Source of the DNA: Candidatus Woesearchaeota archaeon | GTDB lineage: Archaea > Nanobdellota > Nanobdellia > Woesearchaeales > JAFCFN01 | Assembly: GCA_017608625.1 (NCBI GenBank) | Contig: JAFCFN010000006.1 | Location: forward strand, 295-64,294 | Direction of reading: 5' to 3' | Length of the DNA stretch: 64,000 nt | In this document: in pieces, positions 1 to 64,000 of the stretch | Layout: every line of letters starts with the position of its first letter | Numbering within the stretch: position 1 is the stretch's first letter | Position numbers and translations under genes: made by a program | The notes under the pieces: model-generated | Told to the model about the DNA's origin: nothing | What the model saw: the letters and a program-made list of their open reading frames with translations, nothing else | The model's database searches: none

Positions 1-7
1 TCAAAAT

Positions 8-928
8 TCAAGTAATAATATATTTCCTCCCACTAACTAAACTAATACCAATTCCTCTTCCTATTGCATAAGCTTGTTGGGAAAGAGCTTTTGTAAAAAC
101 ATCTAACAAACTCTTTTTTTCTTCATACTTTACTGTGTTGATATGGCTTAAATCAAGTTTGTGTTTTATGAGCTCTAAAGCATCATCTTTGTTTCCTATA
201 TAATCTATTAGACCTAGTTCAAGTGCTTCTTCTCCTAAGTAGAACATGCCTGTTGAAATATTTCTTACTTTTTCAATTGACAGATTTCTGTTTGATGCTA
301 TTTCTGCTATAAAATATTCATGAATTCTATCAAGCTGTGACTGAAATAATGCCTTTTCTTCTTCTGTTAGGTTTTTATAAGGTGAACCTATATCTTTGTA
401 TTTGCCTGCAACTAATCTTTGATAGGTTATATTATAATCTTTTAATAATCCTGAAAATTCTAGATAAGATGCAATAACTCCTATTGAGCCAGTAATAGAC
501 ATTCTATTTGCCATAACAATATTACATGAAGAAGCTACCCAATAAGCTCCTGATGTTCCTATTTCTCTGATTAAAGCTAGTGTTAGTTTATCAACAGATT
601 TTATTTTTTTAGCTATTTCATCTGATGCAACTGCACTGCCACCAGGAGAATTTATCTCAAATAGAATTGCTTTGATATTTGGATTCTCTTCTGCTTTTTC
701 TATTTGTTTGATAACTTCATCAGCAGAGGTTGTTGTTTCAAAAAAACCATCTCCACCTTCAGCAACTATTGTTCCTTTGATTGGTATAATGGCAATTGAA
801 TTAGGTAAAATTATATTTATGCTAACAACAGAAAAAAGAATATTAAGGAAAAAAATGATTAGAACTACAATGATCAGGGTGTTAAAGACTTTTTTAAAAG
901 TATCCTGTTTTTTACCTCTTTTTTGCAT
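8..928 (-). CDS. sppA: signal peptide peptidase SppA (S49 family, 36K type)
   Basis: N-terminal TM helix; S49 motifs 'EINSPGG' and 'GSIGVIA' in translation. Confidence 0.75.
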   Translation of the reverse strand: MQKRGKKQDTFKKVFNTLIIVVLIIFFLNILFSVVSINIILPNSIAIIPIKGTIVAEGGDGFFETTTSADEVIKQIEKAEENPNIKAILFEINSPGGSAVASDEIAKKIKSVDKLTLALIREIGTSGAYWVASSCNIVMANRMSITGSIGVIASYLEFSGLLKDYNITYQRLVAGKYKDIGSPYKNLTEEEKALFQSQLDRIHEYFIAEIASNRNLSIEKVRNISTGMFYLGEEALELGLIDYIGNKDDALELIKHKLDLSHINTVKYEEKKSLLDVFTKALSQQAYAIGRGIGISLVSGRKYIIT

Positions 929-1024
929 ATTTGTTTAAGAAAGTGCTTTTGTTTAAATATTTAATGGAAAATTATTTAAACTATGTAATTATGTTTAAAT
1001 TATAAAAACCAAAAGAGGTGAAAA

Positions 1025-1306
1025 ATGAAGGTTCTGAAGAAGATTGATTTGTTATCAGCAGGAGGAGTGTTTGCTTTGATAGGAGTTATTTGGGGTTTAG
1101 TTACAGCACTATTAGCAATAGCACTTGGTTCTTTTGCAACATCAGTATTGCCAGGGATAGGAGCAACAGTGGGAGTTGGTCTTATATCAATAATAGTGTT
1201 TCCAGTAACTTATGGAATCATAGGATTCATGTCAGGAATAATTAGTGCACTGCTTTATAACATAGTTGCTAATTGGATTGGCGGAATAAAGATTGATCTA
1301 AAATAA
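1025..1306 (+). CDS. small Gly-rich membrane protein, unknown function
   Basis: 93 aa, two hydrophobic helices, SD 'agaggtg' upstream. Confidence 0.4.
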   Translation: MKVLKKIDLLSAGGVFALIGVIWGLVTALLAIALGSFATSVLPGIGATVGVGLISIIVFPVTYGIIGFMSGIISALLYNIVANWIGGIKIDLK

Positions 1307-1310
1307 CAAA

Positions 1311-1385
1311 AACTCGCTTAAGCGAGTTTTTGGGATTAAAAATTTTCGGTGTAATACCTTGGACTTTAGTCCGAAAATTTTTAAT
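1311..1385. terminator. bidirectional terminator-like hairpins between convergent genes
   Basis: perfect palindrome ctcgcttaagcgag (1313-1326) followed by T-run; second inverted repeat aaaaattttcgg...ccgaaaatttt (1338-1382). Confidence 0.45.
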
Positions 1386-1389
1386 AATT

Positions 1390-2604
1390 TTATATTTTTT
1401 CTTCTATTCTTAACAATCTATTGTACTTGGCCAACCTCTCTCCTCTGCAAGGAGCACCTGCTTTGATAAACTCTGCTTCTAGTGCAACAGCCAAATCAGC
1501 TATAAAAGGATCATTTGTTTCTCCTGATCTATGACTTATCATTATTTTCCAGCCTGCTTTTTTTGCTAGTTTTCCAGCATTAATAGCTTCTGTTACTGTT
1601 CCTATTTGATTAGGCTTTAACAACAAACAAGAGCAAGATTTCAGCTTTATTGCTTTTTTAATCCTCTTAGGATTTGTTGCTAATAAATCATCTCCAACAA
1701 TCATTACTTCTTTGCCAATTTTTTTTCTCAAAGCTGCAAAGGCCTTGAATTCATCTTGTGCAAAAGGATCCTCTATGCTTATTATTGGATATTTATTTGT
1801 TAGTTCAACATAAAAATCAATTAATTGGTTTGTTGTAAAGCTTTTATTGTCAATAATATATCTGCCATTTTTGAAAAATTCATTTGCAGCACAATCCAAG
1901 CCAATTTTAACTTTGTTTTCATAGCCTGCTTCTTTTATTGCTTGAAATAGTAATTTTAAAGGCATTTCAACTTTTGCTAAAGGTGGTGCAAATCCTCCTT
2001 CATCACCAACATTTATTGCCTTTTTTCCATATTTTTTCTCAAGAATTTTTTTAAGAGTATAGTAGATTTCTGATCCTGCTTGTAACCTGTCCTTGAAGCA
2101 GGGGAATCTGATGGGAATTATCATATACTCTTGAAAAGCTAGATTATTTCCAGCATGTTTGCCACCATTTATTATATTGAAACAAGGAATAGGTAATTTT
2201 TTTCCTTTACCTAAATATTCATACAATTCTTTTCCAGATGCCAAAGCACCAATTCTTGCTGTTGCAATACTCACAGCTAAAATTGCATTAGCACCTAATC
2301 TGGATTTGTTTTCTGTTCCATCCAATTTTATTAGTTTATTATCAATCCTACTTTGTTTTCTACAATCTATTCCAACTAAATTTCTAGCAATCACCCCATT
2401 TATATTAGCAACAGCTTTTAAAACACCTTTTCCAAGAAATCTTTTTTCATTATCTCTTAATTCAACTGCCTCATACTTGCCTCTGCTTTTTCCTGATGGA
2501 ACAGATGCTCTGCCAATTCCTATTTTAGTCCAGACATCTGCTTCTATTGTTGGTATGCCTCTAGAATCTAGAATTTCTCTTGCTTTAATTTTCAGGATTT
2601 TCAT
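1390..2604 (-). CDS. eno: enolase
   Basis: 404 aa; 'SIEDPF', 'DDLLATNP', 'SHRSGET' enolase signatures. Confidence 0.9.
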   Translation of the reverse strand: MKILKIKAREILDSRGIPTIEADVWTKIGIGRASVPSGKSRGKYEAVELRDNEKRFLGKGVLKAVANINGVIARNLVGIDCRKQSRIDNKLIKLDGTENKSRLGANAILAVSIATARIGALASGKELYEYLGKGKKLPIPCFNIINGGKHAGNNLAFQEYMIIPIRFPCFKDRLQAGSEIYYTLKKILEKKYGKKAINVGDEGGFAPPLAKVEMPLKLLFQAIKEAGYENKVKIGLDCAANEFFKNGRYIIDNKSFTTNQLIDFYVELTNKYPIISIEDPFAQDEFKAFAALRKKIGKEVMIVGDDLLATNPKRIKKAIKLKSCSCLLLKPNQIGTVTEAINAGKLAKKAGWKIMISHRSGETNDPFIADLAVALEAEFIKAGAPCRGERLAKYNRLLRIEEKI

Positions 2605-2682
2605 TCTTCACCTATCATACCTTCTTTTATATAAGCACTAGTAAGAATCAGAAGGATAAATACCAAAATCTGCTTTCTCATC

Positions 2683-3468
2683 TTAACCAATATAGTTTGT
2701 TTCTTTTCTTTTGCTTAATTTTTTGAAAGCAAGCTGTTTTGATACAGTTGAAATATCTCTTGTTCTTCTTATTAGTTCTGATTCTATCTCTTTTATTTCT
2801 TTGTCTAATTTAGTAAGATTCAGTTTTAGATTTAATTTTTTATTTAAGATTTTCAGCTCTTCTCTTGCTCCTTTGATACCCAAATAAAGGGGATGACCAA
2901 GTGTTTCTGCTAGTAATGCAATTGCTTTTATTTTTCTTTTCTCTGCTAATCCTAGCAATAGACCAGTTACACCAATTATCGGTCCTACAACTCCATAAAT
3001 TTTATCATTAAGCTCTGTGTCTTTTTTATATTTGTTAATAATTTCCTTGTTGTTTGCTGTGCAAAATACTCTTGGTTTTTTTGGCATCTCTGCCAAGCCA
3101 ATTCCCCCAAGGGTTATTATTTCTTTTCCTTTGTAACTTTGGAAAATATCTAGAATTTTCTCACAAAATTCATAAGAACTAACCTCATCAACAGGTTGGA
3201 TATCTCCTGCTAAAAGCAATAGATCGTTTTTTGGCATTTTTTTGTAATAGAGCTCTATTTTTGGTAGATCTACTAAATTATTCTCATTAACAAAAACAGA
3301 ATGAGGAAAAGTATATGAGAAGATGTTGTATATTTTTTTAGCTTTTAACTCAGATATCAAAAAATCAACAGCTATTTTTCCAACATTTCCTATACCAGGT
3401 AAACCCTCTATTAAAATAGGGCTCTTGGGTTTGACTTTCATTAATTTGGTTATCTTCCACATACTCAT
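2683..3468 (-). CDS. PAC2-family (proteasome assembly chaperone-like) protein
   Basis: 'ILIEGLPGIGNVGKIAVDFL' N-terminal motif typical of archaeal PAC2/COG1938 proteins. Confidence 0.5.
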   Translation of the reverse strand: MSMWKITKLMKVKPKSPILIEGLPGIGNVGKIAVDFLISELKAKKIYNIFSYTFPHSVFVNENNLVDLPKIELYYKKMPKNDLLLLAGDIQPVDEVSSYEFCEKILDIFQSYKGKEIITLGGIGLAEMPKKPRVFCTANNKEIINKYKKDTELNDKIYGVVGPIIGVTGLLLGLAEKRKIKAIALLAETLGHPLYLGIKGAREELKILNKKLNLKLNLTKLDKEIKEIESELIRRTRDISTVSKQLAFKKLSKRKETNYIG

Positions 3469-3641
3469 AATAGCCCTCTTTTAATTAACTCTTCTCTTTT
3501 AGCAGCTCTTCTGTATCTTGCATACTTATCCTCAACGCTAAATTTTGCTGGCTTAGCAGAAACACATTTTGCTTTACAGTTAGGACAAATTTCATGCATT
3601 GTGTAATTGTTGCAGTTTGTGCATTTCAGAATATGTTTCAT
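3465..3641 (-). CDS. nop10: H/ACA RNP protein Nop10 (not in ORF track, 58 aa)
   Basis: translation MKHILKCTNCNNYTMHEICPNCKAKCVSAKPAKFSVEDKYARYRRAAKREELIKRGLL; start overlaps aIF2-alpha stop (ATGA), stop overlaps next gene start; conserved aIF2alpha-Nop10 linkage. Confidence 0.8.
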   Translation of the reverse strand: MKHILKCTNCNNYTMHEICPNCKAKCVSAKPAKFSVEDKYARYRRAAKREELIKRGLL

Positions 3642-4408
3642 CTTTTTAGCAGTTCAACATGAGCTTTTTGTTTTTCCATGTTCTCAACTATAAAAGCTGT
3701 TTTTTGAGCAAGTTCTTTTTCTGCATCTTTATAGTTATGAGCTGTAATTGTTAATGTGTATTTACCACCACCCTTATACAAGACATTCACTTTAGTAGTT
3801 TGTATTTTTTTTAGAATATCTTTAATTATTTCTACACCATTTGGAGCATAGCTTTGTAAGATTATATCTTGCTTAACTTCAACTTCTTTTAGTTTTATTC
3901 TTTGTTTTATTGTTTCTGCTAGAATTTTAGTATCTTTTTCTGACAGTTTTAATTCCTTTAACACATCTTCATTTATAAGAGATTCTTCAAAAACAGAATA
4001 AATACTTGTATATTTGTCTTTTATTCTTTCATAGATGTCATTGCATAATTTTTTTGCATCCTGATTTGTTTGTTGCGCAATATATTTTATTATTTTTTCA
4101 GCAATTTGCTGCTGTTTTATTTCATTGTTTTTGATTTTTCTCTGATTTTCGTTAACTCTTCTTAAACTTAAATCAATATGGCCTTTTTCTTTATCCACAT
4201 TTAATACTTTACAAATAATTTTTTTGTTAGGAGTAACATAGTCTCTTATGTTTCTTATTCTTCCAGGTGAGATTTCAGAAATATGAATCATGCCTGTTTT
4301 GCCATACTCATCGAGTAAAGCAAAAACAGAATTATGGTATATCTGCGTTACAGTACAAAGTACAAATTCTCCTTCTTCAGGAAACCCTTTTTTTTGCAAG
4401 AGAAGCAT
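3638..4408 (-). CDS. eif2a: translation initiation factor aIF2 alpha subunit
   Basis: N-terminal S1 domain 'GEFVLCTVTQI...GMIHISEI', 256 aa. Confidence 0.9.
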   Translation of the reverse strand: MLLLQKKGFPEEGEFVLCTVTQIYHNSVFALLDEYGKTGMIHISEISPGRIRNIRDYVTPNKKIICKVLNVDKEKGHIDLSLRRVNENQRKIKNNEIKQQQIAEKIIKYIAQQTNQDAKKLCNDIYERIKDKYTSIYSVFEESLINEDVLKELKLSEKDTKILAETIKQRIKLKEVEVKQDIILQSYAPNGVEIIKDILKKIQTTKVNVLYKGGGKYTLTITAHNYKDAEKELAQKTAFIVENMEKQKAHVELLKR

Positions 4409-4593
4409 TAATCTAATACCTCCAGAACTCTTGCTTTTATTTTTGACTTACCTCCTGATGGAACAGCTAATTGCTTACCACAAACAAGGCATTTTATTTC
4501 AGTAGAGGCTTTTCCAAATATTATCTGCTCATTCTTGCACTTAGGACATCTTATTTTGATAAATTTGCTTGTTGGTTCTCTTATCTCTCTCAT
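4408..4593 (-). CDS. rps27e: 30S ribosomal protein S27e
   Basis: 61 aa C4 zinc ribbon 'CPKCKNEQIIFGKASTEIKCLVCGKQL'. Confidence 0.85.
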   Translation of the reverse strand: MREIREPTSKFIKIRCPKCKNEQIIFGKASTEIKCLVCGKQLAVPSGGKSKIKARVLEVLD

Positions 4594-4651
4594 AATTTAT
4601 ACCCCCTATTTAAAAACAAATTATTTATAGTATATAAGATTTACTGATGAT

Positions 4652-4885
4652 ATGCCTACTATAAAAAGTTTACTAAATAGGATAAAATGGGATAAGAATC
4701 TTGATCCCGATGATTTCATCATTGTTTATGATGACAAAGGCAGCAGCAAAGAGATTGCTTATTCTGAGATTAAAGAAATTGAGGGCAGGTTTATGAGAAT
4801 AGAGAAAGATGGTAGAGATGTTGAGATTCCGATTTATAGGATTGTGGAGATAAGGCAAAAGGATAAGGTTGTATTTAGGAGGTAG
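4652..4885 (+). CDS. DUF504/UPF0248-like small protein
   Basis: 77 aa, 'IPIYRIVEI' C-terminal motif typical of UPF0248. Confidence 0.45.
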   Translation: MPTIKSLLNRIKWDKNLDPDDFIIVYDDKGSSKEIAYSEIKEIEGRFMRIEKDGRDVEIPIYRIVEIRQKDKVVFRR

Positions 4886-5036
4886 TTCTAGAGTCTAAAA
4901 ATACCGAAACATTTATATACTAGTTATGAATATTTATTCATTATCGATTATGAATAATAATTCAAAATAAATTTTTGGAGGCAGCGCAAATTAAAATTTG
5001 CTGGTCTCCAAAAATAAAATTTTTGGAGGTGAAAAA

Positions 5037-5372
5037 ATGCCATTTGGAGATAGAACTGGACCATTGGGATTAGGGCCAATGACTGGAAGAGCAATGGGAT
5101 ATTGTGCAGGCTATGCTGTGCCAGGATTTATGAATCCTTGGCCTGGATTTGGAAGAGGTAGAGGATTTTGGGGAAGAGGCAGAGGTTGGAGAAGATTTGC
5201 TTTTGTAGCACCAGCTGCAGTAACACCAGTATATCAGCAACCATACCAACTAACAAAGGAAGAAGAACTTAGAATGTTGGAAAATGAGGCAAAAGCAATT
5301 GAAGAAGAGCAGAAACTATTGAAGCAGGAACTTGAGAGCATAAAGAAACAAATAAATGAACTTAAGAAATAA
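5037..5372 (+). CDS. DUF5320-like protein (start moved to second Met)
   Basis: 'MPFGDRTGPLGLGPMTGRAMGYCAGY' Gly/Pro-rich N-terminus plus coiled-coil tail; SD ggaggtg 8 nt upstream of 5037. Confidence 0.5.
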   Translation: MPFGDRTGPLGLGPMTGRAMGYCAGYAVPGFMNPWPGFGRGRGFWGRGRGWRRFAFVAPAAVTPVYQQPYQLTKEEELRMLENEAKAIEEEQKLLKQELESIKKQINELKK

Positions 5373-5375
5373 AGC

Positions 5376-5792
5376 ATGGAACTAAAACAAGCAATAACAA
5401 AATCAGCAAAAGCCATGTACAGGAGTTTGCCTGTAATAGCAGCAGTTATATTACTTGTTAGTCTGGTGAATGGGGTTTTGCCAAAAACAGTGTATTCAGC
5501 ATTGTTCTTCAAAAACATGCTGCTGGACTCATTTATTGGTAGCTTAATAGGAAGCATTTTAGCAGGCAACCCAATCACCAGTTACATTATTGGAGGAGAA
5601 TTACTTAAACAAGGAATCAGCTTGGTTGCTGTGACAGCATTTTTAGTGGCATGGGTAACAGTGGGAGTTGTTCAACTTCCTGCTGAGGCAGTTCTCCTTG
5701 GAAAAAGATTTGCAATAACAAGAAACATAACAGCATTTTTATTCACAATTATTGTTGCAATAATAACAGTTTCTATATTAAGTATACTATGA
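5376..5792 (+). CDS. permease subunit (COG0701-like, first half)
   Basis: polytopic membrane protein; translationally coupled to next ORF (ATGA). Confidence 0.4.
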   Translation: MELKQAITKSAKAMYRSLPVIAAVILLVSLVNGVLPKTVYSALFFKNMLLDSFIGSLIGSILAGNPITSYIIGGELLKQGISLVAVTAFLVAWVTVGVVQLPAEAVLLGKRFAITRNITAFLFTIIVAIITVSILSIL

Positions 5793-6295
5793 GAAAAACA
5801 GAACAAAACTATTTTGGATTGTACTTTTTGCTAGCTGTGATTACAGTTTACATAATCATAGCTATTTTCAAACCAACTGTTCTGACACCAATTTTTAAGT
5901 TTTTAATTTTAATGTTGAAAAGAATAATTCCAATACTTTTTGTAGTTTTTGTATTAATGATTTTAGTGAATTACTTTGTAAGCCCTAAAAATTTGCTTAA
6001 TTATCTTGGTAAAAATGCAGGAATGAAAGGATGGCTAATTGCTATTATAGGAGGAATACTCTCAACAGGACTAATATATGCATGGTACCCTATGCTTAAT
6101 GATTTACAGAAACAAGGTGTTAGAAATAGATTTATAGCGACTTTTCTGTATAATAGAGCAGTAAAACCTGCTTTGTTACCATTGCTCATTTTTTATTTTG
6201 GTTTAATGTACACTCTTGTGCTTACAGTTGTGATGGTAGTTGTCTCAATATTTCAAGGCATTATTGTTGAAAAATTTAGTGAGGCGAAAACATGA
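5789..6295 (+). CDS. permease subunit (COG0701-like, second half)
   Basis: polytopic membrane protein. Confidence 0.4.
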   Translation: MRKTEQNYFGLYFLLAVITVYIIIAIFKPTVLTPIFKFLILMLKRIIPILFVVFVLMILVNYFVSPKNLLNYLGKNAGMKGWLIAIIGGILSTGLIYAWYPMLNDLQKQGVRNRFIATFLYNRAVKPALLPLLIFYFGLMYTLVLTVVMVVVSIFQGIIVEKFSEAKT

Positions 6296-6594
6296 AAATT
6301 GCAGTTGCTTCAACAGGAAAGGATCTTTCAGCACAAGTTAGCTCAATTACTGGAAGAGCACCTTATTATCTACTTTTTGAGAATAAGAAATTAATTAAAA
6401 CAATAAAAAACCCTTTTCAGTATGGTGGAGGAGGAGCTGGATTTGGAGTTGCGCAGATGCTAGCAAATGAAAAAGTTGAGTTAGTGATAGGTGGAAGGTT
6501 TGGGCCAAATGTACAGTCTTTTTTTGATTCAAAAGGAATTAAAACAAAAACTATATTAAACAAAACTGTTGAACAAGTAATAAAAGAGCTTTGA
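6292..6594 (+). CDS. dinitrogenase FeMo-cofactor-binding (NifX/NafY-like) domain protein
   Basis: 'MKIAVASTG...[10 protein letters not shown]...GGGGAG' pattern of Nitro_FeMo-Co family. Confidence 0.6.
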
Positions 6595-7043
6595 AAATGC
6601 CAAGACCATTTGTTTGCAGAAGAGTTTGGTTTAGACCAGGAATAACCTATTTTAAACCAGCAGGAGCCAGATTGACCGGTTTGGTTGAGGTGGTATTGAC
6701 TGTGGATGAGTTTGAGGCAGTGAGATTAAAAGATTTTTTAGGTATTGGACAGGAAGAAGCAGCAAAAAAGATGAATGTTTCTCAGCCAACATTCTCAAGA
6801 ATCTTAGAGTCAGCAAGAAAAAAGATTGCAGATGCATTGGTTAATGGCAAAGCAATTAGAATAGAAGGAGGTACATATAAAATGGCTGGTCCAATTGTAA
6901 GAGGAAGAGGCAGAGGTTTTGGAGGTCCTGCTATGATCTGCATGTGCCCTAGCTGTGGTCATCAAGAAGCAAAACAAAGAGGAGTTCCATGCTCTACTTT
7001 AAGATGCCCTAAATGTGGAGCACCTATGGTAAGAGGACAATAG
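6591..7043 (+). CDS. DUF134/UPF0251 putative DNA-binding protein with C-terminal Cys cluster
   Basis: '[29 protein letters not shown]' DUF134 core; C-terminal CPSCG...CPKCG. Confidence 0.55.
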
Positions 7044-7094
7044 ACTGTATTAAGGGTTGCATTTTTATAAATTCAAAGAGGGGTGGTAAACAAA

Positions 7095-7259
7095 ATGGTA
7101 AAAATAAACAAAAATAAATGCATAGGGTGTGGCGCTTGTGCAGCTGCATGTCCAGAAGGCTTTATGGTTGTTGGAGGAAAAGCAATAATAAAAAATCCTA
7201 AAGCCGAATGTATCAAAGAAACAATCAGCATATGCCCGGTAGGTGCAATTGAAAAATAA
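7095..7259 (+). CDS. small 4Fe-4S ferredoxin (54 aa, not in ORF track)
   Basis: 'CIGCGACAAACP' and 'CPVGAI' cluster motifs; lies inside antisense ORF 7065..7316. Confidence 0.6.
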   Translation: MVKINKNKCIGCGACAAACPEGFMVVGGKAIIKNPKAECIKETISICPVGAIEK

Positions 7260-7272
7260 AAAAGGAGGTAAA

Positions 7273-7653
7273 ATGAAAATAGCTATAAGTTCAACTGGAA
7301 AAAGAATAGAAGACAATGTAGACGTAAGGTTTGGAAGATGTCCTTATTTTTTAATTGTAGAAATTGAAGATAAAAAAATAAAAAACATAAAAGCAGTAGA
7401 AAATACAGCAGCAATGCAAGCAGGTGGAGCTGGAATCACAGCAGCACAGATTGTTGCAAATGAAAGAGTAGAAGCAGTTATTACAGTAAATACGGGACCG
7501 AGAGCCTTTGATGTTTTCGCTCAATTAGGAATTAAAGTCTATCAAGGGCAAGGAAAAATAAAAGATGTTGTTCAGCAGTTTGTTGACGGAAAACTAACAG
7601 AAATAACAACACCAACAGGACCAATGCATATGAGTATGGGAAAGAGATTTTAG
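7273..7653 (+). CDS. NifX/NafY-like FeMo-cofactor-binding domain protein (paralog)
   Basis: 'MKIAISSTG...GRCPYFLIVE...QAGGAG'; strong SD aaggaggt before Met at 7273. Confidence 0.6.
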   Translation: MKIAISSTGKRIEDNVDVRFGRCPYFLIVEIEDKKIKNIKAVENTAAMQAGGAGITAAQIVANERVEAVITVNTGPRAFDVFAQLGIKVYQGQGKIKDVVQQFVDGKLTEITTPTGPMHMSMGKRF

Positions 7654-7668
7654 TAAATATAAATAAAG

Positions 7669-8010
7669 ATGAGATGGTATCTTAGAAGCAAAATTCACAA
7701 TGCAACTGTTACAGAAGCAAAAGTAGATTATATGGGAAGCATAACAATAGATAGGGAATTAATTGATAAAGCAGGATTTGATAAAGGAGAAAAAGTATCT
7801 GTCTGGGATATTACAAATGGTGAAAGACTTGAAACTTACATTATTCCAGGAGAAAGAAATTCAGGAATAATCTGCATAAATGGAGCAGCAGCAAAGAGGA
7901 TTAAAAAAAGAGATATCATAATTATAGCTGGATTTGAGCTTTCAGACAAGCCAATAAAACCAAAAATTATCTTAGTTGACGAAAAAAATAAATTTGTTAG
8001 ATATTTGTAG
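7669..8010 (+). CDS. panD: aspartate 1-decarboxylase (pyruvoyl-dependent, bacterial type)
   Basis: 'SKIHNATVTEAKVDYMGSITID' PanD signature including Gly-Ser self-cleavage site. Confidence 0.8.
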   Translation: MRWYLRSKIHNATVTEAKVDYMGSITIDRELIDKAGFDKGEKVSVWDITNGERLETYIIPGERNSGIICINGAAAKRIKKRDIIIIAGFELSDKPIKPKIILVDEKNKFVRYL

Positions 8011-8800
8011 AATAGCTTTTATTTTTATTTTTTTATTGACTGGCTGTAAGTTAGAAGAACAAATAATTGAAAAAGAGGTGTCTATTATGGAAGAGAACAT
8101 AACATTATCCGACATAACAATCATAAACATTTATGATAATGTTGAATTTGATTCTAAATTTAAAACAGGTTTTGGGTTTGGATGCCTTGTAAAACTAAAA
8201 AATAAAACAATTCTCTTTGATACAGGGGGAGATTCTCCTACCTTATTAACAAACCTAGAAACAGCAGGAGTCAAACCAGAGGAGATTGATATTATTGTTT
8301 TATCCCATGTCCATGGAGATCATGTTGGAGGTTTGCTAGGTTTTTTAGAAGAAAATCCTAATGTTAAGGTTTATATTCCAAGCTCTTTTCCTTCTTCATT
8401 TAAAAATGATATAACTTCGACAGGAGCAGAGATAATAGAAATAAGTAACTCAGCTAAAATAGCTAATGGAGTTTATTCAACAGGAGAACTTGGAACATGG
8501 ATCAAAGAACAATCATTGGTAATTAATTCAAATAAAGGCTTGATTGTGATAACAGGTTGTGCGCATCCTGGAATTGTTAATATAATTAAAAAAGCAAAGG
8601 AATTATTTGATAAAAATATTTATCTTGTTATGGGCGGGTTTCATCATCCTCCACTATCTATAGTAAAAGAATTTAAAGAACTTGGTGTAGAAAAGGTTGC
8701 ACCCGGTCATTGTACAGGCGATCCAGTAATAGAAGCATTTGTAGAAAAATATGGGGATGATTTTATAGAAAGCGGAGTCGGAAAGGTTACCAAGGTGTAG
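7976..8800 (+). CDS. MBL-fold metallo-hydrolase, probable lipoprotein
   Basis: 'LSHVHGDHVGG' HxHxDH motif; N-terminal 'FLLTGC' lipobox-like. Confidence 0.6.
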   Translation: MTKKINLLDICRIAFIFIFLLTGCKLEEQIIEKEVSIMEENITLSDITIINIYDNVEFDSKFKTGFGFGCLVKLKNKTILFDTGGDSPTLLTNLETAGVKPEEIDIIVLSHVHGDHVGGLLGFLEENPNVKVYIPSSFPSSFKNDITSTGAEIIEISNSAKIANGVYSTGELGTWIKEQSLVINSNKGLIVITGCAHPGIVNIIKKAKELFDKNIYLVMGGFHHPPLSIVKEFKELGVEKVAPGHCTGDPVIEAFVEKYGDDFIESGVGKVTKV

Positions 8801-8805
8801 GGGAT

Positions 8806-9393
8806 ATGGAGAAATCTAAAAAAAGATTGATGCAAGGATTAAGTGTTGAAATAAATAACTGCAAAAAATGCGAGTTATGGAAAACAAGAACAAATCCTGT
8901 TATTGGGGAAGGGTCAGTTGATGCAAGAATAATGTTTATCGGAGAAGCTCCAGGTTATAATGAGGATAAAACAGGACATCCTTTTTGTGGAGCAGCTGGA
9001 AAAATTTTGGATAAAATTTTAGTGTCTATTGGATTTAAAAGAGAAGAGATTTATATCACAAATATTTTAAAATGCAGGCCTCCAGGAAATAGAAATCCTA
9101 CGAAAGAAGAGATAGATGCCTGCAGCTCTTACCTTGATATGCAAATTGAGATTATTAAGCCTAAGATAATCTGTTCTTTAGGCAATTTTGCAACTGCCTA
9201 TGTAATGGAAAAATTCGGTTTAAAAGAGAAAGTACAAGGAATAAGCAGGATTCATGGAAAGGTTTTTTTACATAACACCCTTTTTGGCCCTATAAAAATT
9301 ATTCCTTTCTATCATCCTGCTGTTGCTGTTTATAATATGAATATGTTAGATGTGCTTAAAAAGGATTTTGCTGTTTTAAAACAAGTAAGATGA
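8806..9393 (+). CDS. udg: uracil-DNA glycosylase family 4
   Basis: 'GEGSVDARIMFIGEAPG' and 'HPFCGAAG' family-4 UDG motifs. Confidence 0.8.
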   Translation: MEKSKKRLMQGLSVEINNCKKCELWKTRTNPVIGEGSVDARIMFIGEAPGYNEDKTGHPFCGAAGKILDKILVSIGFKREEIYITNILKCRPPGNRNPTKEEIDACSSYLDMQIEIIKPKIICSLGNFATAYVMEKFGLKEKVQGISRIHGKVFLHNTLFGPIKIIPFYHPAVAVYNMNMLDVLKKDFAVLKQVR

Positions 9394-9508
9394 GAATAGC
9401 TGTAACAGGCGGGAAAAAAATAAAAATTCAAAACTTTGTTTTGAATTTTATCCTCCCCACTAGTACACAACTGGGTGAGTGTCCCGCCCCGACACAAGAT
9501 GTTTTAAG

Positions 9509-10339
9509 ATGAAGATCGCTATAACGGGTGGGAAAGGAGGAACAGGCAAAAGTACAGTAGCAACAGCACTGGCGGTTGAGCTAGCGAAATCTAAAAAAGT
9601 TCTTCTAATGGATGCAGATACAGACTGCCCAAATGATCACTTAATTCTTTCAATAAAAAGAAAAAAGGAAAATGATATTTTTCAATTAATGCCAAAATGG
9701 GATTTCAGAAAATGCGTCAAATGTGGCAAATGTGCCCAAGTATGTAAAGAAAATGCCATTCTATTTGTAAAAGGAAAATATCCTATATTTGTTCCGGATT
9801 TATGCACTGGCTGTGGAGCTTGTATTTTGGCTTGTCCAACAAAAGCAATAAGCAAAGATAAACAAATAATAGGAACAATCTATTCTGGAACTGGTTATGG
9901 AGTTGATTTATTGACAGCAGAAATGAGAATTGGTTATGAGGAAGCCTCTCCAATTGTGAATGCCTTGAAGAAATTTTCTTCAAAAAAAGAAAAGAAATAT
10001 GATTATATCATTGTTGATACAGCAGCTGGAACTCACTGCAATGTGATCTCTGCTTTATTAGGATGTAATCTAGCAATAGTTGTTACAGAACCAACACCCT
10101 TAGCAGCAGCTGATTTGAATTTAATACTTCAGTTATGCAAAGTATTGAAAGTTCCCACTACTGTTGTTCTAAACAGATCAAATATTGGCAATAAACAACT
10201 CATTGAAAAGATAATTAGAAAATACAAAACAAAAATAATAGCAGAAATTCCATATAAAAAAGAAATCTTAGAAGCGTACTCAAGAGGGAAACCAATTAAA
10301 GATAAATCAATAACTCAAATTATAGAATCAATAAAATGA
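9509..10339 (+). CDS. MinD/ParA-superfamily P-loop ATPase with 4Fe-4S ferredoxin insert
   Basis: 'KIAITGGKGGTGKST' deviant Walker A; CxxCxxCxxxC clusters; ATG at 9509 preferred over track GTG 9479. Confidence 0.7.
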   Translation: MKIAITGGKGGTGKSTVATALAVELAKSKKVLLMDADTDCPNDHLILSIKRKKENDIFQLMPKWDFRKCVKCGKCAQVCKENAILFVKGKYPIFVPDLCTGCGACILACPTKAISKDKQIIGTIYSGTGYGVDLLTAEMRIGYEEASPIVNALKKFSSKKEKKYDYIIVDTAAGTHCNVISALLGCNLAIVVTEPTPLAAADLNLILQLCKVLKVPTTVVLNRSNIGNKQLIEKIIRKYKTKIIAEIPYKKEILEAYSRGKPIKDKSITQIIESIK

Positions 10340-10725
10340 AAGGGGTATACTGTTTAATAATGACTGTAAACGAAAACATTAATCCAAAAATAGGAGCACT
10401 AGGTAAAATAAAATTCAAAAAAGGAAACTATGTTTATGTGGGTTCTGCTCAAAATAATGTTGAAAAAAGAATAGCAAGACATAAAAGGAAAAACAAAAAG
10501 ATAAAGTGGCACATAGATCATTTACTCGCAAATCCAAATGTAAAAATAGAAAAAACTGTTTATAAGAAAGCAAATAAGCAAGAAGAATGCAGGATTGCTG
10601 GCTTGCTTAATAAATTCGGACAACCTATAAAAAATTTCGGTAGCTCTGATTGCTCTTGCTATTCCCATCTCTTCAAATTAAAATCATTAAAAGACCTAAA
10701 CAAACTAAAATTAAAGGAGATATAA
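10336..10725 (+). CDS. DUF123 (GIY-YIG-like) domain protein
   Basis: 'GNYVYVGSAQNN...RIARHKRK...KWHIDHL' DUF123 pattern. Confidence 0.5.
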   Translation: MKGVYCLIMTVNENINPKIGALGKIKFKKGNYVYVGSAQNNVEKRIARHKRKNKKIKWHIDHLLANPNVKIEKTVYKKANKQEECRIAGLLNKFGQPIKNFGSSDCSCYSHLFKLKSLKDLNKLKLKEI

Positions 10726-10923
10726 ATGGCATGTAAATGGATCGCTCTTTGTCCTTTGAGAAGGTTTGAAGAACAAGGAAAATTAGATAACAAATGGAAA
10801 AAACAATATTGTGAAAGTAGGAATAATTGGAAAAATTGTAAAAGATATCAGATGGAAGAGAAAGGAATAACCCATTCGGATAATATGCTTCCAGACGGGA
10901 CAATTGATGAAAATTTGAAGTGA
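10726..10923 (+). CDS. small Cys/Trp-rich protein, unknown
   Basis: 65 aa, coupled between DUF123 and MinD-ferredoxin genes. Confidence 0.3.
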   Translation: MACKWIALCPLRRFEEQGKLDNKWKKQYCESRNNWKNCKRYQMEEKGITHSDNMLPDGTIDENLK

Positions 10924-10927
10924 AAAG

Positions 10928-11803
10928 ATGAAAACAATCACAATACTTTCAGGAAAAGGAGGAGTTGGTAAAAGCAGTTTAACAGCTTCGCTAGCTGTGC
11001 TGCTAGCTAAAAAAAAGAAAATCATTACTGTTGACTGTGATGTTGATGCTCCTAATTTAGCTTTGGTTTTAGGAGTTAAGAAATTCAAAACAAAAGAAAA
11101 AATACAAACAAGTGAAAAAGCAAGGGTGATTACAAAAACATGCCCTGAATGTAAAAAAAATATTGATGTTTGTATTTTTGGAGCAATAGATTGGGATCAA
11201 AGAAATAGAAGGCCAATCATTAATAAATTTCTTTGTGAAGGTTGTGGAGCTTGTGAATTAGTATTTCCAAAAGGTACTGTAAAACTAGAAAAGGTGCAGA
11301 ATGCAACTATCAACACAGCAAAAACAAGCTATGGATTTCCAATTGTATCTGGCCAATTAAAAATGGGAGAATCAGGGAGTGGAAAAGTGGTTACTGCTGT
11401 AAAACAGAAGGCAGAAAAAATAGCAAAAAAAGAAAAAGCAGAGATAATGCTTGTTGATTCCTCCCCAGGAATAGGCTGTCCAGTGATTGCTTCTATTCAA
11501 GGTTCTGATTATGTTATTGCAATAACAGAACCAACACCAGCTGCATTAAATGATCTTCAAAGAGTACTCCAGGTTGTAGAGCATTTTAATATTCCTTATG
11601 GACTCGTTATTAATAAATGGGATGTTAATAAGGCATTTACAAAAAAGATAGAAAGGTTTGCTAAGGAATGCAAAATCCCGATACTTGGAAAATTACCTTA
11701 TGACAAAGCATTTGTTAATGCTTTGGTTAATTTGAAACCTGTTGTTGTTTATGATAAAAAATATCAGGATATCTTTTGTGAGATTTTTAAAAAATTAATT
11801 TAG
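10928..11803 (+). CDS. MinD/ParA-superfamily ATPase with 4Fe-4S ferredoxin insert (paralog)
   Basis: 'ILSGKGGVGKSS' Walker A; Cys clusters CPECKK...C, CEGCGAC. Confidence 0.7.
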   Translation: MKTITILSGKGGVGKSSLTASLAVLLAKKKKIITVDCDVDAPNLALVLGVKKFKTKEKIQTSEKARVITKTCPECKKNIDVCIFGAIDWDQRNRRPIINKFLCEGCGACELVFPKGTVKLEKVQNATINTAKTSYGFPIVSGQLKMGESGSGKVVTAVKQKAEKIAKKEKAEIMLVDSSPGIGCPVIASIQGSDYVIAITEPTPAALNDLQRVLQVVEHFNIPYGLVINKWDVNKAFTKKIERFAKECKIPILGKLPYDKAFVNALVNLKPVVVYDKKYQDIFCEIFKKLI

Positions 11804-11862
11804 AAGATAAATTTATAAACAACATAAAACGGATATAAATAAAAGATATCCAAAAAAAGAGA

Positions 11863-12687
11863 ATGATTCAAAAAGTAGTTATTGAGACAATCAGAATAAT
11901 CCTTATAGTTACTATTTTGATGACTCTTGTTGAGTGGCTTCAGATAAAATTCAAAGACAAGATAGAAAAGAATATTACTAGAAATAAAAAAAATCAAATA
12001 ATTGGTGCAAGCTTGCTGGGAGCTATTCCTGGATGTCTTGATGCCTTTTTCATAGTCAATTTATATTCTCATGGAGTGGTTGGTTTTGGCGCTTTAGTGG
12101 CTGTTATGCTTTCAACAGCAGGAGATGAAGCCTTTGTTATGTTAGCAATGATTCCAAAAAGCGCTTTTCTAATTTTTGCTGTATGCGCTGTTCTGGGAAT
12201 TGGGGGAGGGTTTCTTGCTGATATGATAGCCAAAAAAATTAAATTAAAAAGAGCAAAACCCTGTACTGTTATAATTCATAAAAAAGAAAAAACCAAACAC
12301 TTTTTGAAAGAACACGTATTAAATCATATACTCAAAAAACATATACCCAATCTTTTTCTGTGGGTGTTCTTTACTTTATTGATTGTTGAGATTGCAATGC
12401 AGCATTTTGATCTAACTGCAATCCTGCCTCAAAATAAACTGCTGTTGATTATGCTAGCTGCTTTGATTGGAATTATCCCAGAATCAGGCCCTCACTTGAT
12501 CTTCCTCACTCTATTTGCTCAAGGCTTAATTCCCTTTTCGGTTTTGCTGGTTTCCTCTCTTAGCCAGGATGGTCACGGCTTATTGCCCCTACTTTCGTAT
12601 TCTGTTAAAGATACCCTTAATGTTCAAATCTTTACAACTCTGTTTGCCTTAGTAATAGGGGGAATATTGTTTTTTATAGGATTATAA
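11863..12687 (+). CDS. polytopic membrane protein (possible metal/ion transporter)
   Basis: 8+ hydrophobic helices, no recognisable signature. Confidence 0.35.
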   Translation: MIQKVVIETIRIILIVTILMTLVEWLQIKFKDKIEKNITRNKKNQIIGASLLGAIPGCLDAFFIVNLYSHGVVGFGALVAVMLSTAGDEAFVMLAMIPKSAFLIFAVCAVLGIGGGFLADMIAKKIKLKRAKPCTVIIHKKEKTKHFLKEHVLNHILKKHIPNLFLWVFFTLLIVEIAMQHFDLTAILPQNKLLLIMLAALIGIIPESGPHLIFLTLFAQGLIPFSVLLVSSLSQDGHGLLPLLSYSVKDTLNVQIFTTLFALVIGGILFFIGL

Positions 12688-12703
12688 AAAAGGAGGTTAA
12701 AAA

Positions 12704-12988
12704 ATGTTGTCTCAAATACCAATTGATCTGAAGAAATTAGATAAAAAGAATATTGATAGAGAGATTTTGAGAGTAGGAATGATAGCAGAGTTGGATGCAG
12801 TAAATCTTTATGAACAGCTAGCAGCAATGACTCAGGATAAAAAAATAAAAGCAATTCTTTTAGATATTGCAAAAGAAGAGAAAACACATGTAGGAGAGTT
12901 TCAGGCATTATTATTAAAGAGAGATAAGGAACAAATCAAGGAATTAGAAGCTGGTAAAAAGGAAGTCGAAGATAAAGTTAAAGAGTAA
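12704..12988 (+). CDS. ferritin-like/rubrerythrin-like small protein
   Basis: 'ELDAVNLYEQLA' and 'EEKTHVGEF' diiron-type ExxH-like motifs. Confidence 0.45.
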   Translation: MLSQIPIDLKKLDKKNIDREILRVGMIAELDAVNLYEQLAAMTQDKKIKAILLDIAKEEKTHVGEFQALLLKRDKEQIKELEAGKKEVEDKVKE

Positions 12989-13024
12989 TCACAACTTTTA
13001 AATATTTTTGTTAATTTCCAAGGA

Positions 13025-14140
13025 ATGATGAAAAAGCAGTTAATCTTTGGATTATTGCTTCTATTTTTAATTAGTTTAATCCCTGTTACAGCTCAAGAAA
13101 CAAACGAGACAGACAAAATATGTATTTATTTTTTCTATGGGATTGGATGTCCTCACTGCGCTAGAGTTGAACCCTACATTGATGAATTAGAGAAAAATAC
13201 TAATGTTCATATACATAGATATGAAATCTATCAAAATAGATCGAATCTTTTACTTTTATTGCAATATTTTGAAAACTATAATGTTCCTGAAAATCAGAGA
13301 GGAGTGCCTGCTGTTTTTGTGGGAGACACATATTATGTTGGGGATAAGCCAATATTAGATAATTTACCAGCCAAGATCAAGGAGTTGGAAGAGGTATTAT
13401 GTGTTGCTGGAAAAATAAATGCAACAGGTGTCAGTGGAAATACAGCTCCTTTAGGCACACTAGCAACAATTCCTCTGTTAACTGTTATAGGTGCTGCTTT
13501 GGTTGATTCAATAAATCCATGTGCAATTGCAGTTTTATTAATACTATTAGCTGGTCTGATGGCAATAGGAAGCAAGAAAAAAGCAATAAAAGCAGGGTTG
13601 GCGTTCACTTTATCCATTTATATTGTTTATTTTTTATTTGGTTTAGGATTGTTTTCTGCTTTGCAGATAACTGGAATTGCTTATTATTTTTACAAGGTAA
13701 TTGGATTCTTGGCTATTTTCATTGGTTTAGCAAACATCAAAGATTACTTCTGGTATGGAAAAGGATTTTTGATGGAAATTCCAAGAACATGGAGGCCAAC
13801 ATTAAAGAAATTATTGAAATCAGTAACATCTGTATGGGGAGCGTTCTTAATTGGTTTTGTGGTTTGTTTGTTTGAACTTCCTTGTACAGGAGGCCCTTAT
13901 CTGTTTGTTCTTGGCTTGTTAGCTCAAAAAACAACTCAGCTACAAGCAATTCCAATATTGTTGTTGTATAATGTGTTCTTTATCCTTCCTTTGATTATAA
14001 TTAATCTTAGTGTTTACTATGGTTTGACATCAATAGAGAAAACAGAAGAATGGAAGGAAAAGAATATTAAAAAACTGCATTTATTTGCTGGAATTGTTAT
14101 GTTGACTTTAGGAGTTCTTGTGTTTAGTGGTTTGGTTTAA
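13025..14140 (+). CDS. thioredoxin-fold domain fused to CcdA/DsbD-type disulfide-transfer membrane domain
   Basis: signal peptide, 'GCPHC' thioredoxin motif, 'INPCAIAVLL' CcdA motif, 6 TM. Confidence 0.6.
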   Translation: MMKKQLIFGLLLLFLISLIPVTAQETNETDKICIYFFYGIGCPHCARVEPYIDELEKNTNVHIHRYEIYQNRSNLLLLLQYFENYNVPENQRGVPAVFVGDTYYVGDKPILDNLPAKIKELEEVLCVAGKINATGVSGNTAPLGTLATIPLLTVIGAALVDSINPCAIAVLLILLAGLMAIGSKKKAIKAGLAFTLSIYIVYFLFGLGLFSALQITGIAYYFYKVIGFLAIFIGLANIKDYFWYGKGFLMEIPRTWRPTLKKLLKSVTSVWGAFLIGFVVCLFELPCTGGPYLFVLGLLAQKTTQLQAIPILLLYNVFFILPLIIINLSVYYGLTSIEKTEEWKEKNIKKLHLFAGIVMLTLGVLVFSGLV

Positions 14141-14178
14141 ACACAAACTATATAAATTTCCCAATATAAAATTCTGTT

Positions 14179-14754
14179 ATGCGAGAGTTTATTTATTTTT
14201 CCAAAAGTGCAAGAACCAGTGGAAATTTTAAGGATTTGATGAAAGCTGGAAGAATGGATATTATGTGTCATGTTGTGATTGCTTCATTTTTTCTTTCTCA
14301 TAAATTAAGAGAGGATGTAAAATTACATCTTGTTTTCAATGGTCCTCCTGATCCTCCAAAGCATTTAGAGTTAGTTTCAAATTCTGCTATGAGAGAGTTT
14401 ATTAGCAAGAAAGATGTTGCTGGATTAATAAAAAGAATGCTTTTTAAGTATAAAAAAGGCAGGAAAGTTGAGGCATTTCCAGGATGTTTTATAGAAAAAA
14501 AGAGTTTTGGTGACTTAATTAGTGATCTAATTAAAGAAGGAAAAACAGTTTATTTGCTTGATGCCAAAGGAAAAGATATAAGACAAACTGAACTAAAAAA
14601 TGCTGTGTTTGTTTTTGGAGATCATGAAGGCTTGCCAAAAGCAGAGAAAAAGCTTTTGAAAAAGATAGCAAAGAAAATAAGCTTAGGAAAAGAAACATAT
14701 TTTGCATCTCAGGCCGTTGTTATCATGCACAATGAGTTGGATAGAAGGATTTAA
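14179..14754 (+). CDS. trmY: tRNA (pseudouridine54-N1)-methyltransferase TrmY (DUF358/SPOUT)
   Basis: 'MREFIYFSKSARTSGNF' N-terminus typical of archaeal TrmY. Confidence 0.65.
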   Translation: MREFIYFSKSARTSGNFKDLMKAGRMDIMCHVVIASFFLSHKLREDVKLHLVFNGPPDPPKHLELVSNSAMREFISKKDVAGLIKRMLFKYKKGRKVEAFPGCFIEKKSFGDLISDLIKEGKTVYLLDAKGKDIRQTELKNAVFVFGDHEGLPKAEKKLLKKIAKKISLGKETYFASQAVVIMHNELDRRI

Positions 14755-14779
14755 AAAAAGAGGTTGATTTATTTAGATT

Positions 14780-16198
14780 ATGGAAATAGATTATAAAAAA
14801 ATAGGCCTAAAAGCAGGTTTGGAAATTCATCAGCAGCTTGATACAAATAAATTATTCTGTTCGTGTCCTTCTGAATTAAGAGATGACAGACCAGATATAA
14901 TTGTCAAAAGAAAACTAAGGCCTGTTGCAGGAGAACTAGGTAGAGTAGATGTTGCTGCTGCGTATGAAAAATCTAAGAAAAAAACATTCATCTATGAGGC
15001 TTATTCTGATAGCACTTGTTTAGTTGAGTTGGATGAAGAACCACCACATCCTTTAAACAAAGAAGCTTTACAAATAGCTTTACAAATAGCTTTAATGTTG
15101 AATGCAAAACCTGTTGATATTATTCAGGTTATGAGAAAAACTGTTATTGATGGTAGCAATACTACTGGTTTTCAAAGAACAGCATTAATTGCAAGGAATG
15201 GTTATATTGAAACCTCTTCTGGTAGAGTTAGTATTCCAACTATTTGCTTGGAAGAGGATGCTGCAAGAAGAATAACTGAAACAAAAAGCACAGTGACATT
15301 TAGGTTAGATAGATTAGGAATTCCTTTAGTTGAGATAGCTACTGCTCCAGAAATACATTCTCCTGAGCAAGCAAAAGAGGTAGCTTCTTATATAGGCATG
15401 GTTTTAAGAAGTACAGGGAAAGTTAAAAGAGGAATAGGTACAATAAGACAAGATCTTAATTTATCAATAAAAGGAGGAGCAAGAGTTGAGATAAAAGGTG
15501 TTCAAGATTTAAATTCTATACCAAAAGTTATTGAGAAAGAGGTTTTAAGGCAATTAAATTTAATCAAAGCAGGTAAAAAAATAAAGCAGGAAGTAAGAAA
15601 GGCAAATGTTGATAATACTACTTCTTTCTTAAGACCAATGCCTGGAGCAGCAAGGATGTATCCTGAAACAGATATACCTCTTGTTAAGCCAGATATTAAG
15701 AATATTAAATTGCCAAAATTATTAACCGAGGAAGTAAAAGATATAGAAAAAAAATATGGATTAAGTAAAGAGCTTGCCCAACAAATAATAAAACACAGAA
15801 TTGATTTAGAAGAATATATTAGAAAATTTAAAAACATTCCTGCTAAGTTTATAGCAATAACTTTAATAGAAACTCCAAAAGAAATCAAAGCAAGATATGG
15901 TTTGGAGATTAAAGAGTTAGAAAAAAATTTAGAAATAATTTTTGATAAACTGAATAAGAATCAAATACCAAAAGATGCTGTTTTTGAGATTTTAGTTGAG
16001 ATAGCAAAAGGCAAAAAGGTAGATTATAGCAAATACAAAACCCTTTCTATAACAGATATCGAAAAAGAGATTAAAAAATTGGTAGAAGAGAAACCAGATT
16101 TAACAATAGGTGCATTAATGGGAATTATAATGGGGAGGTATAGGGGCAAGATTGATGGAAAGACTGCTATGGAGATCTTAAAGAGGTATAAAAAATGA
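14780..16198 (+). CDS. gatE: Glu-tRNA(Gln) amidotransferase subunit E-like (GatB/E family), compact
   Basis: 'GLKAGLEIHQQLDTNKLFCSCP' GatE N-terminal signature; only 472 aa. Confidence 0.6.
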   Translation: MEIDYKKIGLKAGLEIHQQLDTNKLFCSCPSELRDDRPDIIVKRKLRPVAGELGRVDVAAAYEKSKKKTFIYEAYSDSTCLVELDEEPPHPLNKEALQIALQIALMLNAKPVDIIQVMRKTVIDGSNTTGFQRTALIARNGYIETSSGRVSIPTICLEEDAARRITETKSTVTFRLDRLGIPLVEIATAPEIHSPEQAKEVASYIGMVLRSTGKVKRGIGTIRQDLNLSIKGGARVEIKGVQDLNSIPKVIEKEVLRQLNLIKAGKKIKQEVRKANVDNTTSFLRPMPGAARMYPETDIPLVKPDIKNIKLPKLLTEEVKDIEKKYGLSKELAQQIIKHRIDLEEYIRKFKNIPAKFIAITLIETPKEIKARYGLEIKELEKNLEIIFDKLNKNQIPKDAVFEILVEIAKGKKVDYSKYKTLSITDIEKEIKKLVEEKPDLTIGALMGIIMGRYRGKIDGKTAMEILKRYKK

Positions 16199-16695
16199 AA
16201 TTTAAACTAAATATTCCAAATTTACTGTCCTTAATAAGAATACTCTCTACGCCATTGTTTATTTTAGCCATTTTTCATTTGCCTAAACATCTGCTTGCAT
16301 GGATATTTTTAGTTATAGCAATAACAGATTTCTTAGATGGTTATATGGCAAGAAATCTTAAGCAAGTTACAAAATTTGGAAAAGTTTTGGATCCAGTAGC
16401 AGACAGGATATTTATGATAAGTTCTGTTATATTTTTATCTTTGGTTTTTGATACAAGACTTTTTATATTGCTTGGGAGAGAGTTAGTGGCTTTGCCAGGT
16501 TTTATAATTTTTCTTATTAAGAAAGCGTCAGTTGCAAGAATAAGTATCATAGGAAAAATAACAACATTTTTGCAGTCAATAACAGTCCCTGCTTTCTTAT
16601 TAGGATTTGATTTTGCTGGCTTGTTAATGATTATTACTGCTATTGTTGGTTCTTTTTCAGGTATTAAGTACACAATAAAAGCTATTAGAATTTGA
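16195..16695 (+). CDS. CDP-alcohol phosphatidyltransferase family protein
   Basis: 'DFLDGYMARNL...GKVLDPVADRI' D-G-x2-AR...G...D...D motif; membrane. Confidence 0.7.
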   Translation: MKFKLNIPNLLSLIRILSTPLFILAIFHLPKHLLAWIFLVIAITDFLDGYMARNLKQVTKFGKVLDPVADRIFMISSVIFLSLVFDTRLFILLGRELVALPGFIIFLIKKASVARISIIGKITTFLQSITVPAFLLGFDFAGLLMIITAIVGSFSGIKYTIKAIRI

Positions 16696-16696
16696 A

Positions 16697-16786
16697 CGGG
16701 CCTGAGGAGATTCGAACTCCTGACCTTTACCTATCTTCTATTTAAAGTAGGAGGGTACTGCTCTATCCAGACTGAGCTACAGGCCC
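16697..16786 (-). tRNA. tRNA-Arg(CCU) with 15-nt canonical anticodon-loop intron
   Basis: rc gives GGGCCTG-TA-GCTCAGTCTGGATAGAGC-A-GTACC-CTCCTA[intron]A-GGTAA-AGGTC-AGGAGTTCGAATCTCCT-CAGGCCC-G. Confidence 0.7.
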
Positions 16787-16819
16787 TTAAAGAAGAAGTG
16801 GGCTTTTGAATTTAAAAAT

Positions 16820-17458
16820 TTATTGAATTAAATTAATGATCTCATCAACAACAACATCAATTGGTCTATTTCCATCCAAGTTTTTTATCAAACCTCTCTG
16901 CTCATAAAACTCAATTAAAGGAGCTGTTTTTTTAGCATAAACCTTTAATCTTTCTTTAATAACTTTTGGTTTTTCATCCTCTCTTTGTATAAGCTCTCCA
17001 CCACATTTATCACAAATACCTTCTTGTTTTGGTTTTAGATTTATAATATGATATATTGCTCCACATTTTTTGCATGTTCTTCTCCCAGACATCCTTTCAA
17101 TTAAAACTTGCTCAGGAACAAGAAAATTAAGCACAAGGTCAATTTTTATTCCTGCTTTTTCCAATCCTTCTGCTTGAGCAATTGTTCTTGGAAAACCATC
17201 TAAAATAAAGCCTTTTTCGCAGTCAGGTTGTCTTAATCTTTCTAGAGTCATTTTTATTGTAATCTCATCAGGCACTAGCTCTCCTTTGTTTATGTATTGT
17301 TCTGCTAGTTTTCCTAGTTCTGTCTGTTTTTTAATATTCTCTCTAAAGATATCACCAGTAGAAATATGAGCTATGCCTAATTTGGCAGCAACTCTAGATG
17401 CATAAGTTCCTTTTCCAGCTCCCGGTGGACCCAGAAATATTAAGTTCATTTTATTCAC
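16820..17458 (-). CDS. adk: adenylate kinase (long, Zn-finger lid)
   Basis: 'GPPGAGKGT' P-loop, lid CKKCG...CDKCG. Confidence 0.9.
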   Translation of the reverse strand: MNKMNLIFLGPPGAGKGTYASRVAAKLGIAHISTGDIFRENIKKQTELGKLAEQYINKGELVPDEITIKMTLERLRQPDCEKGFILDGFPRTIAQAEGLEKAGIKIDLVLNFLVPEQVLIERMSGRRTCKKCGAIYHIINLKPKQEGICDKCGGELIQREDEKPKVIKERLKVYAKKTAPLIEFYEQRGLIKNLDGNRPIDVVVDEIINLIQ

Positions 17459-17969
17459 TTTTCATTGGCAGTGGAAAAATGTCTATAATTTTAGATTCTC
17501 TTAATATATCTTCAAGATCCTCTTCTACAGACTTGCTTTCTAATCTTGAGTTTTGAAGAAGTGTTAGATGATCCATAATGTACTGGTAATTTTCCTTGTA
17601 TTTTTTGTAGTATTTTTCATCTTTTCTAACAAAACCTTGTGATTTTGTAATTAAATCTGCTAGATGAGGTATTCTTTCTGTTTTGCGTATTCTCCCAAGA
17701 AAAGCTCCAATCTCTTTAGCTCCTATTACATACTTTTTCTTTTTGCCGAATTGTTGTTTATAATAATTTAAAACAGTATTAGCTATCATTTGAACATCCT
17801 CACCCCAATAGCCAGAAAAACACTGTGATAATTTCTCACATTTTTGATAGATAAGTTCAAGATTCTCTTTTGTTGGTTTTGCTAAAAAAGTTTTTTCAGC
17901 ATCTAAAAGGTTATCATAACGATATGAGATCTCTTCAGATCTTGCGAGATCTGTAAGTGCATCTGACAT
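17451..17969 (-). CDS. hypothetical protein
   Basis: 172 aa ORF overlapping adk start; no recognisable motif. Confidence 0.3.
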   Translation of the reverse strand: MSDALTDLARSEEISYRYDNLLDAEKTFLAKPTKENLELIYQKCEKLSQCFSGYWGEDVQMIANTVLNYYKQQFGKKKKYVIGAKEIGAFLGRIRKTERIPHLADLITKSQGFVRKDEKYYKKYKENYQYIMDHLTLLQNSRLESKSVEEDLEDILRESKIIDIFPLPMKSE

Positions 17970-17993
17970 TTTCCACCCCCTCTTAAAAAAATA

Positions 17994-18078
17994 AGCCTCA
18001 GGAGGGATTTGAACCCTCGACCTGCTGATTTCTAGCAGAGCTACAAGTCAGCTGCTCTGGCCACTGAGCTACTGAGGC
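17994..18078 (-). tRNA. tRNA-Thr(UGU) with ~12-nt anticodon-loop intron
   Basis: rc gives GCCTCAG-TA-GCTCAGTGGCCAGAGC-A-GCTGA-CTTGTA[GCTCTGCTAGAA]A-TCAGC-AGGTC-GAGGGTTCAAATCCCTC-CTGAGGC-T. Confidence 0.75.
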
Positions 18079-18119
18079 ATAAAGACATTATAAAAAGAAA
18101 AAGATATTCTTTATAAAGT

Positions 18120-18680
18120 TTACCAAGTTGAAGGATGTATTGTGTCAGCTGCTTGTGCCCAAAGTTTTAGACCTAAATATTTCTTAATTGTTCCTTGAAG
18201 TCTCATAAGATCTCTATAAAAATCTCTTTCCATTGCTTCTAATTGTTTTTTGAGTAATCTCTCTCTTAGGAATTTTTCAAACAAACCTAGAATAGGATGT
18301 TTTTCAATTTTGTTTAGATAATCTGTTTCAATTGTACCAGTAACCATTACTTCAACTTCACCTGAATTAATCTCAACTTTTTTGCCTTTATAGATTGTTT
18401 CTGCAGATTTTAGACCAAGGCAATGATATTTTATTTCAATTTTTTTCTTGTAATATTTGGAACCAAAAGGAATGTTCTCTGTTTCCCACCAAATCCAAAT
18501 TTCTTTTCCAGCAGGAGTTTCTTTTTCAAGATAAAGTTTTTCAATATACTCTTCTCCTCCTAAAGAATCAGTGAATCCCTCTTCAATTAACCACTCATGC
18601 AATAATTTATAAAGACCTTCCATTGAGAAATATTTTTTATATTTAACACTAAAATCTGCTACCACTATTTCTTTTCCCAT
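18120..18680 (-). CDS. hypothetical protein
   Basis: 186 aa, no recognisable motif. Confidence 0.3.
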   Translation of the reverse strand: MGKEIVVADFSVKYKKYFSMEGLYKLLHEWLIEEGFTDSLGGEEYIEKLYLEKETPAGKEIWIWWETENIPFGSKYYKKKIEIKYHCLGLKSAETIYKGKKVEINSGEVEVMVTGTIETDYLNKIEKHPILGLFEKFLRERLLKKQLEAMERDFYRDLMRLQGTIKKYLGLKLWAQAADTIHPSTW

Positions 18681-18757
18681 ATTTTTAGATTTGTTTTATT
18701 TATTTATAAATATTTCGTATAGAAAGGTTTTTAAAATATGGAAACTTCAAAAAGGAA

Positions 18758-19957
18758 ATGTTAATTGGTGTTGTTGGTAAACCAAATTGTGGGAAAAGCA
18801 CATTCTTTAAAGCTTTAACATTGGCAGAGGTAGCTATAGCTAATTACCCTTTTACAACAATTGAGAAGAATGAAGGAGTTGGTTTTGTTAAAGTAGAGTG
18901 TGTTGAAAAGGAATTTGATGTTAAATGCAATCCAAGATTTGGTTATTGTGTAAATGGAGAACGATTTGTTCCTGTAAAATTAATTGATGTTGCTGGTTTG
19001 GTTCCAGGAGCGCATTTAGGAAAAGGAAGAGGTAATGAATTCTTGGATGATTTAAGGCAGGCAGATGTTTTAATTCATGTTGTTGATATAAGCGGAAGCA
19101 CAAATGCTCAGGGAGAGCCAGTAGATCCGTTAAGTTATGATCCTGCAAGTGATGTAAGATTTTTGGAAGAGGAAATTGATATGTGGTTTTTAGGTATAAT
19201 GAAGAAGAATTGGGATAAATTTACAAGACAAGTTATGCAGGAAAAAAAGCCAGCAATAAAAGAATTAGCAGAACAGTTTTCTGGTTTAGGAATAAATGAG
19301 AACATGATCAAAGAGGTTGTTAAGAAACTAAATCTTAATGCAGAGGATTTAACAAAATGGTCTGAGCAAGATTTGAATAATTTTGCAACTGAGCTAAGAA
19401 AAAGATCAAAGCCCATTATTATTGCAGCTAATAAAATAGATGTTTTAGGAGCAGAGAAGAATTTAGAAAGATTGCAAAAAGAATTTCCTGATTATATTAT
19501 TATTCCTTGTTCAGCTGAATCTGAGTTAGCTTTAAAAGAAGCAGCAAAGCATGAGTTGATTGATTATACAGCAGGTGATAGTGATTTTATAATAAAATCA
19601 GAAGACAAACTTTCAGAAAAACAGAGAAAAGCATTAGAATTTATTAAAGAAAATGTTTTGAAAAAATATGGTTCAACAGGAGTTGAGAATGTTTTGAATG
19701 ATGCTGTTTTTAAGTTATTAAAATATATTGCTGTTTATCCTGTTGCAACAAACAGACTAGCAGACAAGGATGGGAATATACTGCCTGATTGTTTTCTTGT
19801 TCCTGCTGGAACAACAGCTTTAGAATTAGCTTATAAAATTCATTCTGATATTGGTGATAATTTTATTAGAGCAATTGACCAAAAAACAAAGCAAGTTATT
19901 GGTAAAGACCATGTTTTGAAGGATGGAGATGTGGTGGAGATTGTGGTGAGTAAATAG
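18758..19957 (+). CDS. Obg/YchF-like GTPase with C-terminal TGS domain
   Basis: 'GVVGKPNCGKSTFFKALT' G1, 'DVAGLVPGA' G3, TGS-like C-terminus. Confidence 0.7.
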   Translation: MLIGVVGKPNCGKSTFFKALTLAEVAIANYPFTTIEKNEGVGFVKVECVEKEFDVKCNPRFGYCVNGERFVPVKLIDVAGLVPGAHLGKGRGNEFLDDLRQADVLIHVVDISGSTNAQGEPVDPLSYDPASDVRFLEEEIDMWFLGIMKKNWDKFTRQVMQEKKPAIKELAEQFSGLGINENMIKEVVKKLNLNAEDLTKWSEQDLNNFATELRKRSKPIIIAANKIDVLGAEKNLERLQKEFPDYIIIPCSAESELALKEAAKHELIDYTAGDSDFIIKSEDKLSEKQRKALEFIKENVLKKYGSTGVENVLNDAVFKLLKYIAVYPVATNRLADKDGNILPDCFLVPAGTTALELAYKIHSDIGDNFIRAIDQKTKQVIGKDHVLKDGDVVEIVVSK

Positions 19958-19959
19958 TT

Positions 19960-21234
19960 TCATTTACATATTCTGCTTAATTCGTCATAACTTATTCCAA
20001 TATTCTTTTTATAAAAATCATTATATAATTCCGTTATTAAATCTAAATTTTTAACTACATCCAATTTACATTGGGCATCTATGTCAATGCCCTTCTGGTG
20101 CAGTTTTGTGTTAATTTTGTTTTCAAGTATGGTTTTGGCTGAGCTGTGAGGTCTTGTTTTTCCTTCAATGAACTCCCTTAGCCGCCTTGCACCAGCACTG
20201 CCCCAGGAATCCCACAATCTTTGAGGATCATCACCAAATATCAACGATCCTAAGAAGGCACCATATTCTCTTTGTATTTCGTTATACTTTATTTTCATAT
20301 TAAGACTATCCTGAATAAAGTGTTCAAGTTCATGTTGAATAGTATTCTTCATTTCTTTATCTTCCATAACTGCCACAAATAATTGTTTAGTAGAAAGATG
20401 ATAAAATCCCCCAATTCCAGATTCAGGAGATTTATTTATTATATAGACTGGGAGAACATTATTTATTTGAAATATAGAATTAACATTAGCAACAAAATCT
20501 TTGTCTTTGTATTTTACAATTAAGAAACCTTTATCTTTTAATAACTTATACTCAGTACCTTCTTCATCTTGGTGGTTTGTCAGAATTGCCCTGAGATAAG
20601 ATTCTGGATTTTGTTCATAAAATACATCAAATTTGGGATTTATTTTTATTTTTGCTAATTTAACTAATTTCTTTGCACTTCCTTTTACTTTATTTAAAAC
20701 ATTATATATGTTTCTCTCTATCTTGTCTCTTTTTTTAGAGGATTTGTATTTTTTTACCAAATGAACATTTTTTCTTCCTTTGATTAATTGGGGCAATAAA
20801 AGTGCTGTTTCAACAGAATCTGCTCTTGTGAATATTTTAATGTATTCAAAAGGATTTTCTGATTGCGAAGCTTTATTTACAAATTTATTAACGAGCTTTT
20901 TCTGAGAATCGATTTTTTCTAAAATGTTATCCAATCCACTACAACTTAGTTCTAAATATACAAAATCACTATCATATTCCATATCTTTGAGAAATAAATC
21001 TAAAGTTAAGTCAAAGAATCTTTTTTGACCCATGCCTTTTAAGTTTAATTTTTTGGTTGAACTATAAAGGTTAAAGTATGTTTCTTCAAGCTTTTTGTCA
21101 ATCTTTGATTTATCTCTCTGGTTTATCTTCAGACTTTTTTCTTTACCTTTGAAGAAATTCCCCATATTTTTGTCTTTTTCAATCCATTTGTAAAAATTAT
21201 TTTTGAATTCTTTAACTTTGTTTGTTGAGCTCAT
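19960..21234 (-). CDS. hypothetical protein with HExxH motif
   Basis: 424 aa, 'IQHELEHFIQ' putative zinc-metallopeptidase motif; otherwise unrecognised. Confidence 0.35.
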   Translation of the reverse strand: MSSTNKVKEFKNNFYKWIEKDKNMGNFFKGKEKSLKINQRDKSKIDKKLEETYFNLYSSTKKLNLKGMGQKRFFDLTLDLFLKDMEYDSDFVYLELSCSGLDNILEKIDSQKKLVNKFVNKASQSENPFEYIKIFTRADSVETALLLPQLIKGRKNVHLVKKYKSSKKRDKIERNIYNVLNKVKGSAKKLVKLAKIKINPKFDVFYEQNPESYLRAILTNHQDEEGTEYKLLKDKGFLIVKYKDKDFVANVNSIFQINNVLPVYIINKSPESGIGGFYHLSTKQLFVAVMEDKEMKNTIQHELEHFIQDSLNMKIKYNEIQREYGAFLGSLIFGDDPQRLWDSWGSAGARRLREFIEGKTRPHSSAKTILENKINTKLHQKGIDIDAQCKLDVVKNLDLITELYNDFYKKNIGISYDELSRICK

Positions 21235-21558
21235 TTTGAATCCTTAGTATTCTCTTCCTGCAAAATTTTTTCTATTTGTTTATTTTATCTATTTTTAATA
21301 TGCTTACTTTAAACTACTTTTTTATATTTTATAAATCTTTCTATATTGTAATTATGTATTAGTAGTGACTATTAATACTTTGCCTTTTGTTGTATCTAGT
21401 TTCATTTATTTTTCTTGTGAATATAGTTCTTTGCTTCTAAGTGCCGATTGTCATTTTATGATATTCAAACTAATCAAACTATGCTGCAAAAAAATGTGAG
21501 TATGTATTGTTAATCAGATTGTTAAAGCAAATTAAAAAGAAGTTGTTGAAGTATGAAA

Positions 21559-21936
21559 CTACTTCTTCTTCATAGCATCAAAAGTAGCTGGCAAATCAAT
21601 TATATATTTGCCATCAGCTAGCTTGAAAACCAAAGGTTCTTTTTTGAATAAATGAACTAAATCCAGTTCATACTTTCCTGGTTTAAGGACTCTTATACTC
21701 TCAAAGTCGAGAACAACTGGCTTTTCTTCATGCTCTTCCTTTCCTATTAGATCAAGAACATCCTTCTCTAGTTCTTGTTTTTGCTTTTCTGTTAGATTAA
21801 TAGTTATTTCTTTGGCTTGCTCTAGTTTTTCTTTTTTAATAAAAAAGAAGAGTCTTGATCCGCAAGAACAGCCTTTGAGAATTTCATTAGCTGTATCATC
21901 ATACAACTTTCCGCATCTTACACACTGGTGTGGCAT
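21559..21936 (-). CDS. Zn-ribbon protein (DUF2072-like)
   Basis: N-terminal 'CVRCG...CSCGS' C4 ribbon, 125 aa. Confidence 0.5.
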   Translation of the reverse strand: MPHQCVRCGKLYDDTANEILKGCSCGSRLFFFIKKEKLEQAKEITINLTEKQKQELEKDVLDLIGKEEHEEKPVVLDFESIRVLKPGKYELDLVHLFKKEPLVFKLADGKYIIDLPATFDAMKKK

Positions 21937-22066
21937 AACCGTAGCCGGTTAACGTCTAGGCGATATTCGATTGCTTCGCAATCGAAATCCCCTGGCCTCG
22001 CTTTGACTTGTCTGCGAGCAAGCGAGCAGACTCGCTTGCAAGTCAGCTCGGCTGTTAACCTCCTCC
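21937..22066 (-). ncRNA. GC-rich structured element between GGAGG and ATG (copy 1, ~130 nt)
   Basis: ~60% GC in 30% GC genome; nested hairpins (GACTTG/CAAGTC, CAAGCGAG/CTCGCTTG, TTCGATTGC/GCAATCGAA); flanking GTTAAC palindromes; 3' 27-mer shared with copy at 43643. Confidence 0.5.
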
Positions 22067-22067
22067 A

Positions 22068-22472
22068 TTATTTCCTCTTTTTCTTAATTTTTCTTCTCTT
22101 TTTTACTTCTTTTGTTAGTAACTCTATTTTCTTTGGATCTTTTTTAATTGATTTGACAACATTTGCAGGTCCAATAATAGTCAACCCTGTTCTATCTCCT
22201 AGTAATGAATTAATTAAACCTTCCTTAAATCTGCTGAACCAAGGAGTATCTTTACTAATGTTAGGATAGATGACACTTAGTTCAATTCCTTTAAATTCTT
22301 TATTTATTTCTTCCATTGTTGCTTTTATTAATTCTGCTTCTTCCTCTTTTTTTAGCCTTCCTTGTAACAACACTATTTTGTTCTCTTTTGCTATATTAAG
22401 CAATTTTCTTATTCTCCCTACAGATGTCAAATCTGCAATTTCATTATAAGGCACAACTTGTAGAGTTACCAT
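22068..22472 (-). CDS. conserved archaeal protein (DUF2073-like), Lys-rich tail
   Basis: 134 aa; sits between small GTPase and Zn-ribbon gene, as in the conserved archaeal triplet. Confidence 0.4.
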   Translation of the reverse strand: MVTLQVVPYNEIADLTSVGRIRKLLNIAKENKIVLLQGRLKKEEEAELIKATMEEINKEFKGIELSVIYPNISKDTPWFSRFKEGLINSLLGDRTGLTIIGPANVVKSIKKDPKKIELLTKEVKKRRKIKKKRK

Positions 22473-22473
22473 G

Positions 22474-23109
22474 TTATTTCACCAATTTGAATAGTTCATC
22501 GTATAATTCTTCAATATTGTTGCCATATTTGGCAGAGATCCCAATAACATTATATTGAGGGAATGCTGATTTTATTTTTCTTATGTTGGCTCTTTTTAGA
22601 TCAATCTTGTTACCAGCAATCAAAACAGGAATTTTCCTTGCTGCTAGATTACCAATTGTTGTGATGTTAACTTGTGAATAAGGATCCTTTGTTGCATCTA
22701 AAACAACAATGACTGCTTCCATTTCATCAAGCCATTTTATAGCTTCAATAACACCTTTTGTTGCTTCTTTTGCTCTTCTTTTGGCTACTGATTTACTTAG
22801 ACCAGCTTTAAGAAAATCTTCATAGTCAATCTTTGTGGCTATTCCAGGTGTGTCAACAACATTAAAGCTCAGCTCTCTGCCATCAGAATTCTTTATAACA
22901 ACATTTTCTTTTATTTTTATCTCTCTTGTCTCATGAGCAATTTTACTGACTTTGCTTAGCTCTTCTCCTAGCCAGTCTTTACAGATTCTATTGGCTAGAG
23001 TTGATTTTCCTCCATTAGGAGGACCATATAATCCTAGTTTAATAGCTCCTCTTCTTTTGAACAGCTTTGCTACAAATTTCTTAAAAAAGTTCTTTAAAAA
23101 AGCAACCAC
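22474..23109 (-). CDS. small P-loop GTPase
   Basis: 'GLYGPPNGGKSTLANRI' Walker A, 'VVDTPG' G3, 'GNKID' G4. Confidence 0.6.
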   Translation of the reverse strand: MVAFLKNFFKKFVAKLFKRRGAIKLGLYGPPNGGKSTLANRICKDWLGEELSKVSKIAHETREIKIKENVVIKNSDGRELSFNVVDTPGIATKIDYEDFLKAGLSKSVAKRRAKEATKGVIEAIKWLDEMEAVIVVLDATKDPYSQVNITTIGNLAARKIPVLIAGNKIDLKRANIRKIKSAFPQYNVIGISAKYGNNIEELYDELFKLVK

Positions 23110-23144
23110 TTTACACCCTTATTCCTGAATATTTTAATTATTGT

Positions 23145-23858
23145 TTATATAATTTTCTCTATTTGTTCAGCCTCTTTATATTTGGTTAAAAACAAGTCCT
23201 TCATTAGTTTAATAAAAGACTTGTCTTTAATTAATAAAGTGGTATTTGATTTTATTAGGGCCAACATCATCACACTATCATCAATTATACTCATTGCAAT
23301 TCCCTCATTTTCTATTTTTTTAATGTTTTTATGAATCTCTAACCATTTTTTGATATTGTTCTCTGTTTCTCTGTCAAATCTAACCAATTCTTTTATTATA
23401 ACTCCTTTTTTCAAACTCTCTCTTTTTTCTCTTACCCAAACTGGCTGATACTCTGCAGTGTATTTAATGTTATACTCTGATTTTTTCGGTTTTGGCAGCT
23501 CTCTTTCTATTTTATAAAATGCTTTTTTTCCTCTCGTAATTATAACTGGCTCTTCTTCTTTGCTTGCATAAAGTTTTTCCAGTTTTTTGATATCCTCTTT
23601 TATTTTATCTAACTCTGCTTTTTTGGCTTCAACTAGCTTCATTAAATTTTCAGGATCAGAAGCAATGAATTTTTTTGTTTTTTCTGGAATTATTTTGACC
23701 AAGCCCTTTCTTTCTAAAGAAGTCAATACTTCGTAGATTCTCCCATAAGAAACATCAGCTTCTGCTGCTATCTGGGATGCTGTTGCTTTGACTAGTTTGA
23801 TTAATGCTTCATATGCTTTTGCTTCATATTCTGTTAAACCCAATTCTCTTAAATTCAT
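23145..23858 (-). CDS. TrmB-family transcriptional regulator
   Basis: N-terminal wHTH 'LTEYEAKAYEALIKL...SYGRIYEVLTSLERKGLV'. Confidence 0.7.
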   Translation of the reverse strand: MNLRELGLTEYEAKAYEALIKLVKATASQIAAEADVSYGRIYEVLTSLERKGLVKIIPEKTKKFIASDPENLMKLVEAKKAELDKIKEDIKKLEKLYASKEEEPVIITRGKKAFYKIERELPKPKKSEYNIKYTAEYQPVWVREKRESLKKGVIIKELVRFDRETENNIKKWLEIHKNIKKIENEGIAMSIIDDSVMMLALIKSNTTLLIKDKSFIKLMKDLFLTKYKEAEQIEKII

Positions 23859-23933
23859 ACAGATTATAAATTGCTTTTGCTATATAAATCTTTCTATTTA
23901 CAACACCTTGAGGTGGGGCAAATAAGAAATCGA

Positions 23934-25097
23934 TTAAACACTCCTCTTCACAATCAAACTAGTTTTAATGATCTCTTTAGCTTTCTCCAAATCTTTTTTC
24001 TCAACTTTGTTTCTTAACTCTAATCTTGCAGCTGCTTTTGCCAATCTAATTAAACCAATAATCATTCTAGGAGAAACCTCAACTAAGAAATTATTCTCCT
24101 TTTCTTTAAGTTCTTTGCTAAATTCTACAACATCTTTTTGAAAATCTCTTGGAAACTCTACTTTTATTTGTTGAGCATGATCAATATATTCTTTTATGAA
24201 ATTTAAGTCCATCTTATTTACTTTTTTTCTGTCTTGTTCAACAATCTTTTTTGCTATTTCTGAGAATTGAGTTACACCAGGTGTTTTGATTAAGAACACT
24301 AAATGAAACCTTGTTAACAAGGCAGGGTCAAAAGGTATCTGTTTTTTTAGATCCTCAATTCTTACTCCAATGAACTTATCTTTTTTTGGATTAGCAGAAG
24401 CAAGAACATTTACTTTTGCTTCAAATGTATAGTGCTTTCCTCCTTTATTATATGATATAAAACCTTTTTCCATTGCGTTATACAAACTTGCTCTGTCTTC
24501 TTGCTTCATCAGATTTAACTCATCTATTACAGCAATTCCATTATTTGCCATCGGTAATAAACCAGGGATTACATCATTCCCTTTTACTGTAACAGCTAAG
24601 CCTGCTGAGGATGTTCCTGAGCCTAGACCAAATGAAGAGATAGGAGCTAGATCTGTTACTGATTTTATTATATCTGATTTGCCAATCCCTGGATCTCCTA
24701 ATAGTAAGATATGTAGCTGTTCTGCAAATAACTGCAATAACACTGCTTCTTTTACTGTATCTAAACCAGTTATATTTGGTGCAATTAAGTTTAAAATAGT
24801 TGATCTTGCTTTTTTGCTGAAATCCTCAAAAGCCTTTCTTTTATAATGATAATCTATTGTTTTGTTCATTAAATCAACAAAATCAGCAACTCTTTTGTCC
24901 ATAACAGATAACTCAAGAATAGGAAATATCTCATCATAAACAAGGGTTGTGCCTAATCTTGATTGAGAAAAAGATATACTGCCTTCTTTTAGCAGTTTTT
25001 TAACTTTTTTTGCATCTTCTTTATCTAAGATTTCTTTTATTATTTTGAAATTTGCTCTTTTTGTGCCTAACAAAGGCAATAGTTGTTTCCACCCCAT
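23934..25097 (-). CDS. MCM-family AAA+ ATPase lacking canonical N-terminal domain (mini-MCM)
   Basis: Walker A 'LLLGDPGIGKS', Walker B 'IAVIDELNLM', MCM-specific 'YNAMEKGFISYNKGG...VLASANP', Arg finger 'LLTRF'; only 387 aa. Confidence 0.65.
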   Translation of the reverse strand: MGWKQLLPLLGTKRANFKIIKEILDKEDAKKVKKLLKEGSISFSQSRLGTTLVYDEIFPILELSVMDKRVADFVDLMNKTIDYHYKRKAFEDFSKKARSTILNLIAPNITGLDTVKEAVLLQLFAEQLHILLLGDPGIGKSDIIKSVTDLAPISSFGLGSGTSSAGLAVTVKGNDVIPGLLPMANNGIAVIDELNLMKQEDRASLYNAMEKGFISYNKGGKHYTFEAKVNVLASANPKKDKFIGVRIEDLKKQIPFDPALLTRFHLVFLIKTPGVTQFSEIAKKIVEQDRKKVNKMDLNFIKEYIDHAQQIKVEFPRDFQKDVVEFSKELKEKENNFLVEVSPRMIIGLIRLAKAAARLELRNKVEKKDLEKAKEIIKTSLIVKRSV

Positions 25098-25378
25098 ATT
25101 TGCTATTAGAAAGCAGATAAATATAAAGTTTTTGGTGAAAATTTAGTCACTGGTCACTGGACAGGTTTGCGCGTAGGGTATTTAAAGCAGAATAGTTGTT
25201 TTTTTGCTTTGAAAAGCCAAGTTTTGCCTCTTTTTCCTTGGCTTTTTGAGGTGAATAAGATGTACTATGAAAAATTTGATACAGATTATGTAAAGGATTT
25301 GTTTTTGGAGCAGGTTGGGAAGCTGACAACTAGAACAGTTGAGAAACAACTAGTTTTAGAAACATTTATTAATTAAGA

Positions 25379-25406
25379 GCTACACGCGTAATATTATGTG
25401 GGTAGC
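25379..25406. promoter_or_regulatory. imperfect palindrome GCTACACGCGTAATATTATGTGGGTAGC overlapping regulator start codon
   Basis: shares GCGTAATATTA core with perfect palindrome at 26045. Confidence 0.4.
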
Positions 25407-26043
25407 CAAGCTGAGAATTTTTAATGAGAAAAATATTTTAATACAATTGGCAAAGAAGCATGATGTAGTATTGACAGGCTATCCTTTGTCTTATTTTAAG
25501 GAAAAAGGCAAAATTTATTTGTTTGTAACAGGGAATATCTTTGGAGAGGATAAAAACAAAAGACTTTTTCTTCAGGATTTCAAAAAAGATAAAAGAATAA
25601 GAAAAGCAGAAATAAAAAATGATTTTATTATTGCAGAAATGGAGCAACCTTTATTAGTGGAGCCATTCTATGATCCGGAAATTATTCATTTAAAACCTGT
25701 TTTTGTTTCTAATACAGGATATCAGGATTGGGAGATTGCAAGTTGGAGCAGAGATAAATTGGCTAAAGTAGTTGAGGTTTCAAAAAAGATACAAGGAAAG
25801 CTTTTGAAGTTAAAGCAAGAGAAGATTTCTAATATTTCTGTTAGATCTATCTTCCCAGAGCTTACAGCAAAGCAGAAGAAAGCTTTTGAAATAGCTCTGA
25901 AAAATGGCTATTACGAATTTCCAAGAAAAACAGAGCTAAAGGAGTTAGCCAAAATAATGAAAGTTTCTCTTTCTACTTATCAGGCTCATCTAAGAAAGGC
26001 TGAGAAAAAGATTATGACTTTTTCTGCTGGATATCTTAAGTAA
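25396..26043 (+). CDS. DNA-binding protein with C-terminal HTH_10 (Bat-type) domain
   Basis: C-terminal 'KKAFEIALKNGYYEFPRKTELKELAKIMKVSLSTYQAHLRKAEKKI'. Confidence 0.55.
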   Translation: MWVAKLRIFNEKNILIQLAKKHDVVLTGYPLSYFKEKGKIYLFVTGNIFGEDKNKRLFLQDFKKDKRIRKAEIKNDFIIAEMEQPLLVEPFYDPEIIHLKPVFVSNTGYQDWEIASWSRDKLAKVVEVSKKIQGKLLKLKQEKISNISVRSIFPELTAKQKKAFEIALKNGYYEFPRKTELKELAKIMKVSLSTYQAHLRKAEKKIMTFSAGYLK

Positions 26044-26044
26044 A

Positions 26045-26060
26045 GGCGTAATATTACGCC
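26045..26060. promoter_or_regulatory. perfect 16-bp palindrome GGCGTAATATTACGCC directly after regulator stop
   Basis: seen in sequence; terminator and/or operator. Confidence 0.45.
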
Positions 26061-26080
26061 TAAAATTAAAAATATTTGTT

Positions 26081-26563
26081 ATGTTTTACTACGTGATAAT
26101 GACAAATAGAGGTTATAAAATGAAAACAAACTGGAATAATTATGAGTCTGAACTTGAATATATATTAGAAGAAGCACTGCAGAATGTAGGTGTGAAGTTA
26201 AGTGAAGCTAAAATAGATAAAAACCATGATGACTTCAATTATACAAGAATTGCAGAAGCAGGGGATCTTAGGATTGAACATAAAAAATTATTTGATGGTA
26301 GATGTATGTATGAACAATTGGAGTTAGGTAATAAAGAGTATGATGACGGTAAGATTGGTTACATAGTAATGTTTATTAATAACAGTAAGATTGAAGGTAT
26401 ATTTAGTGACGGAGAGGAGGAAAGTGACATATTTAAGGATCAACTTAAAAAGGATTTTATTGAGCAATATCACAGGGCTCCAGAAAACCATGTTGATGCA
26501 GTTATGCTTACAAAATTGGCTGTGAAGAATTTTGCTAAGTATAAGAAAGAGATAGAGAAATGA
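26081..26563 (+). CDS. hypothetical protein (operon gene 1)
   Basis: 160 aa acidic protein; overlaps next ORF by 4 nt. Confidence 0.35.
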   Translation: MFYYVIMTNRGYKMKTNWNNYESELEYILEEALQNVGVKLSEAKIDKNHDDFNYTRIAEAGDLRIEHKKLFDGRCMYEQLELGNKEYDDGKIGYIVMFINNSKIEGIFSDGEEESDIFKDQLKKDFIEQYHRAPENHVDAVMLTKLAVKNFAKYKKEIEK

Positions 26564-27036
26564 AAAAATCACTAAAAGACCTAATACTCGTAGGAGGTTT
26601 GGTTAGTTTACTGAGTGGAACAATTGTAGCTAAAAATGCAACATTGGAGCAGGCAATAAAATATTTTGATCCAGATCAAGAATATGTTGACATATTTTAT
26701 GCTCCAGGAAAACCAAATAAAAAATATCAGTCTTGTGATGAAATTGAATTAAGAATAGGAGATAAAGCATTTATGCTTTATCAAAACCCAAAAACAGGTG
26801 AGATAATCTCAGCATATTTAAGTGAATTTGAACAGTCCTCTGTTCCAGGAATTAAAAAAGCTGAAGGCTGGCTTCCAAAAGATACATTTGTATCAGAAAA
26901 TAAAAAGAAGAAATTTTTAGAGAGGTTTAGTGAAGAAGAACTTAAAAAGGCAAAATATCATTTTTTATCAAGAGAAGAGATGCTAAAGCTAAAGAAACTC
27001 TATGAAAAAGCAAAGAAAAAGATTCTGCTGTGGTAA
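26560..27036 (+). CDS. hypothetical secreted/membrane-anchored protein (operon gene 2)
   Basis: N-terminal hydrophobic segment 'LILVGGLVSLLSGTIVA'. Confidence 0.35.
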   Translation: MKKSLKDLILVGGLVSLLSGTIVAKNATLEQAIKYFDPDQEYVDIFYAPGKPNKKYQSCDEIELRIGDKAFMLYQNPKTGEIISAYLSEFEQSSVPGIKKAEGWLPKDTFVSENKKKKFLERFSEEELKKAKYHFLSREEMLKLKKLYEKAKKKILLW

Positions 27037-27076
27037 ATAAGTAAATATTATAAATATAATTGACTTCTTTATAGTA

Positions 27077-27640
27077 ATGCAACCCAAAATAAAAGAGGAT
27101 CTGCTCTATATTCTGAATGAAGCAATCATTATACTGAAAAGTAAAGAAGAAAGTGATATCTATAAACTAAAAGAGCTTTCTAATCACACTATCCATAATG
27201 CTTCTATTTTTCAAGACCAAGATTCTATTTCAATGGCTGTGATTATTTATTCTGTTTATAAAATTGTGGAAAGGTATGGTTTAACAAGCAGAATTTATGA
27301 AGTAGTTGATGCATACTTAAAAAGAGCAAAAAGATTATTAGACAGAGATGACATAAAAGGATACAGAAAAGCAATCCATGATACATTTAAATATATTTCA
27401 AAGATTGACAAAAGGCTAAAAACATTTATAGAAGAGGTTATAGAAAAAGCAAAGATAACAAAAGGCAGCAAGGTGTTTGAACATGGGATATCTCTAACAA
27501 AAGCTGCTTCTTTGCTAGGAATTTCTGAATGGGACTTAATGAGATATATTGGTAAGACAAATATTATGGATGTGCAATTACCAGCAACAGATGTTAGAAG
27601 AAGATTGATATTTGTAAGGAGGTTATTTGGTTTGAAATGA
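27077..27640 (+). CDS. hypothetical protein with C-terminal HTH-like segment (operon gene 3)
   Basis: 'ISLTKAASLLGISEWDLMRYIG' HTH-like. Confidence 0.35.
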   Translation: MQPKIKEDLLYILNEAIIILKSKEESDIYKLKELSNHTIHNASIFQDQDSISMAVIIYSVYKIVERYGLTSRIYEVVDAYLKRAKRLLDRDDIKGYRKAIHDTFKYISKIDKRLKTFIEEVIEKAKITKGSKVFEHGISLTKAASLLGISEWDLMRYIGKTNIMDVQLPATDVRRRLIFVRRLFGLK

Positions 27641-27987
27641 GCAAATTAAAATTATACGGCATAAGCAAACAAGAGAATAGAGTCCACTTTAGGCTTGGAA
27701 AAAAACAAGCATTTCTTGATGTATTTAGAAAAATTTTGTTAAGATTTGGTTTTTGGGATGCAAGGTATTGGCATTATGACGAAATAAAAGATAAAGATGA
27801 TAAAATAAATAATTTAACTGATTTTTGTGATCATCTTCAGAATGAAAAATATGACATCGATATAATTTTTGGTAAGAAAAGAATCATTGTTATAGTAAGA
27901 GCCAAACAAAAAGACAAAGATAAGTTTATTAAAGAATTAAATAAATTCTGCGAGTGGGCAAAAATTAGGAGAAGATTAAAATGGTGA
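27637..27987 (+). CDS. hypothetical protein (operon gene 4)
   Basis: 116 aa, Trp-rich, overlaps neighbours. Confidence 0.3.
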   Translation: MSKLKLYGISKQENRVHFRLGKKQAFLDVFRKILLRFGFWDARYWHYDEIKDKDDKINNLTDFCDHLQNEKYDIDIIFGKKRIIVIVRAKQKDKDKFIKELNKFCEWAKIRRRLKW

Positions 27988-28673
27988 ACAAGATCTTAAT
28001 CTTTAATACAGGACCGATAATTAGTCTAACAATGAATAATTTGCTTTGGCTATTAAAACCTCTTAAAAGACAATTTCAAGGCAAATTCGTAATTCCAAAA
28101 GCAGTTAAAAGAGAATTGATAGACAAACCATTTAAAATAAAACGTTTCAAATTTGAAGCATTGCAAGTGTTGCATTACATCAATAATAATACTTTAGAAG
28201 TAGTGGATAAAAGAGAAATAACAAAAAAAGCTGAAAAGATTCTAAGTATAGCTAACAAGTGCTTTAGGGCTCATGGTAAGAATATAGAGATAATACACTA
28301 TGCAGAAGCATCAACACTTGCAACTGCTTTGGTTTTGGGAGCAGATGCTTTGTGTGTGGATGAAAGAACAACAAGACTATTAATAGAAGATCCAGCAAGA
28401 TTATCAAAAATCTTAAGTAAAAAATTACATACAAAAATAAAAGTGAACAGTAAAAATCTAAAAGAGATTAAAAAAGAAGTAAAGGGGATTAAATTAATCA
28501 GATCAGCAGAATTAGTTGTAATTGCTTATGAGTTGGGTTTATTGGATAATTATGTAAAACATACATCAATATCAAAAAATGAATTGCTTGATTCAGTTCT
28601 GTGGGGAGTTAAGTTGGATGGCTGTGCTATATCTGAGAAAGAGATAGAACAGATAATCAAGCTAGAGAAATAA
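27981..28673 (+). CDS. PIN-like domain protein with C-terminal extension (operon gene 5)
   Basis: 'KILIFNTGPII' first strand (Asn in place of first Asp), 'KFVIPKAVKRELID', 'ATALVLGADALCVDERT' VapC-like C motif. Confidence 0.45.
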   Translation: MVNKILIFNTGPIISLTMNNLLWLLKPLKRQFQGKFVIPKAVKRELIDKPFKIKRFKFEALQVLHYINNNTLEVVDKREITKKAEKILSIANKCFRAHGKNIEIIHYAEASTLATALVLGADALCVDERTTRLLIEDPARLSKILSKKLHTKIKVNSKNLKEIKKEVKGIKLIRSAELVVIAYELGLLDNYVKHTSISKNELLDSVLWGVKLDGCAISEKEIEQIIKLEK

Positions 28674-28710
28674 AAAGTTTTTTATAGTTGAAAAATTAGA
28701 ATAAGATAAA

Positions 28711-28974
28711 ATGGGTTTATTTGGACCAAGCGTAAAAGCTGTAATTAAGGAAAGCAAAGAATTTTATGCTGAATTAGCAAGAATGCCTTATCAGTTAAGA
28801 CAGATTGAAAGAACAAATTTTGCTCAATATAAAGAAATAAAAACAAAATTGAAACATATGATAAATAAATGTGCAGAGATGTTAAAGAGATTAGCAATAA
28901 AAGAGAGTGAAATTGAAGAATTAACAAAATATTTGAGAATATTTCATAATATATATAAAAGAAATTTTACTTAA
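28711..28974 (+). CDS. hypothetical small protein (operon gene 6)
   Basis: 87 aa helical. Confidence 0.3.
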   Translation: MGLFGPSVKAVIKESKEFYAELARMPYQLRQIERTNFAQYKEIKTKLKHMINKCAEMLKRLAIKESEIEELTKYLRIFHNIYKRNFT

Positions 28975-29657
28975 ATTTCACCTAAAAGCAAATAATTCAT
29001 GCCACCATAAAGTGGGCGGTTAATTTTTACAATATTCTCTTTTATATTCGCTATTTTTAAGTATATATTAATTGCAGTATTTGATTCATGAGAAATAACT
29101 TTACTATTAATAGATTTAGCTTTTCTTATTTTATAAGGCAATCCAAGTTCTCTGATATGTGCTTGTCCGACAATTACTATATTTAACTTTCCATTAAGAT
29201 CTAGACCATTGACTATGTTCTCAAATAATTTATTCTCATTTGCATGTAATCCTTCCTCATAGGAAACATATTTTTTTTCTTCATCATTTCCAATAGGTAT
29301 AGCTTCTCCATTTTTTGATTTGATTGTCTTTAAAATGGGCAATAAATCCTTCATATATTCTTTATCATAAATATCTTTTATTGAAGATAATTTTTGACAT
29401 AATTGTTTTTCATTTAATTGACCTGAAAAATAGGATTTGAATATTGATGATAGTTTATAGTCAAAATGTTCTAAAAAAACTTTGAGAGGTTTTTTATCAG
29501 CCAATGCATCAATTAATTTGAGTTCATTATGTCTATTATATTTGTTCCTGTCAGAATGCAAATCACCTATAAATACTAATTTTTCAGAACTTAGATCTTG
29601 CACCAACCTGTCTAATGAAATTGCTTGCATGCTCTCATTTACAGCATTACCTAGCAT
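28971..29657 (-). CDS. hypothetical protein, possible hydrolase
   Basis: 'LVFIGDLHSD' metal-hydrolase-like motif; convergent with operon. Confidence 0.3.
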   Translation of the reverse strand: MLGNAVNESMQAISLDRLVQDLSSEKLVFIGDLHSDRNKYNRHNELKLIDALADKKPLKVFLEHFDYKLSSIFKSYFSGQLNEKQLCQKLSSIKDIYDKEYMKDLLPILKTIKSKNGEAIPIGNDEEKKYVSYEEGLHANENKLFENIVNGLDLNGKLNIVIVGQAHIRELGLPYKIRKAKSINSKVISHESNTAINIYLKIANIKENIVKINRPLYGGMNYLLLGEI

Positions 29658-29791
29658 TTTGAACCCCTATATACTCAAAAATACTTAACCAATATTTAAA
29701 TTTTTCTGTTATTTATCCACTAAGTAGTAATAAAATTTTATTTAGTAAGCTATTTATATAGTAATTAATTCTTATTATAAGAGAGGGTAAA

Positions 29792-31082
29792 ATGTTGTTT
29801 GCACATCTAGCAGATTGTCATATAGGATCTTGGAGAGATGAAAAACTAAAGCATTTGAATACAGAGGCGTTTCTTAAAGCAACTCAAATGTGCATGGATA
29901 AAAAGGTTGATTTTATTCTTATATCAGGAGACTTGTTTAATACTTCTCTGCCTTCTGTTGATAATCTAAAAACAATTGTTGGAAGATTAAAGGAATTAAA
30001 AGACAATAATATTCCAGTTTATATTATTGCTGGCTCTCATGATTTTTCTCCATCAGGCAAAACAATTCTAGATGTTCTGGAAAAAGCTGATTTAGTAAGG
30101 AATGTATTTCAAGGAGAAGTTGAGGAAGGTAAACTAAAGCTAAAATTCACAATTGATGAAAAAACAGGAGCAAAAATAACAGGAATAATAGGCAAGAAAG
30201 GAATGTTGGACAGAACATATTATGAACAATTAGATAAAACCGATCTAGAAAAAGAAGATGGCTACAAGATTTTTATGTTTCATACTGCTTTGAGTGAATT
30301 CAAACCAAAAAATCTTGAACAAATGGAGTCTGCTCCACTATCATTTTTACCAAAAAACTTTAATTATTATGCAGGAACCAAAAAATCTTGAACAAATGGA
30401 GTCTGCTCCACTATCATTTTTACCAAAAAACTTTAATTATTATGCAGGGGGGCATGTTCATTATATTTTTAATAAAAAAGAACCTAATTATGGTATGATA
30501 GCTTATCCAGGTTCTTTAAGTCCAACTAATTTTAAGGAGCTAGAAGAAGGTACTCATGGTTTTTATTTTGTTGATAATGACAAAATAGAGTTTGAGAACA
30601 TACAAGTTTATAATGTTTTTTCTATAAATATTGATTGTGAGAACAAAACTCCTCAAGAGGTTGAGGAGGAAATCAAAAAGGAAATAGAAGATAAAGAGTT
30701 CATAAATACAATAGTAACCATAAGGTTACAAGGTTGTCTAAAACAAGGAAAGCCTTCTGACATTAACTTTAAAGAAATATTTTCTATGCTTTATGATAAA
30801 TCAGCTTATTTTGTTATGAGAAACACATCTGCTTTAACATCAAAAGAATTTCAGGAAGTTGAGATTAATGTAGAGCCAAGTGAAAATATGGAAGAGGATT
30901 TAATCAAAGAGCATGTTGGACAGGTGCCTCTATTTGGATTAGATAAAGAAAAAGAGACAGAGTTAACAAAAAGATTAATGAGGATACTTCAGCAGGAAAA
31001 ACAAGAAGGAGAAACAAGAGCTGTTTTTGAAGAAAGAATCAAAAAAGATTTAAATATAATATTAAAACAACTAGGGATCTGA
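29792..31082 (+). pseudogene. mre11: Mre11-like DNA repair nuclease, reading frame broken by 73-bp tandem duplication
   Basis: phosphoesterase motifs 'HLADCHIG', 'GDLFN', 'AGSHD', 'GGHVH'; ORFs 29792..30391 and 30294..31082 join if one repeat copy removed. Confidence 0.65.
30303..30448. repeat. perfect 73-bp tandem duplication (2 copies) inside mre11
   Basis: aaccaaaaaatcttgaacaaatggagtctgctccactatcatttttaccaaaaaactttaattattatgcagg x2. Confidence 0.9.
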
Positions 31083-31083
31083 A

Positions 31084-31476
31084 ATGATTGACCTATCAAA
31101 ACTAGAGCAAATATTGAAAGATTCTTGGAGTAAAGAAACTAGCTCTGACCCAGATAATTGGTCACCAGAAAATCCTGCTTGGGGACAATGCGCAGTTACA
31201 TCATTAATTGTTAATGATTGTTTAGGAGGAGAAATTGTTTGGGCTCCAGCCATTCTTCCTAATGGAAAGGAGATATCACACTATTTTAATAAAATAAATG
31301 GAAAAGAAATTGATCTAACAAGGGAACAATTCCCATCTGGAACAAAGATTCCTCTAGGCATTCCGAAATCAAAACAATTTTCAACAACAAGGGAGTATAT
31401 TCTTTCTTATCCTGAAACTCAAAGAAGATATGAAATATTAAAACAAAAGGTCCAAAAGGCTTTAGAACTCACTTAA
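31084..31476 (+). CDS. hypothetical protein
   Basis: 130 aa; not Rad50. Confidence 0.3.
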   Translation: MIDLSKLEQILKDSWSKETSSDPDNWSPENPAWGQCAVTSLIVNDCLGGEIVWAPAILPNGKEISHYFNKINGKEIDLTREQFPSGTKIPLGIPKSKQFSTTREYILSYPETQRRYEILKQKVQKALELT

Positions 31477-32532
31477 TGTCTTAACCTTACTATATCTTAC
31501 AATTGTTGTAGTACCTTCTTTACCACCTGTTATTTTTTCTAAAGAAACAAATCTTCCTTTTTCTAGTTTATCTATCTTTCTCTGGAATGTTTTGTAGCTG
31601 CTTTTGCCACCTTGTTTTTGGTATATTGTAAATAACTCTCCAATTTTTAATCCACTATTTACTTTTATTAAATCAAGCAGTGCATGTAATTCATCATCCA
31701 AATCAGTACTTTTTTTGATTGAGAAATCATCTAATTTTTTGATAGCATTCTGAACATGTTTTATTGTTATCTTTTTGCTGCTTTCATCTTCTGCTAAATT
31801 TCCTGCTTCTCTCATTAAATATAAACCAGACCTTATGTCTTCTAATTCTGCTGTTTTTTTAACAACAAGCTCAAATGCATCATCTTGCCATACACCAGGA
31901 ACAAATGCATACTGCATTCTCTGCTTTAGTATGTCTCTTGTTTCAGCCTCAGAATATGGTCTAAAATGCAGGGTTTCTGCAATTAATCTTGATTTTAATC
32001 TTGAATCTAAGTTAAAAATCCAGTCTTTGTGATTTGTTATCATAAGAATTGTTTTTCTGTAGATTTCTTCCAAGATAGAATAAAGAAAATCTAAGTCCTC
32101 TGCTTTGTCTATTTCATCAAAACAGAAAACAACTGATTTCTTGTTTAATTGCTCTTTTATTACCTTAAAAAGCTCGTTTGATTTTTTGTTTTGGGTAAAT
32201 CTATACTCAAGCTGATCGCATAACTCAAGCATTATTTTATATGTAGTATTTTTTTGCCAACAATTGACATAAATTGGAATTACTGAATCTGTTTTTTCTT
32301 CTAATTCCTGAAAAATATGTTTGCATGCAACTGTTTTTCCAACTCCTGATGAGCCATAAATCAATAAATTTTTGCCATTTCTTTTTGAGAACAAAGGTTT
32401 TATACAGCTGGCAATATAATGCTGTTCATTTTCTCTATGAGGAATTAATTTAGGGATATAATCATAATCTAGTGCAACAGTGTCTCTAAAAAGACTTTCC
32501 TCAGAACCTAGCATGTTGTCAAATATTCCCAT
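31462..32532 (-). CDS. cdc6: Orc1/Cdc6 replication initiator
   Basis: 'LLIYGSSGVGKT' Walker A, 'VFCFDEID' Walker B, C-terminal winged helix. Confidence 0.85.
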   Translation of the reverse strand: MGIFDNMLGSEESLFRDTVALDYDYIPKLIPHRENEQHYIASCIKPLFSKRNGKNLLIYGSSGVGKTVACKHIFQELEEKTDSVIPIYVNCWQKNTTYKIMLELCDQLEYRFTQNKKSNELFKVIKEQLNKKSVVFCFDEIDKAEDLDFLYSILEEIYRKTILMITNHKDWIFNLDSRLKSRLIAETLHFRPYSEAETRDILKQRMQYAFVPGVWQDDAFELVVKKTAELEDIRSGLYLMREAGNLAEDESSKKITIKHVQNAIKKLDDFSIKKSTDLDDELHALLDLIKVNSGLKIGELFTIYQKQGGKSSYKTFQRKIDKLEKGRFVSLEKITGGKEGTTTIVRYSKVKTLSEF

Positions 32533-32562
32533 AGTCCACTTTAATTTAGAACAAGGCTTTAT

Positions 32563-33849
32563 TTAAACCTTTCTACAAATCTTCTTTAAACCATTCATAT
32601 AGGGTTGTAAAACAGCAGGAATTTTTATTGAGCCGTCTTTTTGTTGATAATTTTCTAAAATAGCTAACATTGCTCTTGAAGTAGCTAGTGCTGTATTATT
32701 CAAAGTGTGAACAAAGCCTTTTGCAGGAAGGCCTTCTTTTTCTCTATACTTAATGTTTAATCTTCTTGCTTGATAATCAGTGCAATTAGAATTAGATCCA
32801 ATCTCTCTATATTTGCCATCTGCCATATAAACCTCTACATCATATTGTTTTGCAGCTCTTTTGCCTACTTCTGCAGAACACATCTCAACAACTCTATATG
32901 GCAGTTTTAGAGCTTTGTAAATATCTTCACAATTTTTTTGCAATTCTTCAAAATATTTCCAGCTGTCTTCTGGTCTGCAGAAAATGAACTGTTCAACTTT
33001 ATTGAATTGGTGCATTCTAAAGAGTCCTTTTGTATATTTACCATGAGAGCCAACTTCTTTTCTAAAACAAGGTGAGAAAGCAACAATCTTTAACGGCAGA
33101 TCTGCTTCATTAAATGTTTCATTCATAAACATTGCTGCAATAGGATGTTCTGCTGTTGCTATTAAGTAAAGATCCTCCCCATCTATTTTGTACATTACCT
33201 CTTCAAAATCCTCTAAAGAAGTGGCGCCTTCGTAGGCTTTTTTGTTCATCATAAAAGGAGGCTCTATTAATCTGTAACCTCTCTTCATAAGAAAATCAAT
33301 TGCAAACCTCTGTAAAGCATGATCTAATAAGGCTAATTCATCTCTCAAATAAACAAAACCTGATCCAGCAACTTTAGCTGCCTTCTGCCTATCAATTAAC
33401 CCTAAATTTTCTGCTAATTCTAGATGATCCTTTGGCTTGAATTTGAACTCAGGTATTTTGCCATCTTTGTATATCACTTTATTATCTGATTCTGATTTGC
33501 CCAAAGGCACGCTTTTATCCAGAATATTTGGAAAGCTTAACAAATAGAATCTGATTTTCTCTTTTAGAAGATTTATCCTTTCTTCTGCTTCTTTGATTTT
33601 TATGGGGAGGTCTTTTGCTTCCTTGATTTTAGCTTTAATATCTTTGCCTTGTTTTTTTAGCTTATTTATCTCCAGTGCAATTATATTTCTTTTGTGTCTT
33701 AAATCTTGAAGCTTTTGTAATAATGCTCTGTATTCTTTGTCTTTTTTAAGAAGATCATCTACCCAGCTTAGTTTTTCTTTTTCCCCTCTTTTTTTGAGGC
33801 TCTCCTTAACTATCCTAGGACTCTGCCTCACCAGGTTGATATCAAGCAT
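32563..33849 (-). CDS. serS: seryl-tRNA synthetase
   Basis: class II motifs; N-terminal coiled-coil arm; start moved to 'MLDINLVRQ'. Confidence 0.85.
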   Translation of the reverse strand: MLDINLVRQSPRIVKESLKKRGEKEKLSWVDDLLKKDKEYRALLQKLQDLRHKRNIIALEINKLKKQGKDIKAKIKEAKDLPIKIKEAEERINLLKEKIRFYLLSFPNILDKSVPLGKSESDNKVIYKDGKIPEFKFKPKDHLELAENLGLIDRQKAAKVAGSGFVYLRDELALLDHALQRFAIDFLMKRGYRLIEPPFMMNKKAYEGATSLEDFEEVMYKIDGEDLYLIATAEHPIAAMFMNETFNEADLPLKIVAFSPCFRKEVGSHGKYTKGLFRMHQFNKVEQFIFCRPEDSWKYFEELQKNCEDIYKALKLPYRVVEMCSAEVGKRAAKQYDVEVYMADGKYREIGSNSNCTDYQARRLNIKYREKEGLPAKGFVHTLNNTALATSRAMLAILENYQQKDGSIKIPAVLQPYMNGLKKICRKV

Positions 33850-34426
33850 ACTGAAATTAAAACAAAGAGAATTTATAAAGCTTTTGGCATCTCCTAAAAA
33901 CAGAGTTTTTGAGGTGATGAGAAATCCGATGTTAAATAAAGTGACCAAGCATTATTTCTGCTAATCCCTGTTATGCGTTTTTTCTGTAAGAAAAAATGCT
34001 GAAGCGAAGCAGAGGCAGTGTGGCGCAGGGCAAAGTTTAATATCTATATGATTCTGGAATAGTATATGGTGGAGAAGGCAGTGGTGATTGCATTGGTTTA
34101 ATAGGATATTTTCTTACTAACTTCATTATCTCTTCAAAATTAGCTAAAGTTTCTTGTGCCTTTTTCCAGCTTTGAGAATCTTTTAATTTTTCTTCTATTG
34201 TTTTCATAAATCCTATTAGACACAGCTAATATAAAAAAATTTTGCCCCAGTAATTTATAATCTAAAAGAGTTATTAATAAAAATCCAAAACCCTGAAACT
34301 GCCAAATTTTGGCTCTAGAAGCCTTCTCCCCTTAAAATTTAATAGAAAACTATTTAAATAAAGCCAGTTTTCTTTTTAATAAAGAAAAGAGCTTTTTCTG
34401 CTCTGATTAAACTAAAAATAGCCTAA

Positions 34427-37349
<2,923 letters not shown>

Positions 37350-37350
37350 A

Positions 37351-37827
37351 ATGTATCCTCATACACATTTTATCTTTGCTTTAATAGCTGCTCTGATTGG
37401 TTTAAAATTGGATTTAATTAACTTATATTTGGCAGTTGTTTTAGTCTTATTTTCTGTATTATTAGATATTGATCATTTATTATTATATCATTCTATAAAG
37501 AAAGACTGGAATCTAAAAAGGTGTTGGAACACTTGCATAGCAGAAGACTATAAGAGAGAAAGAATGGTGTTCCATTGCATATATTTTGTTATTTTGTTAA
37601 TTATGATTTCAGCAATACTTTATTTGATGAAATCTAGTTGGAGTTATGTTTTAGTAGCAGGATATTTTCCACATTATTTTTTAGACCATTTACATCTTCA
37701 TTTAAGAAGAAAAAAATATAAGTTTTCTAAAATTAAGATATTTGGTTTGATTATGCATTTACATAAGTTTGAATTATTGCTTGATTTTCTCAGTTTAATT
37801 GTCTTAATATTGATATTGCTCTGGTAA
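37351..37827 (+). CDS. DUF457-like membrane-bound metal-dependent hydrolase
   Basis: 'MYPHTHFIFA', 'LLDIDHLLLY' motifs, 4 TM. Confidence 0.45.
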   Translation: MYPHTHFIFALIAALIGLKLDLINLYLAVVLVLFSVLLDIDHLLLYHSIKKDWNLKRCWNTCIAEDYKRERMVFHCIYFVILLIMISAILYLMKSSWSYVLVAGYFPHYFLDHLHLHLRRKKYKFSKIKIFGLIMHLHKFELLLDFLSLIVLILILLW

Positions 37828-37861
37828 ATTTTATAAATCAATTGTTATATCCTTTTAATGT

Positions 37862-38010
37862 GCGCAGATGGTCTAATGGCATGACAATGGCCTTCCATTT
37901 CGAAAGCAGGCTTGTGTAATGCTCTAAAAAGCTTTGCTTTTCGAAGCAAGCCATTTATCCGGGTTCGAATTAGCAAAGTAAGCTTTGCTTTGAAAGTCCC
38001 GGTCTGCGCA
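37862..38010 (+). tRNA. tRNA-Gly(UCC)-like with two introns (anticodon loop ~51 nt; T-loop ~27 nt)
   Basis: acceptor GCGCAGA/TCTGCGC+A; anticodon stem ATGGC/GCCAT, loop CTTCCA[intron]A; T arm CCGGG-TTCGAA[intron]T-CCCGG. Confidence 0.6.
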
Positions 38011-38094
38011 TAACCCTTTTCAAAGCCATGATCATTTAAAGAATCTTTAGTAAAATTTATATAACATCACTCTCCTCATAGAAGGGTCAAGAAT

Positions 38095-38265
38095 ATGAAG
38101 AAAAATCTTGAAGATATATGTGAATTTGCCAAGCCATTAAAAGATAGTGGCAAATACTATTGCTCTTTTTCAGGAATTATTTGCCACAGGGCACATGAGT
38201 ATGAAACCTGTGGATTTAGGCTAAGAGCTATTTACTTAAAAACGCAAAAACAAATTAAATTATAG
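38095..38265 (+). CDS. small Cys/His-rich protein (56 aa, not in ORF track)
   Basis: MKKNLEDICEFAKPLKDSGKYYCSFSGIICHRAHEYETCGFRLRAIYLKTQKQIKL; start context aagggtcaagaatATG. Confidence 0.25.
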   Translation: MKKNLEDICEFAKPLKDSGKYYCSFSGIICHRAHEYETCGFRLRAIYLKTQKQIKL

Positions 38266-38313
38266 AATTATATAAGAAAAGATATATAAACTAAATCCTA
38301 TTTTCTCTAGAGC

Positions 38314-39747
38314 ATGGCAGAAAATATTGAGTTAAAAAAAATTTCTGATGTAATTTGGGAAATACCTAAAACAGGCAATATGAATGTCCCTACAAGAATT
38401 TTTGCTTCTGAAAAATTATTAGAAAAGATGAAGCTGGATAGAACTTTAGAACAAGGGAGAAATGTTGCTTGTTTGCCAGGAATTTACAAACATGCTATTA
38501 TTTTGCCAGATGGTCATGAGGGATATGGATTTCCTATTGGAGGAGTTGCTGCACTAGATTATGAAAAAGGAGGAATATCTCCAGGCGGTATTGGTTATGA
38601 TATTAATTGTGGTATGAGACTATTAAGAACTAATCTTAAAAAAGAGGATATTTATCCCAGGATTAAAGAACTGTTAGAGAGCTTGTTTCAGCATGTTCCT
38701 GCAGGATTAGGTAGCTCAAATATCAGAGTTACAAAAGATGTATTGCTTGGTGTTCTTAATAAAGGAGCTAAATGGGCTGTTGAAAATGGTTATGGTAATG
38801 AGGATGATCTAGAATTTTGTGAGGAAAATGGGAGTATGTCAACTGCTGATGCATCAGCTGTTTCTGAAAAAGCCAAAAGCAGAGGACTTAAACAGCTTGC
38901 TACTCTTGGTAGTGGAAACCATTTTCTTGAGGTTCAGTATGTTGATAAAATATTTGATAAAGAAGTAGCAAAGGTTTTTGGAATAAAAGAGGAAGGACAA
39001 GTAACTTTAATGATCCATTGTGGAAGCAGAGGCTTAGGACATCAGGTTTGCTCAGATTATTTAAGAGAAATGGAAAGAAGATTGCCTGAAATTGTTGCTA
39101 AAATACCTGACAAAGAGCTAATTTATGCGCCTTCTGGGCATGAACTTTGTGAAAAATATCTAAAAGCAATGTCAGCTGCTGCTAATTTTGCATGGTGCAA
39201 TAGACATATTATTGGTCATCAGTGTAGACTAGCTTTTTCAAATATTTTTTCTGATGTAAAACTTGAAACTGTTTATGATGTTGCTCATAATATTGCAAAA
39301 ATAGAAGAACATAAGATAGATGGAGAAGTTAAAAAAGTGTTTATGCATAGAAAAGGAGGAACAAGGGCATTTGGTCCTGGAGGAAAAGAAATTCCTGAAA
39401 AATATAGAGATGTTGGCCAGCCGATTATTATTCCTGGCTCTATGGGAACTGCCTCTTATGTTTTAGTTGGTACAAAAGAAGGAATGGAGATCAGTTTTGG
39501 TAGTACAGCTCATGGTGCTGGAAGAACAATGTCAAGACATCAAGCACTAAAGCAATACAGAGGAGAGAAATTAAAAAGAGAATTAGAGGAAAGAAAAATT
39601 TTTGTTAGATCTGCTTCTTGGAAAGGTATTGCAGAAGAAGCTCCTGGTGCTTATAAGGATATTGAAGAGGTTGTTGATGTAAGCCATAAAGCAAATATTG
39701 GTAAAAAGGTAGTTAGATTAAAGCCAATAGGTGTTATTAAAGGATGA
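38314..39747 (+). CDS. rtcB: RNA-splicing ligase RtcB
   Basis: 'GYDINCGMRLL', 'GSGNHFLEVQ', 'HCGSRGLGHQ', 'AHGAGR' motifs. Confidence 0.9.
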   Translation: MAENIELKKISDVIWEIPKTGNMNVPTRIFASEKLLEKMKLDRTLEQGRNVACLPGIYKHAIILPDGHEGYGFPIGGVAALDYEKGGISPGGIGYDINCGMRLLRTNLKKEDIYPRIKELLESLFQHVPAGLGSSNIRVTKDVLLGVLNKGAKWAVENGYGNEDDLEFCEENGSMSTADASAVSEKAKSRGLKQLATLGSGNHFLEVQYVDKIFDKEVAKVFGIKEEGQVTLMIHCGSRGLGHQVCSDYLREMERRLPEIVAKIPDKELIYAPSGHELCEKYLKAMSAAANFAWCNRHIIGHQCRLAFSNIFSDVKLETVYDVAHNIAKIEEHKIDGEVKKVFMHRKGGTRAFGPGGKEIPEKYRDVGQPIIIPGSMGTASYVLVGTKEGMEISFGSTAHGAGRTMSRHQALKQYRGEKLKRELEERKIFVRSASWKGIAEEAPGAYKDIEEVVDVSHKANIGKKVVRLKPIGVIKG

Positions 39748-40157
39748 AACCTTATGAATTTTTAGAGCATACAGCTGATGCAAAATTTAGAGCTTATGGC
39801 AAAACTTTAGAGGAAGCATTTCAGAATGCAGCTTATGCTATGACAGATGTTATAACTGATCATACAAAAATCAAGCCTGTTATAGAGAAAACAATTTCTG
39901 TAGAATCAGAAAATAAAGAAGCATTGCTTTATGATTTTTTAGAGCAGTTTCTTATTCTGCTTGACAGCGAGGGTTTTATATTGAACAAAATAGAGGAGGT
40001 AAAGATGCAAAATAATAAAATTACAGCAAAAATTATTGGGGACAACCATCCAGAAGAATATAATATAGAAACTCACATTAAAGCAGTTACTTATGAAGAG
40101 ATGTTTATTAAAAAAGAAAAAGATCAGTGGATTGTGCAGGTTATTGTTGATATTTAG
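39744..40157 (+). CDS. archease
   Basis: 'YEFLEHTADAKFRAYGKTLEEAF' archease N-terminus; overlaps rtcB stop. Confidence 0.8.
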   Translation: MKPYEFLEHTADAKFRAYGKTLEEAFQNAAYAMTDVITDHTKIKPVIEKTISVESENKEALLYDFLEQFLILLDSEGFILNKIEEVKMQNNKITAKIIGDNHPEEYNIETHIKAVTYEEMFIKKEKDQWIVQVIVDI

Positions 40158-43100
40158 ATCTTTAAGCTCACAACTTTACTAATGCCATGGTCTGTCATAC
40201 TGATTCCATAAAGAGAATCAGCTTCTGATATAACTGCATCATTATGGCTTATTAAGATGTATTGAGCTTTTTGGCAGTATTTTCTTATCAATAATGCAAA
40301 TTTTTCTGAGTTGTGTTTATCAAGAGCTGCATCCACTTCATCCAAAATATAGAATGAAGCTGGCTGATATTCTTGTATAGCAAATATAAAAGCAAGTGTT
40401 GTAAGTGTTTTTTCTCCTCCTGACAGGCTTCTTAAATCAATATATTTATTAGAAGTAATTTTAACTTTGATTGTCATTCCTCCTTCAAATGGATTTTGAG
40501 GATTTTCTAGTTGCAAGTATGCATTTCCTTTTTTTGTTAGTGTTGAGAATATTCTCTGGAAATTTTCATTTACTGCGTTGAAAGTCTGCATAAATAAACC
40601 AGATTTCTTTTTCTCAAGTTCCTCCATCATTTTGAGAATATCTTGTTTTTCTTTTTCTATTTTCTCTTTCTTTTCAAGTAATGCATCATACTCTTTAACA
40701 ACCGCGTCATATATTTCTAGTGACTTTAAGTTAACAGAGCCTAGCTGTTCTTTTAATTTTTCAAATTTTGTTATCTCCCTTTTTAACTCATCTTCTGATT
40801 TATTTGTTATTAGTCTTACTCCTTTGTATTGCTCGAAATCCTGCTCAAGTCCTGCTAACTCAGCATTAATCTTTGCCAAATCTAATGAAATGAGATTGTT
40901 TTTGCTTTCTATTTTCCTCATTTCTTCTAATATTGAATCTGTCTTAATCTCGTTCTTTTGTATTATTTCATTTTCTTTTGTTCTTTTATTGAATAATTCC
41001 TTAAATTTAGAATAAAACATTGCTGCTTTTTTCTCTTTTTCAGCAAGCTGTTTGTTCTCATTTGAGATTTTTTTATTTAACTGAGAAATCTCTTCTTCAA
41101 ATTCTTGTTTATATTTTTCATTTTGTTTGATGATTTTTTCTGTATTTAATTTCTCAGCCAGAAGCATGTCATTTATTTGTATGTCAATATTCTTTATTTC
41201 AGCATCCATTTTTATTATCTCCTCTGTTATTGTTGTTTTCTGCTGTTCAAAAGTATTTAACTCAGCCAATAATGCAGGATCTCTTAGTTGAGCAATTTGG
41301 TTTCTTAACTCCTGTTTTTTTATTTTTAGATTTGCTAACTCTTTGTTTTGTTCAAGAATTCTTTCTTTTATTTTCTCAAATTCTTTATCTACATCATTAA
41401 GCTTACTTTTTAGTCTTTGTTTTTCTTGAGTAGAAGCTTCTATGTCAGCACTATCAAGATGCAAGCTTTTTTCTGTTTTGATTATTTCTCCCTCTAAGTT
41501 AGCCTTTTTTTGCCTTAATTCATTTATTTTTTGTTCATTCTCTAGTTTTCTCTTTTCTAATGTATCAATTAGTTTTTGAATTTGACTTATTTTTGATCTT
41601 TGTTGTTCTAATTCTTTGAGTGTATCTTGTTCTTTAAAACCAGATGCTTTTATTTTTCTAAAACCACCATGCATCACTCCTGATATCTCTGCTACATCTC
41701 CATCTAAAGTAACATATTTTGCTTTGTTTATTCCTAGTTTTCTCGCTGTTTCAATATTTTTTACAATAATTGTATTTGCAAACACATAAGAAAATGCTTT
41801 TTTGAATTTTGGATCAAAGCTTACTAAATCAAGAGCCAAGCCATAAACTGAGTTGGTTTTTTTGGCTAAATTCTTAATATTTTGAGGAGTTTCTTTTGCC
41901 TGTATTTTGTTTAAAGGGATAAATGTTGCTGTTCCTAGTTTGTTCTTTTTTAAGTAATTTATGCACTGGTTTGCTGTTTTGTCATCCTCTACTATAATGC
42001 TGTTTAATCTTTGTCCAGCTGCTACTGATAAAGCTGTGCTGAACTGAGAGTCTACTTTTCCTAAGCTGGAGAGTGTTCCATATATGCCTTTTATTCCTGA
42101 TTTTAGCAATGCTCTTATAGGGGCAGGTCCTAAAGATGTTTGCTCTGCTGTCATTGCTCTTGCTTCTAATTTAGCTAGGACCTCATTTAATTTTAGAAGT
42201 TGTTTTCTATTATTAACAAGCTGTAAAGCTAAAGAAGAATCTTCATTTAATAGCTTATTCAGTTCTGAAGTAAGTTCTTTGAATAATTGCTTTTTCTTTT
42301 TTAGCTCATTTAACTGGCTAGAGTGCTCTTTTTCAATTAGTTTCACTTTTGCTATTTTTGAATCAATGCTGTTTATTTCAAATTCTAGTTTATCTTTCTC
42401 TCTTAAGAGATTCTGCTGTTGTTCTATTAGAGAATTAACGTATTTTTGTTTTTCTTCTATTTTCTTATCTAAGTTTTCAACCTCAGCTTCAATAGTAGAT
42501 GTTGCATCAAGCTTATTGTCTGCTTTAAATTTAGCTAGCTTGTTTTCAAGCTCTTTCTTTTGCTTTAGTTTCTTGTTTTTATCTTTAATTAATTCTGCTT
42601 TTTGAGAATTCAGATTTTCGATTTTTTCATCTATTTCTTTTAAGCTTAATTTAAGTTGCTCTTTTCTTTGTTCAATTTTTGCTATCTCGTTTTTGCAAGA
42701 ATTTAATCTTGTTTTCGCAGATGCAATACTTACTTTAAGATTCTCTATTTCTTTTCTGAGGTTAAGCTGTTCTACTTCTCCTTTTTCCTCTATTTCTTTT
42801 GTTATACTATCAATTATTTCCTTTCTTTTTGCTATATCTTCTTTTAACTTGTTTATTTGCGACTGCTGCTTATTTATTAATTCCTTATTTTTGTTTAATT
42901 TTGCTTGCAGTTCATTTTTTGATTTTAGTCTTTTTTGAATTTGTAAATTCAGGTAAGAAGCTCTATTTTGTGTGATTGCATCACTCATCTCTTTATATTT
43001 TAATGCTTGGTCCCTGTCTTTTTTCAATTCTTTAAGATATGTTTTTCTTTCTGTTAAAATGATTTCTGCTTCTTTTAATTTAGCATCTGTTTTTTCTAAT

Positions 43101-43642
43101 TCATGTAAGGCTTTTTGTTTTTTTTCTTCATAAACTGCTATATCTGAGATTTCTTCTAAAATCATTCTTTTTTGCAAAGGAGATAGTTCAACAAATTTTG
43201 TAACATCTCCTTGCAGAACAATATTATGACCATCAGGGTCAATCCTTGCTAGTGCTAATAAGTCTAAAACTTGTTGTCTTGTTCTTACTTTGTCGTTTAT
43301 TTTATATGTGCTTTGTCCATTTTGTTTCACTATTCTTGTTATTTTAACTACATCATCATCTGTTGGAAATATTTTTTGGCTATTGTCAAAGAAGATAGAT
43401 ACTTCTGCTTTTTTTGCTGGCTCTTTATGCTTGCCTCCATTGTATATTAAACCAGAACCTTTCTCTGCTCTTAGACTTTTTGTTGAGCTTTTACCCAGAA
43501 CAAAGCATATAGCATCTCCTATGTTGGATTTTCCTGATCCATTTGGTCCTAGGATGCAGTTAAATCCTCTGTCAAATATCAATTCAGTGTGGTTGGCAAA
43601 GGATTTAAAACCATGCATCACTATTTTCTTAATGTAAGTCAT
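40154..43642 (-). CDS. smc: chromosome segregation protein SMC
   Basis: 1162 aa; N-terminal 'GPNGSGKSN' Walker A, coiled coils, central hinge, C-terminal 'LSGGEKTLTTLAF' signature and 'ILDEVDAALD' Walker B. Confidence 0.85.
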   Translation of the reverse strand: MTYIKKIVMHGFKSFANHTELIFDRGFNCILGPNGSGKSNIGDAICFVLGKSSTKSLRAEKGSGLIYNGGKHKEPAKKAEVSIFFDNSQKIFPTDDDVVKITRIVKQNGQSTYKINDKVRTRQQVLDLLALARIDPDGHNIVLQGDVTKFVELSPLQKRMILEEISDIAVYEEKKQKALHELEKTDAKLKEAEIILTERKTYLKELKKDRDQALKYKEMSDAITQNRASYLNLQIQKRLKSKNELQAKLNKNKELINKQQSQINKLKEDIAKRKEIIDSITKEIEEKGEVEQLNLRKEIENLKVSIASAKTRLNSCKNEIAKIEQRKEQLKLSLKEIDEKIENLNSQKAELIKDKNKKLKQKKELENKLAKFKADNKLDATSTIEAEVENLDKKIEEKQKYVNSLIEQQQNLLREKDKLEFEINSIDSKIAKVKLIEKEHSSQLNELKKKKQLFKELTSELNKLLNEDSSLALQLVNNRKQLLKLNEVLAKLEARAMTAEQTSLGPAPIRALLKSGIKGIYGTLSSLGKVDSQFSTALSVAAGQRLNSIIVEDDKTANQCINYLKKNKLGTATFIPLNKIQAKETPQNIKNLAKKTNSVYGLALDLVSFDPKFKKAFSYVFANTIIVKNIETARKLGINKAKYVTLDGDVAEISGVMHGGFRKIKASGFKEQDTLKELEQQRSKISQIQKLIDTLEKRKLENEQKINELRQKKANLEGEIIKTEKSLHLDSADIEASTQEKQRLKSKLNDVDKEFEKIKERILEQNKELANLKIKKQELRNQIAQLRDPALLAELNTFEQQKTTITEEIIKMDAEIKNIDIQINDMLLAEKLNTEKIIKQNEKYKQEFEEEISQLNKKISNENKQLAEKEKKAAMFYSKFKELFNKRTKENEIIQKNEIKTDSILEEMRKIESKNNLISLDLAKINAELAGLEQDFEQYKGVRLITNKSEDELKREITKFEKLKEQLGSVNLKSLEIYDAVVKEYDALLEKKEKIEKEKQDILKMMEELEKKKSGLFMQTFNAVNENFQRIFSTLTKKGNAYLQLENPQNPFEGGMTIKVKITSNKYIDLRSLSGGEKTLTTLAFIFAIQEYQPASFYILDEVDAALDKHNSEKFALLIRKYCQKAQYILISHNDAVISEADSLYGISMTDHGISKVVSLKI

Positions 43643-43723
43643 AACCGTAGCCAGTTAACGTCTAAGGGAGATGCGCTCGCAACAGAGTTGCTCGTTTAGT
43701 CCCCCTGGTTAACCTTTACCTCC
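43643..43723 (-). ncRNA. GC-rich structured element between GGAGG and smc ATG (copy 2, ~80 nt)
   Basis: shares 27-nt 3' segment and flanking GTTAAC with copy 1; GGGGGA/UCUCCC stem enclosing GCAAC-UCU-GUUGC hairpin. Confidence 0.5.
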
Positions 43724-43896
43724 ATTTCTTTTAGTCTGTCCATAAGTGTTAAAGAAGCATTTAGTGTGTTTATTTCATTTATATCTATTTTGTATTTTCC
43801 ATAATCTAGTCTAGCTTTACACCTAGGGCATACTTTTGGCAGTTTTTCATCCCTTGTCAGCCAACTATACTGGCATTTTTTACATTTTATTAACAT
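43696..43896 (-). CDS. Zn-ribbon small protein; C-terminal codons read from the GC-rich element
   Basis: 'CKKCQY...CPRCKARL'; last 9 codons (MEVKVNQGD) lie in element copy 2. Confidence 0.35.
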   Translation of the reverse strand: MLIKCKKCQYSWLTRDEKLPKVCPRCKARLDYGKYKIDINEINTLNASLTLMDRLKEMEVKVNQGD

Positions 43897-44082
43897 TTTG
43901 GTATAGTAGGTATAATAATAAGTATAGTAAGTGATTTATAAAGATTTATTTTAATTGTAGAGTGGTGGTTAAAATGAATATACTTTTTAGTTAGCCATTA
44001 TTCAACCCTTTTAGTCTAGAACATAGCTTATAAATAACAAAAAGGAAAAAAATTAATTAAAAAATAGATAGAATGCTTTTTC

Positions 44083-44304
44083 TTATCCTTCTTTAACTAT
44101 CTCGCTACCCTTTTGAAGCAAGGTTACATTTCTGGCTTGTTTTCCTCGCTCTGTTTCAGCAGGATCAAATAATACCCTATCATTTTCACGTATAAATTTG
44201 CCTTGTCCTACAGCAGAGCTATGCACAAAATAATCTGCTCCGTCTTCTCCTTTAATAAAGCCGTAACCTTTCCTCATATTAAACCATTTTACTGTTCCTT
44301 CCAT
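44083..44304 (-). CDS. csp: cold-shock protein (CspA family)
   Basis: 'GTVKWFNMRKGYGFI'. Confidence 0.8.
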   Translation of the reverse strand: MEGTVKWFNMRKGYGFIKGEDGADYFVHSSAVGQGKFIRENDRVLFDPAETERGKQARNVTLLQKGSEIVKEG

Positions 44305-44429
44305 TTAATCCTCCTCTAAAATAATACAATAAAGAAAGAGCTTAACTCTTACTTATGTATTATTTTGAATCTAATAAGCTATATTAAACTAATGATATAT
44401 AAAACTTCCTATATAACAAGTTTTTTGAT

Positions 44430-45086
44430 TTAAAACTCACCCAATTTTCTTTGCTTTTTCTTCTCTGCAATTGCTTTATAACAACTCCAACTATGTCTGA
44501 AAATATTAGAGTATTTTTTGTAATTTTTCTTGAGAAATTCTTGAGTAATGGGATCTGCAGGATATCCTGAACCAATTGACTCTTTTATCTTTTCCTGAAT
44601 TTTCTTTATCTCCTTGTCTCTGATAACTTTGGCAATAATAGATGCAGCAGAAACAATTACATACTTTAAATCTGCTTTATGTTCAGCTTTAACAATAACA
44701 TCTTTATTGCTTAGATACTTTTTAAGATAAGATGTATATGCTTTAATATTTGGAGATGGACAGTCAAGCATTACTCTATCAGGTTTTAAAGCATTAATTA
44801 ATTCAGCTGATTTTCTTGCTTCAAGCCAATTTAAATTTAAACCATCATGACCCTGAACTGCTTTGTCAATCTCTTGAGGCGGAACAACAATTACTTTGTA
44901 TTTTTTGATTACTTTTTTTAATTTGCCAAAGAATTCTGCTCTTCGCTTTGGTGTCAATAGCTTAGAATCTTTAAGCTTTAATCTAGTTAATTTATCCAAC
45001 TCCTTTTCATCTATTAAAACAGCACAGATTACTAAAGGACCAATACATGGACCTCTTCCTGCCTCATCTATACCTAATACTTTCAT
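44430..45086 (-). CDS. rnhB: ribonuclease HII
   Basis: 'GIDEAGRGPCIGPLVI' N-terminal catalytic motif. Confidence 0.85.
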   Translation of the reverse strand: MKVLGIDEAGRGPCIGPLVICAVLIDEKELDKLTRLKLKDSKLLTPKRRAEFFGKLKKVIKKYKVIVVPPQEIDKAVQGHDGLNLNWLEARKSAELINALKPDRVMLDCPSPNIKAYTSYLKKYLSNKDVIVKAEHKADLKYVIVSAASIIAKVIRDKEIKKIQEKIKESIGSGYPADPITQEFLKKNYKKYSNIFRHSWSCYKAIAEKKKQRKLGEF

Positions 45087-45166
45087 TTTAGTTAGAATAT
45101 TATTTAATATTAAAAACTTTACTCAAAAACAATAATTTTATAAATCCTATTTTTCTCCATCTGCTT

Positions 45167-45889
45167 ATGCCCAAGGAAAGATTACTAAAAAGCAAGAAAA
45201 AGCAATGGCACCAAATACTAGCTCCAAAACTCTTTGGTAACCAGGTTTTGGGTGAGAGTTTGGTATATGATGTGAATCTATTGATAGGAAAAAACATAAA
45301 AGTCAATTTAATGAATTTAACAAAAGATCCAAAGAGATCAAATGTTAATCTTACATTTAAGGTGGAGAGTGTAAAGGAGAACAAAGGAATTACAAAAATA
45401 ATTGGCTATGAAATCATACCTGCCACTGTCAAGAGACTAGTTAAAAGAAACAGAAATAAAATAAATCTCTCATTTGTATGTTCAACATCTGACAATATGC
45501 AGATAAGAATAAAGCCTTTAGTGATAACAAAAGCTAAAACAAAAGGCTCTGTGTTAACATCTTTAAGAAAAGCTATTATTGATGAACTGTCAAAACTTGT
45601 AAATTTACTAAACTTTGAAGAGTTTATGATGCAGGTAATTGCTCATAAACTGCAGACAAATCTGAAAAAACAATTAAAAAAGATCTACCCTATTAAAAAT
45701 TTTGAAATAATATATATCAAACTGGAGAAAGAAAGCAAAGAGGTCAAAAAAGAGACAAAAACTGCTGCTAAAGAAGAGAAAGAAAAGACAAAAACAGAAG
45801 AAAAATCTGAAAAAACTGAAACAAAAAAAGAATCTGTTGAAAAACAGGAAGTTAAAGAAGAAAAAGTTGAAGAAGTTAAGAAGGAATAA
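45167..45889 (+). CDS. rps3ae: 30S ribosomal protein S3Ae, Lys/Glu-rich tail
   Basis: 'KKKQWHQILAPKLFGNQ' S3Ae N-terminus. Confidence 0.8.
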   Translation: MPKERLLKSKKKQWHQILAPKLFGNQVLGESLVYDVNLLIGKNIKVNLMNLTKDPKRSNVNLTFKVESVKENKGITKIIGYEIIPATVKRLVKRNRNKINLSFVCSTSDNMQIRIKPLVITKAKTKGSVLTSLRKAIIDELSKLVNLLNFEEFMMQVIAHKLQTNLKKQLKKIYPIKNFEIIYIKLEKESKEVKKETKTAAKEEKEKTKTEEKSEKTETKKESVEKQEVKEEKVEEVKKE

Positions 45890-45920
45890 ATTTTTAAAAA
45901 AAGAGTTCTTTTTTCATAAT

Positions 45921-46532
45921 ATGCAAAAGGTAATTGGAAGAGGTGCAGAAGCTATCATATACAAAGATGGCTCTGCTGTAATAAAAAGCAGGATAGAGAA
46001 AAATTATAGGCTGGCTGAGATAGACAAAAGGCTAAGAAAATATAGGACAAGAAGAGAGGCAAAGATATTGGATAAATTAAAAGCAATTAATTTTCCTGCA
46101 CCTAAATTATTAAGTTTTTGTGATAAAGAGATGTTAATTGAGATGGAACATGTAGAGGGAGAAAAACTAAGAGATATTTTAAATGAAGGAAATTGTATCA
46201 ATCTGTCTAAAGATTTAGGAAAGAAAATAGCCATTCTACATAATAATGGAATAATACATGGTGATCTAACAACTTCAAACATGATTTTAAGGAACAATGA
46301 TCTGCATTTTATTGATTTTGGATTAAGCTTTTTCTCAGATAAAATAGAGGATAAAGCAGTTGATTTGCATTTATTGAGGCAAGCTTTGGAAAGCAAACAC
46401 TACCTAATATGGAAAAAGTGTTTTGATGCTATTTTGGATGAATATAGTAAAAATAATCCCCAATATAATGAGATTTTCAACAGGTTAAAAAAAGTTGAAT
46501 CGAGGGGAAGGTACAAGAAAAAAGCTATTTAA
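45921..46532 (+). CDS. bud32: Kae1-associated kinase Bud32
   Basis: 'IGRGAEAIIYK', 'HGDLTTSNMIL', 'IDFGLS' kinase motifs; start moved to Met at 45921 (track start overlaps rps3ae by 53 nt). Confidence 0.7.
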   Translation: MQKVIGRGAEAIIYKDGSAVIKSRIEKNYRLAEIDKRLRKYRTRREAKILDKLKAINFPAPKLLSFCDKEMLIEMEHVEGEKLRDILNEGNCINLSKDLGKKIAILHNNGIIHGDLTTSNMILRNNDLHFIDFGLSFFSDKIEDKAVDLHLLRQALESKHYLIWKKCFDAILDEYSKNNPQYNEIFNRLKKVESRGRYKKKAI

Positions 46533-46632
46533 TCGAGGAGTTGTGACAAAAGATTTATATACTCTTATGTTTTTCTTTTATAAATTGCCTCGATAACAGG
46601 GGCATTTTAAAGATAAAGGGGTGGAAAATAAA

Positions 46633-46764
46633 ATGGGAAAAATAATTGCAAAAGGAGTTGTTAAAAGAAAGCCAGGCTACCTTTACTATGTAGATGCTAA
46701 AGGTAATGTCTGCGAAGCTAAGATGGCTAGAGGCGGTAAGAAAAAGAAGAAGAAAAAGAAATAA
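46633..46764 (+). CDS. small basic protein with poly-Lys tail (43 aa, not in ORF track)
   Basis: MGKIIAKGVVKRKPGYLYYVDAKGNVCEAKMARGGKKKKKKKK; SD ggggtggaaa upstream. Confidence 0.3.
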   Translation: MGKIIAKGVVKRKPGYLYYVDAKGNVCEAKMARGGKKKKKKKK

Positions 46765-46798
46765 GTGGAGCTGTTTCTTTTTTATTTTATTTTTTATT

Positions 46799-48736
46799 TC
46801 ACAATTCCAACAACCTTCTAAAAAACAAATAAATTTTCTGGAAAATATTCACATTTACAAGAGAAAGCTCAAAACTCTTGCTAACAGAATATTCTTTGTT
46901 GTTCTCATCTAAATATCTTATTGTTAGATTGAAAATATTTTTGCCTGGTTTGAGATCATTAGCTTTAAGATTGAATATTATGTTTTGTGTTTTATTAAGT
47001 TCAGCTAAGTTTAGTTTTTTGTTTCCAAGATTAATTGTAATGTTTTTAGGAATTGATTTTGATTCTTTTTCTAAAGTAAATGAAATTGTATATTTTTGAT
47101 TAAAACTTACATTTAAAGGAAAATTAAGATCAGTAATATTGATTTTTGGAATATCCAAAATTTCTAGATCAGGAAAGATTGTTTTTGATATTTCTTTGTT
47201 TATTGCTATTATTCTTACTCTCTTTAGTTGTTCTGTAATATTAAAGCTGAATGTCTTTTCTTGGGCTATGCCTAAATTAAATATTTTACAATCTTTTTCT
47301 AGACATACACTGATGTTTTCCAGATAGATGTTTCCTTTATTTTTAATTTCGCAATTAAGAACTGGTTTTTCATATAAATACTGCCTTTTTTTATCTGAGC
47401 TGCAGTTAAGATAAATTTCTTTGCTATAAACCTTTTTCTCTTCTTCTTGTAGCTGCTTAAATAATTTATTTATTTCTTCAAAACTAAAAACATCATCTTT
47501 TGCAGAAGATTTGAACTCAGTTTTAGCTGTTGCATTTCTTTCTGAAAATAATTGTAAAGGAAAGGTATATATGTAGTTCTTTTGTAGATTTTTTGTTAAA
47601 TTAATTATCCAATAAACCTGTTTTTTTGATTTAGGAGGTAATAAGATTCTTTTTTCTTTATTTAACACACTTATTTGGGATGGGGCTGCAAGAGTTAGTG
47701 TGGTTGCTATATAATAATTATTAGGATTTGTTATTGTTGCTTTTACTAAATTAAATGAACCAAAACCAACACTGTCCTCTATCATCTCCAAATTCAGATC
47801 CAACAAAGGTTTCACATTCCCAATTTGTTCTGTTACATCTGCCTTCATTTCCAAAGATGATGCTACTAAGTTAATATTCCTGCCTGTCCATTCATATCTT
47901 GTACTACTCTCATTACCTGATAGACCATAGTTTAGCAAAACATGAGAAGCATCTATGCTGTTAAACTCGCCATAAGTTGGATCTACATCTATCCAGCCAT
48001 AATCAGGAAAATAAACTCTTGCCCAAGCATGCCAATTAAAACCTTTTAGTTGAGGTAAATTTGAATAAGAGATTCCTGAAATATATTGAGCAGGAATTCC
48101 TAATGCTCTTACTAATGCTACAAACAGATTTGTAAATTCATCACATGTTCCTTTTTTATTTTCCAAGACCCCACTTGCTTTTTCTATTCTTTCTGCACAA
48201 GATAAATCATAATCAACATTGCTTTTAACAAAATCAAATAATTTGAAAACAACTTGATAAAGATCATCAGAACCTGCTGCTAACTGAGAGGCTGTTGAGA
48301 TTATTTTAGCATTATCAGAATCAATGAGTGCAGAGGGTTTGGTGTATTGAACATATTCTTCTGGGATATCCTGCAGTGGAAATGGAATTTTAGTTCTTAT
48401 TTTTTTAATTTTGTTTTCTGTTCTTATTCTGGCTGTTAAATACATTTGGAGTTCCTTTTCTTCTGGAGACTGCCATTCAAATCTCAAAATATTATCTTGT
48501 TCTGTTGCTTCAGGAAATGTTTCTAAGAGAATGACTTCTTGTTTGTCTGTATCTTGTGGAAAGAAGTAGAGGTCAGATATTACTTTGTCTATTGAATAAC
48601 TGCTCTTTGTAGGTGTTAGTGTGATGGTTGAGGATAAGTTAAGATTTAACTCAAGCTGTTTTGCTAGAGAGTAGTCTTCTGCTGATACTAGTTGTAATGA
48701 TATTAGAATTAACAAGATAGTGATCAATTTTTTCAT
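46799..48736 (-). CDS. secreted transglutaminase-like cysteine protease domain protein
   Basis: signal peptide; 'GTCDEFTNLF', 'WHAWARVY', 'DPT' Cys-His-Asp core. Confidence 0.6.
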   Translation of the reverse strand: MKKLITILLILISLQLVSAEDYSLAKQLELNLNLSSTITLTPTKSSYSIDKVISDLYFFPQDTDKQEVILLETFPEATEQDNILRFEWQSPEEKELQMYLTARIRTENKIKKIRTKIPFPLQDIPEEYVQYTKPSALIDSDNAKIISTASQLAAGSDDLYQVVFKLFDFVKSNVDYDLSCAERIEKASGVLENKKGTCDEFTNLFVALVRALGIPAQYISGISYSNLPQLKGFNWHAWARVYFPDYGWIDVDPTYGEFNSIDASHVLLNYGLSGNESSTRYEWTGRNINLVASSLEMKADVTEQIGNVKPLLDLNLEMIEDSVGFGSFNLVKATITNPNNYYIATTLTLAAPSQISVLNKEKRILLPPKSKKQVYWIINLTKNLQKNYIYTFPLQLFSERNATAKTEFKSSAKDDVFSFEEINKLFKQLQEEEKKVYSKEIYLNCSSDKKRQYLYEKPVLNCEIKNKGNIYLENISVCLEKDCKIFNLGIAQEKTFSFNITEQLKRVRIIAINKEISKTIFPDLEILDIPKINITDLNFPLNVSFNQKYTISFTLEKESKSIPKNITINLGNKKLNLAELNKTQNIIFNLKANDLKPGKNIFNLTIRYLDENNKEYSVSKSFELSLVNVNIFQKIYLFFRRLLEL

Positions 48737-48825
48737 ATTGAATGTGAAAATAGTTTTATTTAAATAGTTTATCAGAATTGTTAAACGAAATGTTTAAAAA
48801 AACTCTAAGAATATCTATATTTTAA

Positions 48826-49024
48826 GCCGCCGTGGCACAACCTGGTATCACTAAATGTGACAGGAAACTGCGCGGGATTGCTATGAGAAATTGTCTATTC
48901 TCACTAAGATCCCGTTCCCTTCGGGGTATCTGGGTTCAAAAAAGTGAAGTGTAGACAGAGGGGCAGTTACTACAGAGCTGCTTGCTTTGTTTACATCCGG
49001 CTTTTGAAAGTCCCAGCGGCGGCG
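48826..49024 (+). tRNA. tRNA-Ser(GCU)-like, probably three introns (D-loop ~17 nt, anticodon loop ~25 nt, T-loop ~70 nt)
   Basis: acceptor GCCGCCG/CGGCGGC+G; anticodon stem CGGGA/TCCCG with loop TTGCTA[intron]A; variable hairpin TCCC-TTCG-GGGG; T arm CTGGG-TTCAAA[intron]T-CCCAG; exon sum ~87 nt. Confidence 0.5.
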
Positions 49025-49070
49025 TTTATTTTAGTAACTTTTATAAACAATCTTTAATCTAATTCTATTT

Positions 49071-49145
49071 AGCGGGGTGGGGCAGTCTGGAGTGCCCGGA
49101 GGGCCCATAACCCTCAGGTCAGAGGTTCAAATCCTCTCCCCGCTA
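49071..49145 (+). tRNA. initiator tRNA-Met(CAU)
   Basis: AGCGGGG-TG-GGGC-AGTCTGGAGT-GCCC-G-GAGGG-CCCATAA-CCCTC-AGGTC-AGAGG-TTCAAAT-CCTCT-CCCCGCT-A; A1:U72 and three G-C pairs in anticodon stem. Confidence 0.85.
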
Positions 49146-49160
49146 TTTTCCAAAAAAAAG

Positions 49161-50387
49161 GTGAGAAAAATCAAGCTCTATCTAAAACAATTCAAAGGAA
49201 TTGTTCCTGATAAAGATCTTGAAGCACTGGAAAGATATGGTGATGAATTTTTTGATCTGCATGTTCTAAATATTAATTCTACTCATTTAGGCGGAGGTGT
49301 TGCAGAACTTCTTTCAGCCATTGTTCCTTTATTTGATAGAATCGGATTAGAGGCTCAGTGGGAGGTTATGAGTGGGGGAATTGAGTTTTTTAACACAACA
49401 AAATATTTCTACAATGGTTTACAAGGACAAGATATCTCACTTGATCAAAGAATAAAACAAAAATTTAAATCTGTAAACAAGCTCAATGCAGTGAGAATGC
49501 AAGATATTATAAAAAATGCAGACATTGTCATTATTCATGATCATCAACCTGTTGCTATGATTAATTATGTTGAAAAAAAGCAACCCTGGATTTGGAGATG
49601 TCATGCTGATATACATACTCCTGATAGAGATGTATGGAACTTTCTTTTGCCATACATAAATTGTTATGATAAAGTTATTCTTTCAATGGAAAAATACAAG
49701 AAAAAAGGTATAAAACCTGTACAAAATATTGTTCATCCTTCAATTGATCCGACTAATGAAAAGAACATGGATATAAGTGAAAAACAGATCAACAAAATGC
49801 TCTCAAAACACGGCATTGATAGGGATAGTAAACCAATTATTTCTCAAATTTCTAGATTTGATAAATGGAAGGATCCAATAGGTGTGATCAAAACATTTAG
49901 AAAAGTTAGAGAAAAAATTAAATGCAAACTTGTTTTGTTGGGAGAGACTGCTTTAGATGACCCTGAGGGACCTGATATGTACAATTATATTATGAAAGAA
50001 ACTGCGGATGATCCTGATATTTATGTTATTTCAGAGCACAGCCCATTATTAGTTAATGTTCTACAAAGAGCATCTTCTGTTGTTCTGCAAAAAAGTTTGA
50101 AAGAGGGTTTTGCTTTAACTGTTGCTGAAGCACTTTGGAAAGGAACTCCTGTTGTAGGAACACCTCATGGAGGAATTCCTTTGCAAATTATTGACGGTAA
50201 GACAGGTTATTTGGCAGAAACAATTGATGAAACAGCTAAAAGAGTAATCAAACTGCTTGAAAATAGAAAGTTAGCAGCAAAACTTGGCAAACAGGGAAAA
50301 GAGCATATTAGAAAACATTTCTTAATAACAAGACATGCTTTGGATTATTTGAAGATTTTTAAAGAGGTGTTAAAGAAAAAGGTTTAA
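49161..50387 (+). CDS. GT4-family glycosyltransferase (trehalose synthase TreT-like)
   Basis: 'VLLGETALDDPEG', 'EGFALTVAEALWKGTPVV' GT4 C-terminal motifs; track start 49077 lies inside tRNA, GTG 49161 proposed. Confidence 0.6.
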   Translation: MRKIKLYLKQFKGIVPDKDLEALERYGDEFFDLHVLNINSTHLGGGVAELLSAIVPLFDRIGLEAQWEVMSGGIEFFNTTKYFYNGLQGQDISLDQRIKQKFKSVNKLNAVRMQDIIKNADIVIIHDHQPVAMINYVEKKQPWIWRCHADIHTPDRDVWNFLLPYINCYDKVILSMEKYKKKGIKPVQNIVHPSIDPTNEKNMDISEKQINKMLSKHGIDRDSKPIISQISRFDKWKDPIGVIKTFRKVREKIKCKLVLLGETALDDPEGPDMYNYIMKETADDPDIYVISEHSPLLVNVLQRASSVVLQKSLKEGFALTVAEALWKGTPVVGTPHGGIPLQIIDGKTGYLAETIDETAKRVIKLLENRKLAAKLGKQGKEHIRKHFLITRHALDYLKIFKEVLKKKV

Positions 50388-51418
50388 TCCTTTATCATAT
50401 GCACATCCATCTGGGGAAATGGAATAACAATGCCTTCTTTCTTGTATCTTTCTTTTAATGCTTTGATGAATTCATGAGCTAATAAATATTTATCAACAAA
50501 TGTTTTTGCTCTTAAAATAACAGTAAATTTTATAGAAGAATCTCCAAATGTATGATATCTTATAAAGGGTTCAAAATCATGTATTGCTCCTTCAACTGTT
50601 TTCTGGCAGTGTTTTGCAACATCTATTGTTACTTTCTCAACTTTGTCTAAGTCTGAGTCATAGCTAACTCCTACCTGAACTAAAACAGCCATTTCTGGCT
50701 GAGGAGCATTAAAGTTTGTTATGATTGTTTGGGCAAGTTTTGAGTTTGGAACTACAACAATGTTATTTGGCAAGGTTCTTATTCTTGTTGATCTCCAACC
50801 TATGTCCTCAACATATCCTTCCTCACCTGATTCAAGTTTAACATAGTCGCCTATTTTCACTGGTCTGTCAGCTGCAATGTAAACTGCTGAGAAAAAGTTT
50901 GATAATGTGTCTTGCAAAGCTAGTGCAATTGCTAAGCCTGCTATTCCTAAACCAGCTAACATTGGTCCAATCTCTATTCCTAGTTTGTCTAAGATAACAA
51001 GAATTGCTATTGCATATATTATTAATGCTGAAATTCTGTTTATGAACTTGAATATTGTTTCATCAACAGGTATTTTTGTTTTGTGAGAGATTTCTGTTAC
51101 ATACCAATGCAGAATGGCTTTGATGATTCTTACCAAGATATAGGCTACTACAAGAATAGAGATCATAACAAAAATTTGGTCTATTGAGATACTTGCTATT
51201 GTTAAGTCTGATTTTATATATTTTAGAGCATAATAAAGACCTGCCAAAATAATGATCAATCTTAAAGGCCTTTTGAGATGCCTTACTATTTCATCATCAA
51301 GTTTTGTAGTTGTGTTTGCTGCTAATTTAGCAATTTTATCCAAAAAGAAGACAAGAATTTGTGCGATTATAAAGGATGAAATTAGAATTATTATTGGAGT
51401 AATAAAATCCGCTGTCAT
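50384..51418 (-). CDS. mscS: small-conductance mechanosensitive channel MscS
   Basis: 3 TM + 'PVKIGDYVKL...GYVEDIGWRSTRIRT' MscS beta domain. Confidence 0.8.
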   Translation of the reverse strand: MTADFITPIIILISSFIIAQILVFFLDKIAKLAANTTTKLDDEIVRHLKRPLRLIIILAGLYYALKYIKSDLTIASISIDQIFVMISILVVAYILVRIIKAILHWYVTEISHKTKIPVDETIFKFINRISALIIYAIAILVILDKLGIEIGPMLAGLGIAGLAIALALQDTLSNFFSAVYIAADRPVKIGDYVKLESGEEGYVEDIGWRSTRIRTLPNNIVVVPNSKLAQTIITNFNAPQPEMAVLVQVGVSYDSDLDKVEKVTIDVAKHCQKTVEGAIHDFEPFIRYHTFGDSSIKFTVILRAKTFVDKYLLAHEFIKALKERYKKEGIVIPFPQMDVHMIKD

Positions 51419-51730
51419 AATAACTAAAAAAAATTAGTGATATTTATTTGTTTTGGTTAGGAGCTCTTAGATTCTTATATTAGAATAAAGAGAATCCTCT
51501 CTCCACCTCTTAAGCTTTTGGAGTATTGGCTCTATTTCTTTTAAGACATTATCAAAAGATTTTCTCATTTCTTCCTGTTGCTTTTTTGACAGATAAATTT
51601 CTTTTATTTTTGATTTATGTATTTCCATGAAAATGTTTTAATCATTTTAATATATAAATCTTTCTATTTTTACCACCTAATAGTAATCATAACCGAAAGA
51701 TTTATAAATAATTAACCACTACTAAGTAGT

Positions 51731-52231
51731 ATGAAAATAGCTGATATATTAAGTTTAATGATTGTATTTGTAGCTGGAATACTAACATCTTTTACAGTTA
51801 GTCAGCTTCCTGTTTTTTCTGATGAAAAACCTTTGGCTTTTGGTTCATTCTTCTCAGAAGGAACATTAGAAAGACCCTCTCCTTATGACTGGGTCAAAGA
51901 AGAACAAATACATATTTATGATGATAAAGTTGTTATTGATCTAGAAGATGCTCAATTAACTGAATTTGCCAACACAAATTCAATGGATCCTTTAATTGAT
52001 GAGAACTCTAATGGAATTGAGATTATTCCAGAATCAATAGCTGACATCCACATAGGTGATGTTGTTTCTTACAAGTCAGGAGAGGATATCATAATTCACA
52101 GAGTTGTTTTTATTGGAGCAGATGAACAGGGATGGTATGCTTTGATGAAAGGAGATAATAATAATGTGAAGGATCCTGAAAAAGTAAGGTTTGAACAAAT
52201 AGAAAGAATACTAGTTGGGGTGATTTATTAA
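51731..52231 (+). CDS. signal peptidase I (archaeal Sec11 type)
   Basis: N-terminal TM, 'NSMDP' Ser motif, 'GDNN' box. Confidence 0.6.
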   Translation: MKIADILSLMIVFVAGILTSFTVSQLPVFSDEKPLAFGSFFSEGTLERPSPYDWVKEEQIHIYDDKVVIDLEDAQLTEFANTNSMDPLIDENSNGIEIIPESIADIHIGDVVSYKSGEDIIIHRVVFIGADEQGWYALMKGDNNNVKDPEKVRFEQIERILVGVIY

Positions 52232-52232
52232 A

Positions 52233-52451
52233 ATGGAAGATAAAAAAATATTGTTTTGTCAAGAAACAATAGATTTAGAAGAAACAGCAAGAAATACTAC
52301 AGGCATTGTAAGAGAATTCTTGGAAGATCAAATAAAAAAAGAAACATCATATGAGTTATATCTGATGCAGAATCCAGCATTAAGGAAATCAGAGGATGAA
52401 TGCAACGATGATCCATTGTATCATTTAGCATATAAGAGAGTATTTGATTAA
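52233..52451 (+). CDS. hypothetical small protein
   Basis: 72 aa acidic. Confidence 0.25.
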   Translation: MEDKKILFCQETIDLEETARNTTGIVREFLEDQIKKETSYELYLMQNPALRKSEDECNDDPLYHLAYKRVFD

Positions 52452-52502
52452 AGAAAGAGTTTTGAGTTAAATTTAAATAAATGCTTTTTCTTTTTTATTT
52501 TA

Positions 52503-53387
52503 ATGGATCAATTAGAACTAGACAATTATATAAAAGCAGGTAAAATAGCAGCACAAGCTCTAGAGTATGGTAAGAGCTTAATTAAACCAGGAGTTTTATT
52601 AGTTGATATAGCTGAGAAGGTAGAAGCTAAAATAAAGGAACTTGGTGGGGAGCCTGCATTTCCTGTTCAGATTTCTTTGAATGAAACAGCTGCCCACTAT
52701 TGCCCTGAACAAGATGATAAAACTATTTTAAATGACCAATTAGTTTGCTTAGATGTAGGTGGTAGTGTTGATGGTTTTATAGGGGATAATGCGTGTACAG
52801 TTGATTTAAGTGGGAAAAATAATGAGCTAGTAAAAGCAAGTGAAGAAGCTCTAAAAAATGCAATTGCAATAATTAAACCAGGAGTGAGTTTAGGAGAAAT
52901 AGGTAAAGTTATAGAAGAAACAATAACAAAATATGGTTTTAGGCCTGTTAAAAATCTTTCTGGTCATGGTTTAGAAAGGTATAATATCCACTCTGAACCA
53001 ACCATTCCTAATTATAACACAGGAGATGATACTCAATTAGAAGATGGACAAGTAATTGCAATTGAGCCATTCGCAACTAATGGTGTTGGTATGATAGGAG
53101 AGAAAGGCTTGCCTAATGTTTTTCAATTAATACAAAAGAAGCCAGTAAGAAGTGCAATAACAAGAGAAGTTTTGAAAGAGATAGAAAATTATAAAGGAAC
53201 GCCTTTCACAATGAGATGGCTTATTAAAAAATTTGGATTAAAAGCAAGATTTGCATTAAAAGAATTAAAAAATTTAGAGTGCATTAAAGAATATCCTCCT
53301 CTAGTTGAGAGAAGCAACGGTTTGGTTAGTCAGGCAGAACACACAATTTTGGTGAGAGAAAAACCAGTTATATTAACTAAAGCATAG
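52503..53387 (+). CDS. map: methionine aminopeptidase type 2
   Basis: 'CLDVGGSVDGFIGD' metal site, 'GHGL', 'IEPF'. Confidence 0.85.
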   Translation: MDQLELDNYIKAGKIAAQALEYGKSLIKPGVLLVDIAEKVEAKIKELGGEPAFPVQISLNETAAHYCPEQDDKTILNDQLVCLDVGGSVDGFIGDNACTVDLSGKNNELVKASEEALKNAIAIIKPGVSLGEIGKVIEETITKYGFRPVKNLSGHGLERYNIHSEPTIPNYNTGDDTQLEDGQVIAIEPFATNGVGMIGEKGLPNVFQLIQKKPVRSAITREVLKEIENYKGTPFTMRWLIKKFGLKARFALKELKNLECIKEYPPLVERSNGLVSQAEHTILVREKPVILTKA

Positions 53388-53388
53388 A

Positions 53389-53706
53389 TTATTCTCCAAC
53401 TATAATTCTAAAATATTCATTATCATCAATGTCTTTATTATTATTTTTATCTGCTTCTTTGCAAATTTCTTCTAGTGTCTTGCCTTGATCTTCGGCCAAT
53501 ATTGATAATACATTTATATGAGTTCTAAATGTTTCATCTATCAATTTTACATTTTCAGGTTTTTTTGTACTAAGTGTATATTTTGTGTTAGGTATTTTGT
53601 GATAAATCCGATTAGAATTATATATGGCCTTAGTCATAGCACATCCACTAAATAAAACAGTAAATGGTACAGCATAAATCGCTGACTTTTTTATTTTAAA
53701 ATTCAT
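53389..53706 (-). CDS. small lipoprotein with EF-hand-like Ca-binding loop
   Basis: 'LFSGC' lipobox; 'DKNNNKDIDDNEY'. Confidence 0.4.
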   Translation of the reverse strand: MNFKIKKSAIYAVPFTVLFSGCAMTKAIYNSNRIYHKIPNTKYTLSTKKPENVKLIDETFRTHINVLSILAEDQGKTLEEICKEADKNNNKDIDDNEYFRIIVGE

Positions 53707-53707
53707 T

Positions 53708-54025
53708 TTATTTCTCTAATGGATATAATTTTCCCATTATCATCATATACTCTCTCTGATCAATTCTCTTATCTTTATTTATATCGGCCTCATTACAAAT
53801 ATCTTCTAAAGTTATACTATGATATTTAGCCAAATTCAATAATATATTTATCTCGGATTGTAATAAATTATAATCTTTTTTTCTGTCTCCAGTATTCTTT
53901 TTTATAAAGACATATTTTGTACCAGGGATTCTCTTTTTGGCATAATTAGAATTTTTACAGCCATCCAAATATAAAATACTAACAAAAGCAAGAACAGGAA
54001 GTGCATAAGCAGCTAGTTTTTTCAT
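53708..54025 (-). CDS. small lipoprotein with EF-hand-like loop (paralog)
   Basis: 'YLDGC' lipobox; 'DINKDKRIDQREY'. Confidence 0.4.
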   Translation of the reverse strand: MKKLAAYALPVLAFVSILYLDGCKNSNYAKKRIPGTKYVFIKKNTGDRKKDYNLLQSEINILLNLAKYHSITLEDICNEADINKDKRIDQREYMMIMGKLYPLEK

Positions 54026-54033
54026 ATAAATAA

Positions 54034-55296
54034 CTATAATTTGTCAATATTTATCTTTTTCTCTTTTCCAGTCAACATATCTCTCAAAGTTACTTGTTTC
54101 TTTTCAAGATCTCTTTCACCAACAATTATCGTTTTTTTTGCTTTTATTGCATTTGCATAGTCTAATTGTCTTGAGAGATTTCTTTGCATCAAGTCAAGGT
54201 CTACTTTGTATTTTTTTCTTAATTTGTTTGCAATTTTTATTGCCTCTTTCCTTAATTTTTCATTAACTGGAGCTATGTAATAATCAGGATTAATATCTAC
54301 AACAGGAAGCAGAGCTTTTTCTTTTAACAGTAATTCTGTTGTTGTATCTCCTAAAGCAAAACCTGTTGCTCCCTCTGGAGTGCCACCAAATTGTTTTATT
54401 AGATTGTCATATCTGCCGCCTGCTAATAGGCTTCTTAGTTTTTCCTTTTTATCAAAAGCCTCATAAACAATTCCTGTATAATATGCTAAACCTCTAGCTA
54501 TTGATAAATCTAACTCAACGAATTTATCCTTACCGTACTCCTTCAGAATATCCAGAACATCTTTTATCTCTTTTAAACCAGAAGAAGCAGGATTATTTAG
54601 CTCAAATTTTAAGATATCATTAATACTTTTAATTTTTATTATGTTTCTGATCTCAGCTATTTGTTCATCTGTTAATTTTAATTTTTTTAATTCCTGGGTA
54701 AACTCTTTTTCAGTTATTTTTCTTGATTTATCAATAATTCTGATTATATCTTCTGTTTTTGCTTTGTTTACACCTAAACCGTAAAGTAAACCTTGCAATA
54801 GTTTTCTATTATTTAGTTTTATTACAAAATCCTTCTTAGTTAAACCTAATGCCAATAAAGAATCAATTGCCAGTGCAATACATTCTGCATCAGCTTCAGC
54901 CTTATAGCTGCCAAAAACCTCAACTCCGAATTGGTAAAACTCTCTTAATCTGCCTTTCTGAGGATTTTCATATCTCCACATTCTTGTTATATAATACCAT
55001 TTAACTGGTTTTGGAAGCTGTTTTTGCTTTGCTATAAACATTCTTGCCAAAGGAACTGTCAAATCAAATCTTAAGCCATATTCTTCTTGACCTCTTTTTG
55101 TTAAAGTAAAAATTTGCTCTTTTATTTCTTCTCCTTCTTTTTCTGTCAGAAGTTTTAGAGTTTCAAAAGCTGGTGTTTCAACTTGTTTAAAACCGTATTT
55201 TTCTGCAATAGTTTTTAGTCTATTGAAAATTGCTTGTTTTATTGCAAAATCTTCTGGATAAAAGTCCCTTGTCCCTTTTGGTTTTTGAAATGCCAT
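54034..55296 (-). CDS. hisS: histidyl-tRNA synthetase
   Basis: class II motifs 'FRYENPQKGRLREFYQ', 'GGGRYDNL'. Confidence 0.9.
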   Translation of the reverse strand: MAFQKPKGTRDFYPEDFAIKQAIFNRLKTIAEKYGFKQVETPAFETLKLLTEKEGEEIKEQIFTLTKRGQEEYGLRFDLTVPLARMFIAKQKQLPKPVKWYYITRMWRYENPQKGRLREFYQFGVEVFGSYKAEADAECIALAIDSLLALGLTKKDFVIKLNNRKLLQGLLYGLGVNKAKTEDIIRIIDKSRKITEKEFTQELKKLKLTDEQIAEIRNIIKIKSINDILKFELNNPASSGLKEIKDVLDILKEYGKDKFVELDLSIARGLAYYTGIVYEAFDKKEKLRSLLAGGRYDNLIKQFGGTPEGATGFALGDTTTELLLKEKALLPVVDINPDYYIAPVNEKLRKEAIKIANKLRKKYKVDLDLMQRNLSRQLDYANAIKAKKTIIVGERDLEKKQVTLRDMLTGKEKKINIDKL

Positions 55297-55671
55297 ATTT
55301 ATTCTCTTTATTTATGACATTTAAATAGTTTTCGTGTAGTCCGAAAATCCTATAAAACTTCCTAGATATTTAATTAATATGAAGTATAAAGTATTTAATG
55401 ATTAATAAAAGAAATTTTATAATGTATAGCCTAAATAATAATTTCTCCATCAGAATAATAAAATTTACATATGGCCTTTCTTTTTTGTTTATAAAAAATA
55501 CGTAGAATTTAAATTGATCAAAAAAGCAAAAAACAAAGGTTCAGTTTTAATAGTTGCTGATACAAAGGAACTGGATCAAATAATTGATAACTGTGTTGCT
55601 TCATATATTTTCAGAACATTTTTATCTTGTGCATTAAGAATTAAATAAAAATATTTTCCTTATGTTTATCT

Positions 55672-56268
55672 TTAAGGTACTTCTACATAGATCACTTGAG
55701 GGTCTCCATAATTATCTGGATAACTTTGATAACAAGGAGAAGAAGGATTATTGTGTGGATTACCATCGTCGTAACATATATTAATTACGAAAGAATATAG
55801 GCCTGTTGTTGGTTTTTGTAGGTTAATAAGAATAGCTATCTTTTTGTCTTGATTTGGTCCTAAATCAAACTGCCATTTATTATCATTTAATTCTGTTAGT
55901 GTTGTTGTAATCTCATATTTGTCATTGATACAGACGCTACTATCTGTAGTTCCATTTGCATTATACTTTGTGATACAATCTGCTTTCACAACAAAAGTTT
56001 GTTGATTATCATAAACATTCAACACACCCAAACCAAATACAGCTCCTCCTTTTTCAATAGTTTTTTTTGTTATTGGAATAATAACTCTTTCTCCTGCAGC
56101 AAGATAGGATTCTATTTGAGCTTCTGTCTGTGCATCTAACTGTGCTTTCATTGTTTCTGCTTTTTTGAGAAATCTATAAGATAAACTAATTCCAACACTA
56201 AGAACAGCTAGAGCAAGAATAAGAATAACAATAAAGCTAATGCTTATCATGAATGCTTTTCTGCTCAT
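55672..56268 (-). CDS. archaeal type IV pilin-like protein (class III signal peptide)
   Basis: 'MSRKAFMISISFIVILILALAVL' then beta-rich domain. Confidence 0.4.
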   Translation of the reverse strand: MSRKAFMISISFIVILILALAVLSVGISLSYRFLKKAETMKAQLDAQTEAQIESYLAAGERVIIPITKKTIEKGGAVFGLGVLNVYDNQQTFVVKADCITKYNANGTTDSSVCINDKYEITTTLTELNDNKWQFDLGPNQDKKIAILINLQKPTTGLYSFVINICYDDGNPHNNPSSPCYQSYPDNYGDPQVIYVEVP

Positions 56269-56392
56269 TTTTAAGCTGCTACAAGAAGATCTGAGTTATT
56301 TTTCAACTCTTTTCTTGCTAATTTTCTTGCTGTTCTATTATTTTGTAAAGCTAAATTTATAAAAAGCTTGTACTTATTATCTTCAAAAATAT

Positions 56393-56605
56393 TCATCTTA
56401 AAAACTCATACTCTTTTATAATCAAAATCATGAAGAGCACAAACACTATTGCTCCTGCTAATACTATATAAATTCCTTCTGTAAATTCTCCAGAATAAAG
56501 TTTCCAGAATCCAAAACCACATATAACAATAGCTACCCACAAAAATTTGTCCAAAACTAGCTTCATGATTTCAAATTCTTGAGCTTGAGTTAAGCGTTTT
56601 TTCAT
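56393..56605 (-). CDS. small two-TM membrane protein
   Basis: 70 aa. Confidence 0.25.
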   Translation of the reverse strand: MKKRLTQAQEFEIMKLVLDKFLWVAIVICGFGFWKLYSGEFTEGIYIVLAGAIVFVLFMILIIKEYEFLR

Positions 56606-56615
56606 TTTTTATCTT

Positions 56616-57089
56616 TTATGTTACAATTATTCTGACATCTTCTGATATATCTCCCACAGTTAATGAACAGAGATATTGTCCTTTAGAAATTCCTGAAGGT
56701 ATCTTTACAATTGCTGTCCATTTCATAGGTGTACCTGCTGTTACAGTTTTTTTACTAACTGTAAAATCTGGCGTTATTTCTGTACAATTTAATGAAGGGG
56801 ACACATCTCCTCCCTTGATAGGATAAAATGAAAATTTAATTCCTCTACTATCTCCAGGAGCACCTGTTACTGGCTCTCCTGACAAAGTCAATCTCTCACC
56901 AGGAGTTGCTGTTGTTGGTTCAGGAACTTCTGCTTCCCATTTGGTTAACTCAGTTTCAGCTTTTTTAGCAACCATTCTGATAACTCCTAAACCGACTCCT
57001 AACATTGCTATTGCCATGATTAAAATAACAATTGCATTCATAGAAAGAGCTAAGCTACTTTTTCTTTCTTTTCTCAGCATGAAAAACAC
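56616..57089 (-). CDS. archaeal type IV pilin-like protein
   Basis: 'RKSSLALSMNAIVILIMAIAMLGVGLGVI' N-terminus. Confidence 0.4.
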   Translation of the reverse strand: MFFMLRKERKSSLALSMNAIVILIMAIAMLGVGLGVIRMVAKKAETELTKWEAEVPEPTTATPGERLTLSGEPVTGAPGDSRGIKFSFYPIKGGDVSPSLNCTEITPDFTVSKKTVTAGTPMKWTAIVKIPSGISKGQYLCSLTVGDISEDVRIIVT

Positions 57090-57232
57090 CTCTTTTTATT
57101 GTTTATGAATATAATATAGGTTTAAAATAGTAATGCTATTTATAAATGTTTTGGTTAATATAAAGATAAAATCAGTTCTGCAAGAGTGATAAAATATCAG
57201 AAAGCTTTATAAAAATAAAAAGTGTAAAATTA

Positions 57233-57288
57233 TACAGGAGGGGGCTGTGAGCAAACAATATACAGGAGGGGGCTGTGAGCAAACAATA
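57233..57288. repeat. perfect 28-bp tandem duplication (tacaggagggggctgtgagcaaacaata x2)
   Basis: seen in sequence; overlaps predicted start of downstream ORF. Confidence 0.9.
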
Positions 57289-58032
57289 GATGTTCTAGTT
57301 GAGTTTATAAAATCAAATGCATTAGAAAATAACAATGGAAGTCAAAATGAAAATGCATCTGAAAGCATCAATATAACTGATATTTCACATCCAGATCAAA
57401 ACCTAACAATTAATGAAGGAGAAGATTTAGTAATAATTGTGAACTTTTCTAGAGTAACTGATTATAGCTGGATTATTAATAATCAAACAGTTGTATCTGG
57501 AACAGGAGATTCAGCAAGCTATAATTTTAGTGCAGATTTTAGTTCATCTGGCAATTACACTTTAAGATTAATAGCTGGAAATTTAACAAGAGAGTGGAAC
57601 ATTACAGTCAAAGAAGCAGGTGATCTAGTATTTGAGTTTAGAACAGCTGTTCTTGATTATAATACAGAGGCGTATATACCTAATAATACAGTGACAATCA
57701 ACGGAGTAACAAAACAAAACCCTAATCGTTCTTCTCATTACAAAACAATATTCAATGTCAGCTCTGATACTTTAACTGAAACTTGTTATTCAGCTGACAA
57801 TTATTTGCCAGATTGTGATGATGTTTATTTTGATATGAGACTAACAACTTGTACAGCAGGAAGTGATTGTAATTTAGGAACTAATAAAGGGGGCTACACA
57901 ACTAATTGTGTATGGAACAGTGATTGGGGTGATTTTACATGCACAGTTACAAAAGCAGATTACAAATCTGTTTTTATCTATAATCCTAATCAAAATGCTG
58001 TAAAAAGGGTTAATTACTTGGAGAAGAAATAA
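57247..58032 (+). CDS. Asn/Thr-rich putative surface glycoprotein (many NxS/T sequons), start uncertain
   Basis: >15 N-x-S/T sequons, Cys-rich C-terminus; no signal peptide at predicted start. Confidence 0.35.
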   Translation: MSKQYTGGGCEQTIDVLVEFIKSNALENNNGSQNENASESINITDISHPDQNLTINEGEDLVIIVNFSRVTDYSWIINNQTVVSGTGDSASYNFSADFSSSGNYTLRLIAGNLTREWNITVKEAGDLVFEFRTAVLDYNTEAYIPNNTVTINGVTKQNPNRSSHYKTIFNVSSDTLTETCYSADNYLPDCDDVYFDMRLTTCTAGSDCNLGTNKGGYTTNCVWNSDWGDFTCTVTKADYKSVFIYNPNQNAVKRVNYLEKK

Positions 58033-58035
58033 AAG

Positions 58036-58722
58036 ATGATTTATAGAAGATTAGCGCCATATGTTGCAGCTGTTCAGTTGTTTAGTGCTGTGCTCTGTTA
58101 CAGCCAGGATAATAAAAACACAACACATTATTTGCAAACACCAATAAAAGAGAAAGCAGATAATAATCTGAAACAAGGAGTGGCAGATCATTCTCTGCAG
58201 AATTTGGAAGAAAGAGCAATGCCCTTTTTTACAATAAAAGAAAAAGATGCTGACCAGCAACAAATACAAGAAGGAACAATAATTTATACCAAAAAGCCAG
58301 CCATTTTGAAGAAGAAAACCACCTCTTTCTATAACATCTTTCTTTTAGAAAAAGTAGAAACAGATTATTTACAACAAAAACAAGAAAAAACAGATGATTA
58401 TCAGCCAACATTCAAAAAAGAAAAAACAATTTATCCTCAAATGTTACCTAGAAAATTAAAATTAAATCTTAAAAATGTTCAAAAATCTGGACTAGAAAAA
58501 AAGATTGAAACTAATTCTCAAGAAGCTAAAATAAAAACCAAAAAGTTTTATCAAAAATGGTGGTTTTGGACTGGTCTAGGTTTATTAGCAGCAGGGATAT
58601 ATTATTACAATCAAAATAAAGAATCTAAAAAATTAAATGAACCAACAACAAGTTCTGACGATAAGGATGAGGAACAGGATCCAGCGCATGAGTTAAGCTT
58701 AAGATTGAATAAAAGGTTTTAG
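58036..58722 (+). CDS. hypothetical protein with signal peptide and C-terminal TM anchor
   Basis: 'WWFWTGLGLLAAGIYYY' near C-terminus. Confidence 0.3.
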   Translation: MIYRRLAPYVAAVQLFSAVLCYSQDNKNTTHYLQTPIKEKADNNLKQGVADHSLQNLEERAMPFFTIKEKDADQQQIQEGTIIYTKKPAILKKKTTSFYNIFLLEKVETDYLQQKQEKTDDYQPTFKKEKTIYPQMLPRKLKLNLKNVQKSGLEKKIETNSQEAKIKTKKFYQKWWFWTGLGLLAAGIYYYNQNKESKKLNEPTTSSDDKDEEQDPAHELSLRLNKRF

Positions 58723-58769
58723 TAACCTTTATAAATAAGTAGGTTCCCTTTTTCAAACATTATAGAAGA

Positions 58770-59261
58770 ATGGAACCTAGAGCTTATACTAGGATAAGTA
58801 AGTTTAAGAAGCAGTCTTATGTTAGTACTAGGCCTCATATAAAGATAACTAAGTATGAAACAGGTGCTACAAATAAAAAATTCTCATATAAGGTAACGCT
58901 TGTTTCAAAGTCTGATTTGCAGATAAGGCATGATGCTATAGAAAGCGCAAGGCAGACATGTAACAGAACACTGGAAAAAACTGCTGGACAAACTGCTTAT
59001 CATCTAAAAGTAATGCTCTTCCCTCATCATATTCTAAGGGAAAATCCAACTGCAACAGGTGCTGGAGCAGACAGAATGTCTACTGGAATGAAACTAGCTT
59101 TTGGTAAACCGATAGGTGCTGCTGCAAGAGTTAGAAAAGGTCAGACTATATTTACTGTTTTTGTTAATAAACAGCACCTAAATCTTGCAAAAGAAGCTCT
59201 TAGCAAGGCTAAAAAGAAATTGCCTAATTCTTACACTATTTTAATTGAAGAGAATAAATGA
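58770..59261 (+). CDS. rpl10e: 50S ribosomal protein L10e (uL16)
   Basis: 'RAYTRISKFKKQSYV...' L10e N-terminus. Confidence 0.85.
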   Translation: MEPRAYTRISKFKKQSYVSTRPHIKITKYETGATNKKFSYKVTLVSKSDLQIRHDAIESARQTCNRTLEKTAGQTAYHLKVMLFPHHILRENPTATGAGADRMSTGMKLAFGKPIGAAARVRKGQTIFTVFVNKQHLNLAKEALSKAKKKLPNSYTILIEENK

Positions 59262-60415
59262 GAAAAATAATAATAGAAAAAGCAAAAAAGAGGTTGATTG
59301 AGAAACAAAGAGCAGAAATAGTAGAAAGGAAAGGCATTGGTCATCCTGATTTTATTTGTGATTCTGTTTGTGAAACTGGTAGCAGAGCATTAAGTCAATA
59401 TTATTTAAAAAATTTTAAAGCTGTTTTGCATCACAATATTGATAAGGGTTTGTTAGTTGCTGGCAAATCAAAGCCAAGATTTGGTGGAGGCAAAGTTCTG
59501 GAACCAATTAAAGTAATAATTGCAGGAAGAGCTACTGCTAAATTAGAAAATAAGAAAATTCCTGTTTCTAAAATTTTATTAAATGCTGCTAAAAAAGAAA
59601 TGAGCAAATTTAGATATCTTAAACCACAGCATTACAAATTGATGGTTGATGTTAAAGAGGGTGCTGCTAATCTGAAACAGGTTTTTGAGAAAATTGTTGC
59701 TAATGATTCTAGTTTTGGAGTTGGTTTTGCTCCTTTGTCCAAAACTGAAAAGTTGTGTTTAAATATTTGTAATTTTTTAAATTCTCCTCAGTTTTTGAAA
59801 AAATTTCCTTGTGTTGGAGAAGACGTTAAAGTAATGGTTCTGAGAAACAAAGATAAAATGAAAGTTATTTCTGCAATTGCTTTTGTTGACAAATTTATAT
59901 CTGGAATGAAAGATTATATTGAAAACAAAGAAAAAATTAAAGACATTATCTTAAGAAAATTTGAAGTTGACTCTATTGATATTAATGCTTTGGATAATGT
60001 TAAAGGAGATGAGAGCAGAGTTTATTTAACAGTAACTGGTCTTTCTGCAGAACATGGGGATGATGGAAATACAGGAAGAGGAAACAAGCCTTCTGGCTTA
60101 ATAACTCCGTGCAGAGAAGTAAGCCTGGAAGCTTGTGCTGGTAAGAATATTAATCATCCTGGAAAGTTATATCAAGTTTTAGCTCAGATAATTGCTGATA
60201 AAATAGCAAAAATAAATGATGTTAAAGAAGTTACAGTCAAACTGATGAGTGAGATCGGTAAACCCTTGGATCAACCACAGGTTGTGAGCATTAATTTGAT
60301 TGCTGATAATTTCAAGGAGGTTAGAAAAGAGGCTAGGGAAGTTGCAGACAGGGTGTTTGATAATATTAAGAATGTACAGAAAGGAATCATAAAGGGAAAA
60401 TATAATCTATTTTAA
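59258..60415 (+). CDS. metK: S-adenosylmethionine synthetase, archaeal type
   Basis: 'ERKGIGHPDFICDSV' archaeal MAT signature. Confidence 0.85.
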   Translation: MRKIIIEKAKKRLIEKQRAEIVERKGIGHPDFICDSVCETGSRALSQYYLKNFKAVLHHNIDKGLLVAGKSKPRFGGGKVLEPIKVIIAGRATAKLENKKIPVSKILLNAAKKEMSKFRYLKPQHYKLMVDVKEGAANLKQVFEKIVANDSSFGVGFAPLSKTEKLCLNICNFLNSPQFLKKFPCVGEDVKVMVLRNKDKMKVISAIAFVDKFISGMKDYIENKEKIKDIILRKFEVDSIDINALDNVKGDESRVYLTVTGLSAEHGDDGNTGRGNKPSGLITPCREVSLEACAGKNINHPGKLYQVLAQIIADKIAKINDVKEVTVKLMSEIGKPLDQPQVVSINLIADNFKEVRKEAREVADRVFDNIKNVQKGIIKGKYNLF

Positions 60416-60419
60416 CAAT

Positions 60420-62852
60420 TTAGAGTAGCTCTAACTGTTCTTTTAAAAGCAAGGAATAATCATCTGCTTTAGCTGTTCTATCAATTATCCTACATAAAGC
60501 TTCTTTTTTTTCAGGAACAAGTTTGCCGTTTTCAAAACAAAATGTAGAATAAATGATTTCTCCTAATGATCCTTCTTCAAGTGATCTGCCTGACTTTATT
60601 TTATGACCATAAAACTTATTTATGTATCTTGCTTTATCAAGAATATATTTATCATCAAAGAAATTTTCTTTTGGAGGATTTTCTAATTCTCCTTCATGAT
60701 AAGCTAGAATAGGATGCTCAAAACCCAAGGCATACCCATATCTTATTATATTCCCCTCTCTTAAACCATACAAATTCTTGACTTGTATCCACTCTCTTGA
60801 CTGAGCTTTCGCTGAATAAAAATCTTGTTTTATTTCTTTTTCATAAACTAACTCTTTTTTATCATGTAGGCTGTTTAAGCTTTCATCAATTAACTGAAGC
60901 AGTTTAGATTTATCGTTCTTAAACAAAATTATTTCATATAATTCTTTAATCAATTTTGTTTCTAGTTTTGTTTTGTCTCCTTTGGAACCACTTAAATCAA
61001 TACCTTGCGAGATCAATTGACCATCAATGTTTATTGCAAATCTGGATTTTTCAAGTGAAATTGCTTTTCCATACCCCAAGTTTATTGCTAAATTTTTTTC
61101 TTCTAGTTCTTTTGCATCAATATTTCCTTTTAATAACAAAAATTTATTTGAATAATTAATACAATATTTGTCTTTCAAGAAGTTTTTTATAACTAAAATT
61201 TTTTTTATTATATTATTATTTGCCTTGATTATACTAGTATTATATTCTTCTGGTTTTATTCCATAAAGCCTGCTGAAGATGAAATCTTTTGTCCTTTTCC
61301 AAAAAGGTACATCAAGATGCTTTTCTAGGCCAGTATCTCTTTTCAAGAAATACAAAGCTCTTCTTAAGTAAGCATCCAAAGCTTGTGCAAGGATTATTTT
61401 GTGTTTTTTTGTTGTTGTTTTGAATTCTTTATAAACCTCATCAGCATATGGATCATCTTTTATAGTCTCCAAAAGACCTTCAATAAAGGGAGTTGGATAT
61501 ATCAAACAGCAATTGTGAATTCCTTTTTTTATTTTTATCTTGTTTAATTCAAGCAGTCTTATTTTTTCTTTATTTACATCAAACTTTTTTAGATCTTCCT
61601 TTTCTTGAGGTTGAGGATTAGAGTAAGTATGTAATTTCTTAAATTGTTGTTCCTCATGCAACTGATTGCTTAACTCATTTTTTGCTGTTAAAGCAACTCG
61701 TGAAGGCTTTTGTCTAAACATATAACTAAGCAATAAAAGATCCTTAAGAAATTCGTCACCCAATTTAAAATGCAAAATTGTGTCTTTCACATTATATTCT
61801 GCACATATTTTAGTGTATTTTTGATTAGTCCTAGATAACTGGGCGTATTTTTCTAGTGTTTCATAATCCAAATCTTTCTCTAAATGAGTATTAAAAACAT
61901 AGTTTGCAACTGTTATTAGTTTGTTGTCAGGTGTCCAGAGCCAGTGTTGGGCAAAAGGATATGTATCTATTAATAATTTGCCTCTGCCAAAATCCCATCT
62001 TTTAAAATAAGATGAACCGGCTTCTATTATTGGTTTAGTAAATCCTATACCTGGCAAAAAGTCTTTTTCTAATTCTCTAGCTGTTTTAACATCAAAATTT
62101 GCATTATGGATAAAAGCAAATAAGAAATCATAACTATGCAATATATCCGTCATTGTTTTACCAATATTTTTTACATTATTTATAACTTTTAATTCTATAT
62201 CTCCAAAGTGTGTGTGAACTGTTAGTTTGTCATTTCCCAGATTGTCCTTGCATAACAAATAATTCCCAAATTTTTCATCATTAGTAATTATTGGACATAA
62301 AAAGATCTCTATACTATTATTATTTTTTCTTGTTTCCAAGTCAATAGCAACCTTTTTTTCATCCAACAATTCTTCCAAAGGAACTTTTTTACTATTATCT
62401 TCAAATAAAGAGAAAGGATAATTTACATTCCATCTCAACATTCTTGCTGTATTGTTCCTTTGATCTCTTGTTATAAAGCTTTTTGTTAAGTATTTTTTCA
62501 TAACAGGATTACCAATTGCCCAGAATACAAAGGCTTTTTTCCATTCGTTTTCCATCTTTTGAAGCATTTTATCAGAATAAGTATTAAGATCAAGATTTTC
62601 CATGGCATAAGGCACTTTTTGAATTTTGATTCCTAGCTCCTTTAGATTTGGGTCCTTAACTATCCAAAAATTCTTGTCATGAGGGTTAGATTCAGCAATT
62701 TTACTTATTTCATCTTTCAAAGGTTTCCATGCTTTTGGCCATGTAGGAATAACATGCTCAAACTCTATGCTTTTAGAAAAAGATTTCTTATTTTCTCTTA
62801 AATAAAAAGTAGCTTTGTTTCCTTTAACTTTAACATCCACTATAAAAGCCAT
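60420..62852 (-). CDS. family-B DNA polymerase homolog, apparently inactivated polymerase domain
   Basis: Exo I 'AIDLET', Exo II 'NANFD', Exo III 'YNVKD'; motif A-like 'NCCLIYPT', motif B-like 'FSRLYG', motif C-like 'KGNIDA'. Confidence 0.5.
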   Translation of the reverse strand: MAFIVDVKVKGNKATFYLRENKKSFSKSIEFEHVIPTWPKAWKPLKDEISKIAESNPHDKNFWIVKDPNLKELGIKIQKVPYAMENLDLNTYSDKMLQKMENEWKKAFVFWAIGNPVMKKYLTKSFITRDQRNNTARMLRWNVNYPFSLFEDNSKKVPLEELLDEKKVAIDLETRKNNNSIEIFLCPIITNDEKFGNYLLCKDNLGNDKLTVHTHFGDIELKVINNVKNIGKTMTDILHSYDFLFAFIHNANFDVKTARELEKDFLPGIGFTKPIIEAGSSYFKRWDFGRGKLLIDTYPFAQHWLWTPDNKLITVANYVFNTHLEKDLDYETLEKYAQLSRTNQKYTKICAEYNVKDTILHFKLGDEFLKDLLLLSYMFRQKPSRVALTAKNELSNQLHEEQQFKKLHTYSNPQPQEKEDLKKFDVNKEKIRLLELNKIKIKKGIHNCCLIYPTPFIEGLLETIKDDPYADEVYKEFKTTTKKHKIILAQALDAYLRRALYFLKRDTGLEKHLDVPFWKRTKDFIFSRLYGIKPEEYNTSIIKANNNIIKKILVIKNFLKDKYCINYSNKFLLLKGNIDAKELEEKNLAINLGYGKAISLEKSRFAINIDGQLISQGIDLSGSKGDKTKLETKLIKELYEIILFKNDKSKLLQLIDESLNSLHDKKELVYEKEIKQDFYSAKAQSREWIQVKNLYGLREGNIIRYGYALGFEHPILAYHEGELENPPKENFFDDKYILDKARYINKFYGHKIKSGRSLEEGSLGEIIYSTFCFENGKLVPEKKEALCRIIDRTAKADDYSLLLKEQLELL

Positions 62853-62902
62853 ATTCCTAAAGAAGCAAAACTTATTTAAATAACTATCGTTTAGTAGTAT
62901 CT

Positions 62903-64000
62903 ATGGCATATCCTCAGGCTATTGGTGATACAAGAAGTCTCTATATTGTATTAGAACCCTTGCTTGACAAAATAGATTTTAAAAGATTAAAGATTAATAA
63001 AAAACGAATTTCTAGCTTAGAATCCAAACTTAATGAGGCAATAAAAGAAGCAAAAAATCCTTATTTGAAAGGAAGACTGAAAAAATATTGTTTAAATAAT
63101 AAGGAAATAAAGAATAATCTAAACAAACTAAAAAAATATGATCCTATTATTTTTATAACAGGTGTTTCTTGCAAGCCAGCAAGATATGGAAACATCCCTA
63201 GAAAAATTGCTATTGATCCTGAGGCTGATGAATTCTTTTTGACGGATAAAATTTTAGAAAGAGTCCAACAAATACCTGAAGCTTACGAGAATATTCTGTT
63301 CTGGCCAGTTTCTCCTGTTATGTGGCCATTTATAGTAAGGAATAATAAAATAGAGCACCCTCTTCCAAAGATTATTAAAAAAATAAACAGGGAACAAGAA
63401 AAGAAAGGGAGTACTACTTTTGGAGCTTTGAGCAAGAGTTTGGAGAGCAGATATAACAAAACAAACTACAAATTTTATGAGTCTCTCTTTGATTATAAAA
63501 AAGCTTTGAATTATTTAATAGATTGGAGTCCTCAGTTAAATGAGTTATTTAAAAAATATGAAAAAATAGAGAGGGTTGAAAAGGAAATAAGGGACATCAG
63601 TTATTTGAACAATATTCTGATGAGTTTTGCACTTGGAAACATAATCAAGTTGTTAGAGCCACATAAGGTGTATGGATATTTCATGGAGACTTCTTACTGT
63701 AACAAAATTTTTTCATTGATCCACAAATCTCACAATATAGAGATTAAAGTTTTGGACTGTATGAGAAATGCTCGTTTAAGTCCTTTTGGTGAATGTGATG
63801 ATTCTGCTATAGACATATTAGATGGACTGATAAGAAGTTTGCATCAGAAAAAAGTTGGAAAAAAACTTAAACCGCCAAAAAGAAAGAAAAAAGAAACAAT
63901 CATAAGAATATCTGCTTTAAAATGCCACCATTATCCTTTTTATTTATGTGCAAACCAAAGAAATTGTGATAAAGTAACAATTCCTTGCGCCAAACATCTT
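62903..64000 (+). CDS. hypothetical protein, 3'-partial at window end (not in ORF track)
   Basis: open frame of 366 codons from ATG 62903 to window end; C-terminal Cys/His-rich segment. Confidence 0.35.
   Translation, partial: MAYPQAIGDTRSLYIVLEPLLDKIDFKRLKINKKRISSLESKLNEAIKEAKNPYLKGRLKKYCLNNKEIKNNLNKLKKYDPIIFITGVSCKPARYGNIPRKIAIDPEADEFFLTDKILERVQQIPEAYENILFWPVSPVMWPFIVRNNKIEHPLPKIIKKINREQEKKGSTTFGALSKSLESRYNKTNYKFYESLFDYKKALNYLIDWSPQLNELFKKYEKIERVEKEIRDISYLNNILMSFALGNIIKLLEPHKVYGYFMETSYCNKIFSLIHKSHNIEIKVLDCMRNARLSPFGECDDSAIDILDGLIRSLHQKKVGKKLKPPKRKKKETIIRISALKCHHYPFYLCANQRNCDKVTIPCAKHL

Follow-up and report, generated by a model that had tools for sequence, protein, structure and literature searches.

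The DNA analysed here is a 64-kb stretch (the window) of a contig from a Woesearchaeota archaeon of the DPANN lineage, with an overall GC content of 31.2% and a complement of intron-containing tRNAs and typical archaeal genes. At the focal locus lies the operon OapA-OapB-OapC, encoding a GTPase, a DUF2073 protein and a Zn-ribbon DUF2072 protein (Pfam names), and the proteins of this locus find their best matches in Candidatus Woesearchaeota, DPANN lineage. The stop codon of OapB and the ATG of OapC are 131 nt apart. This gap has a GC content of 54%, with a peak of 60% over 60 nt, and in the mRNA sense (minus strand) reads AUG-GAGGAGGUUAAC...CCUAGACGUUAACCGGCUACGGUU-AUG; the region with its flank reads AAUA-AUG-GAGGAGG-UUAAC ... 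CCUAGAC-GUUAAC-CGGCUACGGUU-AUG. A sequence-only reading of the window had described it as a GC-rich insert containing nested hairpins, and both parts of that description hold, the interior being predicted to form two long near-perfect hairpins and the element to fold at -61.9 kcal/mol (z = -5.2 relative to shuffles). This copy is referred to as c1, and its parts are listed below.

22068 to 22472, minus strand: OapB (DUF2073), upstream of c1, with its stop codon kept
21934 to 22068, minus strand: c1, spanning the left-border ATG through the rebuilt start codon of OapC; its insert measures 132 nt against the empty junctions of L006 and L007, which read AAGAGGAAATAAATGCCC without it
22066 to 22068, minus strand: ATG1, the left-border ATG, overlapping the OapB stop TAA (22068-22070)
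22059 to 22066, minus strand: 5' arm with the SD-like run GGAGGAGG, assigned from the sequence and by comparison with ribosome-binding sites
22054 to 22060, minus strand: 5' strand of the predicted helix P1, GGUUAAC, from folding and pairing
21958 to 22053, minus strand: variable GC-rich interior, the second of its two hairpins having a GCGAAGC apex
21954 to 21957, minus strand: unpaired AGAC joint between interior hairpin and P1, present in copies c1, c2 and c3 and absent from c4
21947 to 21953, minus strand: 3' strand of predicted P1, GUUAACC, pairing with 22054-22060
21936 to 21951, minus strand: predicted terminal hairpin P2, UAACCG-GCUA-CGGUUA, overlapping P1 and taking in the A of the start codon
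21934 to 21936, minus strand: ATG2, the start codon now used by OapC (21559-21936)

The same reading had pointed to a near-repeat of 27 nt in front of smc and to GTTAAC motifs bracketing both segments. The 27-mer CYTAGACGTTAACYGGCTACGGTTATG indeed occurs twice in the window, at 21934-21960 and 43640-43666, both times on the minus strand and with 2 mismatches in 27 positions; none of 100 dinucleotide shuffles gave a match. GTTAAC itself is found 13 times in the 64 kb as against 21.7 expected, and the only two pairs less than 250 nt apart are those that flank c1 and the second copy, c2, which is likewise GC-rich and on the minus strand.

43696 to 43896, minus strand: upstream 66-aa Zn-ribbon ORF, whose own stop was lost at insertion and whose last 9 codons (MEVKVNQGD) come from the element
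43640 to 43725, minus strand: c2, between this DUF5817-like Zn-ribbon ORF and smc; an 83-nt insert relative to the empty junctions of L088 (AAAGAATGACA) and L089 (AGATAATGACT)
43719 to 43725, minus strand: left border, with ATG1 (43723-43725) and GGAGG (43719-43723)
43708 to 43714, minus strand: 5' strand of predicted P1, GGUUAAC
43664 to 43707, minus strand: variable interior, a GGGGGA/UCUCCC stem (one G.U) around GCAAC-UCU-GUUGC
43642 to 43663, minus strand: 3' arm, with AGAC (43660-43663), the predicted P1 3' strand GUUAACU (43653-43659) and the predicted P2 UAACUG-GCUA-CGGUUA (43642-43657)
43640 to 43642, minus strand: ATG2, the start codon of smc (40154-43642)

As a consequence of the c2 insertion the upstream Zn-ribbon ORF now ends 9 codons inside the element, at a TAA held in the c2 interior. 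Each copy is also preceded by an ATG (22066-22068 and 43723-43725), so that the brackets are ATG...ATG and not only GGAGG...ATG. The plan common to c1 and c2, which we call family A, is therefore an ATG, GGAGG, RGTTAAC, one or more variable GC hairpins, GTTAACY, a small hairpin and the ATG of the gene. Neither copy is an assembly chimera, an explanation that we reject because identical inserts recur in independent assemblies: c1 is the same in two (L001 and L002), and c2 is present on at least five contigs and is identical in L096.

Two further copies in related genomes

Two more copies lie beyond the window, one of them met in a search for the repeated sequence as had been suggested, the other in a locus retrieved for its OapC. 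The MAGs or metagenomes carrying copies are JGI 3300033141, 3300033148 and 3300033143, Ga0066637, and ENA ERZ27293411 and ERZ27293349. The first, c3, comes from another metagenome (L003), where it lies between Nop10 and a PAC2 gene and reads AAUA-AUG-UGGGGGUAAAAAGUUAAC, an 8-bp hairpin, then AGAC-GUUAAC-UGGCUACGGUU-AUG. The second, c4, is again at the OapB-OapC junction, in a genome with a more distant OapC relative (L102/L103), and reads AUG-GAGGUAAACGGUUAAC, a GC hairpin, then GUUAAC-UGCAUCCAGUU-AUG. These four copies are the only ones known. Pattern scans with the 20-nt core gave no match in 185,579 GTDB species genomes and a single match, c3, in the JGI metagenomes; scans of IMG/VR gave none and then five chance matches within coding sequence, and the phage and plasmid sets held no copies. 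There was no other copy in about 1.2 Mb from 80 Woesearchaeota loci or in roughly 20 kb of additional flanking sequence from the window's own genome, and a structure-based scan for start-abutting hairpins was too unspecific. The host genome shows two copies in about 85 kb, a figure that covers only a fraction of it.

The arms of c2 and c3 are identical at 27 of 27 nt at the 3' end and also share GGTAAARGTTAAC at the 5' end. Their hosts have a PAC2 identity of 85% (P0244), their interiors are unrelated, and the PAC2 junction of the window itself is empty. Such identity of the arms, in hosts whose proteins are only about 85% identical and around unrelated interiors, argues for recent mobility. 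The interior of c1 is likewise unrelated in sequence to those of c2, c3 and c4. The hosts of c1 and c4 are 81.5% identical in OapABC, and closer relatives of the c1 host are empty at this junction (L006, 87%; L007, 85%), which implies either independent insertions or precise losses.

The elements are insertions on the start codons of tightly spaced genes

Comparison of orthologous loci, another of the checks proposed for this DNA, showed that the junctions of close relatives lack the insert. The OapB-OapC junction of L006 and L007 reads AAGAGGAAATAA-ATG-CCC; the junction between the Zn-ribbon ORF and smc reads AAAGA-ATGA-CA in L088 and AGA-TAATG-ACT in L089; and the Nop10-PAC2 junction reads TT-ATGA-G in the window, L091 and L092. 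At all three host junctions the stop and start codons of the empty form overlap or abut (TAAATG, ATGA, TAATG), and the OapB-OapC gap measures 4 nt or less in 42 of about 80 Woesearchaeota loci. Because the junctions of relatives are both empty and tight, the elements are insertions on the start codon of translationally coupled genes; to judge from the aligned junctions, these comparisons show c1-c4 to be placed exactly on an ATG whose gene start overlapped or abutted the upstream stop. The suggestion that the segment is a small non-autonomous insertion is thus supported, both by these empty orthologous junctions and by the near-identical arms at unrelated junctions in different organisms.

A sister family, B, has a similar layout. 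The insert at the OapB-OapC junction of L004/L005 (b1) and that at the OapA-OapB junction of L102/L103 share 50 nt at 96% identity, and the L004 insert, which we had considered as a decayed c1, belongs to this separate family. The order of parts in family B is ATG-CGAG.., a GRA-triloop hairpin, a tract of U7-9, CC-RTTAAC, a hairpin with GCGAAGC and the SD GGAGG, and GGTTAW-ATG. A uORF that opens at the left ATG runs through the entire element and has its stop exactly at or over the new ATG (TAAATG, ATGGTAA, ATGGTGA). Since b1 and b2 use different frames for the block they share, what is kept is an open relay frame rather than a conserved peptide. As far as sequence comparison goes, family B shows that the ATG-to-ATG design is not confined to family A. 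Counting b1 together with c1 and c4, structured inserts have been gained at the OapB-OapC junction on at least three occasions.

All four family A and all three family B instances lie in the sense orientation. The left flank is AATG in each of the seven and the right end is TATG or AATG, which in family A is the element's own ...GTTATG. At least the 3 nt ATG stand at both borders of every copy (4-6 nt in family B), a repeat for which duplication and an element-borne ATG are indistinguishable. Duplication of gene 5' ends around inserts found no support as a general, genome-wide process: of 358 repeat pairs, only 7 qualified. Terminal inverted repeats of the classical MITE kind are absent: the ends are ATGGAGG... 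and ...GGTTATG, and the sole inverted repeat is the internal 7-mer. It is also unusual for MITEs that interiors differ wholly between identical arms. A transposase, integrase or autonomous partner was not found in Pfam lists and scans covering about 100 kb.

These borders bear directly on how family A might move. The IS200/IS605 type leaves no duplication on insertion, which takes place 3' of a defined tetra- or pentanucleotide, and family A could be a palindrome-associated element (PATE) mobilised by a Y1 HUH transposase of this type, inserting 3' of AATG without target duplication and ending in its own (T/A)ATG. The AATG left flank and the related motif at the right end resemble cleavage-site motifs and agree with the border arrangement of IS200/IS605 PATE/REP sequences; there is no terminal inverted repeat and, beyond the ATG, no clear target-site duplication; the subterminal hairpin at the right end is conserved in structure; the element is very small, of a size suited to single-stranded DNA, with GCGAAGC apices that are stable as DNA; c1 and c2 share one strand orientation; and precise excision would explain the empty sites of nearer relatives. 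However, subterminal hairpins are not similar at the two ends, only P2 at the right being conserved and the left end having no match, the interior is different in every copy, there is no evident pairing between a guide and a cleavage site, and neither tnpA nor tnpB was found in the sequence examined (no Y1_Tnp or TnpB in Pfam lists for about 100 kb). A single conserved terminal hairpin, a variable interior and the absence of a transposase from the sequence covered thus set family A apart from PATEs. An IS200/605-like single-strand route is our leading guess for movement, and even so we regard it as distinctly improbable.

Ribosome-binding site, alternative folds and reading frames

In c2, c3 and c4 the 5' arm consists of GGAGGU or GGGGGU followed by an A-rich spacer. 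It resembles the ordinary ribosome-binding sites of the host, where the genes at 12704, 7273 and 5037 are preceded by GGAGGT(T/A)AAA..ATG and about 40% of genes have GAGG or GGAGG 4-10 nt upstream (for example GGAGGTTAAAAA-ATG). These comparisons show that family A carries a putative strong SD of its own (GGAGGU with A-rich spacer) at the 5' end and a replacement start codon at the 3' end.

The palindromic GTTAAC half-sites are predicted either to close the variable GC-rich domain (P1) or to form a small hairpin abutting the AUG (P2). P1 (RGUUAAC/GUUAACY) has 7 of 7 pairs in each of the four copies, its outer pair being G-C, G.U or A-U, and P2 (UAACYG-N4-CRGUUA, ending in the A of AUG) has 6 of 6, with one position occupied by C-G, U.G or U-A. 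Between GTTAAC and ATG, c4 differs from c1-c3 at 5 of 11 nt, three of them in the P2 loop and one preserving a pair, so that its stem is kept with U-A in place of C-G around a different loop. P1 and P2 are mutually exclusive, since they share nucleotides. When the flanks are included, P1 is the predicted fold of c1 (p ~1.0), whereas P2 is predicted to be favoured in c2 and c3 (about 0.9 as against 0.06 for P1). The idea that GTTAAC pairing brings GGAGG to the AUG fits the prediction for c1 and fits those for c2 and c3 poorly. Both helices are paired in all four copies, but there is no excess of covariation over shuffles (378 of 500, n = 4 sequences), and with four sequences the conserved pairing is suggestive only.

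A role as a cis-acting RNA leader is possible on the strength of these models, and it might be the primary one. According to this alternative the element would serve as a leader for translational control or as a coupling relay, kept at these junctions by selection because it sets how much downstream protein is made relative to upstream protein, and mobility would only account for its arrival; the P1/P2 alternative could then work as a switch, or the hairpin could stabilise the mRNA or mark a site of processing. The sense strand appears to be the one that folds, since in c1, c2 and c3 it carries all of the G.U wobble pairs, which the opposite strand would present as A.C mismatches. Long, near-perfect hairpins make up the interiors, and the GCGAAGC apex of c1 recurs in other inserts. 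Retention of the P2 stem in c4 while its loop and one pair change, predicted populations of the mutually exclusive P1 and P2 that differ among copies, the repeated gain of a structured insert at the OapB-OapC junction, and the family B uORF that spans the element and stops at or over ATG2 would all accord with such a function. Against this, the downstream genes (OapC, SMC, PAC2) are functionally unrelated, the nearest relatives manage without the element, covariation does not exceed that of shuffles, and c2 alone folds no better than shuffled sequence (z = -0.5). Moreover, the elements have neither a ligand- or protein-binding motif nor a match to an Rfam family, and the uORF layout is inconsistent within family A. 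We consider a primarily regulatory element unlikely.

The reading frames differ among the copies. In c1 the native AGAGG SD is kept 5 nt upstream of ATG1, which opens a 39-codon uORF whose TAA lies 12 nt before ATG2. Of the four family A copies, c1 alone has its two ATGs in the same frame, and uORF behaviour is inconsistent among them. As a TAA separates the two ATGs even in c1, misannotated coding sequence or an N-terminal extension is rejected; orthologues without the insert also start at the same residues (MPHQC, MT.IKK, M(S/T)N..). Translational bypass between the two GTTAAC sites fails as well, as the frame after the second GTTAAC, worked out by hand for c1, does not match the gene; nor is the element a frameshift site.

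Comparison with introns, known RNAs and attC sites

The sequence-only reading recognised no described element here and raised a BHB-type mRNA intron as one candidate; we agree on the first point, and the second was not borne out. An Rfam scan of the whole window at gathering thresholds returned only three tRNAs, and permissive scans over c1 and c2 (E-value <=10) returned nothing for c1 and two chance-level matches beside or at the edge of c2, so that known riboswitches, ribozymes, sRNAs and leaders are rejected. A tRNA, tRNA-like or split tRNA is rejected too, ARAGORN finding only three ordinary tRNAs elsewhere in the window. Inspection by eye showed no consistent H/ACA, C/D or K-turn motifs. 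An antisense sRNA is unlikely: conservation stops exactly at the ATG, leaving no shared promoter from which it could be made.

An intron, archaeal BHB or of a new type, would be removed between the two AUGs and so restore the ancestral overlapping stop and start. Deletion of one ATG together with the element does give back the exact ancestral junction, tRNA introns occur in this organism, and rtcB and archease adjoin smc; exact restoration would, however, follow from any insertion with a 3-nt repeat, and an intron would need neither an SD nor an ATG of its own. The archaeal motif consists of two 3-nt bulges separated by a 4-bp helix, with flanking helices at both splice sites. A strict scan found none in c2 and c3 and only internal chance motifs in c1, hence no strict motif common to the copies, and a relaxed scan at the two ATG borders of c1-c3 found no 4-bp helix with both supporting helices. 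With no match to a ribozyme family either, excision as an intron is scarcely credible.

In its architecture family A resembles the attC sites of integrons, whose R'' and R' boxes read RYYYAAC and GTTRRRY. The family A boxes RGTTAAC and GTTAACY each depart from that consensus at one position and pair fully with one another, which raises the possibility that family A is an ORF-less cassette whose folded single strand is recognised by an IntI-like tyrosine recombinase. As in attC sites, inverted 7-nt boxes with an AAC/GTT core enclose a variable hairpin (box to box 62-114 nt), and structure is conserved rather than sequence; the joint is unpaired in c1, c2 and c3, and the boxes are conserved around unrelated interiors. 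Integrons and attC clusters have also been reported in archaea, including GTDB Nanoarchaeota (PMC9668308). Yet attC sites possess L''/L' boxes, extrahelical bases and an unpaired central spacer marking the bottom strand, on which they recombine (PMC8946536), whereas family A lacks an L box as well as consistent extrahelical bases, c2 and c3 having perfect inner stems and c4 being without an unpaired spacer, and its wobble pairs favour the top (sense) strand as the one that folds. The borders lie at ATG and not at the G|TT of the box, and the conserved SD, P2 hairpin and ATG lie outside the boxes. Instead of an array there are single sites in conserved core operons, no intI or other Phage_integrase-type protein appeared in Pfam lists and scans of about 100 kb, and the arms have no match in the published archaeal integron supplements. 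Recombination as an integron cassette is accordingly very unlikely, and family A is not filed as an attC site.

Discussion

The feature between OapB and OapC is real and reproducible, and is REP/MITE-like with an unusual start-codon-restoring design, in a sample of four copies and a sister family. On balance we favour the view that c1 and c2 belong to a small family of non-autonomous, hairpin-forming, REP/MITE-like intercistronic insertion elements that rebuild the translation start. REP/BIME, ERIC/IRU and Correia sequences are non-coding hairpins of about 35-160 nt that lie between the genes of operons and are co-transcribed with them; such bacterial palindromic repeats have few or no protein-coding requirements, are patchily distributed among close relatives, and can alter mRNA stability or the translation of neighbours. 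Family A shares with REP/BIME, ERIC/IRU and the Correia sequences of Neisseria its shortness, its hairpins, its intercistronic position and its patchiness. It differs from them in residing in a DPANN archaeon, in sitting on a start codon and supplying a new SD and ATG, and in conserving the arms alone while the interior is replaced in every copy; nor was a TA duplication, a GTAG head or a RAYT-like gene seen.

GC clusters and the 'byp' elements of yeast mitochondria offer a second comparison, being GC-rich palindromic mini-inserts with short direct repeats in an AT-rich compact genome that translation tolerates. Family A is likewise a GC-rich palindromic mini-insert with short flanking repeats in a compact AT-rich genome. 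Byp elements, though, lie inside coding sequence and are bypassed by the ribosome, whereas family A sits at the start codon and re-creates an initiation site, its two ATGs being out of frame in three of four copies.

A model for the persistence of such elements can be proposed on this basis. Family A would spread as DNA, probably either in the form of a folded single strand or with the help of a recombinase acting in trans. With spacer DNA all but absent from the genome, a copy would persist only at sites where the SD and ATG that it brings leave the downstream gene translatable; we propose, in other words, that the element is tolerated because it rebuilds the translation start. It would be transcribed within the operon mRNA, and the downstream cistron would begin at the element's AUG by one of two routes, both uncertain. 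By the first, the P1 helix would bring the SD near to form a split ribosome-binding site, a route that the predicted folds make good for c1 and poor for c2 and c3. By the second, a short or long uORF from the left ATG would relay ribosomes to ATG2, and re-initiation of this kind, as read from the frames, would be good for c1 and family B and poor for c2-c4. Genes 38 and 25 of phage T4 have split ribosome-binding sites, in which a hairpin lies between a distant SD and the AUG, and family A might work in a similar manner, its SD lying far upstream and a hairpin being able to bring it to the AUG. Unlike in T4, the arrangement is carried by an inserted, repeated element, and in c2 and c3 the closing helix P1 is predicted to be disfavoured. 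The split-site idea is a weak one, because the spacing from SD to AUG with P1 closed is still predicted at 11-14 nt, long in comparison with the host's usual 4-10 nt, and because P1 is predicted to lose to P2 in those two copies. As a side effect of insertion, formerly coupled genes would be uncoupled, the downstream one now behind a stable hairpin, which could be neutral or co-opted to tune expression.

A bolder and rather doubtful extension of this model is that the elements form a new selfish class that homes to the start codons of overlapping stop/start junctions, guided by its ATG-containing borders. Such elements would be portable modules for translation initiation, combining an SD and a new AUG with a P1/P2 hairpin able to switch, and in family B a relay uORF ends on the AUG. 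They would rewire the translational coupling of genes in essential operons of these ultra-compact DPANN genomes.

Intergenic DNA is nearly absent from the genomes of DPANN archaea, where stop-to-start overlaps between genes are frequent, and to our knowledge little has been established about the survival of mobile DNA, or the initiation of internal cistrons, in genomes so compact. The start-codon-restoring design is the new part of what we describe, the REP/MITE-like class being already known, and it is attested by four copies and by sister family B. An element that lands on a start codon with its own ribosome-binding site and ATG would solve the problem of having nowhere to insert and, by separating translationally coupled genes (OapB/OapC, smc, PAC2), would amount to a natural experiment. 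For gene callers and annotators the lesson is that a GC-rich island at the start of a gene in an AT-rich archaeon is not necessarily an RNA gene. If the elements are neutral passengers they would still be useful as strain-level markers; if the P1/P2 alternative or the relay uORF is functional, they would constitute a compact, transferable archaeal cassette for the control of translation.

A second family of inserts and other insertions at gene junctions

A second element family (B) follows the same ATG-to-ATG logic as the GC-rich hairpin inserts of family A, and occupies two junctions of the OapA-OapB-OapC operon at loci from other assemblies.

Family B inserts
L004 9918-10000 (= L005 3345-3427), OapB-OapC junction
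L102 2757-2848 and L103 571-662, OapA-OapB junction

Despite these different junctions, the inserts of L004 and of L102/L103 share 96% identity across 50 nt. Each is built from a hairpin with a GRA triloop followed by U7-9, together with an RTTAAC box; the Shine-Dalgarno sequence is held within a GCGAAGC-tipped hairpin, and the new ATG lies where the upstream ORF that opens at the left-border ATG comes to an end.

The GCGAAGC heptamer forms an exceptionally stable DNA mini-hairpin. It recurs at hairpin apices in several intergenic inserts, as well as beside tRNA genes, in the window and in related genomes.

Positions of GCGAAGC
window 21973-21979
L004 9923, 9940 and 9977
L094 about 7420
L036 5196
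L006 407

In many Woesearchaeota the OapB-OapC junction carries unrelated inserts of 60-320 nt.

OapB-OapC inserts in other genomes
L011 1120-1207, flanked by a direct repeat
L027 2458-2578, flanked by a direct repeat
L035 about 9885-10012, flanked by a direct repeat
L010, L039, L056, L059 and L086, further loci with inserts in the gap

The repeat around the first three comprises 12-25 nt of the OapC start region (ATGCCACA..). Start-region repeats around inserts as a general process were not borne out in a genome-wide test.

Within the window, the 5' end of a ParA/CbiA-like gene is present in duplicate (9390-9535, plus strand). The first copy, ATGAGAATAGCTGTAACAGGCGGGAAA, overlaps the UDG stop and is followed by an insert of ~90 nt. 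This insert carries a perfect AT-rich palindrome, and CCTCCCC lies in its GC-rich portion; the working start, ATGAAGATCGCTATAACGGGTGGGAAA, is 3' of the insert. Rfam gave no significant match at 9390-9535.

Tandem repeats, introns and inteins

Repeats and intron-containing tRNA genes in the window
30303-30448, plus strand, 73-bp sequence duplicated in tandem without mismatch (2.0 copies, 100% identity)
57231-57288, plus strand, perfect 28-nt tandem repeat (2.1 copies, unit TATACAGGAGGGGGCTGTGAGCAAACAA)
16697-16786, minus strand, tRNA gene with a 17-nt intron
17994-18078, minus strand, tRNA gene with a 14-nt intron

The 73-bp duplication covers the start region of an ORF at 30369-31082 and could be either a recent event or an assembly artefact. 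The 28-nt repeat falls within a 955-nt stretch in which no ORF of at least 80 codons was called. Both tRNA introns follow the anticodon, which for 17994-18078 could not be named by ARAGORN. RtcB of a related locus (L088 15262-18129) contains an intein with a LAGLIDADG domain and reaches 955 aa, compared with 477 aa for the window RtcB; inteins are also found in some Woesearchaeota SMC proteins (P0206 and P0234, about 1700 aa).

A GC-rich segment beside the initiator tRNA

48826-49018, plus strand, GC-rich segment of ~190 nt (up to 65% GC)
49070-49146, initiator tRNA-Met, just downstream

The segment is closed by a GCCGCCG...CGGCGGC pair and includes GAAAGUCC. An Rfam scan of it returned no match, even at E = 10. 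It is probably a structured RNA of an unrecognised kind, possibly a pared-down RNA of the RNase P or SRP type.

Follow-up and report, generated by a model that had tools for sequence, protein, structure and literature searches.

The locus comprises seven co-directional open reading frames (ORF1–ORF7) on the plus strand of the window, that is, the whole 64-kb stretch of DNA analyzed, and all seven lie where a first-pass annotation had placed them. That annotation described a single, tightly coupled operon whose genes are joined by short overlaps. Overlaps are present at three of the six junctions, namely ORF2/ORF3 and ORF4/ORF5 (4 nt each) and ORF5/ORF6 (7 nt), whereas the other three are gaps of 37–76 nt (ORF1–ORF2, depending on the choice of ORF2 start), 40 nt (ORF3–ORF4), and 37 nt (ORF6–ORF7), each with a TATA-like element inside it. 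ORF1, ORF4, and ORF7 each have a TATA-like box of their own that starts 29–32 nt upstream of the ATG, and Shine-Dalgarno sequences precede ORF2, ORF5, ORF6, and ORF0, an eighth gene of the locus that was absent from the earlier annotation. In 60 of 78 non-redundant orthologous loci, the ORF4 ATG has a TATA-like octamer that starts 28–32 nt before it, and since the three boxes in the window have this same spacing, ORF1, ORF4, and ORF7 probably begin separate transcription units. Judging from promoter geometry, the locus would hold some four or five such units. Given these boxes, and given that gene order beyond ORF4–ORF6 is not kept in other genomes, the single coupled operon does not stand.

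The most widely conserved part of the locus consists of ORF4 and ORF6. ORF4 (27077..27640, plus strand) encodes a 187-aa protein that has, in an AF2 model, an N-terminal six-helix bundle (motif LSNHTIHNASIFQD) and a C-terminal UPF0175-like helix-turn-helix (HTH). This is the HTH-like protein of the first-pass annotation, and 22 of 31 members of its family match Pfam UPF0175 (PF03683); ORF4 of the window itself scores 17 bits against that model, under the gathering threshold of 27.9. Its conserved extra helical domain of ~130 aa has no match in Pfam or the PDB. ORF4, which has 490 homologs, thus joins a UPF0175-type HTH to a new helical domain on its N-terminal side. Its predicted TATA-like box, TTATAAAT (27048..27055, plus strand), starts 29 nt upstream of the ATG.

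ORF6 (27981..28673, plus strand) encodes a 230-aa, COG2405/DUF3368-like PIN protein that has an insertion of ~35 aa and, as had been noticed, a C-terminal extension, which is helical. The PIN-like fold is borne out by an AF2 model (pLDDT 93.4) whose top Foldseek matches are VapC toxins (best E=7e-4, probability 1.0). Its motifs run in the order FDTGP, VKxEL, YAE, VDERTTR, and C-terminal helical segment, which we take to be the order in COG2405. There are >1135 homologs of ORF6 at 52–79% identity, and the precomputed Pfam matches of the family in databases are to PF11848 (DUF3368), an assignment that scans with the current Pfam-A did not reproduce. Among PADLOC models, ORF6 matches the candidate PDC-S70 (E=4.4e-9), as do 29 of 30 family members scanned against the PDC-S70 models (best E=1.2e-9). 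The previously reported replacement of the PIN domain's first catalytic Asp by Asn is real: codon AAT at 28005..28007 (plus strand) encodes Asn9, whereas Asp occupies this position in 86 of 86 related loci and, among family proteins whose N-terminal motif is recognizable, in 108 of 109. Asn9 is restricted to this ORF6 protein, whose contigs come from several samples.

The earlier remark that the locus resembles no named system does not hold for this core, which has the COG2886/UPF0175 plus COG2405/DUF3368-PIN architecture in addition to the PDC-S70 match of ORF6. COG2886 (UPF0175, PF03683) with a COG2405 (DUF3368, PF11848) PIN protein is a predicted type II toxin–antitoxin system (Makarova 2009 PMC2701414; Matelska 2017 PMC5499597), and UPF0175 proteins have been reported exclusively with COG2405 PIN proteins (PMC5499597; PMC2701414). 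As in that system, a VapC-group PIN protein, ORF6, is preceded by a UPF0175-type HTH protein encoded on the same strand, and the stop and start codons overlap at the junction of the ORF4 and ORF6 homologs. Unlike that system, ORF4 and ORF6 are much larger, with the extra ~130-aa helical domain of the former and the ~35-aa insertion and C-terminal extension of the latter; here a third gene lies between the partners, and Asn replaces the first catalytic Asp. Furthermore, COG2886–COG2405 systems are patchy and multi-copy, whereas ORF4–ORF6 appears fixed at one syntenic locus throughout a whole archaeal clade.

PDC-S70 is a single-gene PIN-nuclease defense candidate that is enriched in Archaea and likely of archaeal origin (PMC12988326). 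The match takes in only ~63% of the PDC-S70 model and 56% of ORF6, and PDC-S70 is itself an unvalidated antiviral candidate. In contrast to that single gene, ORF6 is always paired with ORF4, and its conserved neighbors are arvABC, MCM, mre11, and orc1 rather than defense genes. The closest structural matches to the ORF6 model are VapBC complexes such as those of Mycobacterium tuberculosis VapBC15 (4chg) and Shigella VapC (3tnd), and this likeness suggests that ORF6 could be an RNase that depends on metal and is restrained by the DNA-binding partner encoded upstream. ORF6 differs from VapC in that sequence identity is 8–18% and its fold has extra elements (TM-score ~0.4 normalized to the query), and ORF4 does not belong to the AbrB, RHH, or Phd partner types.

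ORF6 has relatives in 365 species genomes. The named records listed for them are all Woesearchaeota, Nanoarchaeia, or Nanoarchaeota, a tally that sets aside "archaeon" and the apparent mislabel "uncultured Methanosarcinales." In 85 of 86 related loci the gene immediately upstream of the ORF6 homolog is an ORF4 homolog, and the two usually share an ATGA overlap, the overlap being 4 nt at 61 of 72 measured junctions. The pair frequently faces arvABC/oapABC head-to-head, with mre11 and orc1 close by: OapA is divergent upstream in 31 of 59 loci with sufficient flank, and Mre11 is downstream in 21 of 36. Judged by these comparisons, the ORF4–ORF6 core is not accessory, since both genes occur side by side and in synteny across Woesearchaeota, and they look like a vertically inherited unit with coupled translation and a promoter of its own, probably a leaderless one. 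The expectation that gene order would recur in other genomes therefore holds very strongly for ORF4–ORF6, but the order of the other five of the seven genes is absent elsewhere.

We infer that the architecture of the pair derives from a toxin–antitoxin system and that the module now behaves as a resident cellular gene pair and not as a mobile addiction or defense cassette. Most likely, ORF4 would bind ORF6 and restrain or target its metal-dependent ribonuclease activity, by analogy with the action of antitoxins on VapC-type PIN proteins, and the HTH of ORF4 may contact DNA or RNA. A different reading, which we consider unlikely, is that ORF4–ORF6 is a working selfish type II toxin–antitoxin or anti-virus module that merely happens to be common and is decaying in this genome, through a disabling Asp-to-Asn change in the toxin and an interruption of the operon. 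The family relationships agree with such a module (PMC5499597, PMC2701414, PMC12988326), as does the antitoxin-first order with its tight ATGA overlap, and the restriction of Asn9 to one genome with disrupted coupling would be expected if an unbalanced PIN protein were toxic. However, the chromosomal position is fixed, with neighbors common to about half of the informative loci, and across the fetched loci lengths are uniform and identities 49–78%. Divergence also co-varies with that of vertically inherited neighbors: the pairwise ORF4 and ORF6 distances track those of OapA and OapB roughly as closely as OapA tracks OapB (Spearman 0.22–0.46 against 0.35, Mantel p 0.001–0.012), although the correlations are only moderate in strength. 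No relative was found among 2.9 million viral contigs. Finally, the proteins outgrow the models of the presumed module, with 187 aa against 75 positions in UPF0175 and 230 aa against 125–162 positions in the PDC-S70 models, and ORF4 has its conserved extra domain. Thus, we favor a resident, vertically inherited pair.

In this genome the pair is interrupted by ORF5 (27637..27987, plus strand), a 116-aa gene with overlaps of 4 nt at the ORF4 end and 7 nt at the ORF6 end, which is absent from this position in all 86 related loci. ORF5 has no Pfam match and belongs to an uncharacterized family of proteins of ~105–125 aa (131 representative clusters at E<=1e-3, 19 at E<=1e-10), whose members elsewhere lie in unrelated gene contexts. 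The ORF5 insertion together with Asn9 suggests that the PIN nuclease is probably weakened or inactive here. A unique Asp-to-Asn change would be odd in an indispensable enzyme, a point that sits uneasily with a resident role for the pair.

The left part of the locus is of a different nature. ORF0 (25260..25376, plus strand) is a conserved 38-aa smORF (MYYEKFDTDYVKDLF...) with a GAGGTGA Shine-Dalgarno sequence ahead of it. Homologs keep its position in two related loci, L008 (E=1.7e-8) and L007 (E=2.8e-10), and the DNA alignment has a pattern of synonymous and conservative changes. Just upstream of the Shine-Dalgarno sequence is a hairpin (25212..25246, plus strand) with a perfect 10-bp stem, AAAAGCCAAG/CTTGGCTTTT, and L008 has a counterpart, AAGCC-TTCG-GGCTT, in the same place.

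ORF1 (25396..26043, plus strand) encodes a 215-aa regulator in which the HTH_10 domain recognized previously matches Pfam at residues 156–208 (E=7.3e-19); no domain was recognized in the N-terminal ~150 aa. Archaeal regulators with HTH_10 (PF04967) include Bat and DmsR of haloarchaea. Like these, ORF1 has its HTH_10 domain at the C-terminus and adjoins its presumed targets; unlike them, it has no GAF, PAS, or other recognized sensor domain, its host is a DPANN archaeon, and its binding sites are proposed from conservation. Orthologs of ORF1 are 76% identical in L008 and 73% identical in L093, and a 53-aa HTH_10 remnant is found in L007 and L010. The predicted TATA-like box of ORF1, TTTATTAA (25365..25372, plus strand), starts 31 nt upstream of the ATG, and the block TTTATTAATTAA is unchanged in the window, L008, and L093. 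This promoter geometry points to a probably leaderless transcript.

Two operator-like palindromes flank ORF1. The upstream site, CGTAATATTATG (25387..25398), overlaps the start codon and the predicted transcription start and, as an imperfect palindrome had been claimed here, conforms at 11 of 12 positions to a palindromic 12-mer; its extended arms (25379–25406) are 82% complementary. The downstream site, AGGCGTAATATTACGCCT (26044..26061), begins 1 nt after the ORF1 TAA and directly precedes the AT-rich, TATA-like stretch of the next gene. It is a perfect palindrome, as the first-pass annotation stated, although its length is 18 bp and not 16. A perfect palindrome of at least 16 bp is not significant by itself in the window (3 observed, 2.67 expected from shuffles), but the downstream one gains significance from its conservation in three species, where AAGCGTAATATTACGCCTAAA is unchanged. 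In the upstream site the non-coding half, CGTAAT, is invariant in the same number of species and the adjacent spacer is variable. Both sites retain motif, spacing, and place in three species, with HTH_10 proteins 73–76% identical to ORF1, and the flanking spacers vary. Within the 64-kb window GCGTAATATTA occurs at the two sites flanking ORF1 and was not found before ORF4 or ORF7, and the downstream motif has a single further occurrence in ~0.95 Mb of fetched loci. The paired conservation fits autoregulation, as suggested earlier, plus control of the next gene. The lineage-specific regulator cassette would then be the smORF followed by an HTH_10 gene between two candidate CGTAATATTA(C/T)G sites, of which the upstream one, between TATA-like box and start codon, is suitably placed for autorepression, and the downstream one would abut the promoter of whichever gene comes next.

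The palindromes could also be read as RNA hairpins, the upstream one masking the start codon and the downstream one serving as a terminator or stabilizer of the ORF1 3' end. Both sites do fold as RNA (−12.4 and −10.1 kcal/mol), the AUG is buried in the upstream hairpin, and the downstream hairpin begins 1 nt past the stop codon. Yet the two sites have an identical sequence of 10–12 nt, which a common DNA-binding protein needs and a hairpin does not. In addition, there are no compensatory changes among the three species, the upstream outer stem is by inspection not kept in L008 or L093, no T-run directly follows the downstream hairpin, no Rfam family matches, and most of the upstream hairpin would be untranscribed if the ORF1 mRNA is leaderless. 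This makes the hairpin reading distinctly improbable, and we prefer operators bound by the regulator.

The cargo next to the regulator cassette varies. ORF2 (26120..26563, plus strand), which is 147 aa from the start with an AGAGGT Shine-Dalgarno sequence and whose longest frame begins at 26081, has no family match and no relative in the 86 related loci or IMG/VR. Its position is taken by genes of 130 and 112 aa in L008 and by a weakly C39-like peptidase in L093. ORF3 (26560..27036, plus strand; 158 aa, 4-nt overlap with ORF2) is the membrane-anchored protein of the earlier annotation, its N-terminal signal or anchor segment being the hydrophobic stretch LILVGGLVSLLSGTIVA read from the sequence, and its sole homolog in the 86 loci is in L008 (32% identity). 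Between the HTH_10 gene and the following ATG the sequence is 82–87% identical, and beyond that ATG the genes are non-homologous. In L007, MazE-ParE stands at the corresponding position, and in L093 a frame just 5' of the HTH_10 gene has a C-terminus that looks RelE/ParE-like by eye. Since the gene after the regulator differs among species, we propose that the cassette is a promoter-plus-operator slot for changeable cargo, which in this genome would be ORF2–ORF3. The label of accessory module thus suits the left part (smORF, HTH_10, ORF2, and ORF3) as a variable islet and does not suit the ORF4–ORF6 core. As a separate observation, genuine toxin–antitoxin genes near the locus in L007 do not sit easily with a resident role for ORF4–ORF6.

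ORF7 (28711..28974, plus strand) encodes an 87-aa, fast-evolving helical protein. It has homologs in close relatives, since L009 (47% identity) and L008 (31%) each carry one immediately 3' of their PIN gene, and none in the remaining loci of the 86, a profile search included. Its presumed TATA-like box, TTTTTATA (28679..28686, plus strand), starts 32 nt before the ATG, overlapping a T-run that comes after the ORF6 stop codon. This small and quickly evolving gene, apparently with a separate promoter, may thus form a third layer. The description of ORF2, ORF3, and ORF7 as lineage-specific is provisional because it derives from comparison with the 86 related loci (and IMG/VR for ORF2).

Taken together, the locus is quite probably a composite of at least three layers, the ORF4–ORF6 pair, the regulator cassette, and ORF7, and not one operon; it appears to join a known toxin–antitoxin-like architecture, fixed and vertically inherited, to an ordinary local regulator cassette. 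That one seven-gene accessory operon, defense or toxin-like, is switched by HTH_10 via the two palindromes is very improbable: although the genes are all co-directional with three overlapping junctions, the regulator and its sites are conserved, the PIN protein matches PDC-S70, and relatives have toxin–antitoxin genes at the same spot, only the ORF4–ORF6 order is conserved, HTH_10 accompanies the pair in just two other species examined (in one as the 53-aa remnant), ORF4 has a conserved promoter geometry of its own, and the motif is confined to the sites flanking ORF1. The neighbors are as first described, a mini-MCM (387 aa, P-loop and lid domains only) and a split mre11, and the split is a 73-bp tandem duplication seen in this assembly only.

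Every gene between 25260 and 28974 of the AT-rich window (GC approximately 31%) lies on the + strand. The first-pass annotation grouped seven of them as one tightly coupled accessory operon: ORF1 (25396–26043, 215 aa), ORF2 (26120–26563, 147 aa if read from the start that follows a Shine-Dalgarno sequence, the longest reading frame beginning at 26081), ORF3 (26560–27036, 158 aa), ORF4 (27077–27640, 187 aa), ORF5 (27637–27987, 116 aa), ORF6 (27981–28673, 230 aa), and ORF7 (28711–28974, 87 aa). To these we add a small reading frame absent from that list, ORF0 (25260–25376, 38 aa). The description of six ORFs with 4–8 nt overlaps is only half true, because three junctions do overlap (ORF2/3 and ORF4/5 by 4 nt, ORF5/6 by 7 nt) but the other three are gaps of 37–76 nt. 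A single polycistronic operon with conserved gene order is contradicted by comparison with 86 loci related to ORF6, in which only the order of ORF4 and ORF6 is kept (85/86). A full-length HTH_10 gene, the class to which ORF1 belongs, adjoins this core pair in a single one of them, locus L008. Homologs of ORF3 occur in L008 only and those of ORF7 in L008 and L009 only, and ORF2 and ORF5 are absent from this position in all 86. TATA-like boxes predicted from the sequence start 29–32 nt before the ATG of ORF1, ORF4, and ORF7, and Shine-Dalgarno sequences precede ORF0, ORF2, ORF5, and ORF6. Among 78 orthologous loci, 60 have a TATA-like octamer that begins 28–32 nt 5' of the ORF4 ATG, and this conserved spacing suggests that ORF4 opens an independent, probably leaderless, transcription unit. 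We infer four or five transcription units in the region. What was initially observed here was largely accurate, but its reading as one novel accessory operon is unsupported. Searches of PHROGs and NCBIfam returned no significant match for any of the seven ORFs. The window is near-identical to JGI metagenome contigs, and the nearest named relatives of its proteins are in Candidatus Woesearchaeota genomes.

The most notable element of the region is a clade-wide pair of genes, an enlarged UPF0175-like protein (ORF4) and a PIN protein (ORF6), together with its unusual state in the window genome. ORF4 has 490 homologs of 179–187 aa. AF2 models its N-terminal part with confidence as a bundle of six helices, in which a LSNHTIHNASIFQD motif is strongly conserved; no counterpart to this domain turned up in Pfam, nor in the PDB by sequence or by fold. 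The C-terminal helix-turn-helix (HTH) matches UPF0175 (PF03683) in 22 of 31 family members (best E=3e-7), the window protein itself scoring 17 bits, under the curated threshold; an ORF4 profile gave nothing significant against PDB sequences. With its conserved polar residues, the N-terminal domain gives structural and biochemical studies a defined target in a host group with very few characterised proteins. The promoter regions of the 78 loci share only a BRE/TATA element and, loosely conserved, a TTTCTCCA-like stretch; a conserved palindrome was sought between the TATA box and the ORF4 ATG in these loci and none was seen.

The PIN-like fold attributed to ORF6 is borne out by its AF2 model (pLDDT 93.4), which is of the VapC group and whose top Foldseek matches in the PDB are VapC toxins (E=7e-4, probability 1.0). 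Homologs of ORF6 number more than 1135 and are uniform in length (approximately 228–235 aa); those beyond the closest relatives are 52–60% identical to it. Precomputed database matches to PF11848 (DUF3368) exist for ORF6 and most homologs, and no DUF3368 match was obtained for ORF6 or 30 family members when hmmscan was run against the current Pfam-A. The defence-candidate model PDC-S70 is matched by ORF6 with E=4.4e-9 over residues 5–133 (model positions 2–104 of 162, PADLOC coverage cut-offs not being applied), and 29 of 30 family members match PDC-S70 models. An ORF6 profile found nothing significant among PDB sequences and did not recover 2mdt, a structure listed under the COG2405 cluster (PMC5499597).

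UPF0175/COG2886 is described as an HTH antitoxin exclusive to COG2405/DUF3368 PINs (PMC5499597, PMC2701414), and ORF4 and ORF6 would therefore have the architecture of a known, predicted toxin–antitoxin (TA) pair (COG2886/UPF0175 with COG2405/DUF3368). By analogy with VapBC-type systems, ORF4 would bind and control the ORF6 nuclease. The predicted COG2886/COG2405 pair has a UPF0175-type HTH protein encoded directly 5' of the PIN gene, whereas in the window ORF5 separates the two. In the related loci, an ORF4 homolog lies immediately 5' of the ORF6 homolog on the same strand in 85 of 86 cases, and the junction is a 4-nt ATGA overlap in 61 of the 72 measured.

The distribution of the pair is unlike that of a TA locus. 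TA loci are typically mobile and patchy, whereas ORF4 and ORF6 are syntenic and the ORF6 family profile has no relative among IMG/VR viral contigs. Relatives of ORF6 are present in 365 genomes in a scan of one genome per species, and among the records listed, those named beyond "archaeon" are all Woesearchaeota, Nanoarchaeia, or Nanoarchaeota, except for an "uncultured Methanosarcinales" set that looks mislabeled. The ArvABC/OapABC small vesicle-forming GTPase system has been described in Haloferax. Its genes lie divergently upstream of the pair in 31 of 59 loci with sufficient flank, a downstream mre11 is present in 21 of 36, and in about half of the informative loci the position beside arvABC, mre11, and orc1 is fixed. 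Between pairs of loci, the distances of ORF4 and ORF6 track those of OapA and OapB roughly as closely as OapA tracks OapB. The GTPase ArvA/OapA, which forms vesicles, is regarded as vertically inherited among DPANN archaea (PMC10927574). The conserved neighbors of the PDC-S70-like pair are housekeeping genes, and a MazE-ParE module is nearby in locus L007 only. Taken together, ORF4 and ORF6 would be a module of TA origin that has become a resident gene pair, an example of a TA architecture entering the stable gene set of a lineage.

Surveys of archaeal immunity count PIN-only matches such as PDC-S70 as defence candidates and report their enrichment in DPANN (PMC12988326). That a PDC-S70-like PIN keeps a fixed, syntenic place across Woesearchaeota and is always accompanied by a specific partner suggests that some of these counts represent a resident gene pair. 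A bolder proposal, to which we assign a low probability, is that the pair is a domesticated TA descendant with a core cellular function in Woesearchaeota, neither addiction module nor virus defence. If so, it might be tied to the divergent ArvABC vesicle-GTPase operon, for example in processing or selecting RNA for vesicles, or alternatively to DNA transactions near the replication origin, and the N-terminal bundle of ORF4, rich in His and Asp, would constitute a new domain for sensing or for binding metal. Part of the reported PDC-S70 enrichment in DPANN would then reflect a resident gene, not immunity.

The window genome departs from the clade-wide arrangement of the pair in two respects. 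First, ORF5 is wedged between ORF4 and ORF6 here and in none of the 86 related loci. To judge from an exhaustive search (131 representative clusters at E<=1e-3), ORF5 is not an orphan: its relatives are small proteins of approximately 105–125 aa that have no Pfam match and occur in unrelated gene contexts. Second, the acidic active-site set of ORF6 is incomplete. In the family this set consists of Asp9, Glu45, Glu109, Asp127, and Glu128, and an Asp occupies the first catalytic position in 108 of the 109 family proteins whose N-terminal motif is recognisable and in 86 of 86 loci; the replacement of this residue by Asn, already pointed out in the first-pass annotation, is unique to the window protein among the 109 proteins and 86 loci. 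The Asn9 protein is found on contigs from several samples, so a sequencing error is unlikely. Equivalent Asp-to-Asn mutants of VapC are standard inactive forms, and such mutant structures are among the Foldseek matches of ORF6 (e.g., 5ed0). The coincidence of the ORF5 insertion and Asn9 in this single genome suggests that a disturbed ORF4:ORF6 coupling selects for a weaker nuclease, which would imply that an ORF6-type PIN is harmful when unbalanced. A gene insertion and an active-site change in one genome thus provide a natural experiment on PIN toxicity with the partner out of balance.

The consensus of the ORF5 family (proteins P0241–P0371) is MKKLKL.G...R..F...K.Q.F...YDID.F.G..KIILV.R., and one member, in locus L090, is flanked by an ArsR-type regulator and a class-V aminotransferase. 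Among the 86 related loci, only the closest relatives have homologs of ORF3, which carries a signal or anchor segment, and of ORF7, with 31–47% identity versus 70–78% for neighboring genes. ORF2 has no relative in the 86 loci, and neither ORF2 nor ORF5 has one among IMG/VR viral contigs.

The designation of ORF1 as a Bat-type HTH regulator holds with respect to the HTH_10 domain (PF04967, E=7.3e-19, 67.8 bits against a Pfam cut-off of 23.1). Bat has GAF/PAS sensor domains, whereas residues 1–150 of ORF1 match no domain by Pfam, NCBIfam, or PDB sequence search. The palindrome reported after its stop codon is indeed perfect but measures 18 bp, not 16 (AGGCGTAATATTACGCCT, 26044–26061), and the imperfect one over its start (CGTAATATTATG, 25387–25398) is likewise present, with one mismatch to the same palindromic 12-mer. 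Within the 64-kb window, GCGTAATATTA is confined to these two sites, and the 10-mer of the palindrome occurs once in approximately 0.95 Mb of other fetched loci. The window has three perfect palindromes of at least 16 bp, where shuffled sequences lead one to expect 2.67; the palindromes alone are statistically unremarkable and constitute weak evidence, and the strong evidence is comparative. The orthologous HTH_10 genes of two other species (loci L008 and L093) are 76% and 73% identical to ORF1, respectively, and both have the two sites at matching positions. Across all three loci the invariant upstream sequence is TTTATTAATTAA, a variable spacer, and ACGTAAT(A/G)TTATG, and the invariant downstream block is AAGCGTAATATTACGCCTAAA.

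The placement of the two sites is consistent with regulation at promoters. The upstream site lies between the ATG and a TATA-like box that begins 31 nt 5' of it, and archaeal repressors typically block polymerase recruitment from between TATA box and start. The downstream site adjoins an AT-rich, promoter-like stretch of the following gene, and the next approximately 60–75 nt beyond the palindrome are 82–87% identical across species. The gene after this conserved stretch varies by species: the window has ORF2, L008 has unrelated genes of 130 and 112 aa, and L093 has a weakly C39-peptidase-like gene. ORF1 would repress its own gene through the start-codon site and, through the 18-bp palindrome, control the promoter of the adjacent cargo. 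The case for sequence-specific binding of ORF1 to the flanking palindromes is the conservation of the sites in three species. Both palindromes fold as RNA (−12.4 and −10.1 kcal/mol) and could act as RNA hairpins; we consider this less likely because the sites have sequence in common, beyond mere pairing ability, and show no compensatory changes among the three species. The idea that the GCGTAATATTA direct repeat delimits a mobile single-gene cassette was rejected because both copies occupy promoter-like sites, the downstream one being a palindrome in its own right.

We conclude that ORF1 and the two flanking sites form a real local regulator cassette within a variable islet, in itself unremarkable, with conserved putative operators and exchangeable downstream genes. 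In L007, a MazE-ParE module occupies the matching position (4721–5435) and is followed by a 53-aa HTH_10 remnant, and in L093 a reading frame with a C-terminus that is RelE/ParE-like by eye (1–88) lies just 5' of the HTH_10 gene. Such TA genes beside the cassette in relatives mark a probable insertion hot spot.

ORF0 is a conserved small reading frame of 37–38 aa (MYYEKF...) with a strong GAGGTGA Shine-Dalgarno sequence that lies 5' of HTH_10 both in the window and in L008 (5890–6003); in L007 (4395–4670) it is followed by MazE-ParE in place of HTH_10. A hairpin precedes its Shine-Dalgarno sequence in the window (25212–25246, 10-bp stem) and in L008 (approximately 5862–5880, AAGCC-UUCG-GGCUU), the structure being retained and the sequence differing; it could terminate a divergent transcript or belong to a 5' UTR. 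Between the MCM gene and this reading frame lie approximately 420 nt in L008 (5466–5890), with GC-rich segments unusual for an AT-rich genome, versus approximately 160 nt in the window; the L008 region may be a non-coding RNA or an insertion remnant.

On the − strand, the oapC-oapB-oapA (arvCBA) operon occupies 21559–23109. In most Woesearchaeota loci it is head-to-head with the ORF4-PIN pair; in the window, a TrmB-family regulator gene, the gene for a 387-aa MCM, and the variable islet lie between them. The neighboring mini-MCM noted at first pass (23934–25097, − strand) has P-loop and lid domains only, lacking the N-terminal and OB domains, and is kept at the same position in 10 related loci, which argues for a stable short paralog rather than a fragment. 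The mre11 gene (29792–31082), described as disrupted, is so in the window sequence by a 73-bp tandem duplication at 30303–30448, but three JGI contigs from the same population (L001–L003) are without it and encode an intact 405-aa Mre11; the duplication probably arose in assembly or represents a minor variant. In the intergenic stretch that separates gyrB from the seryl-tRNA synthetase gene, 45 nt (33972–34016) are absent from L001, and short inverted repeats 102 nt apart are found nearby. Since orc1 is adjacent, this region could be part of a replication origin. Rfam matches in the window are limited to three tRNAs. Two tRNA genes on the − strand are unusually long (16697–16786, 90 nt; 17994–18078, 85 nt), ARAGORN assigning a four-base anticodon to one of them, and both probably contain archaeal introns.

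Follow-up and report, generated by a model that had tools for sequence, protein, structure and literature searches.

In the archaeal contig analyzed here, a conserved mre11 gene is interrupted by a perfect 73-bp tandem duplication, and we put the probability that this duplication is a private assembly or library artefact, and not a property of the organism's gene, at about 0.65. The gene is intact in four sibling assemblies, which makes an assembly error or a one-off mutation the most likely cause of the break. Behind the duplication, the real gene is predicted from its sequence to encode, without interruption, a 405-aa nuclease of the Mre11 family that is strongly conserved; its host is a Woesearchaeota (DPANN) archaeon. 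Throughout, "the window" denotes the whole 64-kb stretch of DNA that was analyzed, and L numbers denote the loci with which it was compared.

The duplication and the gene it interrupts

Tandem Repeats Finder reported 30303–30448 as a repeat of period 73 with 2.0 copies, 100% matches and a score of 292. Direct string comparison and a repeat search showed that the two 73-mers are identical and directly adjacent (spacing 73), exactly as originally predicted, and found no further occurrence of the unit within the 64-kb window. The chance of a perfect adjacent 73-mer is ~4^-73. Where the copies meet, the sequence reads GCAGG followed by AACC; in a longer form it reads TTATTATGCAGG followed by AACCAAAAAATCTTG, also given as CTTTAATTATTATGCAGG followed by AACCAAAAAATCTTGAACAA. 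The single-copy allele in its context is GAATTCA, one unit, GGGGCATG. The window contains no Ns, and the contig passes unbroken through the duplication.

The repeat cannot be extended by even one base on either side, and there is therefore no flanking microhomology. Because microhomology at the boundaries is 0 bp, the proposal that the unit arose as a microhomology duplication was not supported. No hairpin or other structure able to promote slippage was detected at the duplication either (DNA fold −7.2 kcal/mol, z = 0.06). tRNA and Rfam scans in or near the mre11 locus returned nothing, and exact 27-mer scans for the 73-bp unit gave no match in metagenome and genome contig collections that do not hold this population.

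Since 73 = 3 × 24 + 1, the second copy shifts the reading frame. The ORF list contains the predicted products of this shift: a 199-aa ORF, which stops four codons into copy 2, and a 262-aa ORF, which runs mechanically from a GTG at 30294 to 31082 and shortens to 237 aa from the ATG at 30369. Deletion of one copy gives an ORF of 1,218 nt encoding 405 aa, so the prediction that removing a copy restores a continuous protein was correct. The coordinates of these and the other features are collected in Table 1.

Table 1 Features of the window and of the loci compared with it. Positions are those of the window unless stated otherwise.
Feature	Sequence	Position	Strand	Remarks
Mre11-family nuclease gene, interrupted	window	29792..31082	+	405 aa with one 73-bp copy less; Pfam Metallophos; restored ORF identical to gene in L001–L003
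5' fragment ORF, 199 aa	window	29792..30391	+	native residues 1–195 (motifs I–IV), then TKKS and stop; cluster P0005
3' fragment ORF, 237 aa from ATG	window	30369..31082	+	MQE and native residues 172–405, motifs V–VI and C-terminal domains; cluster P0002
Duplication copy 1	window	30303..30375	+	from base 2 of codon 171 through base 2 of codon 195; lies after motif IV (H164) and before motif V (G196-H197-x-H199)
Duplication copy 2	window	30376..30448	+	100% identical to copy 1; missing in 4 of 4 sibling assemblies
YunG-family gene, 130 aa	window	31084..31476	+	PF24585, E 8e-35; starts 1 nt past mre11 stop
Cdc6/Orc1 gene	window	31462..32532	-	convergent with mre11-yunG; in conserved MCM/Oap/Cdc6 neighbourhood
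Second perfect tandem duplication, 28 bp × 2.1	window	57231..57288	+	private to window assembly; Tandem Repeats Finder and sibling comparison
3-bp indel, in frame	L001	33559		inside seryl-tRNA synthetase gene
45-bp indel	L001	33972		intergenic
25-bp indel	L003	26092
Blunt 22-bp deletion	L004	33423–33444		inside seryl-tRNA synthetase gene (L004 12699–14105)
Blunt 46-bp deletion	L004	33727–33772		inside seryl-tRNA synthetase gene (L004 12699–14105)
Perfect 37-bp tandem duplication	L009 (Ga0366835_1038756)	~51427–51463		reverse complement 3125–3198; upstream of MscS gene; window single-copy
20-bp deletion	L011			splits large surface-protein gene
Sibling assembly	L001			JGI sample 3300033141, scaffold Ga0366833_1000595
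Sibling assembly	L002			JGI sample 3300033148, scaffold Ga0366832_1005251
Sibling assembly	L003			JGI sample 3300033150, scaffold Ga0366835_1021408
Sibling assembly	L004			JGI sample 3300033149, scaffold Ga0366834_1001948

The original assignment of the gene to the Mre11 family held in Pfam, in NCBIfam and against solved Mre11 structures compared by sequence. The restored protein matched PF00149 (calcineurin-like metallophosphoesterase) over residues 1–199 with 50 bits (cut-off 21.5), and its best NCBIfam matches were archaeal Mre11 models (E 3.5e-33 and 5e-24). The equivalog score was not reached: Mre11_Pyroc gave 115 bits (cut-off 600) and Mre11_Sulfo 85 bits (cut-off 500). Because these scores lie well below the equivalog cut-offs, the protein is a divergent member of the family. 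P. furiosus Mre11 (1ii7/4hd0) matched at E ~1e-24 (best 2.5e-24, residues 1–228), M. jannaschii Mre11 (3av0) at E 8e-17 (residues 1–349), and 4tug over residues 1–345; in the last two, the similarity to solved Mre11 structures runs past the phosphoesterase core into the capping domain. A database search returned 3,454 homologues at E<=1e-5. The best 120 of them are mostly 400–415 aa long and ~60–65% identical, and the named ones listed among those 120 are from Woesearchaeota or Nanoarchaeota.

In an alignment of 15 sequences, residues D8, H10, D47, G81-S82-H83-D84, H164 and G196-H197-x-H199 are invariant and align to the motifs of P. furiosus Mre11. The claim that all phosphoesterase motifs are present therefore stands as to their presence, but motif III is not the canonical GNHD. 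At residues 81–84 (window 30032–30043) it reads GSHD in 15 of 15 aligned members, Ser replacing the metal-ligand Asn of the P. furiosus motif. The alignment of the restored protein has no gap across residues 171–195, the duplicated stretch, which lies between motifs IV and V. The frameshift divides the motifs, leaving I–IV on the 199-aa fragment and V onward on the 237-aa fragment; judging from known Mre11 structures, neither fragment alone could form the active site.

Could the two fragments nevertheless be functional, either because both ORFs are made and the products reassemble or because the ribosome shifts frame? The last 23 nt of the first ORF (30369–30391) are shared with the ORF that begins at the ATG at 30369, so translational coupling is conceivable. 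Yet the insert exactly repeats the coding sequence next to it, and read-through would double ~24 residues between motifs IV and V. Moreover, the second ORF has no Shine-Dalgarno-like sequence upstream that could serve as a ribosome-binding site, no slippery or structured element was found, and the gene is plain and single-copy in the siblings and in all homologues listed. A split gene or a programmed frameshift is thus effectively excluded. Together with an archaeal intron, these candidates were rejected on two grounds: the insert exactly copies adjacent coding sequence, and it is missing in the siblings.

Sibling assemblies and private indels

Exact look-up of the YunG-family protein encoded downstream of mre11 returned five contigs, four of which (L001–L004) were compared with the window. 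They come from independent JGI metagenome assemblies, and we found no literature on their sample and scaffold identifiers. On either side of the repeat, the four contigs show 100% identity to the window (12–21 kb compared); in each of them the unit is single-copy and the 405-aa ORF is intact. The mre11 gene of L001–L003 has exactly the restored nucleotide sequence, and that of L004 is two SNPs off. In L002, the 73 bp are the sole difference from the window over 14.3 kb. A cluster look-up found the split products (199 aa and 237 aa) on a single contig of 75,291 bp, presumably the one from which the window derives, and intact Mre11 on three contigs with a one-residue variant on one more. Since L001–L004 are single-copy and the split products occur on one contig, the duplication is private to one of five assemblies.

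We then compared the window with eight sibling loci over ~111 kb of pairwise alignment. The siblings and the window together show ~14 indel events versus 3 SNPs, which is the reverse of the natural mutation spectrum, and each event is private to one assembly. Microhomology at all indels, the 73-bp duplication included, is 0–2 bp. The events include two blunt deletions in the seryl-tRNA synthetase gene of L004, where the protein is called as 261 aa versus 427–428 aa; it is implausible that an allele of this type is both real and dominant. L009 also has 1-bp indels besides its tandem duplication, and L010 is identical to the window over 336–20725. At the 5' end of the uL16/L10e gene (window 58759–58769; L011 3570–3610), three assemblies present three alleles: the N-terminus is complete in L011 (MARLRKGKSYRRMEPRAYTR), 25 bp are deleted in the window, whose ORF begins at Met13, and 36 bp are deleted in frame in L012.

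The 28-bp duplication of the window lies at the exact junction where the window lacks ~5.5 kb that are contiguous in L009, L011 and L012 and that include the gene for a 919-aa surface protein. The junction has the structure A-[X16 M12][X16 M12]-B, in which M (TGAGCAAACAAT) is a 12-bp microhomology common to both sites. This duplication spans a ribosome-binding site, a GTG start and 4 codons, and a 261-aa ORF (57247–58032) is in frame with that start codon only given the duplication.

What dominates these differences is mid-sized blunt indels and perfect duplications with almost no SNPs, all of them assembly-private and several in presumably indispensable genes. Evolving populations do not show such a pattern, and from it we infer a technical origin. 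Three observations argue for such an origin of the 73-bp duplication as well: private indels also fall in genes that should be indispensable (seryl-tRNA synthetase and uL16), there are further private perfect tandem duplications (28 bp in the window, 37 bp in L009), and the mre11 gene is strongly conserved among its homologues. Two overlapping sequence pieces may have been joined without removal of a 73-bp overlap; alternatively, a chimeric library molecule may have been carried into the consensus. By the first route, an unremoved overlap would yield a perfect duplication and a false overlap a blunt deletion. Against an artefact stands the continuity of the contig through the duplication, with neither a break nor Ns. 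A k-mer-graph assembler with k>73 cannot create the junction without reads that contain it, and no single assembler k (or k-1) explains 73, 28 and 37. Some of the private indels may also be real, because about half of them lie in intergenic DNA or at the 5' ends of genes, a share that exceeds the expectation for random errors in a gene-dense genome.

The main competitor, which we consider possible but doubtful, is a real and very recent tandem duplication in the sampled sub-population. The +1 frameshift would inactivate mre11, and the allele would be neutral or deleterious, revertible by losing one copy, and not yet purged. Such an unselected null allele keeps its place because graph assemblers with k>73 need junction reads, no k is shared among the duplications, the contig is unbroken, and the call of an artefact itself rests on assembled sequence. 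Perfect identity of the copies would mean that the event is recent, and the lack of all metal-binding motifs together in either fragment that the allele would be null. The in-frame 3-bp indel in seryl-tRNA synthetase and the 3 SNPs look real, which indicates some heterogeneity in the population. If the junction is supported by reads, the duplicated allele dominated that sample. On the other side, the duplication is missing in four of five assemblies of a 100%-identical population. Natural frameshifting tandem duplications in prokaryotes usually have microhomology at their boundaries, and here there is none, nor a slippage hairpin. The gene is strongly conserved in thousands of relatives, and the equally real-looking private indels in seryl-tRNA synthetase and uL16 could hardly be dominant alleles.

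A more elaborate version of a real event has very little probability in our view. Here the duplication would have knocked out mre11 in one sub-lineage, and the window's two other private rearrangements, the 5.5-kb deletion (with a templated 16-bp insertion beside the 12-bp microhomology) and the 25-bp deletion at the start of uL16, would stem from the resulting defect in double-strand-break repair; this would amount to a "mutator by mre11 loss" lineage, or to a reversible duplication switch.

Marginally less probable still is a phase-variable (contingency) switch, in which the 73-bp unit would alternate between one copy and two, switching Mre11 on and off in a fraction of the population. Since 73 is not divisible by three, a change between one and two copies does switch the frame, and both states occur among the sibling assemblies (one copy four times, two copies once). 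Short perfect tandem duplications are, besides, inherently reversible. The recurrent copy-number variation expected of a contingency locus was nevertheless not seen, either in the five assemblies or in 29 further loci with an mre11 orthologue (41–82% identity). There are two states only, the two-copy state was sighted once, none of the 29 orthologous loci has a repeat or split at the site, and the family alignment there is gap-free. Known contingency loci use tracts of short repeat units, as opposed to a 73-bp unit without microhomology, and the other private duplications and deletions lie at unrelated sites, intergenic DNA included.

The original prediction had left three explanations side by side: an inactivating duplication, a phase-variable switch and an assembly artefact. 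Given the single-copy siblings and the other private indels, they can now be ranked: an artefact is the most likely, next comes a private mutation not under selection, and a phase switch ranks last, unsupported. The feature is thus most likely not biological and, if it is, most likely an ordinary private frameshift allele.

Gene neighbourhood of mre11

Searches with Pfam, NCBIfam and phmmer found no Rad50 or HerA homologue within the 64-kb window, which agrees with the prediction that rad50, herA and nurA do not adjoin mre11. Two long ORFs were considered as Rad50 and rejected. The 1162-aa ORF is an SMC protein (TIGR02169, 836 bits, above the cut-off), and the 810-aa ORF has no family match. 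The latter (60420–62852, minus strand) is conserved in the siblings and, at E<0.01, matches nothing in Pfam or NCBIfam.

The 29 orthologous loci put this arrangement in context. Upstream of the orthologue and on the same strand, 16 of the 29 carry a HerA-like DUF87 ATPase of ~500 aa (L005, L008, L013, L014, L017, L020–L025, L030, L031 and L035–L037), an assignment based on Pfam PF01935, on phmmer and on best NCBIfam matches, which are HerA. In several of these 16 loci the HerA-like gene directly abuts mre11. A Rad50-like gene, in contrast, lies directly downstream of the orthologue only in L033 and L034 (Woesearchaeota) and in L035 and L036 (Asgard), all more distant, and 5.7 kb upstream of it in L027; the other Woesearchaeota loci have none within 10 kb. 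The Rad50-like gene encodes a Walker A motif, a CxxC hook and an LSGGE motif; in NCBIfam it matches Rad50 models best, with scores under the cut-offs. In the closest relatives, L005–L008, neither rad50 nor nurA adjoins mre11, and these loci have the MCM-OapABC-Cdc6 neighbourhood in common with the window. On this comparison of gene order, a neighbourhood without rad50 appears to be normal for the lineage and not peculiar to the window locus. The herA-mre11 pairing usually occurs without rad50 or nurA nearby, and the window lacks it.

The 130-aa ORF downstream of mre11 had been described as unrelated, and it is indeed a YunG-family gene, which is no known Mre11 partner and is missing at this position in the 71%-identical relative L006/L007. 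Further out, genes for OapC, OapB, a GTPase, a TrmB-like regulator and MCM (21559–25097) on one side and the Cdc6/Orc1 gene on the other flank mre11, an arrangement conserved in L005, L006 and L008. The mre11 region may be close to a replication origin.

Several other features were recorded in these loci. In L014, the HerA-like gene upstream of mre11 (6894–9992) encodes 1032 aa and appears to contain an intein-like insertion of ~520 aa immediately behind the Walker A motif (GTTGRGKS). In L035, a Hodarchaeota MAG, the Rad50-like gene downstream of mre11 (11284–13369) is split into two overlapping ORFs by an apparent frameshift. In the window, ARAGORN called a tRNA at 17994–18078 (minus strand) with a four-base anticodon (tgta) and no identity assigned (Rfam tRNA 64.5 bits); this tRNA may have an intron or an unusual anticodon loop.

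Implications and comparison with known systems

A DNA-repair nuclease gene that seems freshly inactivated in a public metagenome contig, yet is unbroken in four further assemblies of that organism, is a reason for caution. Because of those four intact copies, pseudogene calls, inferences of "gene loss" and claims of phase variation that are made from a single contig can be artefacts. If the duplication is real, it would be no more than a sporadic null allele of mre11, reversible and confined to one sample. The gene itself has modest biological interest: in Woesearchaeota, the Mre11 that is retained is conserved and has a GSHD motif, and its gene usually follows a herA-like gene and mostly lacks a rad50 neighbour.

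The restored protein resembles characterized archaeal Mre11 (P. furiosus, 1II7/4HD0; M. jannaschii, 3AV0) in its calcineurin-like phosphoesterase fold, matched by sequence, and in keeping the DxH, GD, H and GHxH motifs as well as P215-G216 (PGS in the restored protein). Among the orthologue loci, L033–L036 also show the Rad50-like gene downstream and the HerA-like gene upstream. It differs in having GSHD in place of GNHD across the 15 aligned family members, in scoring 115 bits where the NCBIfam equivalog cut-off is 600, and in the absence of an adjacent rad50 in the window and its closest relatives.

With pseudogenes made by frameshifting tandem duplications, the window shares a short direct duplication of a length not divisible by three, which truncates the frame; once one copy is lost, the frame is exactly restored. 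Unlike them, it has no microhomology, and the allele is present in one of five assemblies.

Local errors documented in metagenome assemblies include a duplicated overlap at joins, consensus without read support and a wrong number of repeats (Chen et al. 2020, Genome Res 30:315, PMC7111523). In the duplicated-overlap case of that study the copies are separated by Ns, whereas the window has none. In other respects the likeness is close: the two copies in the window are perfectly identical and lie in mid-contig, the duplication is missing from independent assemblies of the same population, and the same data set contains other private insertions and deletions and a mis-join.

Follow-up and report, generated by a model that had tools for sequence, protein, structure and literature searches.

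Positions 37862–38010 of the forward strand of the window, i.e. of the whole 64-kb stretch of DNA that was analysed, very probably encode a functional tRNA-Gly(UCC) in a Woesearchaeota-type DPANN archaeon and contain two protein-spliced introns of the bulge-helix-bulge (BHB) type. The two-intron tRNA-Gly reading lies far beyond chance, and a common origin of the two introns within this single gene is strongly supported by comparison of their sequences. The phenomenon as such is already known: earlier work has documented archaeal tRNA genes with several introns, BHB motifs of the relaxed class and insertion at tRNA position 59/60 (PMC4090602; PMC4033280; PMC8450103), and the tRNA-Gly described here is an archaeal multi-intron tRNA at a documented site.

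The gene, on the + strand like all of its parts, reads GCGCAGA-TG-GTCT-AATGGCA-TGAC-A-ATGGC-CTTCCA-(51 nt)-A-GCCAT-TTAT-CCGGG-TTCGAA-(27 nt)-T-CCCGG-TCTGCGC-A. Its 5' exon (37862–37897, tRNA positions 1–37) comprises the 5' strand of the acceptor, the D arm, the 5' strand of the anticodon stem and C32-U33-U34-C35-C36-A37. The middle exon (37949–37969, positions 38–59) contains A38, the 3' strand of the anticodon stem, a 4-nt variable loop, the 5' strand of the T stem and U54–A59, whereas the 3' exon (37997–38010, positions 60–73) provides U60, the 3' strands of the T stem and of the acceptor and the discriminator A73, and does not encode the CCA. As read from the sequence, the acceptor is formed by GCGCAGA (37862–37868) and TCTGCGC (38003–38009), followed by the discriminator A at 38010. 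The original prediction had named this acceptor, the anticodon stem ATGGC:GCCAT around the loop CTTCCA...A and the T arm CCGGG-TTCGAA...T-CCCGG, all of which lie where it had placed them, and its 51 and 27 nt of extra sequence at 37/38 and 59/60 are exact: the anticodon-loop intron occupies 37898–37948 and the T-loop intron 37970–37996. Both introns were delimited by sequence and BHB folding, the latter also by a strict-BHB scan (see below). By sequence alone, a CA repeat allows the anticodon-loop intron to be placed at 35/36, 36/37 or 37/38 and a U repeat allows the T-loop intron to be placed at 59/60 or 60/61; the BHB register picks the junctions 37/38 and 59/60.

In-silico removal of both stretches converts the 149-nt gene into a 71-nt tRNA-Gly(UCC) in which ARAGORN finds a clean cloverleaf, and when the T-loop stretch alone is deleted, ARAGORN returns the same tRNA-Gly with a 51-nt anticodon-loop intron. 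The spliced product bears what we take to be the archaeal Gly identity set (C2:G71, G3:C70, C35, C36 and A73). Judging from a brute-force test on the tRNA-Ser gene of the window, the intron option of ARAGORN is permissive and alone carries little weight, so independent evidence was sought. A TATA-like box, TTTTATAAA, a putative promoter element, is located at 37829–37837 (+), 25–33 nt upstream of tRNA position 1. Boxes of the TTT(T)ATAA type are also found 5' of the tRNA-Gly genes of two related lineages (L083 and L081, described below) and of the tRNA-Met (at about −25 to −37) and tRNA-Thr (at about −34 to −42) genes of the window.

A BHB consists of a 4-bp helix and two flanking 3-nt bulges and, in the canonical case, has anticodon bases 34 and 35 in the helix; position 59/60 is a listed non-canonical intron site (PMC4090602). 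By this definition the cuts fall after the second base of each bulge, as marked by a slash in what follows. The T-loop intron has just these elements, two 3-nt bulges with a 4-bp helix between them (PMC4090602). Its outer helix (h) is the T stem, CCGGG:CCCGG (5 bp), and its central helix (4 bp) pairs the exonic UUCG at 37964–37967 (U54-U55-C56-G57) with UGAA at 37991–37994. The 5' bulge is AA/U at 37968–37970 (A58-A59/U) and the 3' bulge is AG/U at 37995–37997 (A-G/U60), and the predicted cuts restore the T loop UUCGAAU exactly. One U·U mismatch separates the 5' bulge from the inner hairpin (37972–37978 with 37983–37989), in which AGCAAAG and CUUUGCU form 7 bp around the loop UAAG. The pairing of TTCGAA with TTTGAA that had been proposed for this arm makes, when folded, the central helix of the BHB-like motif. 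The MFE structure of the T arm adds an A58–U pair, which results in a 5-bp central helix, unlike the textbook 3-4-3 geometry; the strict BHB model lies 2.3 kcal/mol above it. When both strands of the window were scanned for strict BHB motifs (H = 4 bp, h of at least 3 bp) and the results passed to ARAGORN, this T-loop junction (h = 5 bp, h' = 7 bp) was the sole credible additional tRNA in the window.

The anticodon-loop intron has a canonical 3' half, composed of the stem, the bulge CA/A at 37947–37949 (C-A/A38) and a central helix between CUUC at 37892–37895 (C32–C35, anticodon bases 34 and 35 included) and GAAG at 37943–37946. A 7-bp inner helix pairs 37902–37908 with 37935–37941. The 5' site, C36-A37/U, lies in a 6-nt/1-nt internal loop whose short side is a single C. 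The BHB conformer of the anticodon arm (−14.5 kcal/mol) falls short of the MFE structure (−19.1 kcal/mol) by 4.6 kcal/mol; in the latter, GAAG pairs instead with the intron's own UUUC. Because the 5' site is in a larger loop and the BHB conformer is not the MFE, we assign this intron to the relaxed (hBH) class, whose published description the modelled fold appears to fit (PMC5829648).

As a whole, the 149-nt precursor folds with −52.5 kcal/mol (z = −3.7, with none of 200 shuffles equally stable), and its MFE structure includes the T-loop bulge-helix-bulge arrangement. Such unusual stability might be expected if one or both inserts were kept in the mature RNA, e.g. as an extra T-loop arm of an aberrant tRNA-like RNA with another function, a scheme that has nothing direct in its favour and that we consider extremely improbable. 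RNase P, the CCA enzyme, the synthetase and the ribosome all depend on the elbow between the D loop and the T loop, which would be lost if the T loop held a 27-nt hairpin, and the relatives described below work with the uninterrupted 71-nt form. Several other schemes were rejected as well. Self-splicing group I or group II introns need a core of more than about 200 nt, and the introns at hand are 27 and 51 nt long with no Rfam match at E ≤ 10. A split or permuted tRNA is incompatible with three exons that are contiguous and colinear within 149 nt. As to a box C/D guide RNA inside the introns, inspection by eye revealed no C/D motifs and Rfam gave no match.

Unspliced, the tRNA-Gly gene was missed by ARAGORN on the window and by Rfam at the gathering threshold (three other tRNAs were found), and the locus had no Rfam match even at E ≤ 10. 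A gene that standard tRNA finders do not call could be a pseudogene with two inactivating insertions and incidental BHB-like folds, the cell's tRNA-Gly(UCC) coming from another, intact gene; our analysis covers a 64-kb window, and a second copy may lie elsewhere in the genome. DPANN genomes, in general, have tRNA genes in single copy, which speaks against this view, as does the exact register of the two BHB-compatible insertions, removal of which leaves an anticodon loop and a T loop of 7 nt each. The neighbouring tRNA-Ser gene is built alike. The comparison with related lineages, given next, makes the pseudogene very unlikely.

In lineage L083 (JGI Ga0366832_1001072), the syntenic tRNA-Gly(UCC) gene (2499–2569) has no intron and is identical in 70 of its 71 positions to the in-silico spliced product; the sole difference from the exons of the window is one D-loop base in the 5' exon. 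The Rfam tRNA model RF00005 gives this gene 73.2 bits (E = 1.4e-14), which, together with the ARAGORN result on the spliced 71 nt, bears out the identity, tRNA-Gly with the anticodon UCC, that had been predicted for the window locus. The exons are thus conserved despite a flanking YdjM protein that is only 51% identical and intergenic flanks that cannot be aligned except for the TATA box, a pattern that argues against a pseudogene. The L083 gene order, gyrB-DHH-YdjM-tRNA-(three extra genes)-RtcB-archease-SMC, is syntenic with the window, and the same tRNA-RtcB arrangement is seen in L001 (NCBI, Woesearchaeota Meg22_1012_Bin_87), whose RtcB is 86% identical. The 1.4 kb of extra DNA between tRNA and RtcB in L083 holds a methyltransferase, an NMD3-like ORF and one ORF of no known type; it was considered as an integrated element beside an intronless tRNA, with introns as protection from integration, and this idea was dropped, as neither an att-like repeat of the 3' end of the tRNA nor an integrase was found in it.

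Introns are present in two further lineages. The metagenome contig L081 has the same tRNA-Gly exons apart from two differences; its anticodon loop is interrupted by an intron of 14 nt, and its T loop is uninterrupted. The 1-kb Logan contig L274 has kept the YdjM-tRNA order (YdjM 54% identical); its tRNA-Gly(UCC) gene, 195 nt long, has introns of 91 nt at 37/38 and of 33 nt at 59/60 and yields a spliced product identical to that of the window in 61 of 71 positions. Both L274 introns fit the BHB register and the anticodon site is near-canonical. The inner helix (h') of its T-loop intron differs in sequence yet keeps the register seen in the window, pairing 10 of 11 positions, and the U·U position of the window's T-loop intron is an A-U pair in L274. 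The same two positions are therefore occupied in L274, and its exons show no disrupted pairs. Among the four mature tRNA-Gly sequences, all 80 of 80 cloverleaf cells form standard pairs, with four compensatory double changes (A5:U68 to G:C and three anticodon-stem pairs), a result that is unmatched by any shuffle or slid control and speaks against a pseudogene.

The two-intron gene recurs unchanged in L085 (99.97% over 14 kb) and L273 (100% over 5.5 kb), which are JGI assemblies of two different samples, and this agreement of independent assemblies means that it is no assembly artefact. In related Woesearchaeota, tRNA-Gly(UCC) accordingly comes with zero, one or two introns, and two such lineages are from one sample. 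The T-loop intron is clearly older than the window's species. The YdjM identities among the window, L083 and L274 lineages are 51%, 54% and 51%; since the three lineages are about equidistant by this measure, intron loss and intron gain both fit. A search for further tRNA-Gly orthologues through RtcB relatives at 72–80% identity found none, the synteny being lost there.

The window has a GC content of 31%, and the gene order around the tRNA is seryl-tRNA synthetase (− strand), gyrB, DHH phosphoesterase, YdjM-like membrane protein, tRNA-Gly, RtcB, archease and SMC (− strand). Also encoded are eIF2alpha, PAC2, MCM, Orc1/Cdc6, the origin-associated OapB and OapC, TrmB, GatE/B, ribosomal L10e and an archaeal-type SAM synthetase. 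Among reference genomes, the closest RtcB proteins belong to Candidatus Woesearchaeota (86%), Pacearchaeota and Nanoarchaeota. These best matches and the archaeal gene content indicate that the host is a DPANN archaeon of the Woesearchaeota type. RtcB, the tRNA-splicing ligase (38314–39747, +; Pfam PF01139, E = 3e-171), and its cofactor archease (39744–40157, +; Pfam PF01951, E = 8e-42) begin 304 nt downstream of tRNA-Gly, so that an RtcB-type ligase is encoded by the host. Functional coupling of these genes to the introns was considered and rejected: L083 keeps the same RtcB-archease neighbourhood with an intronless tRNA, so the adjacency is conserved synteny. No EndA (tRNA_int_endo domain) was detected by Pfam among the 64 of the 65 window ORFs of at least 100 aa that were searched. 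Kaneta et al. described several DPANN lineages with an alpha4 EndA that has an extra L3 loop and linked this enzyme to a marked rise in disrupted tRNA genes (PMC5829648).

The proposed pathway would begin with transcription from the TATA box, some 30 nt upstream, into a 149-nt precursor with leader and trailer. Archaeal EndA would recognise the BHB at each intron and cleave each 3-nt bulge between its second and third bases. At the T loop it would encounter the T stem as outer helix, U54–G57 paired with the intron's UGAA as central helix and the intron's 7-bp hairpin as inner helix, with AA/U and AG/U as the bulges; at the anticodon loop, C32–C35 would pair with the intron's GAAG, the 3' bulge would be CA/A and the 5' site would lie in the relaxed loop. 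RtcB and archease would then join the three exons into the 71-nt tRNA, to which CCA would be added later. We infer cleavage and ligation, an order of intron removal and a broad-specificity EndA encoded elsewhere in the genome.

The two introns of tRNA-Gly resemble each other. The 12-mer AAGCTTTGCTTT is found as an exact match at 37929–37940 (+) in the anticodon-loop intron and again at 37980–37991 (+) in the T-loop intron, and these are its only two exact copies in the 64-kb window. The longest common substring of the two introns was equalled in 1 of 5000 shuffles, and their local alignment in none of 1000 and none of 2000. The anticodon-loop intron has the form T-TTCGA-AAGC-...-AAGCTTTGCTTTTCGAAG-CA. 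Over its whole length, it aligns end to end with the unit made of the T-loop TTCGAA and the T-loop intron in L274 (TTCGAATAAGC...AAGCCTTGCTTTTGAAAG; 0 of 3000 shuffles) and with the corresponding unit of the window itself (0 of 3000); local alignment with the L274 unit was equally unmatched in 2000 shuffles. Within L274, the anticodon-loop intron is unrelated to the T-loop intron (844 of 2000 shuffles). The intron core is AAGCYTTGCTTTT.

A 12-mer and an overall hairpin design common to both inserts, with a related core in the T-loop intron of L274 and a weakly related one in that of tRNA-Ser, would also be produced by a small mobile palindromic element, a MITE-like hairpin tolerated because it can be excised, in which case the inserts would be a selfish repeat and not a tRNA intron family. 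The 12-mer has no further exact copy in the window; among 152 loci it has one unrelated match, besides that in L085, which is a second assembly of the same locus. The 18-nt hairpin core has a single match in 2.9 million viral contigs, and apart from the BHB helices the inserts show neither terminal inverted repeats nor target-site duplications. We find the mobile hairpin highly unlikely; moreover, it overlaps with the intron explanation and does not exclude it.

On the reading that we prefer, two related BHB introns in one gene, the anticodon-loop intron appears paralogous to the T-loop intron unit, of which the exonic T-loop bases have been copied too, as far as the alignments go. The copy of TTCGAA in the anticodon-loop intron points to a DNA segment that spanned the exon-intron boundary and not to the intron alone, and a copy that carries exon bases suggests an event at the DNA level, which could have been segmental duplication, gene conversion or recombination at the TTCGAA microhomology. 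Since the C-U-U-C of the anticodon loop and the U-U-C-G of the T loop both hold UUC, an intron end of the form ...GAA-NN builds the central helix at either site. It is quite possible, and we propose it tentatively, that a DNA copy of T-loop bases 54–59 and the T-loop intron of the same gene gave rise to the anticodon-loop intron or overwrote it. Here we infer both the direction and the mechanism of copying. If true, this would be a caught-in-the-act case of archaeal tRNA intron movement, by a DNA-level mechanism that takes exon bases along, in a Woesearchaeota lineage with zero-, one- and two-intron relatives.

Related introns at different positions have been described in Thermoproteales as 'intron transposition', the mechanism of which was called unknown (PMC4090602). 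The anticodon-loop and T-loop introns of the window are likewise similar introns at different tRNA positions, as in the Thermoproteales families. By comparison with the transposed introns of Thermoproteales (2010 MBE), as these are summarised in PMC4090602 and PMC4033280, the related pair here lies within one gene and its anticodon-loop copy also holds the exonic TTCGAA. Paralogy of introns with exon-derived bases bears on the gain of archaeal tRNA introns, for which reviews call the mechanism unknown (PMC4090602), and, combined with presence and absence among relatives, it makes the mechanism of intron gain testable.

In its architecture, the gene is closest to the multi-intron tRNAs of Thermoproteales, which are also colinear, combine a canonical intron with one or two non-canonical BHB or relaxed introns and are missed by standard finders. 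These genes have up to three introns each, with 59/60 among the listed insertion points; in tRNA-Pro(UGG) of Pyrobaculum the introns are at 25/26, 37/38 and 56/57 (Sugahara 2007/2008, reviewed in PMC4090602 and PMC4033280). In contrast to these hyperthermophilic crenarchaea, the present host is a Woesearchaeota-type member of DPANN with AT-rich DNA (31% GC), and in place of an (alpha-beta)2 EndA with a crenarchaeal loop a DPANN alpha4-type enzyme with the L3 loop would be expected here (PMC5829648). [quoted passage not shown]

Disrupted tRNA genes have been reported from the superphylum to which the host belongs, in ARMAN/Micrarchaeota with an epsilon2 EndA (PMC3239211) and in a DPANN survey (PMC5829648, Fig. 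7), the tRNA predictions of which include one Woesearchaeota and one Pacearchaeota genome among those covered. The high level of tRNA disruption in DPANN is documented there as counts (PMC5829648). The searched text of PMC3239211 and PMC5829648 gives figures per genome and holds no description of a tRNA-Gly with a T-loop intron and its history, whereas the present case is that of one gene in detail. The same survey notes that for some DPANN and Asgard genomes the predicted tRNA sets are incomplete (PMC5829648), and the intron models of tRNAscan-SE 2.0 were built from Crenarchaeota/Euryarchaeota and Thaumarchaeota (PMC8450103). An essential tRNA-Gly that is invisible to ARAGORN and Rfam would count as missing in a MAG; the gene described here is of use in annotation as a concrete example of such unexplained incomplete sets (PMC5829648) and could help to train a BHB model specific to DPANN.

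The tRNA-Ser(GCU) gene of the window (48826–49024, +) has three introns, located in the D loop (48849–48868, 20 nt), in the anticodon loop (48884–48908, 25 nt) and in the T loop at 59/60 (48941–49010, 70 nt). Their boundaries were set from an intronless syntenic orthologue in L086, which has the same length (84 nt) as the spliced tRNA-Ser; brute-force deletion combined with ARAGORN -i gave many spurious isotypes and was dropped as a boundary method. The original prediction held that the T-loop introns of Gly and Ser end in the same 3' motif, indicative of a common origin or of a feature recognised by the splicing endonuclease. Nine nucleotides, TTTGAAAG/T, are indeed common to both; the motif as it had been given, CTTTGAAAGT, is inexact (Ser has CTTTTGAAAG/T and Gly has GCTTTGAAAG/T). 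The T-loop introns end in TTTTGAAAG/T in Ser and in the Gly of L274 and in CTTTGAAAG/T in the Gly of the window. The last six intron bases are UGAA and the two intron bases (A-G) of the 3' bulge, and in all three introns UGAA pairs with U54-U55-C56-R57. Since the T loop hardly varies, every BHB intron at 59/60 has to end in YGAA-NN, and the recurring end UGAA-AG/U follows from the need to pair with conserved T-loop bases. The shared motif TTTGAAAG/T is thus mostly forced by pairing to U54–R57, and the suggestion of an endonuclease recognition feature was largely right, given that UGAA must pair with the near-universal U54-U55-C56-R57. That the T-loop introns of Gly and Ser share an ancestor has only marginal support (23 of 1000 and 44 of 2000 shuffles), falling to 230 of 2000 when the constrained last 6 nt are left out; similarity beyond the constrained bases is therefore insignificant and kinship of these two introns was rejected. 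A survey of 59/60 introns in IMG/VR for a preference for AG in the bulge yielded, among the matches listed, two contigs, the same as those obtained with the biased pattern.

Introns are the rule among the tRNA genes of the window: four of the five have them, seven introns in total, with one each in Arg(CCU) and Thr(UGU), two in Gly(UCC), three in Ser(GCU) and none in the initiator Met.

The tRNA-Ser(GCU) gene at 48826-49024 (+) of the window carries three introns, located in the D loop (48849-48868), the anticodon loop (48884-48908) and the T loop (48941-49010), and was called neither by ARAGORN nor by Rfam. The D-loop intron forms a relaxed motif resembling HBh', and the anticodon-loop intron has a 4 × 4 internal loop that does not match the canonical bulge-helix-bulge (BHB). 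The syntenic orthologue of this gene in a relative (L086, 1660-1743, -) is devoid of introns and is likewise 84 nt long.

Among the loci with an orthologue of the two-intron tRNA-Gly(UCC) gene, L274 (636-830, +) has a 91-nt anticodon intron with an interior hairpin, CATTCGAAAC-TTC-GTTTCGAAGCC. The hairpin shares TTTCGAAGC with the anticodon intron of the window tRNA-Gly (34 of 2000 shuffled sequences scored as well). In other respects, the L274 anticodon intron is unrelated to the T-loop intron of its own gene. In L081, the anticodon intron of the tRNA-Gly is only 14 nt long (TTTAAGAAGATGAA, 3013-3026) and shows marginal similarity (35 of 1000 shuffles) to the 15-nt intron of the window tRNA-Arg(CCU) (CTTTAAATAGAAGAT, 16729-16743, -). 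This likeness may reflect another common intron family or the GAAG constraint alone.

The tRNA-Arg(CCU) gene itself (16697-16786, -) was recognized, with its 15-nt intron, when ARAGORN was run with introns allowed; the default run mislabelled it as Gly(CCC) and assigned a four-base anticodon, 'tgta', to the gene at 17994-18078 (-). The most plausible reading of the latter is a tRNA-Thr(UGU) gene interrupted at 37/38 by a 12-nt intron. The Ser(AGA) call made for it by ARAGORN with the -i option is implausible because the gene lacks a long variable arm.

T-loop insertions at 59/60 were also found in two IMG/VR 'viral' contigs, L111 (-) and L116 (11125-11246, +), each of which encodes a tRNA-Met with initiator-like features (A1:U72 and the anticodon stem GGG/CCC). 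Both genes have an insertion in the anticodon region and a 30-nt insertion in the T loop, with the 3' end TTGAAAG|T and a 9-bp inner helix. L116 (48% GC) carries an additional cluster of tRNA genes for Gly, Leu (with a 71-nt intron) and Ala, and appears to be archaeal cellular DNA or the flank of a provirus, not a virus.

Directly 3' of the two-intron tRNA-Gly lies an RtcB-archease operon (38314-40157, +). In L083, where the tRNA-Gly is intronless, 1.4 kb (2570-4000) with three extra genes (unknown, methyltransferase and NMD3-like) separates the tRNA from RtcB; neither an att-like repeat nor an integrase was found in this interval. The best match to the window RtcB in the protein search was 88% identical, yet L085 and L273, assemblies from two samples within the same searched collection, carry an identical RtcB gene that the word-index search evidently overlooked, so that its 'best hit' identities do not represent the closest relative present.

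The window and L085, elsewhere 99.97% identical, differ in length by 36 bp at 48272-48308, within a transglutaminase-domain gene (46799-48736, -), a discrepancy that stems either from microheterogeneity in the population or from the assemblies themselves. Finally, the genes for the origin-associated proteins OapC and OapB, a short MCM-like AAA protein and Orc1/Cdc6 (21559-22472, 23934-25097 and 31462-32532, all -) lie within about 11 kb of one another, and this clustering suggests a nearby replication origin.
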